Source: Candidatus Omnitrophota bacterium (GTDB lineage Bacteria; Omnitrophota; Gorgyraeia; Zapsychrales; JANLHA01). From it: a stretch of 32,000 nt of DNA. The DNA is taken from positions 960,001 through 992,000 of the forward strand of contig OY759724.1 of the NCBI GenBank assembly GCA_963662715.1. The letters run 5' to 3'. Positions 1 through 32,000 of the stretch are shown piece after piece; within the stretch, counting starts at the first letter, position 1; each line of letters opens with the position of its first letter. The notes beneath the pieces were generated by a model, which searched no databases, was not told where the DNA came from, and saw only the letters and a list, made by a program, of their open reading frames with translations. The translations under genes and the position numbers were made by a program.

Positions 1-1118
1 CCCTCCAAGGCGGATGAACTGGTCACCATAATCGTCCGTTTGGGAAAATCCGGATTGCTGTACATGATGCCTGTCCGCAGATGCCGGAACGACTCGGTCA
101 CCAGGGATTGGGGGCTCTTGTCCGAAGCCAGCTCAGGGATCAGGCCGGCAGATACTTTTTTGTTTTTAAATTGCGGGATGGCCACAATAGACGACATGTT
201 GATCGTTTTTTCAAGGTCAGGCGCGGTCTTGATGGTCTGATCCAGCGACTCCAGGATGACAACCATAATCCCTCCGCCGAACAGGCCTAAAATAACGGCC
301 AGCGCCAGGTTCAGCATTTTCCTTGGCCGTACCGGTTTTTGCGGCACCGGGGCCAGGTCAATAATCTTGACATTCGTAATATTGCCGCTCCAGGAAGACA
401 GTCCTTCTCCGCCGGATTCGACCTGTTTCAGGCGGGCCCGTTCGCTTTCGATCTTTTCGTCAATAGCGGCAATTTCATTCTGCAGCCCCAGGATCACCGG
501 ATGTTTCTCTTTCAGATATTTTTCCCGCTGATAGAGATCAGTCTCCAATTCACTGCGCCGCTGGATCAGCTGATCGACGGAGGAAAACAGCACATACGCC
601 TGCGCCCAGGTATTGGCAATGCGGGCCGCCAGATCAGGGGCGGTGTCCTCGACATTCACGTCAATAATCTGCGTGTTGCGGACCGGGGAAATCTTGACGT
701 TCTCCAGTAATGCGTCTATGCGCTGGGATCTCGTCATGGCTTCCAGCTCTTCCTCGGGCTTTCCCCTCCGGGCCGGGGGCTCATACGCCCCAAGTTCCTT
801 AAAAACCATGTCGGCTAAAGACCGGCTTTTGAGGATTTCCACCTGCGAATTAAAAAAGTTGTTGGCATCGGTGTACTCCGGCAAAACAACGTCTTCCACT
901 TTCACGATTTTCGGGGGACGGCGGTCGACCAAAATCCGGCTCCTGGCCTGGTACACAGGCTGGACCGCGGAAGAATAAAACTGTGCCCCGGCCACAGCCA
1001 GGCAAAGCATCCCGACAAACAGATACCGGTGTTTAAAAAGTGTGCGAAAAATATCCCGCAGATCGATCTCAACAAAATCATCTTCCCGGCTGGGCATATG
1101 CATATTCATTTCCGACAT
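1..1118 (-). CDS. wzc: Polysaccharide co-polymerase / BY-kinase (Wzc/GumC-like), N-terminal part; the 3' end runs off the window
   Basis: Absent from the supplied ORF track because no stop lies inside the window. My own minus-strand translation from the ATG at 1116-1118 stays open to position 1: MSEMNMHMPSREDDFVEIDLRDIFRTLFKHRYLFVGMLCLAVAG... It has a TM helix, the Wzz-type motif NNFFNSQVEILKSRSLA, a coiled-coil stretch, a second TM (LNLALAVILGLFGGGIMVVI) and the lead-in to the kinase P-loop (RTIMVTSSSALEG-). The + strand ORFs at 40-978 are shadow ORFs of this gene. Confidence 0.8.
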   Translation of the reverse strand, partial: MSEMNMHMPSREDDFVEIDLRDIFRTLFKHRYLFVGMLCLAVAGAQFYSSAVQPVYQARSRILVDRRPPKIVKVEDVVLPEYTDANNFFNSQVEILKSRSLADMVFKELGAYEPPARRGKPEEELEAMTRSQRIDALLENVKISPVRNTQIIDVNVEDTAPDLAARIANTWAQAYVLFSSVDQLIQRRSELETDLYQREKYLKEKHPVILGLQNEIAAIDEKIESERARLKQVESGGEGLSSWSGNITNVKIIDLAPVPQKPVRPRKMLNLALAVILGLFGGGIMVVILESLDQTIKTAPDLEKTINMSSIVAIPQFKNKKVSAGLIPELASDKSPQSLVTESFRHLRTGIMYSNPDFPKRTIMVTSSSALE

Positions 1119-1129
1119 GATAAAACTCC

Positions 1130-1813
1130 TTAAAAAAGACTTTCGGGGACAATCACCAAATCTCCGGCGCGCAACACCAGATTGTCCTGTCCGAATCCGT
1201 CTTTGTTGATAATATCGTTCACCCGAACCAAAATCTCTTCCCGTCTGCCGTCAGAATGAGTGCGGATCACCTTGACCTTGTTGGGAGAGGCGATCTTGGT
1301 AAACCCTTCTGACAGCGCCACAAGCTCCAAAACCGTGAGCTGCCCTTTAAGCGGATAAGCCCCGGGCCGCTTGACTTCCCCCAAGATGGAAACCGTGCTG
1401 TATTCCTCGATAAAAACCGTCACCTGCGGGTTCACTAAATAGTCCCTGGACAACAGGAGGGTCAGTTTGTTCTGCAGGTTGGACACCGTCAGCCCCAGCA
1501 CATGCACGTCACCGAGCAGAGGAAAGGAGATCGTCCCCCGGGAGGAAACCCGGACTTTCTGGGATAACTGCTCCCCTTTGCCGTAATAAACATCGATCTG
1601 CAAAACATTCTCCGTGCCGATCTGATATTCAAAAACATCCCCGGGCCCCCGCTCAACGGCGGAAGCTGTCTCCGGAGGGCAGACGCCGCCGGCCGGTTGC
1701 GCGACAGTGTCTTGCGGAGGATTTCCCGATGCGGTCTGCACCCGCGTGCCTCCGCATCCGGTAAATGTCAGAAGAAACAAAATAACTGGCATCAAATAAA
1801 ATAATCTTTTCAT
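1130..1813 (-). CDS. wza: Polysaccharide export outer-membrane lipoprotein (Wza family, Poly_export + SLBB-like)
   Basis: Lipobox signal peptide MKRLFYLMPVILFLLTFTGCGG. Wza-like core: IGTENVLQIDVYYG...VRVSSRGTISFPLLGDVHVLGLTVSNLQNKL...YLVNPQVTVFIEEY. SLBB-like tail: VSILGEVKRPGAYPL...DGDLVIVPES. The stop lies 11 nt upstream of the wzc-like start. Confidence 0.8.
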   Translation of the reverse strand: MKRLFYLMPVILFLLTFTGCGGTRVQTASGNPPQDTVAQPAGGVCPPETASAVERGPGDVFEYQIGTENVLQIDVYYGKGEQLSQKVRVSSRGTISFPLLGDVHVLGLTVSNLQNKLTLLLSRDYLVNPQVTVFIEEYSTVSILGEVKRPGAYPLKGQLTVLELVALSEGFTKIASPNKVKVIRTHSDGRREEILVRVNDIINKDGFGQDNLVLRAGDLVIVPESLF

Positions 1814-1833
1814 GTCTTTCTCTGTCCTTTACA

Positions 1834-3051
1834 TTAAATTAAAAAATCAAACCGCAGGGAAATAATGTTGTCCTGATATTTTTCGCTGTCAATATTCGAC
1901 ACATTCTCTTTGTACTGATACCCCAGACTCACCCGCCCCCGGTTTAAAACAGTATAGCGCAGCATAATCCCTTCCGTGAAAACGGAATCCCGCCGCTCCG
2001 CATGAAAATCCGGATCCTCTTCCGGATATTCCCTCCGATCAAGCTGTGAAGTCAGCAAAAGACTGACATTATTCATAATCTGCTGCGTCACCTTTAAAAT
2101 AACAGAATTCAGGTCAAAATAATTATTGTTTGTCGAGATGGATTCAACGGCTGTATTGAAATAGTTTAACTCCAGTTTCGTGCGTTCGGACAAATCCGCC
2201 GTAATCCCGGCCTGAGAAACAAAACCTTCATATCCTTTGCGCCCGGCGATATCATAATCCCTCTTTTGATAGCCCAGCTTCACGACACCGTCTATCTTGC
2301 CGGTGAGGTCTGTCTTAAAGCCGCACCGCACCTGGTCATAATGGCCGCTGCGCGTTTCATCCTTGGTATAGTCTATAATCCCGTGATTATACTCCAGGAG
2401 GGGCTTGATCTTGGGGGAAACCTGATAAAAGACCGTTCCGGTAAAGATGTCTTCTCCGTAGACCAGGGCGTCGTACTGCTCTTCGTAATAATCTCTCAAA
2501 AAATGGGCATAAGCCGCTTCGTACGATAATTTGTTCATCTTCACGCCAAAAGCCGCCTGGCCCAGATTTTCATAACGGCGCACCTGATCGGTAAACTCGG
2601 TAGACGCCCGCTGGACAGTATCTCTAAAACCATTCTGGAGGTTAAAGTAGCCGAACGGGAAATTCAGGTTTAATTTCAGGGCCATATCCTGGTCCACATA
2701 ATTCTGGCTTTTATAGTCTGAAAATGCGGCGATGTCCGCGAGGTACATCATCTGAAAAAGATGGCGGTTATCGGAAAACGGCATATGAAAAATCAGGCGC
2801 GGGCTGGTGATGCTGAGGAGGTCTTGTTTCCGGTCTTCTTCTGTTAGAAAAATGTTGGTGTCGTACTGAACTTCCTGGGAGACAACGAGCTTCAAACTGG
2901 TCGTCTGTCCGAGAGATATCCCGTGCATATCTTCTGTTTCCCGCAGACTCTGACGGGCGCTTTCTTCCAGCAGAGACTGGGCGATGGCCCTTGGAGCTAT
3001 TGTTAAGACACACAGTAGAATACTGATAATTATTAATTTTCTAACATTCAT
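1834..3051 (-). CDS. Outer-membrane beta-barrel protein, first gene of the polysaccharide export operon
   Basis: Sec signal peptide MNVRKLIIISILLCVLTIAPRAIAQ. Alternating Y/F-rich beta-strand pattern throughout and an aromatic C-terminal strand (ISLRFDFLI). It sits directly upstream of the wza/wzc-like genes. The family assignment is inferred only. Confidence 0.55.
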   Translation of the reverse strand: MNVRKLIIISILLCVLTIAPRAIAQSLLEESARQSLRETEDMHGISLGQTTSLKLVVSQEVQYDTNIFLTEEDRKQDLLSITSPRLIFHMPFSDNRHLFQMMYLADIAAFSDYKSQNYVDQDMALKLNLNFPFGYFNLQNGFRDTVQRASTEFTDQVRRYENLGQAAFGVKMNKLSYEAAYAHFLRDYYEEQYDALVYGEDIFTGTVFYQVSPKIKPLLEYNHGIIDYTKDETRSGHYDQVRCGFKTDLTGKIDGVVKLGYQKRDYDIAGRKGYEGFVSQAGITADLSERTKLELNYFNTAVESISTNNNYFDLNSVILKVTQQIMNNVSLLLTSQLDRREYPEEDPDFHAERRDSVFTEGIMLRYTVLNRGRVSLGYQYKENVSNIDSEKYQDNIISLRFDFLI

Positions 3052-3353
3052 GATATATGATATGCGATATAAAAAATTTTTAAGCTGGTTCTTTAATCTA
3101 TACGGGATATAGGATTAGATATTTTTTTATCCTATTAGAATAAATATTTAATACAAAAGGCGTATTGTATATCCAATAAAGCGGTTTTGTCAAGCAATAT
3201 CCCGGCACTCACCCACACCAGGACACACTACCCCAGGATTTAGGCCAACAGGCGCGGAGCGGCTCAACCGGACCGGGCAGATTGCGACATCTTCGTGGAC
3301 ACCCTGAATAAAACGTGATATATTTTAGTGACTTAGGGAGATTCACGAAAAAA

Positions 3354-4529
3354 ATGCCCGTAAAATCCAAAAGAACAGCGCTATTCCTGCAGATAAGCCT
3401 TATCGTTTTGGGCCTCTCCTGCCCTGCCCCTGCCTCTACAGTCACCCTGGACCAGAAAAATCATCTTGTGGTCGACGGCGAGCCGTTTTTCCCGATCGGG
3501 ATGTATTCGGTGAAGCCTCCCACAGCTTTTGAGGAGCTGAAAAAGGCGGGATTCAACACCGTGCATTCGTATTCCATTGAACAGGAATACCTGCAGACTT
3601 ACTTAAACGAAGCAGAGAAGGAAGGGTTAAAGGCGGTTATCTTTCCGGGCACGAAAATTATGCTGGACGAATTCTACAGTATAGGCAAACTCATCCGGAG
3701 CGTGAAAAAATTTAAGGATTCCGGGGCCCTCCTCGTCTGGTATCTGCTGGACGAACCGGACCTGCGGAAGGTGCCCCCCTCCGAGGTTGAGAGGATGTAT
3801 GAAAAAATAAAAGCGGAAGACCCTCATCATCCAACCGGATTTGTCCTGGCCCGGACCAATAGGTTGGGACATTATGCGCCCTACACGGATATTGTCATGG
3901 TGGATCCGTTTCCGGTGCCGAGCGCGCCCTTAACCCGTGTTTCGGATGTTATCAGCAAAGCCCGGGCCGCGGTCGAGGACAAGAAACCGGTCTGGGCGGT
4001 GCTGCAGGCTTTCGGATATCAGGACGGCGCGCACCGGGGATGGGGGGCGGACCGGGAGCCGACCTGGGCCGAAGCACGGTGCATGACCTACCTTGCCATC
4101 GTGCACGGGGCTAAAGGGATTTTCTATTATGTCTATCACGGCAGCCAATATGATATTCAGTTGTCTCCGGGACATTGGCAAAACATTAAAAAGATCGCCG
4201 GGGAACTAGAGACCTTAACCCCGGTCCTGCTCGCCCCGGTCAACCCGGAGAAAATAGGCATGACAATTCTTGATGCGCCCGGAAAAGACATCAACGGGGA
4301 CCCGGCGGTTCATTTTATAATTAAAAAATACGGCGGGAAAAAATATCTGATTGCGGTGAATGTGATAAAGGAATCATTGAACGTGACGTTCAGTGATTTT
4401 GCAACGGATGCCGACAGCCTTCAGGTGCTTTTTGAAGACCGGGCCGTAGATGTTATTGAAGGTTCCTTTACCGATACCTTTGCCCCTTATGAAGTGCATA
4501 TTTATACCGCTAAACCATACACACGATGA
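3354..4529 (+). CDS. Secreted TIM-barrel glycosidase-like protein (family unassigned)
   Basis: Track ORF is 3315-4529. I prefer the ATG at 3354 because it yields a signal peptide (MPVKSKRTALFLQISLIVLGLSCPAPAST). Glycosidase-like layout: VVDGEPFFPIGMY, GFNTVHSY, WYLLDEPD (NEP/DEP-type acid-base position). It is divergent from the EPS export operon. Confidence 0.5.
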   Translation: MPVKSKRTALFLQISLIVLGLSCPAPASTVTLDQKNHLVVDGEPFFPIGMYSVKPPTAFEELKKAGFNTVHSYSIEQEYLQTYLNEAEKEGLKAVIFPGTKIMLDEFYSIGKLIRSVKKFKDSGALLVWYLLDEPDLRKVPPSEVERMYEKIKAEDPHHPTGFVLARTNRLGHYAPYTDIVMVDPFPVPSAPLTRVSDVISKARAAVEDKKPVWAVLQAFGYQDGAHRGWGADREPTWAEARCMTYLAIVHGAKGIFYYVYHGSQYDIQLSPGHWQNIKKIAGELETLTPVLLAPVNPEKIGMTILDAPGKDINGDPAVHFIIKKYGGKKYLIAVNVIKESLNVTFSDFATDADSLQVLFEDRAVDVIEGSFTDTFAPYEVHIYTAKPYTR

Positions 4530-4542
4530 AAGGCCTCCGGCA

Positions 4543-4597
4543 GGGACACTTCTCTCAGAACCTGATTAAATTCAACAAGATAGAGGGACCCGGTCCC
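4543..4597 (+). repeat. Solo copy of the 55-nt composite repeat (GGGACACTTCTC, 30-nt spacer, GGGACCCGGTCCC)
   Basis: GGGACACTTCTC at 4543-4554, a 30-nt spacer, and the 13-nt palindrome GGGACCCGGTCCC at 4585-4597. The architecture and spacing match the two ends of the transposase cassette at 19252-19991. By hand alignment the spacer matches the reverse complement of the left-end spacer at 22 of 30 positions. Confidence 0.8.
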
Positions 4598-5547
4598 TAT
4601 AATTCGGACAGATGTTTGATGCGCTTGAGCATATTCGGGTGCGTGCTCAGCATCTCCATGAATTTCTCGCTGGCCGACAGCTCAACACTCTTCCCCCTCA
4701 AAACCGCCAATTCATCCGGATCAATCGTCCCGCTCCTGTCCAAATCCAGTTCGCTCAGCTCCCGGATCTCATTCATGGCCCGGGAAGGATCGTTCACAAA
4801 AAACGCCTTAAACCCCTCGGCTTCTTTAATCGCCTGCTTACCGATACGGGCGGAACCGTAAACAAGTTTATAAAGCGCCGTGGCCATGGCCTCCGGACGG
4901 TTCCCCAGGGCGATCGACCCGCGGTCGGCAAAGTATTCCCGGATACGCGAAGCATAAAGTACCAGGAGATTTGTTATGAAGTAAAAAGCCAGGGCCGCCA
5001 GCCCCACCAGAGCGGCGTTGCCGCGGTCTCTCCTTCCTCCTCCGAAAAAAAGGAAGTGCCAAGCCAGCCGGTACATGATCATCGGGATAACGGATAAAAG
5101 GGTAATGGTCAGGACGTCCCTGTTCTTAAGATGGCTCACTTCATGGCCGATCACCGCCTGCAGTTCTTCCTCGTTCAGCAGACGCATAATGCCTTCGGTC
5201 ACGCATACCCGTCCGTCGTTGCGGCCGCGGCCGAAAGCAAAAGCGTTGGGGATATCGACCTGAGACACGCAAACCCGCGGCATGGGGATTTCCGCTTTCT
5301 GCGCCATGTCCCTGACCATGGCATACAAACGGGGGTACTCATGCTCCTCAACATACCGCACCTGCATCGACCATTCGACGATTTTAGGCCCGAGGAGATA
5401 TTGGATATACATTAAAACCAGAGAAAAGACAAAGTAGAGATAAAAACTGTTCATCCCCATTGTGGTGCCGATCACAACGATAACCGCATAGACAATGGAG
5501 AACAACACAGCCAGCAGCAGATACATTCTCATTTGCAGGAAAAACAT
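4597..5547 (-). CDS. htpX: M48-family zinc metalloprotease HtpX homolog with an EF-hand-like insert
   Basis: N-terminal TM helices, HEVSHL zinc motif, SRIREYFAD third-ligand region and C-terminal STHPNMLKRIKHL. GGAGG lies 5 nt upstream of the ATG. Confidence 0.85.
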   Translation of the reverse strand: MFFLQMRMYLLLAVLFSIVYAVIVVIGTTMGMNSFYLYFVFSLVLMYIQYLLGPKIVEWSMQVRYVEEHEYPRLYAMVRDMAQKAEIPMPRVCVSQVDIPNAFAFGRGRNDGRVCVTEGIMRLLNEEELQAVIGHEVSHLKNRDVLTITLLSVIPMIMYRLAWHFLFFGGGRRDRGNAALVGLAALAFYFITNLLVLYASRIREYFADRGSIALGNRPEAMATALYKLVYGSARIGKQAIKEAEGFKAFFVNDPSRAMNEIRELSELDLDRSGTIDPDELAVLRGKSVELSASEKFMEMLSTHPNMLKRIKHLSEL

Positions 5548-5659
5548 GAAATCCTCCCTCCCTTCAAAAATAGGAATATCTTTTAAACCATCACGGGCAT
5601 GACCGCCCGGGTTATCGCATGATTCATTTAAGAGTGAATGTCTTACCGCATTAAAACGG

Positions 5660-6739
5660 CTATTTATGATACCGCTTCAAGCCCTTCAGTTCCAAGTCAA
5701 ACTCATCCCTGCTGTCGGCAAAGAGACGGGCAATATCTTCTTCCACATATTCTTCTTTGACCAGATGAACAAGGGACTTTTTGAAAGACTGCATTCCGTA
5801 TAAATCCCCTTCATCGATAAACGACTGGATCTCGTTGACTTTGCCTTCCCGGATAAGCCGGGAGATCGTCGGTGTGACGACCATGGTTTCAAAAGCGGGC
5901 ACACGGCCGCTGCCGTCTTTCAGCGGGATAAGACGCAGGGAAACAACGCCTTTTAAGATGACAGAAAGCTGCATACGGATCTCTTCGTGCAGATACGGCG
6001 GAAAAAAGTTAACGATACGGGTCACGGCCTGCACAGCGTTGACCGTATGAAAGGTCGTTAAAACAAAACTCCCCAACTCCGTCGCGGTGATCGCGGCGCG
6101 CATGGTGTCCACGTCGCGCACCGTTCCGATATAAATGATATCAGCGCTTTGCTGGGTGACGTGCTTAAGCGCGGCCGGGTAAGAATGCACGTCAACGCCC
6201 AGTTCGCGCTGATTGATCGTGCTTTTTTTGTCCTTGAAAATAAACTCGATCGGGTCTTCAATGGTCACGATATGTTTTTCACTGTTATTATTGATATAAT
6301 CGATCATGCTGGCAATGGTCGTGGACTTGCCGCTGCCGGCCGGCCCGGACAGGATCACGAGCCCGGAGGATTCTTTACAAAAATTTTCCAGCAGGTCGAC
6401 CGGTAATTTCAGGTCTTCGAAAGATTCAACGCTGGTTTTAATATGCCGCGCCACAAGAGCCGGGTCGCCGCGGTCCACCGAAAGGTTGATACGGAAACGG
6501 CCGACATCCGGTTCGTTATAAATGAAATCGATATCCTTATTAAAATGAAACAGCTTCTTCCTTTCTTCGTTGCCTAATACCGTCGTCGCGATCTGATTCA
6601 TCTGCTCCTGATCGATCATCTCTTCGGAAATGACCTTAACGACCCCGTTGATTCTGGCCCGCGGAAGGGAATTGGCGCCCAGGAACAAATCTGATGCTTT
6701 TTTATCGACCACGGTTTGGAATAACTGTTTAATATCCAT
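5660..6739 (-). CDS. pilT: PilT-family (type IV pilus retraction-type) hexameric ATPase homolog, divergent catalytic motifs
   Basis: Walker A GPAGSGKSTT, Asp box TIEDPIEF and a PilT-type ISRLIREGK motif. The length (359 aa) is typical. The Walker B region reads DIIYIGTVRD instead of the usual ..VGE(M/I)RD. Confidence 0.75.
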   Translation of the reverse strand: MDIKQLFQTVVDKKASDLFLGANSLPRARINGVVKVISEEMIDQEQMNQIATTVLGNEERKKLFHFNKDIDFIYNEPDVGRFRINLSVDRGDPALVARHIKTSVESFEDLKLPVDLLENFCKESSGLVILSGPAGSGKSTTIASMIDYINNNSEKHIVTIEDPIEFIFKDKKSTINQRELGVDVHSYPAALKHVTQQSADIIYIGTVRDVDTMRAAITATELGSFVLTTFHTVNAVQAVTRIVNFFPPYLHEEIRMQLSVILKGVVSLRLIPLKDGSGRVPAFETMVVTPTISRLIREGKVNEIQSFIDEGDLYGMQSFKKSLVHLVKEEYVEEDIARLFADSRDEFDLELKGLKRYHK

Positions 6740-6797
6740 GCTCTGCTCTCTTTCTTTAAAATCTTTAGCGTTTGCCTTTTTTCCTTAAGAACACTCT

Positions 6798-6825
6798 ATT
6801 TTACAACCGGATTGACAAGTTGCAA
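6798..6825 (-). promoter_or_regulatory. Candidate sigma70 promoter for the pilT-like gene
   Basis: On the minus strand: TTGCAA (6820-6825), a 16-nt spacer, TAAAAT (6798-6803). It lies about 60 nt upstream of the ATG at 6739. Confidence 0.4.
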
Positions 6826-6871
6826 ACAATTTATAGGGACACTTGCGCGGGCCTGATTCCCCGTGACCCGC

Positions 6872-7174
6872 TTACCCCTTCTTCATGCGGGCTGCGATCT
6901 CTTTTTCCAGGGCCAGCAGCCGCCCCTTTTTAGGGTCCTGCTTGCCCCCGTAACCGCCCAGGTCCCCGTTCGATCTGATCACCCTGTGACAGGGGATAAT
7001 CAACGGGTAAGGGTTTTTCCTTAACGCCTGGCCGACGGCCCGCACAGCCTGCGGCCGGCCGATCTTCTCCGCCACCCATTTATAAGACCGGGTCTGTCCG
7101 ATCGGGATCGACAAAGTGGCTTTTAACACCGCCCATTCGAAATCTGTTAATTGATCAGCGCTTTTTTTATTCAT
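6872..7174 (-). CDS. ogt: Methylated-DNA-protein-cysteine methyltransferase, single-domain (MGMT/Ogt DNA-binding domain)
   Basis: Active-site motif IIPCHRVIRSNGDLGGYGG and helix-turn-helix region RSYKWVAEKIGRPQAVRAVGQALRKNP. At 100 aa it has only the C-terminal catalytic domain. Confidence 0.85.
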   Translation of the reverse strand: MNKKSADQLTDFEWAVLKATLSIPIGQTRSYKWVAEKIGRPQAVRAVGQALRKNPYPLIIPCHRVIRSNGDLGGYGGKQDPKKGRLLALEKEIAARMKKG

Positions 7175-7236
7175 GACTTTATTCCCTTATTCCCGGATGA
7201 AGGCCATAAAACAATGGCTCAAAGACGCCGGACATG

Positions 7237-8490
7237 TCAGCTTTTCTTCTCCCGGCTCCGGGTAAAAACCTCCCGGCTCCTTAATTTTCTGTGATAGGTG
7301 ACGGCAAACCGGTGCGCTTCATCGCGGATACGCTGCAATAACTGCAGTCCCAGAGAATCCTTGGGAAGGATAACAGCTTTTCTTTTGCCTGGCAAGAATA
7401 TTTCCTCCTCCCTTTTCGCCAGAGACACCAGGGGGATATCGCATTCAAGCAGCAAAAGCTCTTTTTGAGCGGCGGCAAGCTGGCCTTTGCCTCCGTCAAT
7501 CAGAATCAGGTCGGGGAACAGCAAGCCCTCTTTTTTCAGCCGGCTGTAACGGCGCCGCACCACCTCGGCGATCATTTTGAAGTCATCTATCCCTTCCACA
7601 TCTTTAATGCGGAACCTGCGGTAATTGTTCTTGTCCGGTTTCCCGTTTAAAAACGACACCATCGACCCCACGCTTTGCCGCCCCATGATATTCGAAATAT
7701 CAAAAGCCTCTATACGGTCCGGCCGCCGCGGCAGGCCGAGCACCCGCTGCAGCTGTTCGGCTTCCTTATAAAAATTCAGCTCTTTTGTCCCTGAATACAG
7801 GGCTCCGAGGGCATAAAGCTGGTCCCTCACCCGGGCCGCCTCTTCAAAGCGGCGGGCTTTTGCCAGTTTCTCCATATCACGCTGCAGGTTGCGGAACAGC
7901 CGGTCTTTCTTCCCCTCCAGGATAAGGCAGACATGGCGGATAATTTTCGCGTACTCCTTTTGCTGAATAGCCCCGCTGCACGGCCCGTCACAAAGCCCGA
8001 TATGATAATCCAGACAGGGTTTCTCCGGGAGCGGGTCACACGTGCGGAAATGAAAAATTTTACGGATAAATGTCAGGGCTTCCCGGATCAGTCTGGGATT
8101 AACATACGGGCCGTAATATTTCGAGGTCTTTTTCCTGATCCGGGGACGCACCACGTAAACGGCAGGGAACTTCTCTCCGGTCACTTCTATGAGGGGATAC
8201 GTCTTGTCGTCCCGCAAATCCACATTATACTTCGGCTGGTATTTCTTAATGAGGCTGGCTTCCAGGATGAGGGCTTCCGCCTCGGATGACGTAAGGATAT
8301 AATCTAGGTCGGCGATCTCAGCGACTAAGTAGCCGACTTTGGACAGCCCCGTGTTTTTCCGGAAATAGGACTGCACCCTTTTCCGCAAACACACCGCCTT
8401 CCCCGCATAGATCACTTTCCCCCACCGGTCTTTCATAAGATAGACGCCGCTTGATAAAGGAAGGTTGTGAATTTTTTCTTTTAGGGACAT
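7237..8490 (-). CDS. uvrC: Excinuclease ABC subunit C, short form lacking the C-terminal (HhH)2 domain
   Basis: GIY-YIG N-terminus (SGVYLMKDRWGKVIYAGKAVCLRKRVQSYF), UVR domain (FEEAARVRDQLYAL) and RNase H-like endonuclease region (IEAFDISN...RIRDEAHRFAVTYHR). The ORF stops about 15 aa after this, at 417 aa. Confidence 0.85.
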   Translation of the reverse strand: MSLKEKIHNLPLSSGVYLMKDRWGKVIYAGKAVCLRKRVQSYFRKNTGLSKVGYLVAEIADLDYILTSSEAEALILEASLIKKYQPKYNVDLRDDKTYPLIEVTGEKFPAVYVVRPRIRKKTSKYYGPYVNPRLIREALTFIRKIFHFRTCDPLPEKPCLDYHIGLCDGPCSGAIQQKEYAKIIRHVCLILEGKKDRLFRNLQRDMEKLAKARRFEEAARVRDQLYALGALYSGTKELNFYKEAEQLQRVLGLPRRPDRIEAFDISNIMGRQSVGSMVSFLNGKPDKNNYRRFRIKDVEGIDDFKMIAEVVRRRYSRLKKEGLLFPDLILIDGGKGQLAAAQKELLLLECDIPLVSLAKREEEIFLPGKRKAVILPKDSLGLQLLQRIRDEAHRFAVTYHRKLRSREVFTRSREKKS

Positions 8491-8535
8491 GATGTCGTTC
8501 AGGGCCGCTTGACCGCAAGGATTCCCGCCTCCCTG

Positions 8536-10128
8536 TTATTTTTTGCGTCTGCCGATTTTGCCGTAATTCTGCAGCCAGTGATAAATCTTGCGGGCCTGGT
8601 CGATCCTCAGCATGAAACATAAAACCCCGTAGAGCAAAATGCCCAAGACCATCACTGTCGCCAGGCGGATGATTTCGTTGGGAATGCAGGAATAATGCCA
8701 AAGCCAGTTGACCACGGCCCCGGTCGCCACACTGGCTAAAAGGACTTTCGCAATAAACATCCTGAACCCGCCGTTAATGCCGCCCAGGCGTTTATCCAGG
8801 TGATAAAACAGCCAGAGGAAGTCAATGGACGCGGCGATGGAACTGGCCAGGGCAATCCCCCCGACTTTCAGGGGGATCATCAGGACAATGTTCAACACCG
8901 CATTGACGACCAGGCAGACAGCCGCGATTTTAACCGGGGTTTTCGTGTCCTGCAGCGCATGGAACGCCGTGACCAGAATCTTTATCCCCCCGAAGCTGAA
9001 CAGGCCGATGGAATAAAACAACAAGGCCCAGGACGTGATGGACGTCGAGTATTGGTCGAACTGGCCGCGTTCAAAAAAGATCCGGATAATCGGGGCGGAT
9101 AAAATCATCAGCATGATGCTGAAAGGGAACATGACAAAAAAAATGTTCTCCAGGATAAAAACAACGGTCGTCTTCAGCTGGTGAAGATTTTTCTGCGAAG
9201 CCAGGCCCGACAAGGTCGGCAGAACGGCCGAAGCCAGGGCAAAACCGAACACGCCCATGGGAAACTGGATGATCCGGTTGGAATAGTATATCGCGGAAAT
9301 GCCTCCGACACCTATAATGGACGACAGCGAGGCGCAGAACGTGTCAATGAAAACGTTCAGCTGATACACGCCCGCGCCGATAATGCGGGGGACTAAAAGT
9401 TTCCCCACCCGGATCGCGCCGGGATGATTCAGCGGCAGAGGTTTTTGCAGGCGGATCCCTTTTTTCAGTAAAGGGCGGATCTGAATCAGCAGCTGCAGGA
9501 GGCCGCCCACCAGCACCCCGGCGGCCAGGCCGTAAACCGGTTCGGATAAATACCGGGACGAAAGCAGGGCGCTGATAATAATCGCGATATTCAGCAGGCA
9601 CGGGCTGAAGGCCGGAGCCGTGAAAGACCGGAAAGTGTAGAGAATCGCCATGGAATACGCCGTCAACCCGATTAAAATGAGGTAGGGGAACATGATCTTT
9701 GTCAACCGGATCGTCAAATACAGTTTTTCCGGATGGGACATAAATCCGGGGGCGATAAGCCGCACGATATAGGGGGCCAAAAGGATGCCCAAGAGGGTCA
9801 AAAGGCTCAAAGAAATCAGGGCTAAAGCCAGGATAACGCTGACAAAATGCCAGAATTCCTTGCGGTCCTTCTGGATGAGGTATTCGGAAAAGACCGGGAC
9901 AACCGCGGAATTGGCGGCCCCTTCCCCGACAAAATCGCGGAACAGGTTGGGGATCTTGAAGGCGACGAAAAAAGCGTCCGCCTGGAAGCCGGTCCCGAAG
10001 AATTTGGCCAATATAATATCGCGGGTAAACCCAAGAATACGTGATGTTAGCGTGCCTCCGGAAATAATAGAGGTCGACTTTATAATGGAGCCGTGGGAAT
10101 CGGCTTGTCTGGATTTATTATTTGACAT
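8536..10128 (-). CDS. murJ: Lipid II flippase MurJ (MviN)
   Basis: Characteristic N-terminus (SRILGFTRDIILAKFFGTGFQADAFFVAFKIPNLFRDFVGEGAANSAVVPVFSEY). 530 aa with about 14 predicted TM helices. Confidence 0.9.
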   Translation of the reverse strand: MSNNKSRQADSHGSIIKSTSIISGGTLTSRILGFTRDIILAKFFGTGFQADAFFVAFKIPNLFRDFVGEGAANSAVVPVFSEYLIQKDRKEFWHFVSVILALALISLSLLTLLGILLAPYIVRLIAPGFMSHPEKLYLTIRLTKIMFPYLILIGLTAYSMAILYTFRSFTAPAFSPCLLNIAIIISALLSSRYLSEPVYGLAAGVLVGGLLQLLIQIRPLLKKGIRLQKPLPLNHPGAIRVGKLLVPRIIGAGVYQLNVFIDTFCASLSSIIGVGGISAIYYSNRIIQFPMGVFGFALASAVLPTLSGLASQKNLHQLKTTVVFILENIFFVMFPFSIMLMILSAPIIRIFFERGQFDQYSTSITSWALLFYSIGLFSFGGIKILVTAFHALQDTKTPVKIAAVCLVVNAVLNIVLMIPLKVGGIALASSIAASIDFLWLFYHLDKRLGGINGGFRMFIAKVLLASVATGAVVNWLWHYSCIPNEIIRLATVMVLGILLYGVLCFMLRIDQARKIYHWLQNYGKIGRRKK

Positions 10129-10150
10129 TCACATGCCTCTCTGCTATAGT
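10122..10150 (+). promoter_or_regulatory. Near-consensus sigma70 promoter for rpsT
   Basis: TTGACA (10122-10127), a 17-nt spacer, and an extended -10 TGcTATAGT (10142-10150). The -35 hexamer overlaps the murJ start codon on the other strand. Confidence 0.6.
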
Positions 10151-10179
10151 ATGAAATTCAAAAGAAAGGAGTGTTCGAG

Positions 10180-10446
10180 TTGCCACAAAGAAGATCTGCT
10201 ATTAAAGAACTGCGAAAAAACCGTAAAAATAAAATGCATAATCTTGATGTTAAGACTGATTTAAAGAAAACGGTTAAAAAATTCCTGACATCTGTAGGCC
10301 AGAACAAGAAATCGGAAGCTGAAGATCAGTTAAAAACGGTTTATAAAAAACTGGACAAGGCCGCCAAGAGAAAAATCATGCATAAAAATACGGTTGCCCG
10401 ACGTAAATCCCGTTTTAGCACCATGACCAATAAATTAGCTGCATAG
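10180..10446 (+). CDS. rpsT: 30S ribosomal protein S20
   Basis: PQRRSAIKELRKNRKNKMHNLDVKTDLKKTVKKF... is S20-like: basic and about 88 aa. The track starts at GTG 10171. I prefer the in-frame TTG at 10180, which lies 8 nt after AAGGAG (10166-10171). Confidence 0.85.
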   Translation: MPQRRSAIKELRKNRKNKMHNLDVKTDLKKTVKKFLTSVGQNKKSEAEDQLKTVYKKLDKAAKRKIMHKNTVARRKSRFSTMTNKLAA

Positions 10447-10484
10447 CTAAAACCCGCCTGACATCCGTCACCTTTTCCTTTATT

Positions 10485-11144
10485 TTACGTCATGAGTCCT
10501 GAGAGTTTTACGACGACCAATTCCAAGGCATAATCCGGACGAATACGGCTGCGTTTAATATTCAAATCCGCTTCCTGAAGGAACTTTAATCCCTGCTCAT
10601 ACCGCACCGCGGGAAGGCGGTTCTGTATCTTCCGCCAGAACCACACAAGAGCCCCCATAATCTGTAACGGCTGATCCCCTTCTCTTAACAAATGTGACAA
10701 AATTTTCAACGCCGCGGCAGGCTGACGGCTTGAGATAGCCTGGGTCATATCAAAAACATTCTGTTTTTGCGGAGGGGTCGTGCTGAAAAGGTCGGCCTGA
10801 GGCTTGATTTTTTTAACAAAAGCGTCTGTTAAGGACAGCCGCTCCGCATCCAGGATCAGGATGATATACTGCGACGGGGACTGCGCGAAGCTCAGGAGGA
10901 TCTCTTTGATCTTTTTATCCAGCCGGTGGCAGTTTTTAAGCAGAACGACTTTCCTGGACGCAACAGCCGGCAAACCTAAAAGTGTTTCCTGCAACGCGCG
11001 CGGGTCGATCTTGGAGGCGTCATGCACTTCGTAGTCTAATTTAACGGCATCTGCCGATGAGAGCCACTTCTGCCTCAGGGCAGCGATTTTCTTTTCTTTC
11101 GGGCCGGAATCTTCTCCGATAAAAAAGCAGACTGTTTTGCTCAC
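10485..11144 (-). CDS. holA: DNA polymerase III delta subunit (HolA), short form
   Basis: HolA-like C-terminal region (AAALKILSHLLREGDQPLQIMGALVWFWRK...LQEADLNIKRSR). The track ORF starts at 11315 but would overlap lptE by 122 nt. The in-frame GTG at 11142-11144 (VSKTVCFFIGED...) removes the overlap. The start is uncertain. Confidence 0.6.
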   Translation of the reverse strand: MSKTVCFFIGEDSGPKEKKIAALRQKWLSSADAVKLDYEVHDASKIDPRALQETLLGLPAVASRKVVLLKNCHRLDKKIKEILLSFAQSPSQYIILILDAERLSLTDAFVKKIKPQADLFSTTPPQKQNVFDMTQAISSRQPAAALKILSHLLREGDQPLQIMGALVWFWRKIQNRLPAVRYEQGLKFLQEADLNIKRSRIRPDYALELVVVKLSGLMT

Positions 11145-11193
11145 GGTCCCCCCTGAACCACCTGTCCTCTTGCTGTCGCGGACATGGATAACA

Positions 11194-11727
11194 TTACCAG
11201 TTCTCAATCGTGCGTTCGACAACTCTTCGGGCCAAATCCAAAGTCGCGGCTTCGACCGCGGAACTCTCGGACGTAGCCAAAGCTCCGGAGACAAAATAGG
11301 TGGCTTCCCCGGCAAACCCGGATTCCTCCCAAAGAATCTCGTCGTACCGCCGGTCTTTTAAAACAAGGGATACGATCACGTGCACCCGGTATTCCTGCAC
11401 TTCATCGTCATCCGTATATCGCAAGGCTACACGTTCATAGTTGATCAACTCCCCGCTTAAAATCAAGTCCGCCTCATTTTCTTCGCGAACCTTAAGGTTG
11501 CCGTCAAAAAGAAAACGGTCGATGATAGCGTTGCGGACTTTCACCTCCAACAGGGGGAAATACAGCTGGCGATCCGTGCTTGTCGTATAATTGATCTTGT
11601 TCGGAAACGGTTTGATGTGGATTGTTTGCAAACGTGACGGCAAGGCGGATTGGGTCGTATACCCGCACCCCCCCGCCAGGAGAAAAATGGTGAGCACCCA
11701 AGACCAGACATGAGACAACTTTTTCAT
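11194..11727 (-). CDS. lptE: LPS-assembly lipoprotein LptE-like
   Basis: Lipobox MKKLSHVWSWVLTIFLLAGGCGY. Size and position immediately upstream of holA match the conserved lptE-holA pairing known from E. coli. The start overlaps the bamD-like stop as ATGA. Confidence 0.6.
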   Translation of the reverse strand: MKKLSHVWSWVLTIFLLAGGCGYTTQSALPSRLQTIHIKPFPNKINYTTSTDRQLYFPLLEVKVRNAIIDRFLFDGNLKVREENEADLILSGELINYERVALRYTDDDEVQEYRVHVIVSLVLKDRRYDEILWEESGFAGEATYFVSGALATSESSAVEAATLDLARRVVERTIENW

Positions 11728-12683
11728 AGACTACCTTTTTTATTGATCTCCCGGATTTTATTTAAAGCTTTGGGCGCAAAACTGGTCCCTTTATATTCTT
11801 CGACAATTTTGTTGTAATATATCTTCGCGGCCTGGTACTTCTTGCCTTTTTCATAAAACTCGGCGACCATAAAATGCTGTTCTGCTTCTTTTTCTCTTAA
11901 TGTATTGATCTGCTTCTCGGCCTCCTTGGAAAGTTTGGCATTGGGATTATCGTCTAAATAACCTTCCAGTTCCTGAATCGCGATTTCCGTAATTTTCTGG
12001 TCATACGGGGCGTCCGCCGACCTTTTGGCATCAGACAAAGCAATCTGGTAACGCGCGGCCTGCGCCCATTCGCTTTCCGGATAGTCGTTCATCGTCTTTT
12101 CAAATTCATCCCGTGCCTCCTGGAATAAACCTTTCTTCTGCAGATATAAGGCAATCTTATACTGGGCGGACGCCGCATATTTCCCGTAAGGAGCGTTTTT
12201 AATGACGGTCCGAAAAACCTCAACCACAAAGGCGTCTATACCCGCCCCGCCCTGAAAAAATCCGACTTTCACCTTCCCTTCCAGAACCGTAACGCCTATT
12301 TCATACTGGCGCTCGACGACCTCGCCGAATCTTTCTGAAAAAGGGTATTTATCGATAACGATTTGATAACTCTTAAAGGCCTTCACATAAGCCCTCTCCT
12401 GGTCCAGGATGTCCGCCAAATAAAACTGGGCCTCAGCCGCTTCTTTGGCCTTGGGATAATGCTTGAGGAGTTTGTTCAGTTCCGTACTGGCCTTCTCAAA
12501 TTCATTGGCCTCATAAAAACTCAAAGCAAACTCCAGCTGCTCCTGAGGAGTTTCCTTAACAGTGTATTTGGGGTTAACCCATTTATTGCTTTCCGGCGTC
12601 CACACCCAAAAGGCCTCGGCCGGAGGAAGGGGAACGGAAAGAAAAATCACTGTTAATATAAGGTAAGGAAAAAATTTTCTCAT
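11724..12683 (-). CDS. bamD: BamD/YfiO-like TPR outer-membrane assembly factor
   Basis: Signal peptide followed by TPR repeats (LEFALSFYEANEFEKASTELNKLLKHYPKAKEAAEAQFYLADI...). Translationally coupled to the lptE-like gene. There is no lipobox Cys, so this is a BamD-like call rather than a certain one. Confidence 0.55.
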   Translation of the reverse strand: MRKFFPYLILTVIFLSVPLPPAEAFWVWTPESNKWVNPKYTVKETPQEQLEFALSFYEANEFEKASTELNKLLKHYPKAKEAAEAQFYLADILDQERAYVKAFKSYQIVIDKYPFSERFGEVVERQYEIGVTVLEGKVKVGFFQGGAGIDAFVVEVFRTVIKNAPYGKYAASAQYKIALYLQKKGLFQEARDEFEKTMNDYPESEWAQAARYQIALSDAKRSADAPYDQKITEIAIQELEGYLDDNPNAKLSKEAEKQINTLREKEAEQHFMVAEFYEKGKKYQAAKIYYNKIVEEYKGTSFAPKALNKIREINKKGSL

Positions 12684-12721
12684 ATTGTCTGTAATCTCCG
12701 GATATGTTCAAACACTGCGAC

Positions 12722-12750
12722 AATTTATCACAGGATAGTCTGTTTGTCAA
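12722..12750 (-). promoter_or_regulatory. Candidate sigma70 promoter for the bamD-lptE-holA operon
   Basis: On the minus strand: TTGACA (12745-12750), a 17-nt spacer, TAAATT (12722-12727). It lies about 40 nt upstream of the ATG at 12683. Confidence 0.55.
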
Positions 12751-12788
12751 TTACGGTCCATGGCTATGCAAAAACAGAATATCCCGGA

Positions 12789-14426
12789 TCAACGATCAAT
12801 AAGATGATGATTCCTTAGTATTTTATTATTCTTACTAAAATGAGTCCATATAATATATAAAAAAAATAATACTACATAATATATAATAAGTTCTCTAAAA
12901 TGAAATCCCCTGATCCGCAGGTAAGCACAAGGCATCCGGCTCAGAGCGTAGGCAAGAGCAACCATACCATTCAAGGAAACTTTAAGGCAAGTAACAAAAA
13001 CAGGCACCGCAGGCGGCAGACAAAAACCAAGGATAAGAAACGCCATCCCCAGAGACACGATCAAGGCCATAAGCGGCACGATAAAAAGATTTGCCAGGAC
13101 GGCAAACGGCGTCAGGTATTCGAAATAATAGGCCACTAAGCCTGCGGCCCCTAACCAGGCGGACAAAGAAACGCTTAAAGAAGTTTTTAAATATCTGCAG
13201 ATAAAAGAATCATTCCGGGCGGGGGCCTGCGGCCATAAAGCGCTGATCCGCGGGTATAACACGAGAATAAAAAACACGCAGGTAAAGGAAAGCTGAAACC
13301 CGATCTCAAACAAAGCGGTGGGGGAAAAAAACAAAATCAGCAGGGCAGCCACAGCCCAGGTATTGAGGACCACGCTTTCCCTTTCTACGACATAACTCGT
13401 AAAAAAAATTGCGGCCATGATAGAAGCCCTGACGACCGAGGGCCGCCCGCCTGTCAACAAGATATAAAATATCAGCCCCATAATGACCAGCATGTAGGCG
13501 TACGGCCGCTGCGGCACTAAAATGCGCGCTAAAATTAAAATGATACTGCAGAAAATACCGACATGCAGACCGCTGATCGCCAGGACATGCGCCGTTCCGG
13601 TCCTGTTGAAAATGTCCCGGACTGCGGCCGGCAAAGAGGAACGGTCCCCTAATAAAAGCATCGACAGCAAGGCGGTTTCCTCCGGATGAAAATACCTGGC
13701 AAGCTGTGAACGGGCCCGCGCTTTCCATCGCCGCAGACCTGGCCGCCAGCCGCCTTGCTGTTTCGCGATGACATAAAACAGGCGGTCCCGGCTGACGCTG
13801 ATAATCCACGACACCCCTTGTCTTTTAAGATACTGCTTATAAGAAAATTTCCGCCCGCGCGTAAAATTATACGGCCGGTGCATTATCCCTTCCAGCAGCA
13901 ATTCGTCTCCGTGTTGGATATCCCGGTTCTGGTATAGATGCACAACAATCTTACCCGCGGCCGGTTCGAACATCTCCCCCCTGCCGCCCGCTTCCCCGGA
14001 GGGGCCGCTGATACCTGCGGATACAGGCGGCTTGATGTGCAGAACCTTCATGCGAAATATTCTCCGGTGCCCGTTAAGCGTGTCCCGGCACTGCGGTTCC
14101 GTTATCACAATACCGTGAAGCAGGACACTCTGCCGGGATAAGGCATACGGGAGCCGCGATATATCATGAGGGGCGCGGGCATAATCGGCCGAAAGAGCCA
14201 GACTGCCGCAACAGATATAAGCCAAGGCCAGCAGGACATGAGAGACGATACGGCGCTCCAGCGTCATGAGACCTGTTAACAGGAGAACAGCCGCCAAGGA
14301 CAGCCAGGGAATAAAACTCAGCCGGAAATATTCCTGCAGAATAATGCCGGATAAAAACATGATGGCGGCAAACAACATCGGCACTTGTCTAAGGAGAAAA
14401 ATTTTCTTTTTCATAAACCGCGACAT
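12789..14426 (-). CDS. comEC: ComEC/Rec2 DNA internalization channel protein (no metallo-beta-lactamase domain)
   Basis: Hallmark motif NRTGTAHVLAISGLHVG, an N-terminal DUF4131-like OB region and many TM helices. The start is uncertain: 14426 overlaps comEA by 38 nt, and alternative in-frame ATGs exist at 14414 and 14378. Confidence 0.85.
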   Translation of the reverse strand: MSRFMKKKIFLLRQVPMLFAAIMFLSGIILQEYFRLSFIPWLSLAAVLLLTGLMTLERRIVSHVLLALAYICCGSLALSADYARAPHDISRLPYALSRQSVLLHGIVITEPQCRDTLNGHRRIFRMKVLHIKPPVSAGISGPSGEAGGRGEMFEPAAGKIVVHLYQNRDIQHGDELLLEGIMHRPYNFTRGRKFSYKQYLKRQGVSWIISVSRDRLFYVIAKQQGGWRPGLRRWKARARSQLARYFHPEETALLSMLLLGDRSSLPAAVRDIFNRTGTAHVLAISGLHVGIFCSIILILARILVPQRPYAYMLVIMGLIFYILLTGGRPSVVRASIMAAIFFTSYVVERESVVLNTWAVAALLILFFSPTALFEIGFQLSFTCVFFILVLYPRISALWPQAPARNDSFICRYLKTSLSVSLSAWLGAAGLVAYYFEYLTPFAVLANLFIVPLMALIVSLGMAFLILGFCLPPAVPVFVTCLKVSLNGMVALAYALSRMPCAYLRIRGFHFRELIIYYVVLFFLYIIWTHFSKNNKILRNHHLIDR

Positions 14427-14748
14427 GAAGAATAATTTTAGAGAATTTATCGGGGCCGATACCTTTAACGCGCTGAAGTTCCTCTAAGTGCTTAAAATCC
14501 CCCTGCTCCTGCCGATAGTTTAAAATATTTTCGGCTGTCACGCGCCCGACGTAAGGAAGGGACATAAGCTCTTCCTGCGAGGCTGTGTTAATATCGAGTT
14601 TAGTGACATAAGCTTTGTCCGGCAGGAAATAAACCCAGCTGAAAAGAACCGGGAAACGCTTAATAAGCACTCGCAAAGTTGTCCCCAGGACAAAAACGCA
14701 GGCCAGGTAAACGAGGACAAGACGTTCTTGTTTGGTAAATTGCAGCAT
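14389..14748 (-). CDS. comEA: ComEA-like helix-hairpin-helix DNA receptor
   Basis: N-terminal TM helix, then LDINTASQEELMSLPYVGRVTAENILNYRQEQGDFKHLEELQRVKGIGPDKFSKI, a tandem HhH ComEA signature. Confidence 0.85.
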   Translation of the reverse strand: MLQFTKQERLVLVYLACVFVLGTTLRVLIKRFPVLFSWVYFLPDKAYVTKLDINTASQEELMSLPYVGRVTAENILNYRQEQGDFKHLEELQRVKGIGPDKFSKIILHVAVYEKENFSP

Positions 14749-14857
14749 AAATAAATTATCTGTCCTTGGTTAACAGTGTAAAAATGGATGACTGTGGGAT
14801 AATAATTATCAGGGGAAAGCTGGGGAAGAATAATGGGGAGAATGAAATATTGATAAA

Positions 14858-14885
14858 ATTTTATCAAAAAAGGCCTGATTGTCAA
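14858..14885 (-). promoter_or_regulatory. Candidate sigma70 promoter for comEA-comEC
   Basis: On the minus strand: TTGACA (14880-14885), a 16-nt spacer, and an extended -10 TGaTAAAAT (-10 hexamer at 14858-14863). The -10 lies inside the perfect 16-nt palindrome TGATAAAATTTTATCA (14851-14866). Confidence 0.55.
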
Positions 14886-14907
14886 TTTTTTTCAACAGAG
14901 CTGTTTT

Positions 14908-14947
14908 CCAAAAAATAGAAGAGACAGCCCGTAACCGGGCTGCCTCT
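14908..14947 (-). terminator. Rho-independent terminator downstream of the TRL lipoprotein gene
   Basis: On the minus strand: AGAGGCAGCCCG-GTTA-CGGGCTGTCTCT, a 12-bp stem with one G-U pair, followed by TCTATTTTTTGG. On the + strand the same position is an A-C mismatch, which favours function on the minus strand. Confidence 0.75.
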
Positions 14948-14970
14948 TTTATACCTGATACGGCTTTCAG

Positions 14971-15273
14971 TTACTCCCCATAAGCGACAACACACTGCTG
15001 GGCGAATAAAATGTAATTGCTGTATTTTTGATCTACAACGTTGACTTTGGAAATACCTGCACTGGCTGCTGCGTCAACCACAGATGCATTTCCGAACGGA
15101 CCCAAAAGCCCTAAAACATAAAGCTGGCAGGATTCACCCTGTTTCATGGTTTCAGAAAAATCTGTCGACTGAAGATCGGTGGAGTTGATGACCGGCGTCC
15201 ACAACGTCGTACATCCAACAAGCCCCATTCCGACAAGACATAAAACCAATAATTTAATACCAACTTTTCTCAT
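14971..15273 (-). CDS. TRL-like family lipoprotein
   Basis: Lipobox MRKVGIKLLVLCLVGMGLVGCTT. TRL-like core: GESCQLYVLGLLGPFGNASVVDAAASAGISKVNVVDQKYSNYILFAQQCVVAYGE. AGGAGG-type SD (aaaaGGAGGcagtATG). Confidence 0.7.
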   Translation of the reverse strand: MRKVGIKLLVLCLVGMGLVGCTTLWTPVINSTDLQSTDFSETMKQGESCQLYVLGLLGPFGNASVVDAAASAGISKVNVVDQKYSNYILFAQQCVVAYGE

Positions 15274-15371
15274 ACTGCCTCCTTTTGTGATTTTTATGAT
15301 TTATCTATCCTGCTTAGTCTTAAAGCTTTTATAAAGATGAACGCGCCGCGCACCCGGGATAGGATATTATT

Positions 15372-15399
15372 GTTATAATACAAATTAATTTTTTAGCAA
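15372..15399 (-). promoter_or_regulatory. Possible sigma70 promoter for the TRL gene
   Basis: On the minus strand: TTGCTA (15394-15399), a 16-nt spacer, TATAAC (15372-15377). The same DNA reads TGtTATAAT on the + strand (TATAAT at 15374-15379), so the orientation is ambiguous. Confidence 0.3.
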
Positions 15400-15650
15400 T
15401 AGGATAATACTGCCTAAAGTTGACCTTTTTTGACATCTATCCGGGAATCTCACGTAGAACACTCGCTATAAGAAACCGCAAGAATGCACAACAGTCATTT
15501 CTTATGTCGTATATTATGCGTTTAGCCAATTCAAAAGTCAAGACCTTCAGTCATATGTTTACTAAGAAAATAACAACGACTTTGTTTAAGCATTCGCTTA
15601 AACACTAATGAAGATATAAACAAAAATGGACATTCTGATGCTTAAATCGG

Positions 15651-17777
15651 CTACGGCAATTCAATTTTAAATGCGGTACCCGTCCCTAACTGACTCGTCA
15701 CGGATATTTTGCCTCTATGCTCCCGGATGATATTATACGTATTGATCAAACCCAAACCGATGCCTTCCTTTTTTGTGGTATAAAATGGAGTGAACAAATT
15801 TTTCTGCTGCTCTTCAGACATGCCGCATCCCGTATCAGAGACAATAATCTGGTAGCGGGTATCTTGCAGCGAGGAATCCTCTGATGGTTTTTGCTTTAAA
15901 GCCGTCTGAACAGTTAATGTGCCTTCTTCCTCCATCGCCTGCACGGCATTTAATATCAAATTTATCAACGCCTGCCGCATCTGGTCGGTATCCACGGGGA
16001 CAGCTTCATGCAGTGCATAGCTTCTCTTCACCACGATCCGTTTGATCTCCAAATGATCGTTCAGAAGATCCAAGACCGAATCAATGAGCTCGTTCATATT
16101 TTTTTCTTTAAAATGCAAATGTACCGGCCTCGCCAGCTTAAGCAATTTATTCAATAAGCGCTCAATGCGTTCCATCTCTCGGGGAATCAAGGCATGGAAT
16201 TTTTCCCGAAAACCGTTTTCATGATACTTTAACGGGAGATACTCCATATACGTCTTAATCGCTGTCAAAGGATTCCGGATTTCATGAAACACTGAACTCG
16301 CCAACTGCCCGACATACGCCAGCTTCTCGGCTTGAAACAACTTTTCATGAGTGCGTTTAATATCATCATAAAACTGGGCATTTTCAATGGCCAGGGCCGA
16401 CTGGTTCGCCAACATCATAAACACGTGGAGATCATCCACGTTGAACGGCTTCCCGGAATTTTTATTACCCACAACAAGAACCGCGATCATTCTTTCATCC
16501 AAAAACATCGGGACAACCAGCTGTCCATTCATCTCTTCCATCTGGCAAATGACGTCCGTTAATGAATCATGCGTATCGTTGGCCAGCTGCCTTATCTCTT
16601 CCAATACAATTGGTCCACGCATTCTCAATAAATATTTAACCAGAGAAGAATCAAACGGCACATTTTGCACGACATCAGACAAAACCTCTTGAGGCTGGCT
16701 GACTCTAAAAGAATGTGTTTGTTCATGGCCAAGATAAATCCGGCAACTGGCTATGCGAACCTCTTCTTTAATAATACTTATAATATGCTCCAACAATTTA
16801 TTTAAATCCTTAATCCGGCCCATTTCCATGGATGCAGTACGCAACGTGGCTTGATAGCGCCGCTGCTCCTGAAACAGCCGGGCTTCCGCCTGCTTCTGAA
16901 TGTAAAGATAAACAAAAGGGCCGCCCGTGGCAAATAAGGCCATGCAAAATAATGGCGCCATCCACCAATCATCACCCAGCATGATACGTAATTTCTCCTG
17001 CCATCCAAAGGCAAGCAAAAAAGGTGTCCCAAGGATAAATGAATAAACAGCGATGAATATGGATGTACGGGTGATAACAACGGAAATGTCCATGAGGCGA
17101 AATTTGACAATACTATAAACAATAATACACATAAAAATTGTTGCGGGGATGAACCCAAGCGGAATGATACTAATACCATAATTGGGAATAAAATCTATAG
17201 AATTAATCGTAAAAATGCTAAAAGCAAACAGTATGTACTTAAGCTGTTCCTTGCGAATTGTGGGGCCTATCTTTTTCTTTTTAACAAAAGCCAAAGCAAT
17301 GTAAATCGAAGCCGCATTAACCAATCCGAAAAAATACAATAGGAACATTGGATGAGCCTTCCCGGCCCTGGGGTATCGCCCCCAGGAAAAAATATTAAGA
17401 CCATCAATGAGAATGTTGGAATTTAAAAGAATGATTACGAGAAGACCTCCTATCAGATAATTAAGGATCGAATATTCATACATCCTTTTTAACTTCAAAA
17501 AACACATTGCAAAATGAAAATATGTGATGGAGATAAAAATGACTCCAACATACCCAAGTTTAAACCAAAAAAGGGCCGTTCCGGCATCAACGGTCTTATA
17601 GGCTATGGAATAATTCAAACACCACACGGCAGCGCTCAGACAAACCAGAGAAAAGGAAATATTTACGGGGGATTTGGAATTTTTTATTATAAGGAAAGCC
17701 GCTAATGATATGAATAACAAAAAAGTTATTAAAGTGGTTAAAGATAATATATTCGCTAAGTTGCCTATCATGATCAA
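15651..17777 (-). CDS. Sensor histidine kinase (N-terminal multi-TM sensor, GAF-like domain, HisKA, HATPase_c)
   Basis: About 7 N-terminal TM helices. H-box ASSVFHEIRNPLTAI, N box LINLILNAVQAM, G boxes DTGCGM and GIGLGL. The track start 17777 is TTG; an in-frame ATG lies at 17771. Confidence 0.85.
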   Translation of the reverse strand: MIMIGNLANILSLTTLITFLLFISLAAFLIIKNSKSPVNISFSLVCLSAAVWCLNYSIAYKTVDAGTALFWFKLGYVGVIFISITYFHFAMCFLKLKRMYEYSILNYLIGGLLVIILLNSNILIDGLNIFSWGRYPRAGKAHPMFLLYFFGLVNAASIYIALAFVKKKKIGPTIRKEQLKYILFAFSIFTINSIDFIPNYGISIIPLGFIPATIFMCIIVYSIVKFRLMDISVVITRTSIFIAVYSFILGTPFLLAFGWQEKLRIMLGDDWWMAPLFCMALFATGGPFVYLYIQKQAEARLFQEQRRYQATLRTASMEMGRIKDLNKLLEHIISIIKEEVRIASCRIYLGHEQTHSFRVSQPQEVLSDVVQNVPFDSSLVKYLLRMRGPIVLEEIRQLANDTHDSLTDVICQMEEMNGQLVVPMFLDERMIAVLVVGNKNSGKPFNVDDLHVFMMLANQSALAIENAQFYDDIKRTHEKLFQAEKLAYVGQLASSVFHEIRNPLTAIKTYMEYLPLKYHENGFREKFHALIPREMERIERLLNKLLKLARPVHLHFKEKNMNELIDSVLDLLNDHLEIKRIVVKRSYALHEAVPVDTDQMRQALINLILNAVQAMEEEGTLTVQTALKQKPSEDSSLQDTRYQIIVSDTGCGMSEEQQKNLFTPFYTTKKEGIGLGLINTYNIIREHRGKISVTSQLGTGTAFKIELP

Positions 17778-17822
17778 AGATTCAAAAAACAGGGCCGGGG
17801 GACAACCCCTTTATAATCCTTT

Positions 17823-19232
17823 CTAAAAATAGCACATGTCATTGGGGAAGCTGACGTGAAAATTAACCGTCATAACTTTTGCAAGACTGACGCACAAAAA
17901 CAATACAAACAGGACAAAGCTGACGGCCCGGGCTTGCGTGTCTTTGATGTCTTGAATTCGTTCAAAAACCCTGAACATGGCAAAAGCCGCCAATATCATT
18001 AACAATGGTAAAACCATCAGGACGTACCGGGACTGATAATTCCCGTATAAAGAAAAAAACAGGAAAGAAAGCAGCCCGGTCAGTTCGACAAAAAGAATCC
18101 GGGGAGTTTTCTTTATTAAAGAGGAGAGAAAAAATGCCAGATAGGACAATATATAGAACAATGAAAATCCCGGCAATCTTTTCAGGTAAAAAAACACTCC
18201 TCCCTCCCGGCTGAAGGTGTACCGGTTCCAGGATGTTTCAGGGAAGTGAGAGAAAGACAAGCTGGACATAACGGGTTGGAACAATAAATAAACAAGGACA
18301 AGAAGCAATCCTATACGAATCCGTTTAAGAGTCTGGGGTGTCAGCTGAAATTTTGAACGTATATGCCGGATGCACCCCTTTCCTTTCTCCGGGAAAAACA
18401 CGCATACGCCGAGAGCCGCACAAGAAAGAAAAATCACTGAAAAAACGGGAATTGTTAAATGAATGCCGTGTTTCGTGAATATATTCTTAAAAAATCCCAA
18501 ACCGTAAACATTCAAATTCCAGATGATCCAGGGGACCAGCATCACCCAGGGGATGGCAAGACTTAGACGAAAACAAGAATTTTCATGCCATTCTCTGTCG
18601 AACAGACTGACATAAAAAATCACCGCCGCACACATGAGGATTCCGGGGTATTTTGTCAACACGGCGAGGCCGATTGCAAATCCCCCCCATAAGAACAGCT
18701 TGGGCCTAGCGGTCAGAAAAGCCCGCGCATAAAAATATACGGCTAATAACGCAAAAAAGGCCAGGGTTGTATCCAGCCAGACTTTTTGAGAACAAATAAT
18801 AGAAACAGGATCAATCGCTATTAAAAAAGCCGATAACAATCCGACTTTATCCCCCCCCAATAAAGACCCCAACAGGAAAGTCAAAGGAATCAGAAGACAG
18901 CCGAAAAGCAAAGGGATTAAGACAACGGAAAAAGTCGCCTCCTTAAAAAGAACAAGGGATGTTGTCAGAAGATAGGAAAATAACGGGGGATGCTTAAAGA
19001 GCGGATCAAACAAATAGGGCAGAAGCTTGTCCCTATTCTTTGAGCGGCTGATGTATTTGTTCGTATTATAAATAAGAGGATTTTCCTTTAGCTGCAGGGC
19101 AATGCTGTAAAAGGCATTTTCATCAATTGTGACACGGTGTGTCTTTTTATGATTATAGAAATTGGTTAAACGAACCGAGAAAGACAGGCAGGTTAAACCA
19201 ATAATAAGAATCCAAATGCCTTTTTTATCCAT
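17823..19232 (-). CDS. GT-C fold glycosyltransferase, family 39 / ArnT-PMT-like
   Basis: 469 aa and polytopic (more than 10 TM helices). First-loop acidic motif VTIDENAFYS and the typical ArnT/PMT_2-like hydrophobic layout (LAVLTKYPGILM). The family call rests on architecture and remembered motifs. Confidence 0.6.
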   Translation of the reverse strand: MDKKGIWILIIGLTCLSFSVRLTNFYNHKKTHRVTIDENAFYSIALQLKENPLIYNTNKYISRSKNRDKLLPYLFDPLFKHPPLFSYLLTTSLVLFKEATFSVVLIPLLFGCLLIPLTFLLGSLLGGDKVGLLSAFLIAIDPVSIICSQKVWLDTTLAFFALLAVYFYARAFLTARPKLFLWGGFAIGLAVLTKYPGILMCAAVIFYVSLFDREWHENSCFRLSLAIPWVMLVPWIIWNLNVYGLGFFKNIFTKHGIHLTIPVFSVIFLSCAALGVCVFFPEKGKGCIRHIRSKFQLTPQTLKRIRIGLLLVLVYLLFQPVMSSLSFSHFPETSWNRYTFSREGGVFFYLKRLPGFSLFYILSYLAFFLSSLIKKTPRILFVELTGLLSFLFFSLYGNYQSRYVLMVLPLLMILAAFAMFRVFERIQDIKDTQARAVSFVLFVLFLCVSLAKVMTVNFHVSFPNDMCYF

Positions 19233-19251
19233 AAAATCCCCCCCCTCTTTA

Positions 19252-19306
19252 GGGACCGGGTCCCTTCATCTTATTGAATTATATCAGGTTACTACAGAAG
19301 TGTCCC
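19252..19306 (-). repeat. Left terminal copy of the 55-nt composite repeat
   Basis: GGGACCGGGTCCC at 19252-19264, a 30-nt spacer, and cAGAAGTGTCCC at 19295-19306 (the reverse complement of GGGACACTTCTg). It overlaps the last codons and the stop of the transposase gene. Confidence 0.8.
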
Positions 19307-19787
19307 CGTAATTATCTATTTCTATCAATTCAGGATTACAGCCCTTCTCCTTATACTGACGATAACTACTCCACAAATATTCATCTGCATTTTTTACAAT
19401 CCCCGCTTTCACTGGATTATTGTGGATGTATTCTAAACAGTCATGAATATAACTTTCTTCCTCAATAAGCCTGCACTGAAATCTTCCCTGCCAAACATGG
19501 CCAATATAATTCTCAAGTTTTCTATAATTGAAACTAAAAGATAATAATATTTTCTGCATGATACATGATATGTTGTGCCGCCTGTTTGCCTCAATAATCA
19601 TGTGCACATGGTTATCCATAATAACAATGCCATATAATTTGAAACCTAACTGCTTTTTATATTTATTTAATTTGTTAATAAAAAGTCTCTTAAAGTTATG
19701 ATCTTTAAAAATTTTTCTGCGGTTGTTACCTCGAGCCATGACATGATATACAGCATTATCATAGTAAATTCGTGCCATTCTTCCCAT
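19284..19787 (-). CDS. IS200/RayT-type tyrosine (Y1, HUH) transposase
   Basis: HUH motif in IVIMDNHVHMIIE and the catalytic-Tyr helix DCLEYIHNNPVKAGIV. 167 aa. N-terminus YYDNAVYHVMARGNNRRKIF is typical of the REP-associated/IS200-like transposase family (PF01797-like). GGAGA SD. Confidence 0.8.
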   Translation of the reverse strand: MGRMARIYYDNAVYHVMARGNNRRKIFKDHNFKRLFINKLNKYKKQLGFKLYGIVIMDNHVHMIIEANRRHNISCIMQKILLSFSFNYRKLENYIGHVWQGRFQCRLIEEESYIHDCLEYIHNNPVKAGIVKNADEYLWSSYRQYKEKGCNPELIEIDNYGDTSVVT

Positions 19788-19801
19788 GCATCTTCTCCTT
19801 T

Positions 19802-19839
19802 CAAAAAAAATACCCCTTGGATATTTATCCTTGGGGTAT
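19802..19839 (-). terminator. Terminator-like hairpin immediately upstream of the transposase RBS
   Basis: On the minus strand: ATACCCC-AA-GGAT-AAAT-ATCC-AA-GGGGTAT followed by TTTTTTTT, then GAAAGGAGAAGATGCATG (RBS and start). Confidence 0.5.
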
Positions 19840-19936
19840 TTATAATTATGCTGATTTATTATACCAAAATTAAAGATAGATGACGATTATTTGCTAAACG
19901 CTCTTTGAATTATTTAACAGCCCTCCTGTAGATTCG

Positions 19937-19991
19937 GGGACACTTCTCCCACAACCTTATATCGCACATAATGTTAAAGGGACCCGGTCCC
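19937..19991 (+). repeat. Right terminal copy of the 55-nt composite repeat
   Basis: GGGACACTTCTC at 19937-19948, a 30-nt spacer, and GGGACCCGGTCCC at 19979-19991. The palindrome encodes the last residues (GGTGSL) and abuts the stop of the anti-sigma/vWA ORF. Confidence 0.8.
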
Positions 19992-22091
19992 ACCTTTGAA
20001 TTGAATTCCGCCTTCACCATATCCTCCGCCATCTTCATAGTAAATATCCTCATCAACCCGACGGTCCAGCTGCTGTGCCCGCCTCACCAAGTCCAGAAAT
20101 TCCCCGCGGTAACCATAAGGATCTTCCCCCCCGGCGCGCGCCGCCTGCTCCAGAACATGATGATAAGAAGCCTGGCCTTTAAACTCGGAATTCCTCAACA
20201 GCAATCCGAATTCCGCCACCGCCGCGGCAAACTGAAAATCCCCCTGCGGCGTATCTGCCATCTCCCCACTCCGGATAGACTGCTGAATCAGCCGGCTTTT
20301 ATGGCCGTCCGGCTGCTTATACCGCAGTTTCACGGTCATCAAGTCCTGGCTTTCAACCACCTGGTTCTGCTGGTACACCAAATCATCAACAGACCGGAAC
20401 GTTTCCGTTGACTCTGCCGGCACAATTTCATAAAGGGCCGTGACCGTGTGTCCGGCTCCCAATTCCCCGGCGTCTTTCGTGTCATCGTTAAAATCCTCTT
20501 TGGCCAGCATACGGTTCTCATATCCGATCAGACGATACGCCTTCACCTGCCCGGGATTGAACTCCACCTGAATCTTGACATCCTTGGCAATCGTAAACAG
20601 CGTTGAACCCAATTCCTGAACAAGGACTTTCTGCGCTTCCCGGTCCGTGTCGATATAGTAGTAATTGCCGTTGCCCTTGTTCGCCAGCTGCTCCATTTTG
20701 GAATCTTTATAATTCCCCATTCCAAAACCCAAGACCGTCAAAAAGATCCCGTCCTGTCTTTTATCCTCTATCATGCGGACCAATTCCGCATTGCTGCTGA
20801 CCCCGACATTAAAATCTCCGTCAGTAGCAAGAATCACCCGGTTGTTGCCGCCCTTTATAAAATTCTGCTTCGCGATATTATAAGCCAGTTTGATGCCTGC
20901 CCCGCCCGCGGTTGAGCCGCCGGCCTGCAGCCGGTCGATCGCGGATAATATTTTCTGTTTATAATGGCCCGGGGTTGACTCCAAGACTTGCCCCGCGGCT
21001 CCGGCGTACACCACGATCGCAACCCGCTCTTCCCCGGTTAATTGCCTGACGAGCATTTTTAGAGAAGCCTTAAGCAAAGGAAGTTTGTTAGCGCTGTTCA
21101 TGGATCCTGACACATCGACCAGAAAAACAAGATTACTAGGAGGGATTTCCTCTTCCTGATAAACCTTTCCCTGCAGTCCTATTCTGACCAATTGATGCGC
21201 CCGGTTCCACGGGCAGGCCGCGCCGTTAATCGTTATAGAGAAGGGGTCTTCCCCTTCCGGCTGCGGATAGTCATAGGTGAAATAATTGACCAGTTCTTCA
21301 ATCCTGACGGCGTCTTCCGGAGGCAGTTGATTATTATTAAGGAAGCGTCGCATGTTGCTGTAGGACGCTGTATCCACATCAATGGAAAACGTGGAAAGAG
21401 GGTTTTCCTGCACCGCCATAAACTGGTTCTCATAAATCCGGTCATATTCTTCCGTATGGAAAGCCGGGTTATACCTCCAGGATTCATCTTCAGCTGCATC
21501 GCCGTCGCCCCCCCAGTATTCCTGTTCAACGCTGATAATTTTCGACGGCGCAAGTCCTCCGGCAGCCTTCTCCCTCGTCCTTGCCGGAGAGTGTCCTTCC
21601 GTTTTCGTTACCGAATAATCCGTGCTCAAATAATACGGTTCGTACTGCCGGGTCTTTTTTCCGGCTAACTGCTGATACGGCCCCGCCGAAGTCTTGCCTG
21701 CGCTGTACTGATCGCCGATATCATCCGAAGCGCTCCTGATACGCCCCTGGATGCTTCTTTGGGCATACATTTGCAGCGATAAAATACCTATGATCAATGT
21801 GGCTGCAACCCCGCCGCCAACCGTCATCTTGACAAATGAACTTCGTTTCATCCCTGTATCCTCCCTCATCCCTTTAGCAAGAGCACTCATGATCTCATTC
21901 TCCAGATCAGGGGACAGGTCTTCTTCGGGTAATACGTCCAAAGCCTGATTAAGATTCCGCAATTCTTTATAGTAGGCAGAACAGGACTCTGACTCCTTCA
22001 AAAGAGCCTCAACCTGACTTTTCTCTTGCTCATTGACCTCGCCATCAATATAACGGGAAATTAATTCTTTTAATTTTTCATGCTCGTTCAT
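19974..22091 (-). CDS. Anti-sigma factor N-domain + TM + YfbK-like von Willebrand A (MIDAS) extracytoplasmic domain fusion
   Basis: N-terminus LISRYIDGEVNEQEKSQVEALLKESESCSAYYKEL is an anti-sigma N-domain without a full HxxxCxxC. One TM helix (VGGGVAATLIIGILSLQMYA). vWA N-terminal-like region (LSTFSIDVDTASYSNMRRFL). MIDAS motif LVFLVDVSGSMNS, with TDGD further downstream. The long C-terminal region resembles YfbK/DUF3520. The start overlaps the ECF sigma stop (ATGA) and follows AAGGAGGAG. Confidence 0.75.
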   Translation of the reverse strand: MNEHEKLKELISRYIDGEVNEQEKSQVEALLKESESCSAYYKELRNLNQALDVLPEEDLSPDLENEIMSALAKGMREDTGMKRSSFVKMTVGGGVAATLIIGILSLQMYAQRSIQGRIRSASDDIGDQYSAGKTSAGPYQQLAGKKTRQYEPYYLSTDYSVTKTEGHSPARTREKAAGGLAPSKIISVEQEYWGGDGDAAEDESWRYNPAFHTEEYDRIYENQFMAVQENPLSTFSIDVDTASYSNMRRFLNNNQLPPEDAVRIEELVNYFTYDYPQPEGEDPFSITINGAACPWNRAHQLVRIGLQGKVYQEEEIPPSNLVFLVDVSGSMNSANKLPLLKASLKMLVRQLTGEERVAIVVYAGAAGQVLESTPGHYKQKILSAIDRLQAGGSTAGGAGIKLAYNIAKQNFIKGGNNRVILATDGDFNVGVSSNAELVRMIEDKRQDGIFLTVLGFGMGNYKDSKMEQLANKGNGNYYYIDTDREAQKVLVQELGSTLFTIAKDVKIQVEFNPGQVKAYRLIGYENRMLAKEDFNDDTKDAGELGAGHTVTALYEIVPAESTETFRSVDDLVYQQNQVVESQDLMTVKLRYKQPDGHKSRLIQQSIRSGEMADTPQGDFQFAAAVAEFGLLLRNSEFKGQASYHHVLEQAARAGGEDPYGYRGEFLDLVRRAQQLDRRVDEDIYYEDGGGYGEGGIQFKGGTGSL

Positions 22092-22669
22092 GACCGCTCC
22101 TCCTTAATGAAGGAAGCCAAATGCCCTCTTAATTGCTCTTTAGCCCGGAAAATAAGGATTTTCACTTTCTCTAAAGAGCAATTAAGAATGACACTGATCT
22201 GCTCATAACTCATCCCATGATACTGCCGCAGAACAATCGCCTCCTTATATTCAAAAGGAAGCTTCTCCAGGGCCTGTAGCACATGCCCGGTTAATTCCCT
22301 TCTGGCCATGTCTTCCCGCGACAGCTCCGCGGTATCAGGGGGATCCCATTCCTGAAACCCGTCTTGGCCGGAAGAATGAAAGAAAAGGGAAGTTAAAACT
22401 TTGCGCTTACGCATCCTGCTGACGCATTTGTTCCTCGCAATGGTGTATACCCAGGTGGAAAAACGGACGTTCCTGCCTGGATCATAGGTACAGTCCTCGA
22501 TTAAGATCGTAAAAACATCTCCGGTGATCTCTTCGGCATCGGCCCGGTTGCCTAAAAGACGCAGGCAGAAATTAAACATACGGGTTTTGTATCGCACATA
22601 AATCATACGGATCGCCTCACGATCGCCGGAAAGATATTCGGTTATAATTTGTTCGTCGGTTTTTTCCAT
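22088..22669 (-). CDS. ECF (group IV) sigma-70 family RNA polymerase sigma factor
   Basis: Region 2 (NRADAEEITGDVFTILIE, FSTWVYTIARNKC) and region 4 (LPFEYKEAIVLRQYHGMSYEQISVILNCSLEKVKILIFRAKEQLR). 193 aa. Translationally coupled to the anti-sigma gene. Confidence 0.9.
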   Translation of the reverse strand: MEKTDEQIITEYLSGDREAIRMIYVRYKTRMFNFCLRLLGNRADAEEITGDVFTILIEDCTYDPGRNVRFSTWVYTIARNKCVSRMRKRKVLTSLFFHSSGQDGFQEWDPPDTAELSREDMARRELTGHVLQALEKLPFEYKEAIVLRQYHGMSYEQISVILNCSLEKVKILIFRAKEQLRGHLASFIKEERS

Positions 22670-22695
22670 GGGATGGCTGAACCTTTCATCCGTTT

Positions 22696-22722
22696 ATTCG
22701 CACGGCCGGAGCAAAAGTTACA
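22696..22722 (-). promoter_or_regulatory. Possible ECF-type autoregulated promoter
   Basis: On the minus strand: TGTAAC (22717-22722), a 16-nt spacer, CGAAT (22696-22700). It lies about 27 nt upstream of the sigma start. The AAC...CG(T/A) layout resembles ECF promoters. This is inference only. Confidence 0.25.
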
Positions 22723-22792
22723 AAAAATCCGCACAAAATCCTTAGATTTCCTAAGATTAAACAAGGCAATGAGATAGGCAACATGTACTATA

Positions 22793-22849
22793 CCAAAAAA
22801 CAAAGGGGCACGCAACGCCCCCCTTAAAAAGAGAACCGCTGCGTGCCCC
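22793..22849 (-). terminator. Rho-independent terminator after the TPR gene
   Basis: On the minus strand: GGGGCACGCA ... TGCGTGCCCC, a 10-bp GC-rich stem (22840-22849 pairs with 22805-22814), followed by TTTGTTTTTTGG. Confidence 0.65.
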
Positions 22850-22877
22850 GGAGCTATCCTGCGTTTTCCTTAATAAA

Positions 22878-23339
22878 TCAGTCTTCCAAAACCGCCAATT
22901 GATCTTCAGCGGCTTTGGCCGGGGCCCAGAACCAGGGCCCGTTGGGGTCCCAGCATTGCCCGTATGTATACTCTTCCACCAATAATTTAAAAACATCCCT
23001 GGCTTCTTCATCACGTCCCAATTCTAAAAGAGCCTTGGCTTTAATAAACAAACTGGTTGAAACATCGTTTAGGGCCCAGTAGTTATTATGGATGTCCTCC
23101 GTGTCCCCCGAAGGATAATCTTCCAATGTCGCCTGCATTTCTTTTGCTTTTTCAGCATAAAGTTCAATACATTTATCCGTATAAACAATCGCTTCCTTGT
23201 AATTCTTGCTGCCCAAAGCCCCCCAGGCTTTGACTGTCAAGGTTGATGATTTGTAATCCCCGAAATCCAGGGCAAAGGCTATTGAACTTACGGCGATACA
23301 ACAAAGCACACTTGCTAAAATGACGATCTTCTGTTTCAT
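22878..23339 (-). CDS. Small secreted TPR-like protein, unknown function
   Basis: Signal peptide MKQKIVILASVLCCIAVSSIAFA. Helical repeat-like sequence (NYKEAIVYTDKCIELYAEKA..., LFIKAKALLELGRDEEARDVFKLLVEEY). AAGGAG SD. Confidence 0.5.
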   Translation of the reverse strand: MKQKIVILASVLCCIAVSSIAFALDFGDYKSSTLTVKAWGALGSKNYKEAIVYTDKCIELYAEKAKEMQATLEDYPSGDTEDIHNNYWALNDVSTSLFIKAKALLELGRDEEARDVFKLLVEEYTYGQCWDPNGPWFWAPAKAAEDQLAVLED

Positions 23340-23364
23340 CTTTTTCTCCTTTTCTGAAAGTCCA

Positions 23365-23396
23365 CCGGCCCGGGGCCGAAAAAAACGCCGGGCCGG
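23365..23396 (-). terminator. GC-rich hairpin between the GH gene and the TPR gene (possible attenuator/terminator)
   Basis: CCGGCCCGG (23365-23373) pairs with CCGGGCCGG (23388-23396). On the minus strand the loop carries T7. An alternative short hairpin, GCCGGCCCGGC plus a T-run, starts 10 nt after the stop. The structure is ambiguous. Confidence 0.3.
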
Positions 23397-23406
23397 CCTT
23401 CCTGTT

Positions 23407-24639
23407 CTATTCTGAATATTTCTCCTTTAACACATAATACGCTTCCCTCGGGTGCAGGATATCCAATCCTCCGGGAACAGGATTCGGCTCCTTGGCCATG
23501 ACCCCGAACCATTCATCATTCATATAACTGTCCGGTCCGGCACGGAAATCCGGACTGTAGCCGTAATCATGCGTCACCGCAGAGACGGACCAGGCTCCGT
23601 CACGTTTCCACCACCCGTCGGCATACTGAAAAGCCACCCCGCCGATAGCCGGCCCGTCATTGACAAAGCTGTAGGACTTGATCGTATCCCAAGATTCTGC
23701 CAGCTCTCTGGCCTGCAGATCCTGGCGTTCCTTGCCCCGTTCAGGATGGTCGCCGCTTAAGACGAACCAGGCATCTGTTCCGAATTCTGTTATCAAAACC
23801 GGCTTTTCAGAACGCCGGGCATACTGTTTAAAGAAATTGTTCCCTTGGGACCCGAAATCACCGTTCCGGTAGACATTGCACCCGTGGATGTCTATCTCCG
23901 GCAAAACAGCATCCGTGGCTATAACACCGATATCTCCCAGATCGGCGGAAACCATCATAATCGGATGAAAAGACCCGCCTTCGATTTTTTTAATCTCCCG
24001 CGCAATATCATTGATGAATTCATAATACGCGGCGGCCTGCTCCTCTCTCCGGCACGTCTTTTCCGCCTCTGGAAACGAACAAAATGCGACTTCGTTTTCA
24101 TTGGCAATACCCCACATTAAAATAGCCGGGTCATCTTTAAACTTCCTCACGTAACTTAAAATATCCACTTTGACCGCCGTCAAATCATCGTGAACATAAT
24201 CCAGATGATGCGGAATCCAGTACCCCGCAATGACCTTGATCCCCAGTTCATTGGCTTTTGCAAGCAGCTGGTGCGTTACTTTCCCCCAGGTCCGGATCGT
24301 GTTGGCATTCATGGTTTTGATCAGAGGCAAATCCCTCTCCAGGACAAGAGGATTTTCGTATTCCTGCTCCCCGAGACATTCGAATTTCGGTTCGCCCTGT
24401 TCTTCGCCCCTGTACCAGCATAAGCCGTACTGGCAAGGGAACGAGCCGATAGGGGTGTTGGAATATCCCATGCCTTTAACCAGATACGGATCATACCGGC
24501 CGTCCTGTTCAAAGTCCGTCAACAGCTGACGTCCGTCAACTTTAACGGATTGATACGCCTGACACGGCTGGCTCAAAAGACATACGGCACAGACCGCCGT
24601 ACCGAAGATTACGAACAACAGCATATACGTGCTTTTCAT
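23407..24639 (-). CDS. Secreted clan GH-A (TIM-barrel) glycoside hydrolase/transglycosylase, short paralog
   Basis: Signal peptide ending QPCQA. Acid/base-type motif ILMWGIANENE and nucleophile-type motif PVLITEFGTDAW. Also NANTIRTWGKV and IDIHGCNVY. Three conserved Cys (CQYGLCWY...FEC). AAAGGAGG SD. Confidence 0.7.
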   Translation of the reverse strand: MKSTYMLLFVIFGTAVCAVCLLSQPCQAYQSVKVDGRQLLTDFEQDGRYDPYLVKGMGYSNTPIGSFPCQYGLCWYRGEEQGEPKFECLGEQEYENPLVLERDLPLIKTMNANTIRTWGKVTHQLLAKANELGIKVIAGYWIPHHLDYVHDDLTAVKVDILSYVRKFKDDPAILMWGIANENEVAFCSFPEAEKTCRREEQAAAYYEFINDIAREIKKIEGGSFHPIMMVSADLGDIGVIATDAVLPEIDIHGCNVYRNGDFGSQGNNFFKQYARRSEKPVLITEFGTDAWFVLSGDHPERGKERQDLQARELAESWDTIKSYSFVNDGPAIGGVAFQYADGWWKRDGAWSVSAVTHDYGYSPDFRAGPDSYMNDEWFGVMAKEPNPVPGGLDILHPREAYYVLKEKYSE

Positions 24640-24700
24640 ACAGACCTCCTTTGCTTTCTCAAGGTCAACGTTTCTTTATGACATCTTTTCCTGTCTTCAG

Positions 24701-24752
24701 ATAAAAAAGGCACCACCTCCTTTGAGATGAGGATTGCAAAGGAGTCAGTGCC
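24701..24752 (-). terminator. Rho-independent terminator closing the gntR-to-peptidase operon
   Basis: On the minus strand: GGCAC-tga-CTCCTTTG-(12-nt loop)-CAAAGGAG-gtg-GTGCC followed by TTTTTTAT. On the + strand the arms are 24709-24713/24748-24752 and 24717-24724/24737-24744. Confidence 0.6.
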
Positions 24753-24762
24753 TTGATATACT
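24734..24762 (+). promoter_or_regulatory. Candidate + strand sigma70 promoter (orphan)
   Basis: TTGCAA (24734-24739), a 17-nt spacer, and an extended -10 TGaTATACT (24754-24762). No + strand CDS lies downstream. Confidence 0.4.
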
Positions 24763-24768
24763 GATACT

Positions 24769-24852
24769 TGCAAACAGTAATGAGGACTGGCTCCCATGCT
24801 ATCCTCAGGTTACTTACGGTGTACGGGTGGCCGCCCGTATGCCGTTTTTTTA
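24769..24852 (+). ncRNA. Candidate small RNA of about 80 nt (promoter-to-terminator unit on the + strand)
   Basis: Predicted start is about 7 nt after the -10. Internal hairpin GAGGA(24782-24786)/TCCTC(24802-24806). Terminal hairpin ACGGTGTACGGG-tggccg-CCCGTATGCCGT (24816-24845, 12 bp including two G-U pairs) followed by a T7 run that exists only on the + strand. Confidence 0.35.
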
Positions 24853-24879
24853 TTCAGAACATATATGTTCGTTTCGCAT

Positions 24880-25896
24880 TTAAAAAAGGTACTCTGTCCT
24901 CGCCTGCATCATCCAGGCGTGCCAGTCTTGTTCCAGCTGCGCCACGCCCCCCGGATAATAATGATCAACGACCCGGTAACTTGGGAAATTGTCATGGCTG
25001 AACCGTCTCAATTCATGAATAACACCGGAAAGCGTCGCCCGCCCTCTGTCCGTTGAGAATAAAAATGTCGTCAACGACCAGGCTATCGTGCTCATCGGCG
25101 CCCCTTCCTGTCCGTTGCGCTGGCGCCACTCACTCTCCGAGAAGTCGAAATAATCTTTCAAAGGCATAAGGGTCCGATCCCTTACCCATTTCTTGATCCG
25201 TCTGTCTTTATGATTCTGCGGGCTGACAATAACGTTCCCGCCCTGATACGTCCCGTATTCAAAGAATTCCGCCAGGCCTTCGTCAATCCAGGGCGGACAG
25301 CGGCGGACCTGTTTGCGCAGGATCGCATGACTGGCCTCATGAAAAAGGATTCTTAACATGGCCCGGTCATTTTTATTTCTCCATAAAACCATTTCCTTAT
25401 TCCGCAGGGAATAAAAGCCCGTGTCCGACCGGGAGGTGGATATCTGAGCCTGATAAGCCTTATACGCGTTGAAATCTCCGAAAAGCCTGGCCTTAAATGT
25501 TCTCTCCCTGTTGAAATCAAGCCCTAAGATCCCTTCATAAACGGCAAACATTTTAGAAATAACATAATCAATTTCCTCTTTCATCGAAGGAGACATGGAA
25601 TAGTTCTCGGTTGAGATTTCAACATCCATTAAGGAAAACGGCAAGGCCGCCTCAGGCGTCCCGCCGGCTTCCCGGTCTTGACCGGAACCGCGCCGGGCTC
25701 CGGAGGACCCCTTTTCCTTTATAAACTTTTTTTGTATGGACAGCGTCCGCCCGTCAGACCGGATTTTAATCATTCTATCCGTCTGGGAAACAATGTCTCC
25801 TTCAATGACTTTTCCGGACTTTAATTGAATGGTCTCGGCCCCCGCCGGGCCCGGGCACAAACAGCAAAAGATAAATATCACGGTCAAAATCATCAT
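24880..25896 (-). CDS. Secreted HExxH metallopeptidase-like protein (DUF1570 / MA-clan-like)
   Basis: Signal peptide MMILTVIFIFCCLCPGPAGA. LFHEASHAIL zinc motif with a downstream WIDEGLAEFFE (candidate third ligand). The track start is 25908. I prefer the ATG at 25896, which follows GGAG and overlaps the upstream stop as ATGA. Confidence 0.6.
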   Translation of the reverse strand: MMILTVIFIFCCLCPGPAGAETIQLKSGKVIEGDIVSQTDRMIKIRSDGRTLSIQKKFIKEKGSSGARRGSGQDREAGGTPEAALPFSLMDVEISTENYSMSPSMKEEIDYVISKMFAVYEGILGLDFNRERTFKARLFGDFNAYKAYQAQISTSRSDTGFYSLRNKEMVLWRNKNDRAMLRILFHEASHAILRKQVRRCPPWIDEGLAEFFEYGTYQGGNVIVSPQNHKDRRIKKWVRDRTLMPLKDYFDFSESEWRQRNGQEGAPMSTIAWSLTTFLFSTDRGRATLSGVIHELRRFSHDNFPSYRVVDHYYPGGVAQLEQDWHAWMMQARTEYLF

Positions 25897-27875
25897 TTCG
25901 TGCTCCATCCTGTGTTCTTCCGGTCAGAATCCGCCGGAACAATTTCAAAAAGAACATTGGAATACGCCATATCTCCCCGGCCGTCACGCACAAGGACAAC
26001 CACATTTTGGAGGGTCGTTTCCCGGACTTCCGGCGGGATATACATCACCTTCGGGCCCTCCCCCTCAATAGATCCGGCACTGACGATCCACGTATAGGTT
26101 AACGGATCATTATCCTGATCCTCGGCTTTCACCTCGATCATGCCCTTTTTATTCGCCGGTAACGGATGCGGCCTGATCAAGGGCGCCTGCTTGATCAGCG
26201 GGGCATGATTGCCCTTATCCTTTTGCGGCACAAAATTGACATCCACCTGCCCGTACATTTGATGCGCGACCACGGTCACCGGACGTGACCGGCCGTACGA
26301 AAAGGTCGATCCCTCTATGCGGACATCCCCGCAGGTCCGGGGGAATGCAGCGATATCGTAAGCATGACTCCCTCCGGTCCCGTCAATGTATACGGCAACG
26401 GTATACGTCTCATCCGCTTTAACGGCGACAGGTGTCACGTCCGCGTAAATCCATTCATTTTTCGAATCAACTTCGGCCTGGGCCAAAAGATTGCCGGTAT
26501 TTTTATTCCATAACCGTACGGTTTTAGCTCCTTCAAACAATCCTCCCAACTGCGTAACCCGGCCGTCCTGCAAAGGCGTGAAGTGGTAGCCGGCAGTATA
26601 ATTCCATGCCACCCCGTATCTGATCTTATTGTTTCCGGCCCCCTGCCAGGGACGCTGAGGCGGATGGCCGGTAAATTTATGCTGCATGACGGTATAGGCT
26701 AACCGGGGAACGACTTTATCAAGCCCGGCCCCTTTCTCCGGAGGCTGAAGAGCCGTCAGCCCGAACCACTCCGGGTTCGTAAATCCGTCCGGGCCGGTAT
26801 AGAATCCCACGGTATAATTGGTATCATGTTCAGCGGCCGTTGCCGACCATTCCCCCTTATACTGCCACCAGCTGTCTGTGAAAGGGGAAACAATCCCCCC
26901 GATAGCCGGTCCGCCGTAACCGCCCGTATTCTTTAACAAAGTGTCCCATTCCTCGGCGATAAATGACGCCTGCAGGTCCTGCCGCTCCACACCCTTGTGA
27001 GGTTTCTGACCGTCTAAAACAAACCAGGCGTCCGAGCCGAACTCGGAGATCAAAAGCGGCTTGGATGAACGGTTGCCGTATAATTCGAAAAAATTACTGA
27101 AATTGGGCCCCCGGTAAACATTGCAGCCGTGAATATCGATATAATTCAATTTTTCATCAGAAGCGATCTGTCCGATATCCCCCAAATCGGAAGATATCAT
27201 CATCACCGGATGATGGGATTCCCCCTCGATCATCTTGACCTGACGGGCCAGATGGTTGATGAAAGCATAATAGGCTTTAGCCTGTTCCACGCGGTCGCAC
27301 TTGTGCCCTCCCTGGAAATGACAGAGATCCGTTTCATTCTGATAGCCAATGACCCACATGAGCAGCGCCGGATGGTCTTTATAATCCTGAACATACTGCA
27401 GAAAATCCTTTTCAACGCCTTTCAAATCGTCTTTGACAAAATCAATGTTATGCTCAAGCCAGTAGCCGGCGATGACCTTAAGCCCGAAATCCTGCGCTTT
27501 ATCCATGAGCTGCGGGGTGACTTTCCCCCAGGTACGGACCGTATTGGCATTCATCGCTTTGATATACGGGAAGTCCCGGTCCAGGATGGCCGTGTCTTCG
27601 TATTCTTTAATTCCCGGACATTCAAACTGCGGTTTTTCCCCCTCCATGCCTGTATACCGGCAGATCCCGTATTCGCTGGGGAAAGCCCCGGTAGGGATAG
27701 CGTTATACCCCACGCCCTTGACCAAGAAAGGAGTGTATGTCCCGTCCTGATCAAAATCCGTCATAAGCTGCTGCCCCTGGACTTTAACGGTCTGATAAGC
27801 CTGGGATAGACCGGAACACATCAGGATGCCCAAAGTGCAGACAACAGATACCGTCCGTCTGATGCTGTGGCTCAT
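25893..27875 (-). CDS. Secreted clan GH-A glycoside hydrolase/transglycosylase, long paralog with DUF4082-like and Ig-like C-terminal domains
   Basis: The catalytic half is paralogous to 23407-24639 (LLMWVIGYQNE, PLLISEFGSDAW, NANTVRTWGKV). The C-terminus has a DUF4082-like segment (YGVAWNYTAGYHFTPLQDGRVTQLGGLFEGAKTVRLWNKNTGNLLAQAEV...YTVAVY) and an Ig-like segment (EDQDNDPLTYTWIV). I prefer the start at ATG 27875, 5 nt after GAGGAG; the track gives 27890. Confidence 0.7.
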   Translation of the reverse strand: MSHSIRRTVSVVCTLGILMCSGLSQAYQTVKVQGQQLMTDFDQDGTYTPFLVKGVGYNAIPTGAFPSEYGICRYTGMEGEKPQFECPGIKEYEDTAILDRDFPYIKAMNANTVRTWGKVTPQLMDKAQDFGLKVIAGYWLEHNIDFVKDDLKGVEKDFLQYVQDYKDHPALLMWVIGYQNETDLCHFQGGHKCDRVEQAKAYYAFINHLARQVKMIEGESHHPVMMISSDLGDIGQIASDEKLNYIDIHGCNVYRGPNFSNFFELYGNRSSKPLLISEFGSDAWFVLDGQKPHKGVERQDLQASFIAEEWDTLLKNTGGYGGPAIGGIVSPFTDSWWQYKGEWSATAAEHDTNYTVGFYTGPDGFTNPEWFGLTALQPPEKGAGLDKVVPRLAYTVMQHKFTGHPPQRPWQGAGNNKIRYGVAWNYTAGYHFTPLQDGRVTQLGGLFEGAKTVRLWNKNTGNLLAQAEVDSKNEWIYADVTPVAVKADETYTVAVYIDGTGGSHAYDIAAFPRTCGDVRIEGSTFSYGRSRPVTVVAHQMYGQVDVNFVPQKDKGNHAPLIKQAPLIRPHPLPANKKGMIEVKAEDQDNDPLTYTWIVSAGSIEGEGPKVMYIPPEVRETTLQNVVVLVRDGRGDMAYSNVLFEIVPADSDRKNTGWSTK

Positions 27876-27923
27876 ATTTTCTCCTCTCATATATTTCAGG
27901 AAGAAGGATCTTTTTCCCTGAGG

Positions 27924-29627
27924 TTATTTCTTTCGCCCGTGAAATTCCGGCAAATAAAATCCTGAAAATTCCATATCACGCCGGAAGGCGCCTGCCTGCA
28001 CGGCGTCCAGGCGGATCAGTTCCGCCTCTTTTAACCATGAGGCATTCAATTTCACATAAGAGTTCCCTCCGGCATCTACGGGTTTAAAATCATAACGCTT
28101 GACCTTAAAGACAAGCCGGCCGTGCGATACCGGCCAGCCGGCATCAATTCTGGAGGCCGTATGCTCGCGCATGTCCAGGAGGAAAGCCTGTCTTTTCCGG
28201 GGATGGCTTAAGACATACGTTTGTGTGAAATCCGTATAAGAGTCTTCCCGGTCGAAGGGGGTTCCGGCCCTGCCGGACTTGGGAGCAAAAGCCATATTCG
28301 CCGTCTTCTCGCCGACAATGACTGTGACCCCGGACGGTTTCTCTATAATATCCAGAATCATGACGTCGGTCTTGCCGCTTCTGGCGCTCCCCCCTCTCTT
28401 TAAAGGCATTTTCAGGCTTAAACGGTATTGATAAACATCAAAGGTCCCCCGCGCCCGGTATGTCCCGCTGAGATTCTTATACTGCTCATAATCTGTTTCG
28501 GCTAAACGGAACATTTCATAACTGTTTTCCTGCTGCTCATAGGGATTCATAACGATATAATCTTTTAACGCATACTGAATCGGGCTCTGCAGGTCCCGGC
28601 TGGCGATCGACACCCGCGGATGATTAAAGAACATCGTCGATTCCAGCCGAACATCCTGCCCGTACACAATATGCGCCTGGGCGGCATCCCGCAGGACGGC
28701 GAACTGCCCGAGGGGCAAACCCTGAACATTGATGTTGATGTTCACAATCCTTTCTCTGGACAGACGGTTGTTATACTTCATATCCTCGGAAACAGAGACC
28801 CGGCTCTTTTCGACCCTAATGTTTGAAGGGCTTTCCCCGGGGATTTCTGAAGGAACCTTCCGGCCCGGGAAAGAATGTACGGCAACGGTCATCATCACAA
28901 GCCCCGCAAAAAGGCCCAGCACAGTCCTTTTTGTCCGGCGCGTTAAGTATTGATGAAGGATAAGGATGATGCCGGCGGCGACAACCGAAATGTTCTGCGT
29001 GAGACCGGCTTGAGACAATGAAGGGAACAGGGAACGCCCCCAGACGAAATCCGGACGGCTTCCGGGGAAAAACATGCCGACCAGCAGGCCGGACAAAAAA
29101 GGCCAGGCAATAAACAGAGATAATAACAAAAGGATCGTCAGTAAAATAAATTTATGAAACCGCTCGGTCAAACAGGCTGCAAGAAAAACGGGAACGATAA
29201 GCAGACTCTTTTCCAGAAGGATTTCGGGAACAGCCAGCCACAACAAACGGGCAGGAATTCTGCTGACCGCCAGAACCACAAGCTCAACGGACAGAGGAAT
29301 GCCGGCAAAAAAACCGAAGACAAGCATGGCTTTGGCAAAAAATAAAGACAGACGGGACACCGGACGCGTCATCCAGAAAGCGGTCGTGCCTACTGTCGGG
29401 TCGGCCTGAACGATCCTGGGGATATAGATAAACATCAAAAGCCCCTGCAGAAAGCACATCCCCTCCAATAGAAGCGGCAAATAGATGCGGTAGGTGATAT
29501 GCTGCTTTAGAAGCGTAACACCGAGCAGAGTCAGGCCCTGCACCAGACAGACAACGAGAACCCAGGACAAGATGAAAAAGCGGAAACGTTTTAAATCTTT
29601 TTTAAAGACGAGAAAAGGATGGGCCAT
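27924..29627 (-). CDS. ABC-2-type transporter permease fused to a C-terminal non-membrane domain of about 310 aa and unknown fold
   Basis: About 7 hydrophobic helices in residues 1-255, then a hydrophilic beta-rich region with no motif I recognise. AGGAG SD. The gene sits 9 nt downstream of the ATPase gene. Confidence 0.6.
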   Translation of the reverse strand: MAHPFLVFKKDLKRFRFFILSWVLVVCLVQGLTLLGVTLLKQHITYRIYLPLLLEGMCFLQGLLMFIYIPRIVQADPTVGTTAFWMTRPVSRLSLFFAKAMLVFGFFAGIPLSVELVVLAVSRIPARLLWLAVPEILLEKSLLIVPVFLAACLTERFHKFILLTILLLLSLFIAWPFLSGLLVGMFFPGSRPDFVWGRSLFPSLSQAGLTQNISVVAAGIILILHQYLTRRTKRTVLGLFAGLVMMTVAVHSFPGRKVPSEIPGESPSNIRVEKSRVSVSEDMKYNNRLSRERIVNININVQGLPLGQFAVLRDAAQAHIVYGQDVRLESTMFFNHPRVSIASRDLQSPIQYALKDYIVMNPYEQQENSYEMFRLAETDYEQYKNLSGTYRARGTFDVYQYRLSLKMPLKRGGSARSGKTDVMILDIIEKPSGVTVIVGEKTANMAFAPKSGRAGTPFDREDSYTDFTQTYVLSHPRKRQAFLLDMREHTASRIDAGWPVSHGRLVFKVKRYDFKPVDAGGNSYVKLNASWLKEAELIRLDAVQAGAFRRDMEFSGFYLPEFHGRKK

Positions 29628-29636
29628 AAGAATCTC

Positions 29637-30545
29637 CTAAATATTTAACATCTTCAATTGCCTGGCTTGTATAAGAAAAATCTCCTTCAGCGACATTCCC
29701 TGAACATCGATGTGGGAGACAGACATCAGCTGTTTTCTGTACTGTTTCAGACTTTGCTTTTCCTCAAAAGCCGTATCCACGAAGCAGATAAAACGTCCCT
29801 CCCGCTGCGGGAGAAGCCATTCATCCGGATAATAGACATCTCCGCTCGGGTCTTGTTTTAACGTGACTGTTACGCGCTTGAAACGCTGCTGTAGAGATTC
29901 GGTCGTTTCGCTGAGCTTTAACTCTCCCTGATGAAGGAAACCGACCCAGTCGGCCAAACGCTCCACTTCCTCTATATCATGAGAGGAGATAAAAATGGTC
30001 CAGTCATCAGCCGCGGTCAGCTCCATGATCCCGTCCATAAGATCCTTGCGCGCGACCGGGTCCAGCCCGCTGAAAGGCTCATCAAGGATCAGTAATTTCG
30101 GCCGGTAGGCTAGGGAGGCAATCAGGGCCGCTTTCATTTTCATGCCCCGGGAAAGCGTGTCTATCCGGCCTTGCCGGGGAAGGTCAAATTGTTTCACCAG
30201 CCCCTGACAAAAAGCATGATCCCATTGCGGATACATCGACGAACAATAATTCATGAGTTCATCAACCGTCATGTCCTCCGGCAAAGCCTGATTTTCCGAC
30301 ACATAGCCGATCTGCCGGAATTCTTTGGGGCCGAGAGACCTGGAATCAAGGTCCCAAATGCGCGCCTGGCCTTTCGTCGGCGGCAGGATATTGACAAGGG
30401 TTTTAATGGTTGTGGTTTTTCCGGCGCCGTTGGGCCCCAGGTAAGCATAAATACTGCCGGCCGGGACTTTTAAGTTGAGTTGATTTAAAGCCACTGTCCT
30501 TCCGAACTTTTTTGTTAAATCCCTGGTTTCAATGACGTATTTCAT
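29637..30545 (-). CDS. ABC transporter ATP-binding protein
   Basis: Walker A GPNGAGKTTT, signature LSRGMKMK, Walker B LLILDEPFSGLD and H-loop SSHD. I prefer the start at ATG 30545 (MKYVIETRDL...), which overlaps the gntR stop as ATGA; the track gives 30581. Confidence 0.9.
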   Translation of the reverse strand: MKYVIETRDLTKKFGRTVALNQLNLKVPAGSIYAYLGPNGAGKTTTIKTLVNILPPTKGQARIWDLDSRSLGPKEFRQIGYVSENQALPEDMTVDELMNYCSSMYPQWDHAFCQGLVKQFDLPRQGRIDTLSRGMKMKAALIASLAYRPKLLILDEPFSGLDPVARKDLMDGIMELTAADDWTIFISSHDIEEVERLADWVGFLHQGELKLSETTESLQQRFKRVTVTLKQDPSGDVYYPDEWLLPQREGRFICFVDTAFEEKQSLKQYRKQLMSVSHIDVQGMSLKEIFLIQARQLKMLNI

Positions 30546-30943
30546 TTGTTTTCTTTCTTTTGATGGATATTCCATTGCCACTGGACCGCCTCCAGCAATT
30601 CTTTTTTGGATATTGAAAGACGTTTCGCTTCAATGACCAGACGTTCCACCTCATTGTGCAGCACCTCTTTGCGCTGTTCCTGATTGGCCAGGCTTAATTC
30701 CGAGACAACACTGCCGATGCCTGGTTTAATCTGCAGAAGCCGTTCGTTGACCAGATGCGTTACGACTTTCTGGGCCGTATTGGGATTGATACGCAGTTCC
30801 CGGCTCATTTCCCGTACAGAAGGGAACCGGTCCCCGGCTCTCAAACGTCCGGAGACGATGGATTTCTTTACGGCATAAATAACCTGTTCATAAATCGGAA
30901 CACCGGCTTTGAATGTTACGTTAAAATTAATCATCGGGCCCAA
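30542..30943 (-). CDS. GntR-family transcriptional regulator, YtrA-like subfamily
   Basis: Winged-helix domain VPIYEQVIYAVKKSIVSGRLRAGDRFPSVREMSRELRINPNTAQKVVTHLVNERLLQIKPGIGSVV with a short helical C-terminus. It is 133 aa and is followed by ABC genes, as in ytrA-type operons. Confidence 0.85.
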   Translation of the reverse strand: MGPMINFNVTFKAGVPIYEQVIYAVKKSIVSGRLRAGDRFPSVREMSRELRINPNTAQKVVTHLVNERLLQIKPGIGSVVSELSLANQEQRKEVLHNEVERLVIEAKRLSISKKELLEAVQWQWNIHQKKENK

Positions 30944-30979
30944 ATCTATTTAAATGTTCATCGGCTTAGTGATCTAACT

Positions 30980-31010
30980 GTATTATGCTACATAGTACAC
31001 CAAATGTCAA
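30980..31010 (-). promoter_or_regulatory. Candidate promoter and operator of the gntR-ABC operon
   Basis: On the minus strand: TTGACA (31005-31010), an 18-nt spacer, ATAATA (30981-30986). The imperfect inverted repeat GTACTATG-TAG-CATAATAC (30980-30998) overlaps the -10. Confidence 0.4.
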
Positions 31011-31061
31011 GGGCAAAGACTCTCTTTTTTTGATCGTGGGGAAAAAATGCCGGGAATATCA

Positions 31062-31111
31062 CAAAAAACAGGCTTTTCCGGGGGGATTGACCTGCCGGTT
31101 CCCCGGAAAAG
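31062..31111 (-). terminator. Rho-independent terminator of leuS
   Basis: On the minus strand: CTTTTCCGGGG (11 bp), a 17-nt loop, CCCCGGAAAAG, then CCTGTTTTTTGTG. It starts about 33 nt after the leuS stop. Confidence 0.6.
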
Positions 31112-31143
31112 GGAAGAGAAGAAGAGCTGCGGGGGAGAAAACC

Positions 31144-32000
31144 TTATACAACAATGTTAATAAGCTTCTCGGGAACGACAATGAATTTTTTGACCGGCTT
31201 GCCCGCTAAATGACGCTGAATGGTTTCATCAGCCAGAACCATGTCTTTGAGTTCATCTTCCGGCATATCGGCCGGCACTTCAAACTTGGCGCGCAGCTTG
31301 CCGTTGATCTGCGCAACCATTAAAATAACATCCTTTATCAATGAGCCTTCTTCATAAGAGGGCCAAGGCACCCGGCTGACGCTTTCCTCCGCACCGTTCA
31401 TCTTTTGCCACAATTCTTCACAGATATGCGGAGTGAGCGGGGCCAGCATTAAGACAGTTGTCTCAATGGCTTTATTCAAGACAGCCTGGCGTACCGGCTG
31501 ATCCTCAACGGAAAATTTTTCCATCCGGTTCATAAGAATCATAATCTGACTGATCGCCGTATTAAATTTAAAACCCTGACTGATGTCCTCGGAGATCTTC
31601 TTAATGGAAAAGTTCCTTTCCTGCTCCAGCTCTTTCGCGTCTCCCGGAAGAGCGGCAAAAGAATACTGTTCATCGACAGGGTGATGCTTATTATGCACGA
31701 TATTCCACACCCGGCTCAAGAACTTCCACGACCCGTCAATAGCATGGTCGTTCCATTCCAGCTGGTCTTCCGGGGGGGCGGCGAAAAGGATGAACAGCCG
31801 GAGGGTGTCCGCGCCGTACTTGGCGATAACGGCATCCGGATCCACGGTGTTCCCCCTGGATTTAGACATAACCTCCCCGTCTTTCAAAACCATGCCCTGC
31901 GTTAATAAACGGTCAAAAGGCTCATCAAAAGAAATCCACCCCAAATCCTTCAGAAACTTGGTAAAAAAACGCGAATACAATAAATGCAGGATGGCATGCT
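31144..32000 (-). CDS. leuS: Leucyl-tRNA synthetase, C-terminal part; the 5' end runs off the window
   Basis: The reading frame is open to the window edge. Upstream of the track start it reads HAILHLLYSRFFTKFLKDLG (LeuS signature). The KMSKS loop is VMSKSRGN. An anticodon-binding/C-terminal domain follows. Confidence 0.9.
   Translation of the reverse strand, partial: HAILHLLYSRFFTKFLKDLGWISFDEPFDRLLTQGMVLKDGEVMSKSRGNTVDPDAVIAKYGADTLRLFILFAAPPEDQLEWNDHAIDGSWKFLSRVWNIVHNKHHPVDEQYSFAALPGDAKELEQERNFSIKKISEDISQGFKFNTAISQIMILMNRMEKFSVEDQPVRQAVLNKAIETTVLMLAPLTPHICEELWQKMNGAEESVSRVPWPSYEEGSLIKDVILMVAQINGKLRAKFEVPADMPEDELKDMVLADETIQRHLAGKPVKKFIVVPEKLINIVV

Follow-up and report, generated by a model that had tools for sequence, protein, structure and literature searches.

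A probable TIRtron-type RayT cassette with long inverted repeats in Candidatus Omnitrophota

The window described here, by which we mean the whole 32-kb stretch of Candidatus Omnitrophota DNA that was analysed, harbours a short transposase gene enclosed by two inverted copies of a long repeat unit, with one further copy lying elsewhere on its own (three units in all). The relevant features are, in order of position:

4543..4597, plus strand: solo repeat unit, from the sequence and a repeat search (covariance model R1, 57.9 bits)
14750..19991, unstranded: low-GC block of ~5.2 kb with a TRL-like gene, a 7TM-GAF histidine kinase gene, a PMT_2 glycosyltransferase gene and, at its edge, the RayT cassette (composition, Pfam)
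19252..19308, minus strand: left (downstream) repeat unit, opposite in orientation to the right one (sequence, inverted repeat; R1, 55.0 bits)
19284..19787, minus strand: RayT/TIRYT-type HUH/Y1 tyrosine transposase gene, 167 aa (Pfam PF01797, NCBIfam NF047646)
19803..19841, minus strand: predicted hairpin with U8 after it, lying in the RayT leader downstream of the promoter-like site and ahead of the RBS (RNA fold)
19858..19886, minus strand: promoter-like site ahead of RayT, TCGTCA-17 nt-TATAAT plus an upstream TG (consensus scan, 10/12 matches; predicted only)
19935..19991, plus strand: right (upstream) repeat unit, read in unit sense (sequence, inverted repeat; R1, 59.9 bits, E=1.4e-11)

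The sole Pfam domain of the RayT ORF is Y1_Tnp (PF01797; 2.6e-15, residues 11-124), and the catalytic residues of the protein comprise an HUH motif, H60-V-H62, and the tyrosine Y120 within YIHNNP. H60, H62 and Y120 are retained without exception in an alignment of 21 homologues, and the HUH motif and tyrosine align with the HMH motif and catalytic tyrosine of E. coli TnpA_REP. On sequence criteria the ORF can be placed in the HUH/Y1 superfamily (TnpA_Y1) and, by its Y-x3-NP motif and its score against the curated NCBIfam model NF047646 (REP_Tyr_transpos, REP-associated tyrosine transposase; 98 bits, above the cutoff of 80), in the RayT/TnpA_REP group that constitutes class 2 of Quentin 2018; the RayT-type label that a sequence-only reading had given this 167-aa ORF is thereby borne out. 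The IS200 equivalog model NF033573 yields 29.7 bits, under its cutoff of 55, and no tnpB-like ORF lies beside the RayT gene. In pairwise comparisons the protein shares 33% identity with pca3049, a TIRYT of Pelobacter (E=1e-27), and 22% with E. coli TnpA_REP (b228; E=3e-10), and it matches PDB 4ER8 (E=9.4e-5); going by the pairwise comparisons it appears to side with the published TIRYTs rather than with the GTAG-REP RAYTs.

The Omnitrophota RayT proteins consist of a 163-170-aa core without a C-terminal tail, such as is present in the clostridial relatives of 250-280 aa. The final nine codons of the gene in the window (..YGDTSVVT*) are located inside the downstream repeat unit. The 'GDTS' C-terminus was considered as a conserved protein feature and rejected, as the identical DNA is non-coding in homologues that stop before the unit; since the motif is coding in some homologues and non-coding in others, conservation acts at the DNA level. 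At the other end of the gene, the hairpin predicted in the leader (-17.4 kcal/mol, z=-3.2) was equalled in stability by 2 of 200 shuffled sequences and, to judge from the fold, may be terminator- or attenuator-like.

In the right unit the inner end, CGGGGACACTTCT (19935-19947), faces the RayT gene and the outer end, GGGACCCGGTCCC (19979-19991), faces outwards. The left unit carries AGAAGTGTCCCCG (19296-19308) in its inner end, into which the RayT ORF extends with its 3' end, and GGGACCGGGTCCC (19252-19264) in its outer end, 19 nt before the start codon (ATG) of the gene for a PMT_2 glycosyltransferase (17823-19232, minus strand). The solo unit occupies the gap between two convergent genes, a 404-aa ORF (3315-4529, plus strand) and htpX (4597-5547, minus strand). 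These four motifs, and the third copy at 4543-4597, lie exactly where the sequence-only reading had placed them; the spacer, which it gave as 30 nt, measures 31 nt at either flank (19265-19295 on the left, 19948-19978 on the right), which brings the composite to 57 nt. The inverted flanking copies that it reported were recovered by a repeat search of the window as a 57-nt inverted repeat (19252-19308 and 19935-19991) with 74% complementarity between its arms; the left arm also matches the copy at 4543-4599 with 84% complementarity, and no inverted repeats in the window are longer than these two.

The outer 13-mer is a 6+1+6 palindrome; its two versions are one oriented sequence read on opposite strands and differ at the centre for that reason alone. 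Similarity between the units extends past the 13-mers through the spacer, and what had been described as a bipartite element, an outer palindrome plus an inner repeat, is better understood as a single unit of constant length, conserved at its two ends. The inner motif GGGGACAC on both flanks fits the consensus GGGGWSAS. The palindrome pattern has three exact matches in the window and one with a single mismatch, where shuffled sequences lead one to expect 0.03, and GGGACACTTCT has three matches against an expected 0.33, so that the flanking similarity holds up against shuffled controls. The single-mismatch palindrome, at 30822, is probably due to chance: it lies within an ORF, without an inner motif and without an R1 match even in an unfiltered run. 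Folded as single-stranded DNA, the units of the window form only a 5-6-bp stem (z +0.06 to -1.2), no better than shuffled sequences; a robust local REP hairpin was rejected on these grounds. No credible Rfam family was found in 18800-20400.

Relatives of the unit were surveyed with a regular expression and with R1 around 22 homologous Omnitrophota RayT genes (47-56% amino acid identity). Units are present on both sides of nearly all 22 genes and are always inverted, with the GGGGACA end inward; R1 E-values at these loci range from 1e-9 to 1e-13. The consensus reads gGGGACA(C/G)TTCT-N31-(A)GAAACGGTCY, of which the GGGGACA end is proximal to the gene and the GAAACGGTCY end is the outer one. The length up to GGTC is 53 nt in 39 of 41 units, and the downstream unit starts between -26 and +22 nt relative to the RayT stop codon. 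A strict fit to GGGGWSAS is seen in 25 of the 41 units (both flanks in the window included) and a relaxed fit in 39, whilst GT[AG]G occurs inside the first 12 nt of the 5' end in only one. Only in the lineage of the window does this end take the form of the perfect palindrome GGGACCCGGTCCC; most relatives have the non-palindromic AGAAACGGTCY as their outer end. When the two ends of a unit are paired with one another, 82% of cells are paired, compared with 19-57% for slid partners. The covariation score is 0.173 versus 0.138 in shuffles, a value reached by 1 of 500, with compensatory changes at 3-4 pairs; this support is weak because most of the paired columns are invariant. In the clostridial relatives the flanks are inverted hairpins made from GGGACA...GAGAACCGTCCC...TGTCCC.

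That the repeat is dispersed, as had been proposed, is supported by the solo copy in the window and by three units within the 10 kb of L001, a related contig and the only one returned by a metagenome pattern scan. L001 carries a gene-less inverted pair (1402-1635) with an unconserved spacer of 122 nt, in addition to a solo unit. We considered whether the pair is a deletion derivative of a cassette, which is not supported, as the units alone match and the spacer does not. Elsewhere copies are sparse: only 0-2 solo units occur in ~150 kb around the homologous genes, 66 kb of sequence from the nearest relatives contain no copy, and the exact full-unit pattern had no match in the GTDB genome collection. 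Since solo copies are this scarce, mobilisation in trans would be rare or old. Two pattern matches in viral contigs are ascribed to chance because they score low with R1 (17-20 bits) and have the wrong spacing.

The junctions between units and neighbouring genes are informative. The VWA gene (19974-22091, minus strand) takes its final codons and its stop from the outer end of the right unit; it ends in ..IQFKGGTGSL* in the window and in ..IQFKGRR* in the relatives L082 and L083; homology to these orthologues stops exactly at the outer end of the unit. The htpX gene, the stop codon of which is completed by the first G of the palindrome of the solo unit, encodes a C-terminus 1-6 residues (mostly 2-4) shorter than in 11 homologues and, judged from this alignment, was probably clipped by the unit. 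HtpX is otherwise too conserved for picking the nearest genomes, and the C-terminal comparison alone is usable. The meeting of VWA and htpX ends with unit ends argues, together with tandem duplications at outer ends in the relatives, that the units were inserted. Tandem repeats abut outer ends in 8 of 27 cases in 169 kb (P ~1.6e-7), duplications in the relatives accumulate just past GGTC, and T is the first base other than C past GGTC in 28 of 41 units. The tandem duplication of L003 displayed no variation between samples.

The cassette has a GC content of 0.27-0.37, against 0.48-0.58 to its right and 0.37-0.48 to its left. Its description as AT-rich relative to its neighbours is correct, but it is not an isolated island, forming instead the edge of the low-GC block at ~14750-19991. 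In L082 and L083 gene order and tblastx synteny reveal a gap of only ~350 nt between VWA and comEA at the position of the cassette, which is absent there; no match to this 350-nt spacer was found. No second unit was found at the far edge of the block, even without filtering. From this arrangement the cassette seems to mark the junction of a 5.2-kb low-GC insertion.

We consider that the locus is a TIRtron-type cassette, in which a single-copy, apparently vertically inherited short TIRYT is placed between inverted cognate repeats of ~55 nt on which it would act, and we give this reading a probability of roughly three in four. The two ends of the unit, exactly 31 nt apart, would pair as an imperfect hairpin, and the enzyme would, by analogy with E. 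coli TnpA_REP and IS608 TnpA, bind the folded unit on single-stranded DNA. By the same analogy it would nick at a C^T just past GGTC(C) at the outer end, forming a 5'-phosphotyrosine link to Y120, and rejoining of the strand would occasionally deposit copies of the unit at new intergenic sites, solo or paired, or else give rise to local tandem duplications. In this genome units would be directly fused to the 3' ends of VWA and htpX. Since, to our knowledge, no biochemistry exists for any TIRYT, we infer the cleavage site and strand. The E. coli enzyme cleaves at C^T and generates tandem copies in vitro (PMC3333891). Against this reading, the position of the cassette at the edge of an acquired low-GC block would also suit horizontal acquisition rather than long residence.

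An autonomous IS, in which unit, gene and unit move as a whole, the element being a relative of IS200/IS605 with acquired inverted ends and the solo units products of decay or of one-ended events, is unlikely in our estimation. The cassette is missing at its site in the two closest relatives, borders a low-GC insertion and meets the VWA gene at a junction exact to the outer end of the right unit, and its genomic context varies among most MAGs, all of which speaks for such an element. However, there is one RayT locus per MAG among the 22 Omnitrophota matches listed, and two species pairs (L003/L007 and L005/L022) keep both flanks in synteny while their RayT proteins have diverged to 60-74% identity, which indicates long vertical residence and not IS turnover. 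The P0015 cassette likewise keeps one and the same setting at each of the four places shown, which come from different samples (eight contigs carry the cassette). Add to this the low score with the IS200 equivalog model, the ends of IS200/IS605 elements, which are not inverted repeats and have both hairpins on one strand (PMC3333891), and the failure to find RayT relatives in viral contigs.

It is improbable that the units are host elements, be it a terminator, an mRNA-stabilising hairpin, an outward promoter or a RayT operator, with a link to the transposase that is regulatory and not transpositional. They do sit directly past gene 3' ends (VWA, htpX and the L001 ORF 335-1381) and 19-20 nt before start codons (the left unit in the window, L001 at 4175 and 1635, and the upstream unit of L003), a promoter-like GGGACA-17-TATAAT with a TG is predicted inside the left unit, aimed at the PMT_2 gene, and REPs are known, in the portions of the literature drawn on here, to influence termination and mRNA stability. 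This explanation nonetheless accounts neither for coding ends clipped relative to orthologues nor for the phylum-wide inverted pair around a transposase gene nor for the tandem duplications at outer ends; the promoter-like -10 is absent as a conserved feature from other units, and there is no Rfam family match. Regulatory and transpositional roles of the units are compatible with each other. That the flanking similarity is an artefact of chance or composition, for which the short stems and non-significant folding z-scores are the only argument, has virtually no likelihood and is refuted by the shuffle counts (three observations per motif) and by the covariance-model matches at the equivalent position in 22 independent genomes.

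The TIRtron-type reading can be taken further, albeit tentatively. The 53-nt geometry, the duplications past GGTC(C) and the exact joins to genes could together pinpoint the C^T cut-and-join site of a TIRYT in vivo, and TIRYTs might be active genome editors, able to trim genes and to seed or flank acquired islands, of which the 5.2-kb block would be an instance; we hold this extension to be possible but doubtful.

No group of domesticated Y1 transposases is larger or more widespread than the TIRYTs, or subclass 2.1, the DNA substrates of which have so far been poorly defined. The locus and its 22 relatives offer a substrate that can be aligned, namely a 53-nt unit conserved at both ends, along with a candidate cleavage position, and VWA and htpX compared with their orthologues represent natural before-and-after sites. 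With substrate, cut-site candidate and junctions at hand, a binding or cleavage experiment is easy to design.

Several known systems invite comparison. IS200/IS605 elements such as IS608 and ISDra2 share the HUH/Y1 core (Pfam Y1_Tnp) and the expectation of hairpin-guided single-strand chemistry. They are, however, multi-copy and often accompanied by tnpB, whereas here the ends are inverted, there is one locus per MAG and tnpB is lacking; the cassette does not qualify as such an element, and its protein scores under the NF033573 cutoff. REPINs are doublets of inverted REPs that a RAYT mobilises together (Bertels and Rainey 2011, PMC3116915). The gene-less pair of L001 is reminiscent of them, as are RayT genes that bear matching flanking repeats, but the L001 units are arranged inner end to inner end around a spacer that is not conserved, and no population of doublets has been demonstrated for pairs of this type. 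[quoted passage not shown] By description only, the motifs NH[LIV]H, WQ and YIH[QN]NP, the length (median 179 aa), the atypical flanking structures and the further genomic copies resemble what we see.

The sequence-only reading had taken the locus for a REPtron-like unit. Canonical REPs are imperfect palindromes of 20-40 nt with a 5' GT[AG]G foot and many intergenic copies. In a REPtron, an E. coli-type RayT/TnpA_REP lies between REP/BIME (Nunvar 2010; Ton-Hoang 2012, PMC3333891; structure 4ER8). What stands is the RayT gene, an apparently single-copy domesticated Y1 enzyme that passes the REP_Tyr_transpos model, between inverted cognate repeats, together with dispersed intergenic copies, C^T at the likely cut site and tandem amplification nearby. 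What does not stand is the canonical REP itself: the GT[AG]G foot is found in 1/41 units, a unit of 53-57 nt with weak, interrupted pairing contrasts with a robust hairpin of 20-40 nt, and copy number appears low. Identity to the E. coli protein is only 22%. The missing foot, the rare solo copies and the GGGGWSAS inner motif lead us to regard the locus, from its sequence, as a probable TIRtron-type RayT cassette and not a canonical REPtron.

TIRtrons, in the portions of the literature drawn on here, are RAYT-like "TIRYT" genes between long terminal inverted repeats (Di Nocera 2013, BMC Genomics 14:522, PMC3733652). The published TIRs share GGGGWSAS, sometimes overlap the 3' end of the gene, and form moderately abundant families that include dimers (PMC3733652, PMC6006769). 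TIRYT has been equated with TnpA_Y1 subclass 2.1, or Bertels group 1, for which an extra conserved C-terminal HTH-like domain and a median of 238 aa are given and, in the same parts of that source, no REP-like sequences adjoining the genes (Quentin 2018, PMC6006769). The Omnitrophota core proteins lack the HTH-like tail and in this respect depart from subclass 2.1. Other differences from TIRtrons as portrayed in those portions are the fixed length of 53 nt and the other conserved end of the unit, GAAACGGTCY, which has turned into a perfect palindrome in this lineage; tandem duplications abutting outer ends and the clipping of genes, which we did not find described there; and the host, as Omnitrophota are not among the phyla covered (PMC3733652, PMC6006769). 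The likenesses lie in the architecture: a RAYT-like HUH/Y1 gene between long inverted repeats that are not GTAG REPs, a GGGGWSAS motif at a conserved distance from the gene, overlap with its 3' end, and repeats of low to moderate abundance in solo and dimer copies, to which the protein adds the RGNNR / NHVH / GHVWQGRF / Y-x3-NP / WSS signature shared, at 33% identity, with pca3049. Since this layout was already published in 2013 as the "TIRtron", the locus would represent a new example from a new phylum and not a new kind of element, extending to Candidatus Omnitrophota the range of an otherwise ordinary, already-named family.

The RayT gene lies between two inverted copies of a single repeat unit of ~53–57 nt, whose inner end (GGGGACA) faces the gene and whose outer end carries GGTC, and a third, solo copy occurs elsewhere in the window. 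The features are as follows, with each unit written in unit orientation:

4543-4597, plus strand: solo unit, CAGGGACACTTCTCTCAGAACCTGATTAAATTCAACAAGATAGAGGGACCCGGTCCC
19252-19308, minus strand: left unit (reverse strand), CGGGGACACTTCTGTAGTAACCTGATATAATTCAATAAGATGAAGGGACCCGGTCCC
19284-19787, minus strand: RayT ORF, 167 aa
19935-19991, plus strand: right unit, CGGGGACACTTCTCCCACAACCTTATATCGCACATAATGTTAAAGGGACCCGGTCCC

The sequence-only reading had described the flanks as a bipartite element, in which a 30-nt spacer separates an outer palindrome from an inner inverted repeat. All four motif positions are correct and the third copy it had noticed is present at 4543-4597; the spacer is 31 nt, giving a composite of 57 nt, and since one unit is shared by almost all of 22 Omnitrophota loci, the inner repeat and outer palindrome represent its two conserved ends rather than separate parts. 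In the window the similarity between copies extends across the spacer too, and a repeat search returned 19252-19308/19935-19991 (57 nt, 74% complementary) and 4543-4599/19250-19306 (57 nt, 84% complementary) as the two longest inverted repeats. Chance, the weakest rival reading, would supply 0.03 exact occurrences of the palindrome pattern in place of the three found, and 0.33 occurrences of GGGACACTTCT, which is likewise found three times in the window. A search of the window without filters yielded three units in total. A palindrome copy with one mismatch, GGGAACCGGTCCC at 30822-30834 within ORF 30542-30943, has neither the inner motif nor a model match and is probably fortuitous.

We read the flanks at 22 fetched homologous loci of Omnitrophota (L-numbers denote such contigs or loci of relatives), detecting units by regular expression and with a covariance model trained on 41 of them. 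Almost all loci carry one unit downstream and one inverted unit upstream of the RayT gene, with the consensus gGGGACA(C/G/T)TTCT..Cg.AAc.T..Tg.......a.aa..GTTA...aGAAACGGTCY, a length up to GGTC of 53 nt in 39 of the 41 units, and the GGGGACA end always directed towards the gene. The downstream unit starts between -26 and +22 nt relative to the stop codon. Where the ORF enters the unit (the window, L002, L004, L005 and L022) the protein acquires a '..GDTS..' tail; where the stop codon precedes it, GGGGACACTTC is non-coding, as in L003 (..RFEE* CCCGGGGACACTTC). As the unit end is coding at some loci and non-coding at others, its conservation operates on the DNA and not on the protein. The perfect palindrome, GGGACCCGGTCCC here and CGGACCAGGTCCC in L003 and L007, is a lineage-limited variant of AGAAACGGTCY.

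In the RNAalifold structure the unit's ends pair with each other (GGAC/GTCC and TCTx/xAGA); once TAACC/GGTTA is included as a further helix, pairing reaches 82% of cells, compared to 19–57% for slid partners. Covariation scored 0.173, compared with 0.138 in shuffled controls, of which 1 in 500 reached the observed value; compensatory changes occur at a few pairs, and most paired columns are invariant. Folding of the window copies, proposed earlier as a check, gave single-stranded DNA structures no more stable than those of shuffled sequences. With moderate structural support, we regard the unit as a hairpin that is weak and interrupted, and its two feet would serve as recognition elements.

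The predicted identity of the protein was borne out: the ORF matches the Pfam Y1_Tnp model (2.6e-15), scores 98 bits on the NCBIfam equivalog model for REP-associated tyrosine transposases, above its cutoff of 80, and falls short on the IS200 model (29.7, cutoff 55). H60-V-H62 and Y120 (YIHNNP) are invariant across homologues, and the sole relative with a solved structure is E. coli TnpA_REP (4ER8). An identical protein is recorded from a single contig of 3.36 Mb; after it, the closest relatives share only 47–56% identity and belong to Candidatus Omnitrophota MAGs, with several annotated as RayT by JGI.

In the RayT leader, a stable hairpin followed by U8 (19803-19841, minus strand; RNA z=-3.2) separates a promoter-like TCGTCA-17-TATAAT (19886 to 19858) from the RBS and could be a RayT attenuator or a terminator for the upstream sigma-VWA operon. 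In the majority clade a motif, GTTAGA(A/T)(A/T)TT ... CGTCTATTA, is conserved 20–60 nt upstream of the RayT start, between upstream unit and ATG (L003, L007-L012, L014, L015, L017, L019-L021), and may be a common promoter or operator; the window matches it only loosely, with GTTTAGC...CGTCATCTATC. Immediately upstream of the cassette, four different MAGs have a gene for an RHS-repeat protein (L002 953-2596, L004 1-2217, L016 3-2456 and L056 646-1737; 37–52% mutual identity), and L005/L022 have dnaE. L018 harbours a second, divergent Y1 gene (1537-2130, ~30% identical) ~900 nt upstream of the cassette and (GTCACAAG)n arrays ~120–390 nt downstream (3670-3745, 3842-3879).

Two relatives, L082 (3.35-Mb contig) and L083 (219-kb contig), encode VWA proteins 73–76% identical to that of the window, with synteny on both sides, and their comEA-comEC genes follow VWA after ~350 nt. 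At this position the window has a 5.2-kb low-GC block (14750-19991, GC 0.35–0.44 versus ~0.50) comprising, besides the RayT cassette, genes for a TRL-like protein, a 7TM-GAF histidine kinase and a PMT_2 glycosyltransferase. The cassette forms one edge of this block, and the opposite edge yielded no unit. VWA homology breaks off exactly at the outer end of the right unit: the relatives end in ..ATT CAG TTT AAA GGC CGG CGC TGA (..IQFKGRR*), the window in ..ATT CAA TTC AAA GGT GGG ACC GGG TCC CTT TAA (..IQFKGGTGSL*). Next to the solo unit, HtpX is 1–6 residues (most 2–4) shorter than in 11 homologues, and the htpX stop codon TAG consists of TA plus the first G of the unit's palindrome.

A promoter-like GGGACA-17-TGATATAAT inside the left unit (19278-19306, minus strand) is directed at the PMT_2 gene, and in four units (this one, L001 4163-4195 and 1623-1656, L003 ~2025-2051) the outer end lies 19–20 nt before a start codon, leaving room just for an RBS. 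The units might on a rival reading be purely regulatory elements; the -10-like box of the left unit has no conservation in other units. L082 also carries an unrelated type I restriction-modification cluster (18872-22133; HsdM_N, N6_Mtase, Methylase_S), broken by an SduA_C (Shedu-like) gene. Because cumulative GC skew falls steadily over 1-32000 and the minus strand encodes nearly all long ORFs, that strand is probably the leading one.

The outer ends are also associated with local duplications. Among 27 tandem repeats (period at least 8) in 169 kb of Omnitrophota loci, eight are no more than 25 nt from the outer end of a unit, where ~0.4–0.65 are expected (binomial P ~1.6e-7). Short tandem duplications at outer ends are located at L003 2795-2819; L004 3536-3565; L006 2893-2945 and 3508-3531; L008 1684-1707; L010 218-279; L014 1940-1969 and 2659-2692; and L016 3515-3576. 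The duplicated blocks (8–31 nt, 2–6 copies) start directly after GGTC(C), for example TTAATGTTTTT twice in L008, TTGGGAGGCT five times in L010 and TTTGGCTATT three times in L014; the window's own units have no such outer-end duplication. In 28 of the 41 units a T is the first base other than C after GGTC; single-stranded DNA is cleaved at C^T by E. coli TnpA_REP, which can also build tandem copies through strand transfer (PMC3333891). The evidence suggests insertion of the units, with the outer end as the active one. Alongside the observed anatomy, conservation, junctions and duplications of the unit, we envisage that the enzyme would bind the folded unit on single-stranded DNA, Y120 would nick C^T beyond GGTC(C), and the strands would be rejoined, rarely yielding new unit copies or local duplications, while the gene itself would stay in place between its two units.

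A further sign of insertion comes from the metagenome contig L001, where one unit stands alone and two inverted units (1402-1635) face each other with their inner ends across a 122-nt spacer. The pair, whose spacer is AT-rich and has no ORF, resembles an 'empty cassette' or REPIN-like dimer; the spacer has no similarity to any RayT cassette, and unit 1402-1458 is 92% identical to the L003 upstream unit, including ~10 nt of flank. The remaining rival is an autonomous IS. Against an active IS, there is one RayT locus per MAG among the matches listed; both flanks are common to L003/L007 and to L005/L022, whose RayT proteins are 74% and 60% identical; the cassette encoding the homologue P0015 has the same context in the four places shown (of 8 contigs), from different samples; solo units are rare (beyond the two flanking copies, only in L016 in ~150 kb) and absent from 66 kb of the closest relatives; and a search of viral contigs yielded no RayT relatives. 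Taken together, these sequence comparisons argue that the RayT gene has probably been domesticated rather than kept as an active IS.

Such a layout has a precedent. In Di Nocera et al. (2013; PMC3733652), RAYT-like genes have long terminal inverted repeats (TIRs) instead of GTAG REPs, whence the names TIRtron and TIRYT; many TIRs have GGGGWSAS, similarly spaced from the coding sequence, some extend over the 3' end of the gene, and the families are moderately abundant and often dimeric. Quentin et al. (2018; PMC6006769) equate TIRYTs with TnpA_Y1 subclass 2.1 (Bertels group 1) and quote an identical consensus, and group 1 flanking 16-mers are modestly repeated, with 12 occurrences (Bertels et al. 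2017). The window cassette is a TIRtron, since its inner motif GGGGACAC matches GGGGWSAS (strictly in 25 of 41 units, in relaxed form in 39), a single one of the 41 Omnitrophota units has GT[AG]G within 12 nt of its 5' end, in contrast to REPtrons, its protein is closer to the published TIRYT pca3049 (33% identity) than to E. coli RayT (22%), and Clostridial relatives, 250–280 aa long and bearing a C-terminal tail, have compact inverted hairpins built from matching words on either side, GGGACAxx-GAGAACCGTCCC-xxTGTCCC. The earlier REPtron interpretation is upheld in part: the protein is a RayT, its cognate repeats are inverted and there is some dispersal, but the element is no canonical REPtron. 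Useful outcomes for this uncharacterised class of enzymes are a substrate unit defined to 53 nt and a candidate position for cleavage. Unlike published TIRtrons, the window protein lacks the C-terminal tail and its unit is long and of fixed length; the cassette thus adds to the known TIRtron kind a tail-less example, in a phylum new to it.

Follow-up and report, generated by a model that had tools for sequence, protein, structure and literature searches.

The locus described here is probably a mosaic assembled from three units that evolve independently, namely a repressor/ABC-transporter trio, a group of secreted hydrolases and an ECF289-type signalling pair, together with an RNA element in one of its spacers. 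It occupies about 11 kb (19974–30943) of a 32,000-nt window, by which we mean the whole stretch analysed (Candidatus Omnitrophota bacterium, GCA_963662715.1, contig OY759724.1, positions 960,001–992,000 of the forward strand), and comprises nine co-oriented minus-strand open reading frames; all positions below are numbered within the window. An earlier note had read the nine genes as one undescribed system. Its gene calls and coordinates were borne out, its domain guesses agreed with profile searches, and its division into three tightly packed units was recovered, as were the two ATGA overlaps that it listed (gntR/ABC ATPase and long glycosidase/peptidase) and the gaps of 9 nt (ABC ATPase/permease) and 33 nt (permease/long glycosidase). 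Reading the sequence added a third ATGA overlap, between the ECF sigma and anti-sigma genes, and both of its terminators corresponded to minus-strand hairpins with T runs, at 22824–22802 and around 24760–24707. From such features of the DNA we infer the operon boundaries, the transcription start of the spacer RNA and read-through into the short glycosidase gene.

A conserved repressor/transporter trio with predicted autoregulation

The first three genes of the locus form an independent, conserved unit. gntR (30542–30934, minus strand, within an ORF at 30542–30943 and with a likely ATG start at 30934) encodes a short YtrA-subfamily GntR repressor of 130 aa (Pfam GntR, E 1.8e-12) that aligns over nearly its full length with PmtR and with the Rv1152 family. 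Its stop is overlapped by the start of the ABC transporter ATPase gene (29637–30545, minus strand, 302 aa; ABC_tran, E 1e-22), whose product has PmtA and DrrA-type exporter ATPases as its best NCBIfam matches, is 46–59% identical across phyla, and carries Walker A at residue 37, an LSRG signature at 131 and Walker B (DEP) at 155. We found neither a signal peptide nor a TM segment in the ATPase sequence; the claim that every non-regulatory product of the locus bears one or the other therefore stands as an envelope location for most of them but not for this one.

The third gene (27924–29627, minus strand) encodes a permease in which, according to the family alignment and an AF2 model (pLDDT 75), a 7-TM ABC-2-like domain is fused to a C-terminal domain, rich in beta structure and about 310 aa long, that would face the periplasm. 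The membrane domain has a TTAFWxTRP motif that is invariant in the family alignment, and the pattern D-x3-G-T-T-x2-W-x-T-R-P-[IV]-S-R resembles the ABC-2 permease signature. The window permease had no match in Pfam or NCBIfam, some family members matched ABC2_membrane_2/4 weakly and below the Pfam cutoffs, and a structure search with the C-terminal domain gave no match. Besides the signature-like pattern, likeness to the NosFY/GldAF-type ABC-2 transporters consists of these ABC2_membrane_2/4 matches and of NosY as the best fold match of the membrane domain (E 6e-3, TM 0.45), all of them weak, whereas the window permease has no NosD/NosL or GldG partner and possesses an extra TM helix and the fused periplasmic domain, which reaches about 570 aa in the roughly 830-aa versions of the protein.

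Upstream of gntR, the sigma70-type promoter TTGACA-17-CATAAT (30982–31010, minus strand) scores highest among the promoter matches of the region (11/12 positions), and its TTGAC −35 box is conserved across phyla. Palindrome conservation and a PWM scan place a predicted YtrA-type repressor site, GGTGTACTA-TGTAGCA-TAATACAGT (30977–31001, unstranded), over the −10 box: a TGTACTA-N5-TAGTACA-type palindrome occupies this position ahead of gntR in 53 of 72 loci, and the window scan gave 24–25 bits at 30977–31001 versus at most 14.8 bits in shuffles, with no second strong operator inside the locus. A YtrA-type repressor dimer could sit on this TGTACTA-N7-TAATACA palindrome and, because the palindrome overlaps the −10 box of the TTGACA promoter, would shut off its own operon, with repression perhaps being lifted once the transporter engages an envelope or periplasmic substrate, a step that we propose by analogy with PmtR-PmtABCD and MbrR-MbrAB. 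We thus predict that the trio is self-contained and regulates itself, as a YtrA-type repressor/ABC-2 transporter module.

Published work describes strong synteny between YtrA regulators and ABC transporters, control of the regulator through its sequestration on the ATPase, and YtrA-like proteins mainly in Bacillota and Actinomycetota (bioRxiv 10.64898/2026.02.18.706565), with sequestration demonstrated in Bacillota only. Like B. subtilis YtrA-YtrBCDEF, S. aureus PmtR-PmtABCD and S. salivarius MbrR-MbrAB, the trio begins with a GntR regulator of about 130 aa followed by ATPase and permease and has a palindromic operator at its promoter, and the best NCBIfam matches of its regulator and ATPase are PmtR and PmtA. 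It differs from these modules in its hosts, which are diderm (Verrucomicrobiota, Acidobacteriota, Planctomycetota, Kiritimatiellia and Omnitrophota), in its permease, which belongs to a separate family that lacks annotation and combines 7 TM helices with the periplasmic domain, and, in the window's clade, in an operon that also carries secreted hydrolases. Across species-level genomes the ABC gene adjoins the permease gene in 74 of 74 and the order gntR-ABC-permease, with gntR first, is kept in 70 of 74; metagenome loci L002 and L005–L007 keep it too. More than 65 genomes of these five phyla carry the trio and none of the other locus genes, and no recurrent family was found downstream of it among 49 neighbours tested, the genes there varying by genome.

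Secreted hydrolases confined to one Omnitrophota clade

Behind the trio, the window encodes two secreted clan GH-A glycosidases, a peptidase and a small TPR protein. The long glycosidase (25893–27890, minus strand, 665 aa) gave a weak GH2 TIM-barrel match and a DUF4082 match, has a C-terminal Ig-like region, and carries an NE motif at residue 185 and EFG at 283. Its stop overlaps the start of a secreted DUF1570/MA-clan metallopeptidase gene (24880–25896, minus strand, alternative start 25908) with HEASH at 186 and EGLAE at 206 (DUF1570 22.1 bits, cutoff 22; Lepto_7_Nterm, E 1e-12). The short glycosidase (23407–24639, minus strand, 410 aa), 54% identical to the long one over 398 aa, likewise matched the GH2 TIM barrel weakly; its AF2 model (pLDDT 84) had GH157, GH158, GH2 and GH72 as top Foldseek matches, its family profile matched GH158 at 4e-26 and GH157 at 2e-20, and N180, E181 and E285 are invariant across 28 homologs. 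It is followed by the TPR gene (22878–23339, minus strand, 153 aa; weak TPR matches and a hydrophobic N-terminal signal segment), which ends at an intrinsic terminator (22796–22824, minus strand) consisting of a 10-bp stem and then GTTTTTTGG.

Model and alignment establish the glycosidase fold and catalytic residues, and on these alignments both proteins are assigned as retaining clan GH-A enzymes whose closest characterised relatives are enzymes that cleave or transfer beta-1,3-glucan. With the endo-beta-1,3-glucanases of GH157 and GH158, with GH72 and with the GH2 barrel they share the clan GH-A (beta/alpha)8 barrel, and the NE acid/base motif and TEFG-type nucleophile align with those of GH158. 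Identity to these folds is only 14–20% (TM 0.5–0.6), however, the GH158 profile match spans positions 78–267 only, and the Pfam GH2_C scores (20.8 and 17.4) fall just under the cutoff of 21, such that the window proteins may represent a separate family.

Matches to glycosidase, peptidase and TPR genes behind the trio occurred, besides the window, only in the related loci L001, L009–L011, L089 and L090, in all of which the TPR gene is kept after the short glycosidase gene; the more distant L002 has glycosidase matches only, with three paralogs flanking the trio. The hydrolase genes are thus specific to one small Omnitrophota clade, in which the long glycosidase and peptidase appear to have been fused onto the trio operon and, given the 33-nt gap and the ATGA overlap, would come under the same induction as the transporter. 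The short glycosidase and TPR genes lie after a terminator and have no visible promoter of their own (our promoter scan agrees with the earlier note that no sigma70-like minus-strand promoter precedes the short glycosidase gene), and they are probably expressed by read-through.

An ECF289-type signalling pair as an insertion/deletion cassette

The last two genes encode an ECF sigma factor (22088–22669, minus strand, 193 aa; Sigma70_r2 and r4_2, each E ~1e-15; TIGR02937 85.7 bits versus a cutoff of 42.9) and an anti-sigma::vWA protein (19974–22091, minus strand) with an N-terminal anti-sigma domain, one TM segment (85–109) and periplasmic vWF_A, VWA and YfbK_C matches. The YfbK_C match (E 4e-74) is to PF12034, which we take to be the former DUF3520, and a DVSGS MIDAS motif lies at 326. 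No H-x3-C-x2-C zinc motif is present in the anti-sigma sequence. In ECF289 the anti-sigma factor, encoded at +1, carries a von Willebrand domain to which DUF3520 is fused (Casas-Pastor et al. 2021; PMC7826278); the window pair shares this position, the von Willebrand A domain and DUF3520/YfbK_C, differs in its missing zinc motif, and fits the published description as matched by architecture rather than by phylogenetic placement. This part of the locus matches an already classified group.

An ECF-type promoter, TGTAAC-N16-CGAAT, precedes the sigma gene (22696–22722, minus strand) and is conserved in L001; it is the single match in the 32-kb window, where 0.01 would be expected by chance. We propose that the two proteins work as an ECF289-type signalling pair of their own, under autoregulation. 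The suggestion that the adjacent sigma factor targets the short glycosidase unit did not hold up, since the sigma gene itself is the only one preceded by the motif, and the conserved spacer upstream of 24639, where a search for it had been advised, does not contain it. At this site the pair is present in three of seven loci (the window, L001 and L089) and absent from the other four (L009–L011 and L090), where a 640-aa TPR gene runs directly into comEA-comEC; L001 and L089 have a 640-aa gene of opposite orientation between the pair and the TPR gene. The pair is thus an insertion/deletion cassette at the window site.

One system or several

That all nine genes would constitute one cell-surface glycan remodelling or sensing system, with the vWA anti-sigma as sensor of an extracytoplasmic cue and the short glycosidase and TPR genes under the ECF sigma, now seems very improbable. 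The co-orientation and tight packing of the genes speak for it, as do the gene-neighbourhood check that the earlier note had called for, in which L001 and L089 carry all nine in the same order, and the lack of a visible sigma70 promoter before the short glycosidase gene. Against it, the four loci lacking the ECF pair keep all other genes, the opposite-strand gene parts the pair from the TPR gene in L001 and L089, the only ECF promoter motif lies before the sigma gene, and the trio stands alone across five phyla while the hydrolases belong to one clade. A nine-gene system is not supported because its parts differ in evolutionary range.

A narrower alternative joins only trio and hydrolases into one functional unit of the Omnitrophota clade, with the transporter's periplasmic domain exporting, anchoring, activating or sensing the GH-A/DUF1570 product, for example in an attack on a surface that contains beta-glucan. 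We regard this as unlikely, even with the tight junctions from permease through peptidase, an association kept in seven genomes and surviving rearrangement in L002, and an unrelated locus (L006) where a different peptidase (BSP) and a GH92 follow directly after the trio. The seven genomes are close relatives and the association is perhaps a single historical event for that reason, other Omnitrophota and Planctomycetota trio loci (L012–L018, L023) have no glycosidase match, and the neighbours tested yielded no recurrent downstream family.

A candidate antisense RNA in the peptidase/short glycosidase spacer

The best-conserved DNA of the locus is a 150-nt block in the spacer between the peptidase and short glycosidase genes. 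The terminator placed by the earlier note at 24701–24752 does have its minus-strand hairpin and T run but makes up only one half of this block. We delimit it as the intrinsic terminator of the gntR-to-peptidase operon (24707–24760, minus strand; long hairpin and U6), whose stem, in our reading of the alignment, appears to keep minus-strand G.U wobbles in all relatives. On the plus strand, a promoter scan and hexamer conservation identified a promoter-like site, TTGCAA-17-(TGn)TATACT (24734–24762), with both hexamers conserved in seven genomes (only L009 and L090 read TTGCCA) and the 12 nt after its −10 box variable. It precedes a candidate small RNA of about 85 nt (24769–24853, plus strand), previously unnoticed in the locus, which is predicted from conservation, fold, promoter-like site and terminator to comprise a stem-loop (24781–24807), a single-stranded GGUUACUU linker, a terminator hairpin (24816–24845) and a U7 tail. 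Nucleotide identity to relatives is 86–89% here versus 63–78% in the flanking genes. An Rfam search with the candidate gave no match, and covariation was not statistically significant (six distinct sequences 86–92% identical, one compensatory pair).

Such an RNA would be complementary over its whole length to the operon's 3' UTR, and its most likely role is cis-antisense regulation of operon transcript stability or read-through. GadY of E. coli (gadX-gadW) is a cis-antisense small RNA whose gene lies in an intergenic spacer, on the strand opposite to an operon mRNA; the candidate resembles it in having its own promoter and intrinsic terminator, in lying on the opposite strand between co-oriented genes and in its complementarity to the upstream gene's 3' UTR, but has no sequence or structure similarity to it and is known here from DNA sequence alone. 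The block could instead be a minus-strand cis-acting leader, attenuator or protein-binding site controlling read-through from the peptidase to the short glycosidase gene, an explanation that we hold to be doubtful. The strong minus-strand terminator ending the block directly upstream of the short glycosidase gene, the lack of a visible promoter for that gene and a minus strand that folds nearly as well (z = −4.5, versus −4.6 for the plus strand) are consistent with such a leader. Yet the 13-bp hairpin at 24816–24845 and the stem at 24781–24807 pair perfectly on the plus strand only, where G.U wobbles correspond to A.C mismatches on the minus strand, the U7 run follows the hairpin on the plus strand while on the minus strand an A run precedes it, and the conserved promoter-like site lies at the right distance. 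Over 140 pair positions (28 MFE pairs in 5 sequences), 132 were canonical on the plus strand against 110 on the minus; for the RNA's terminator stem the counts were 65/65 against 50/65, and a trimmed 22-pair structure paired at 110/110 positions on the plus strand. The candidate antisense RNA occurs as one copy per related locus and is known from seven related Omnitrophota contigs.

The locus is made up of separable modules

The interval 19974-30943 is filled by nine open reading frames (ORFs), all on the minus strand, which encode a GntR regulator, an ABC ATPase, a permease, a long glycoside hydrolase (GH), a peptidase, a short GH, a TPR protein, an ECF sigma factor and an anti-sigma::vWA protein. 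On re-reading, all gene junctions were as the earlier note had described them. The ATPase most plausibly starts at an ATG at 30545 (minus strand) in an ATGA overlap with the gntR stop codon, gaps of 9 nt and 33 nt part ATPase from permease and permease from long GH, and the peptidase starts at an ATG at 25896 (minus strand) in an ATGA overlap with the long-GH stop. Sigma and anti-sigma genes meet in a further ATGA overlap, and a minus-strand hairpin with a T-run forms a terminator 3' of the TPR gene (22824-22802). Profile searches likewise bore out the domains guessed in that note, while its statement that every non-regulatory product carries a signal peptide or transmembrane (TM) segments holds for the short GH, peptidase, TPR protein and permease but fails for the ABC ATPase, which has none. 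The anti-sigma protein also has a TM/hydrophobic segment by hydropathy, and the long GH has an N-terminus that looks signal-like by eye and falls below the hydropathy threshold.

To evaluate gene neighborhoods, we anchored a synteny test on the permease, the most specific of the proteins, by scanning one genome per GTDB species for its family, and searched the nine window proteins by tblastn against the 74 loci that resulted. This test did not support the proposal that the nine genes are one new system, as the trio (gntR, ABC ATPase and permease), the hydrolases and the ECF pair (sigma factor and anti-sigma::vWA-YfbK_C) differ in range, and the locus is modular in make-up. We interpret the supposed nine-gene "system" as modules juxtaposed by chance plus history, which averts a false "new system" annotation, with each module lying close to a described type (a YtrA/ABC module, clan GH-A enzymes, an ECF289 pair). 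The added value of the locus is threefold: a permease family, widespread and unannotated, together with the operator; a lineage of GH-A enzymes bordering GH157/GH158; and a candidate small RNA.

A widespread repressor-transporter module with its own predicted operator

The 74 permease loci belong mainly to Verrucomicrobiota and Acidobacteriota, with others in Planctomycetota, Kiritimatiellia and relatives, Omnitrophota and FCPU426, and include two cultured strains (Chthoniobacter flavus Ellin428 and a Pontiellaceae isolate). By tblastn, the ABC ATPase gene lies directly upstream of the permease gene in all 74 (46-59% identity to the window) and gntR immediately precedes the ABC gene in 70 of them, and the same order of the trio was seen in the metagenome loci L002 and L005-L007. 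Sequences 3' of the permease in other genomes held varied genes or nothing, and no recurrent partner was found downstream of the trio, with no Pfam family in more than 3 of 49 ORFs (40 loci).

Its regulator, the 130-aa gntR product, begins with a GntR winged-helix domain (PF00392, residues 18-80, E 1.8e-12, 47.2 bits vs a cutoff of 27). Residues 13-122 align to the 125-aa PmtR model and residues 9-117 to the Rv1152 model, and where a ligand-binding domain would be expected there appears to be only a brief C-terminal stretch (about 50 aa, predicted as two helices). The ABC ATPase was nearest to PmtA and DrrA-type exporter ATPases in a profile search.

Upstream of gntR, the loci share a common design: after a TTGAC -35 box comes a GTGTACTA-N5-7-TAGTACAC palindrome, and the -10 box falls within its 3' half. 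This promoter and operator are conserved, and in 53 of 72 loci a strict pattern recovers the palindrome with its overlap of the -10 box. The predicted operator of the window, at 30977-31001 within a TTGACA-17-CATAAT promoter, scored 24-25 bits against a weight matrix built from the sites (shuffle maximum, 14.8 bits), and scanning the locus with this matrix revealed no second strong operator. Given the conserved gene order, the shared promoter/operator design and the single strong site, we take the trio to be an autonomous, autoregulated YtrA-type module. In about 70 species-level genomes, from diderm phyla that have received little study, the permease family marks a conserved YtrA-type module whose operator is clear, and Bacillota-derived regulatory logic could be examined there.

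Several features varied among these loci. In most Verrucomicrobiota and Acidobacteriota loci (L020-L082), the operator starts ~23 nt before the gntR start codon, as against 64 nt in the window, and this distance together with the -10 box inside the palindrome suggests that gntR mRNAs of those loci are leaderless or nearly so. In L002, a more distant genome, gntR sits 37 nt behind a GH gene and lacks its own operator. Two tandem permease paralogs, which recall YtrC/YtrD, follow the ATPase in L033, L044, L051, L063, L064, L067 and others, and L064 additionally holds two complete trios 6 kb apart. Outside the locus, the matrix gave a weak match at 17107-17131 (16.3 bits, just over the shuffle maximum), in AT-rich DNA of a histidine-kinase ORF, which is probably due to chance.

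The permease belongs to an unannotated family

The permease is a 567-aa membrane protein, and the window sequence returned no match in Pfam or NCBIfam. Among 17 family members, ABC2_membrane_2 matched two weakly (best E 1.8e-4) and ABC2_membrane_4 matched three weakly (best E 0.064), and a TTAFWxTRP motif was invariant across the family alignment. Hydropathy and the positive-inside rule gave a topology of seven TM helices, with the N-terminus inside and a C-terminal domain of ~310 aa outside, and the predicted model (pLDDT 75) comprises a helical bundle plus a beta-rich domain. The top fold match to the bundle, itself weak, was NosY (7o0y_D; E 5.9e-3, probability 1.00, target-normalised TM 0.45). 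The periplasmic domain had no match by sequence or by fold, and neither the permease nor the peptidase sequence found anything significant in the PDB. Two members of the permease alignment weakly matched HEAT_2. In one subfamily, permeases of ~830 aa in L005-L007 (proteins P0095, P0097, P0098, P0100 and P0101) carry an extra helical C-terminal extension of ~260 aa beyond the beta-rich domain.

Secreted hydrolases follow the trio in one Omnitrophota lineage

The short and long GH proteins share 54% identity across 398 aa, and both gave weak matches to the GH2 TIM barrel (GH2_C scoring under its Pfam gathering cutoff), with DUF4082 also matched in the long GH. An AlphaFold (AF2) model of the short GH (pLDDT 84, pTM 0.85) had 361 PDB matches at E <= 1e-3, of which the best 50 were all GH157, GH158, GH2 or GH72. 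These structural matches, at TM 0.5-0.6 and 14-20% identity, include GH157/GH158 laminarinases, GH2 uronidases and the GH72 transglycosylases Gel4 and Gas2. A profile of the short-GH family matched GH158 at 4e-26 (positions 78-267 only), GH157 at 2e-20, and then many GH2 enzymes. The catalytic residues could be identified: N180, E181 and E285 are invariant in 28 aligned short-GH homologs, the Asn-Glu pair aligning with the LGNE and the nucleophile with the TEFG of GH158, and the long GH has the corresponding NE at 185 and EFG at 283. A (beta/alpha)8 barrel with the clan's Asn-Glu acid/base (typically after strand 4) and Glu nucleophile (after strand 7) makes these proteins retaining clan GH-A enzymes. 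With low confidence, beta-1,3-glucan is our best guess for their substrate. The two proteins are possibly a family of their own; this lineage, which borders on the beta-1,3-glucanase families GH157/GH158, may deserve a CAZy family to itself and may give a clue to the substrates degraded by these Omnitrophota. The peptidase bears HEASH at 186 and EGLAE at 206, the HExxH motif and downstream Glu ligand of an MA-clan zinc metallopeptidase, with a borderline match to DUF1570 (PF07607, 22.1 bits vs a cutoff of 22).

The neighborhood comparison that the earlier note had called for, run on related genomes, showed a link between GH genes and trio that is real within one lineage but is not a general property of the trio. 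Homologs of GH-A, DUF1570 and TPR proteins follow the trio only in the close Omnitrophota relatives L001, L009, L010, L011, L089 and L090, whose proteins are 45-84% identical to those of the window, and spacing in the window is tight enough for co-transcription. At 1466-11932 of L002, the trio is surrounded by GH-A paralogs of 665, 666 and 643 aa, three in all, together with a MORN-repeat protein, and the peptidase, TPR protein and ECF pair are absent. More distant GH homologs occur without the trio (L003, L004), and at the remaining trio loci of Omnitrophota and Planctomycetota (L012-L018, L023) tblastn found no GH.

Beyond the hydrolases, the small TPR gene is followed in all relatives by a 640-660-aa TPR gene on the opposite strand (L001 12593-14515, L009 16836-18812, L089 15183-17105, L090 6441-8375), which is absent from the window, and the small TPR protein has two further paralogs in L001 (19836-20666). 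In an unrelated genome (L006, 12351-16574), a BSP peptidase-like gene (PF04450) and a GH92-malectin gene lie directly after the trio, making a second case of peptidase plus glycosidase downstream of it.

A conserved spacer element and a candidate small RNA

Between the peptidase and short-GH genes, a block of ~150 nt (24705-24856), which had been missed in the earlier note, surpasses all other DNA of the locus in conservation: it is 86-89% identical to L001, L009 and L010 in a spacer alignment, where the surrounding genes reach 63-78% DNA identity. The block contains two hairpins, each working on the opposite strand from the other. One is the operon terminator on the minus strand (about 24760-24713, then U6), where, on our reading of the alignment, G.U wobbles are kept on that strand. 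The other, a 13-bp stem followed by U7 at 24816-24845, reads as a terminator hairpin on the plus strand. Conserved TTGCAA-17-TGnTATACT boxes at 24734-24762 (plus strand) form a putative promoter, and the 12 nt after its -10 box vary among relatives, as expected around a transcription start. The predicted 85-nt RNA (plus strand, 24769-24853) folds with z = -4.6, has a second stem at 24781-24807, and is found once per related locus.

Two readings of the block were weighed, one a candidate cis-antisense small RNA directed to the 3' UTR of the operon in the manner of GadY, the other a minus-strand attenuator instead of a plus-strand RNA. The hairpins show a strand asymmetry. On the minus strand, the operon terminator keeps its wobbles; the 24816-24845 hairpin is fully paired on the plus strand in every genome, at 65 of 65 positions vs 50 of 65 on the minus strand, where G.U pairs become A.C mismatches, and it includes one compensatory change from A-U to G-C. 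The same asymmetry was seen in the second stem. Covariation was not significant, with scores as high in 299 of 500 shuffles; with six distinct and very similar sequences, this outcome is explained by the RNA sequences being too similar. With moderate confidence, we read the block as the antisense RNA. Such an RNA would be among the first candidate small RNAs of Omnitrophota, as judged by a literature search, and offers a precise locus with a testable antisense target.

Searches for this RNA elsewhere were negative. Rfam gave no match across the whole window at gathering thresholds, and on the spacer gave only spurious eukaryotic miRNA/snoRNA matches (E > 0.1). No further copy emerged from a covariance-model search, which also drew a blank in L002 and more distant loci, and the yield of a metagenome pattern scan amounted to three contigs that duplicated known ones plus three chance matches in GC-rich coding DNA. 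When the RNA was compared with 26 translation-initiation regions of the window, its duplex with the short GH (-25.0 kcal/mol) was within the random range (random windows: mean -19.5 kcal/mol, 5th percentile -27.3). A small ORF in the spacer was also considered and rejected, as its ATG codons are not conserved and its frame is broken by an indel.

A possible working of the locus

From these parts a tentative scheme can be drawn. A YtrA-type dimer would repress the TTGACA promoter via the palindrome. Derepression via ligand, toxin or ATPase-mediated sequestration (the last reported in bioRxiv 10.64898/2026.02.18.706565) is known for PmtR and MbrR only, and by analogy with that logic, transporter activity or the transporter's ATPase might remove the repressor and so induce the module here. 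In this clade, induction of the trio would also raise the long GH and peptidase, and read-through of the terminator would raise the short GH and TPR protein, with the antisense RNA perhaps modulating that read-through.

A broader proposal, which we regard as unlikely taken as a whole, is that this Omnitrophota clade recruited an ancient YtrA-type repressor/ABC module to serve as both sensor and switch of a group of secreted attack proteins, namely two beta-glucan-type GH-A enzymes of a possibly new family, a DUF1570 protease and, as their partner, a TPR protein. A new cis-antisense RNA in the operon 3' UTR would gate read-through into the second half of that group, and the permease family, with its TTAFWxTRP motif and periplasmic domain, would constitute a new class of envelope-sensing ABC proteins, widespread in PVC bacteria and Acidobacteriota.

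The ECF pair and its insertion site

The ECF sigma factor consists of Sigma70_r2 and r4_2 only, and scored above cutoff with the TIGR02937 ECF superfamily model. Encoded at +1, the anti-sigma protein is ordered as anti-sigma domain, one TM segment, vWF_A (E 8e-43), VWA (E 1.9e-18; MIDAS motif DVSGS at 326) and YfbK_C (E 4.3e-74). YfbK_C is the current name of PF12034, which we take to be the former DUF3520. The ECF289 group is described as having, at +1, an anti-sigma factor in which a von Willebrand A domain is fused to DUF3520 (PMC7826278). By this domain match, the ECF pair is probably a member of a described class.

The motif TGTAAC-N16-CGAAT has one match in the 32 kb (0.01 expected), 27 nt upstream of the sigma start, and is conserved before the sigma gene in L001. 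No second ECF promoter was found inside the locus, and nothing similar precedes the short GH gene. That absence and the distribution of the pair speak against the earlier suggestion that this sigma factor drives the short GH; the pair seems to be a mobile neighbor and not part of the GH locus. Present in L001 and L089, it is parted from the small TPR gene by the 640-aa TPR gene on the opposite strand; it is absent from L009-L011 and L090, where the 640-aa gene is then directly followed by comEA-comEC. An ECF289-type pair of this kind would answer its own periplasmic cue via the vWA/MIDAS domain and activate at least its own promoter.

As relatives run straight to comEA-comEC here, the site after the anti-sigma gene looks like an insertion hot spot. 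In the window, the anti-sigma gene is immediately followed by an IS200-like Y1 transposase gene (19284-19787), and beyond it a low-GC segment (35-44%, 15000-20000) carries a PMT_2 glycosyltransferase and a 7TM-GAF histidine kinase, a segment that the relatives are without.
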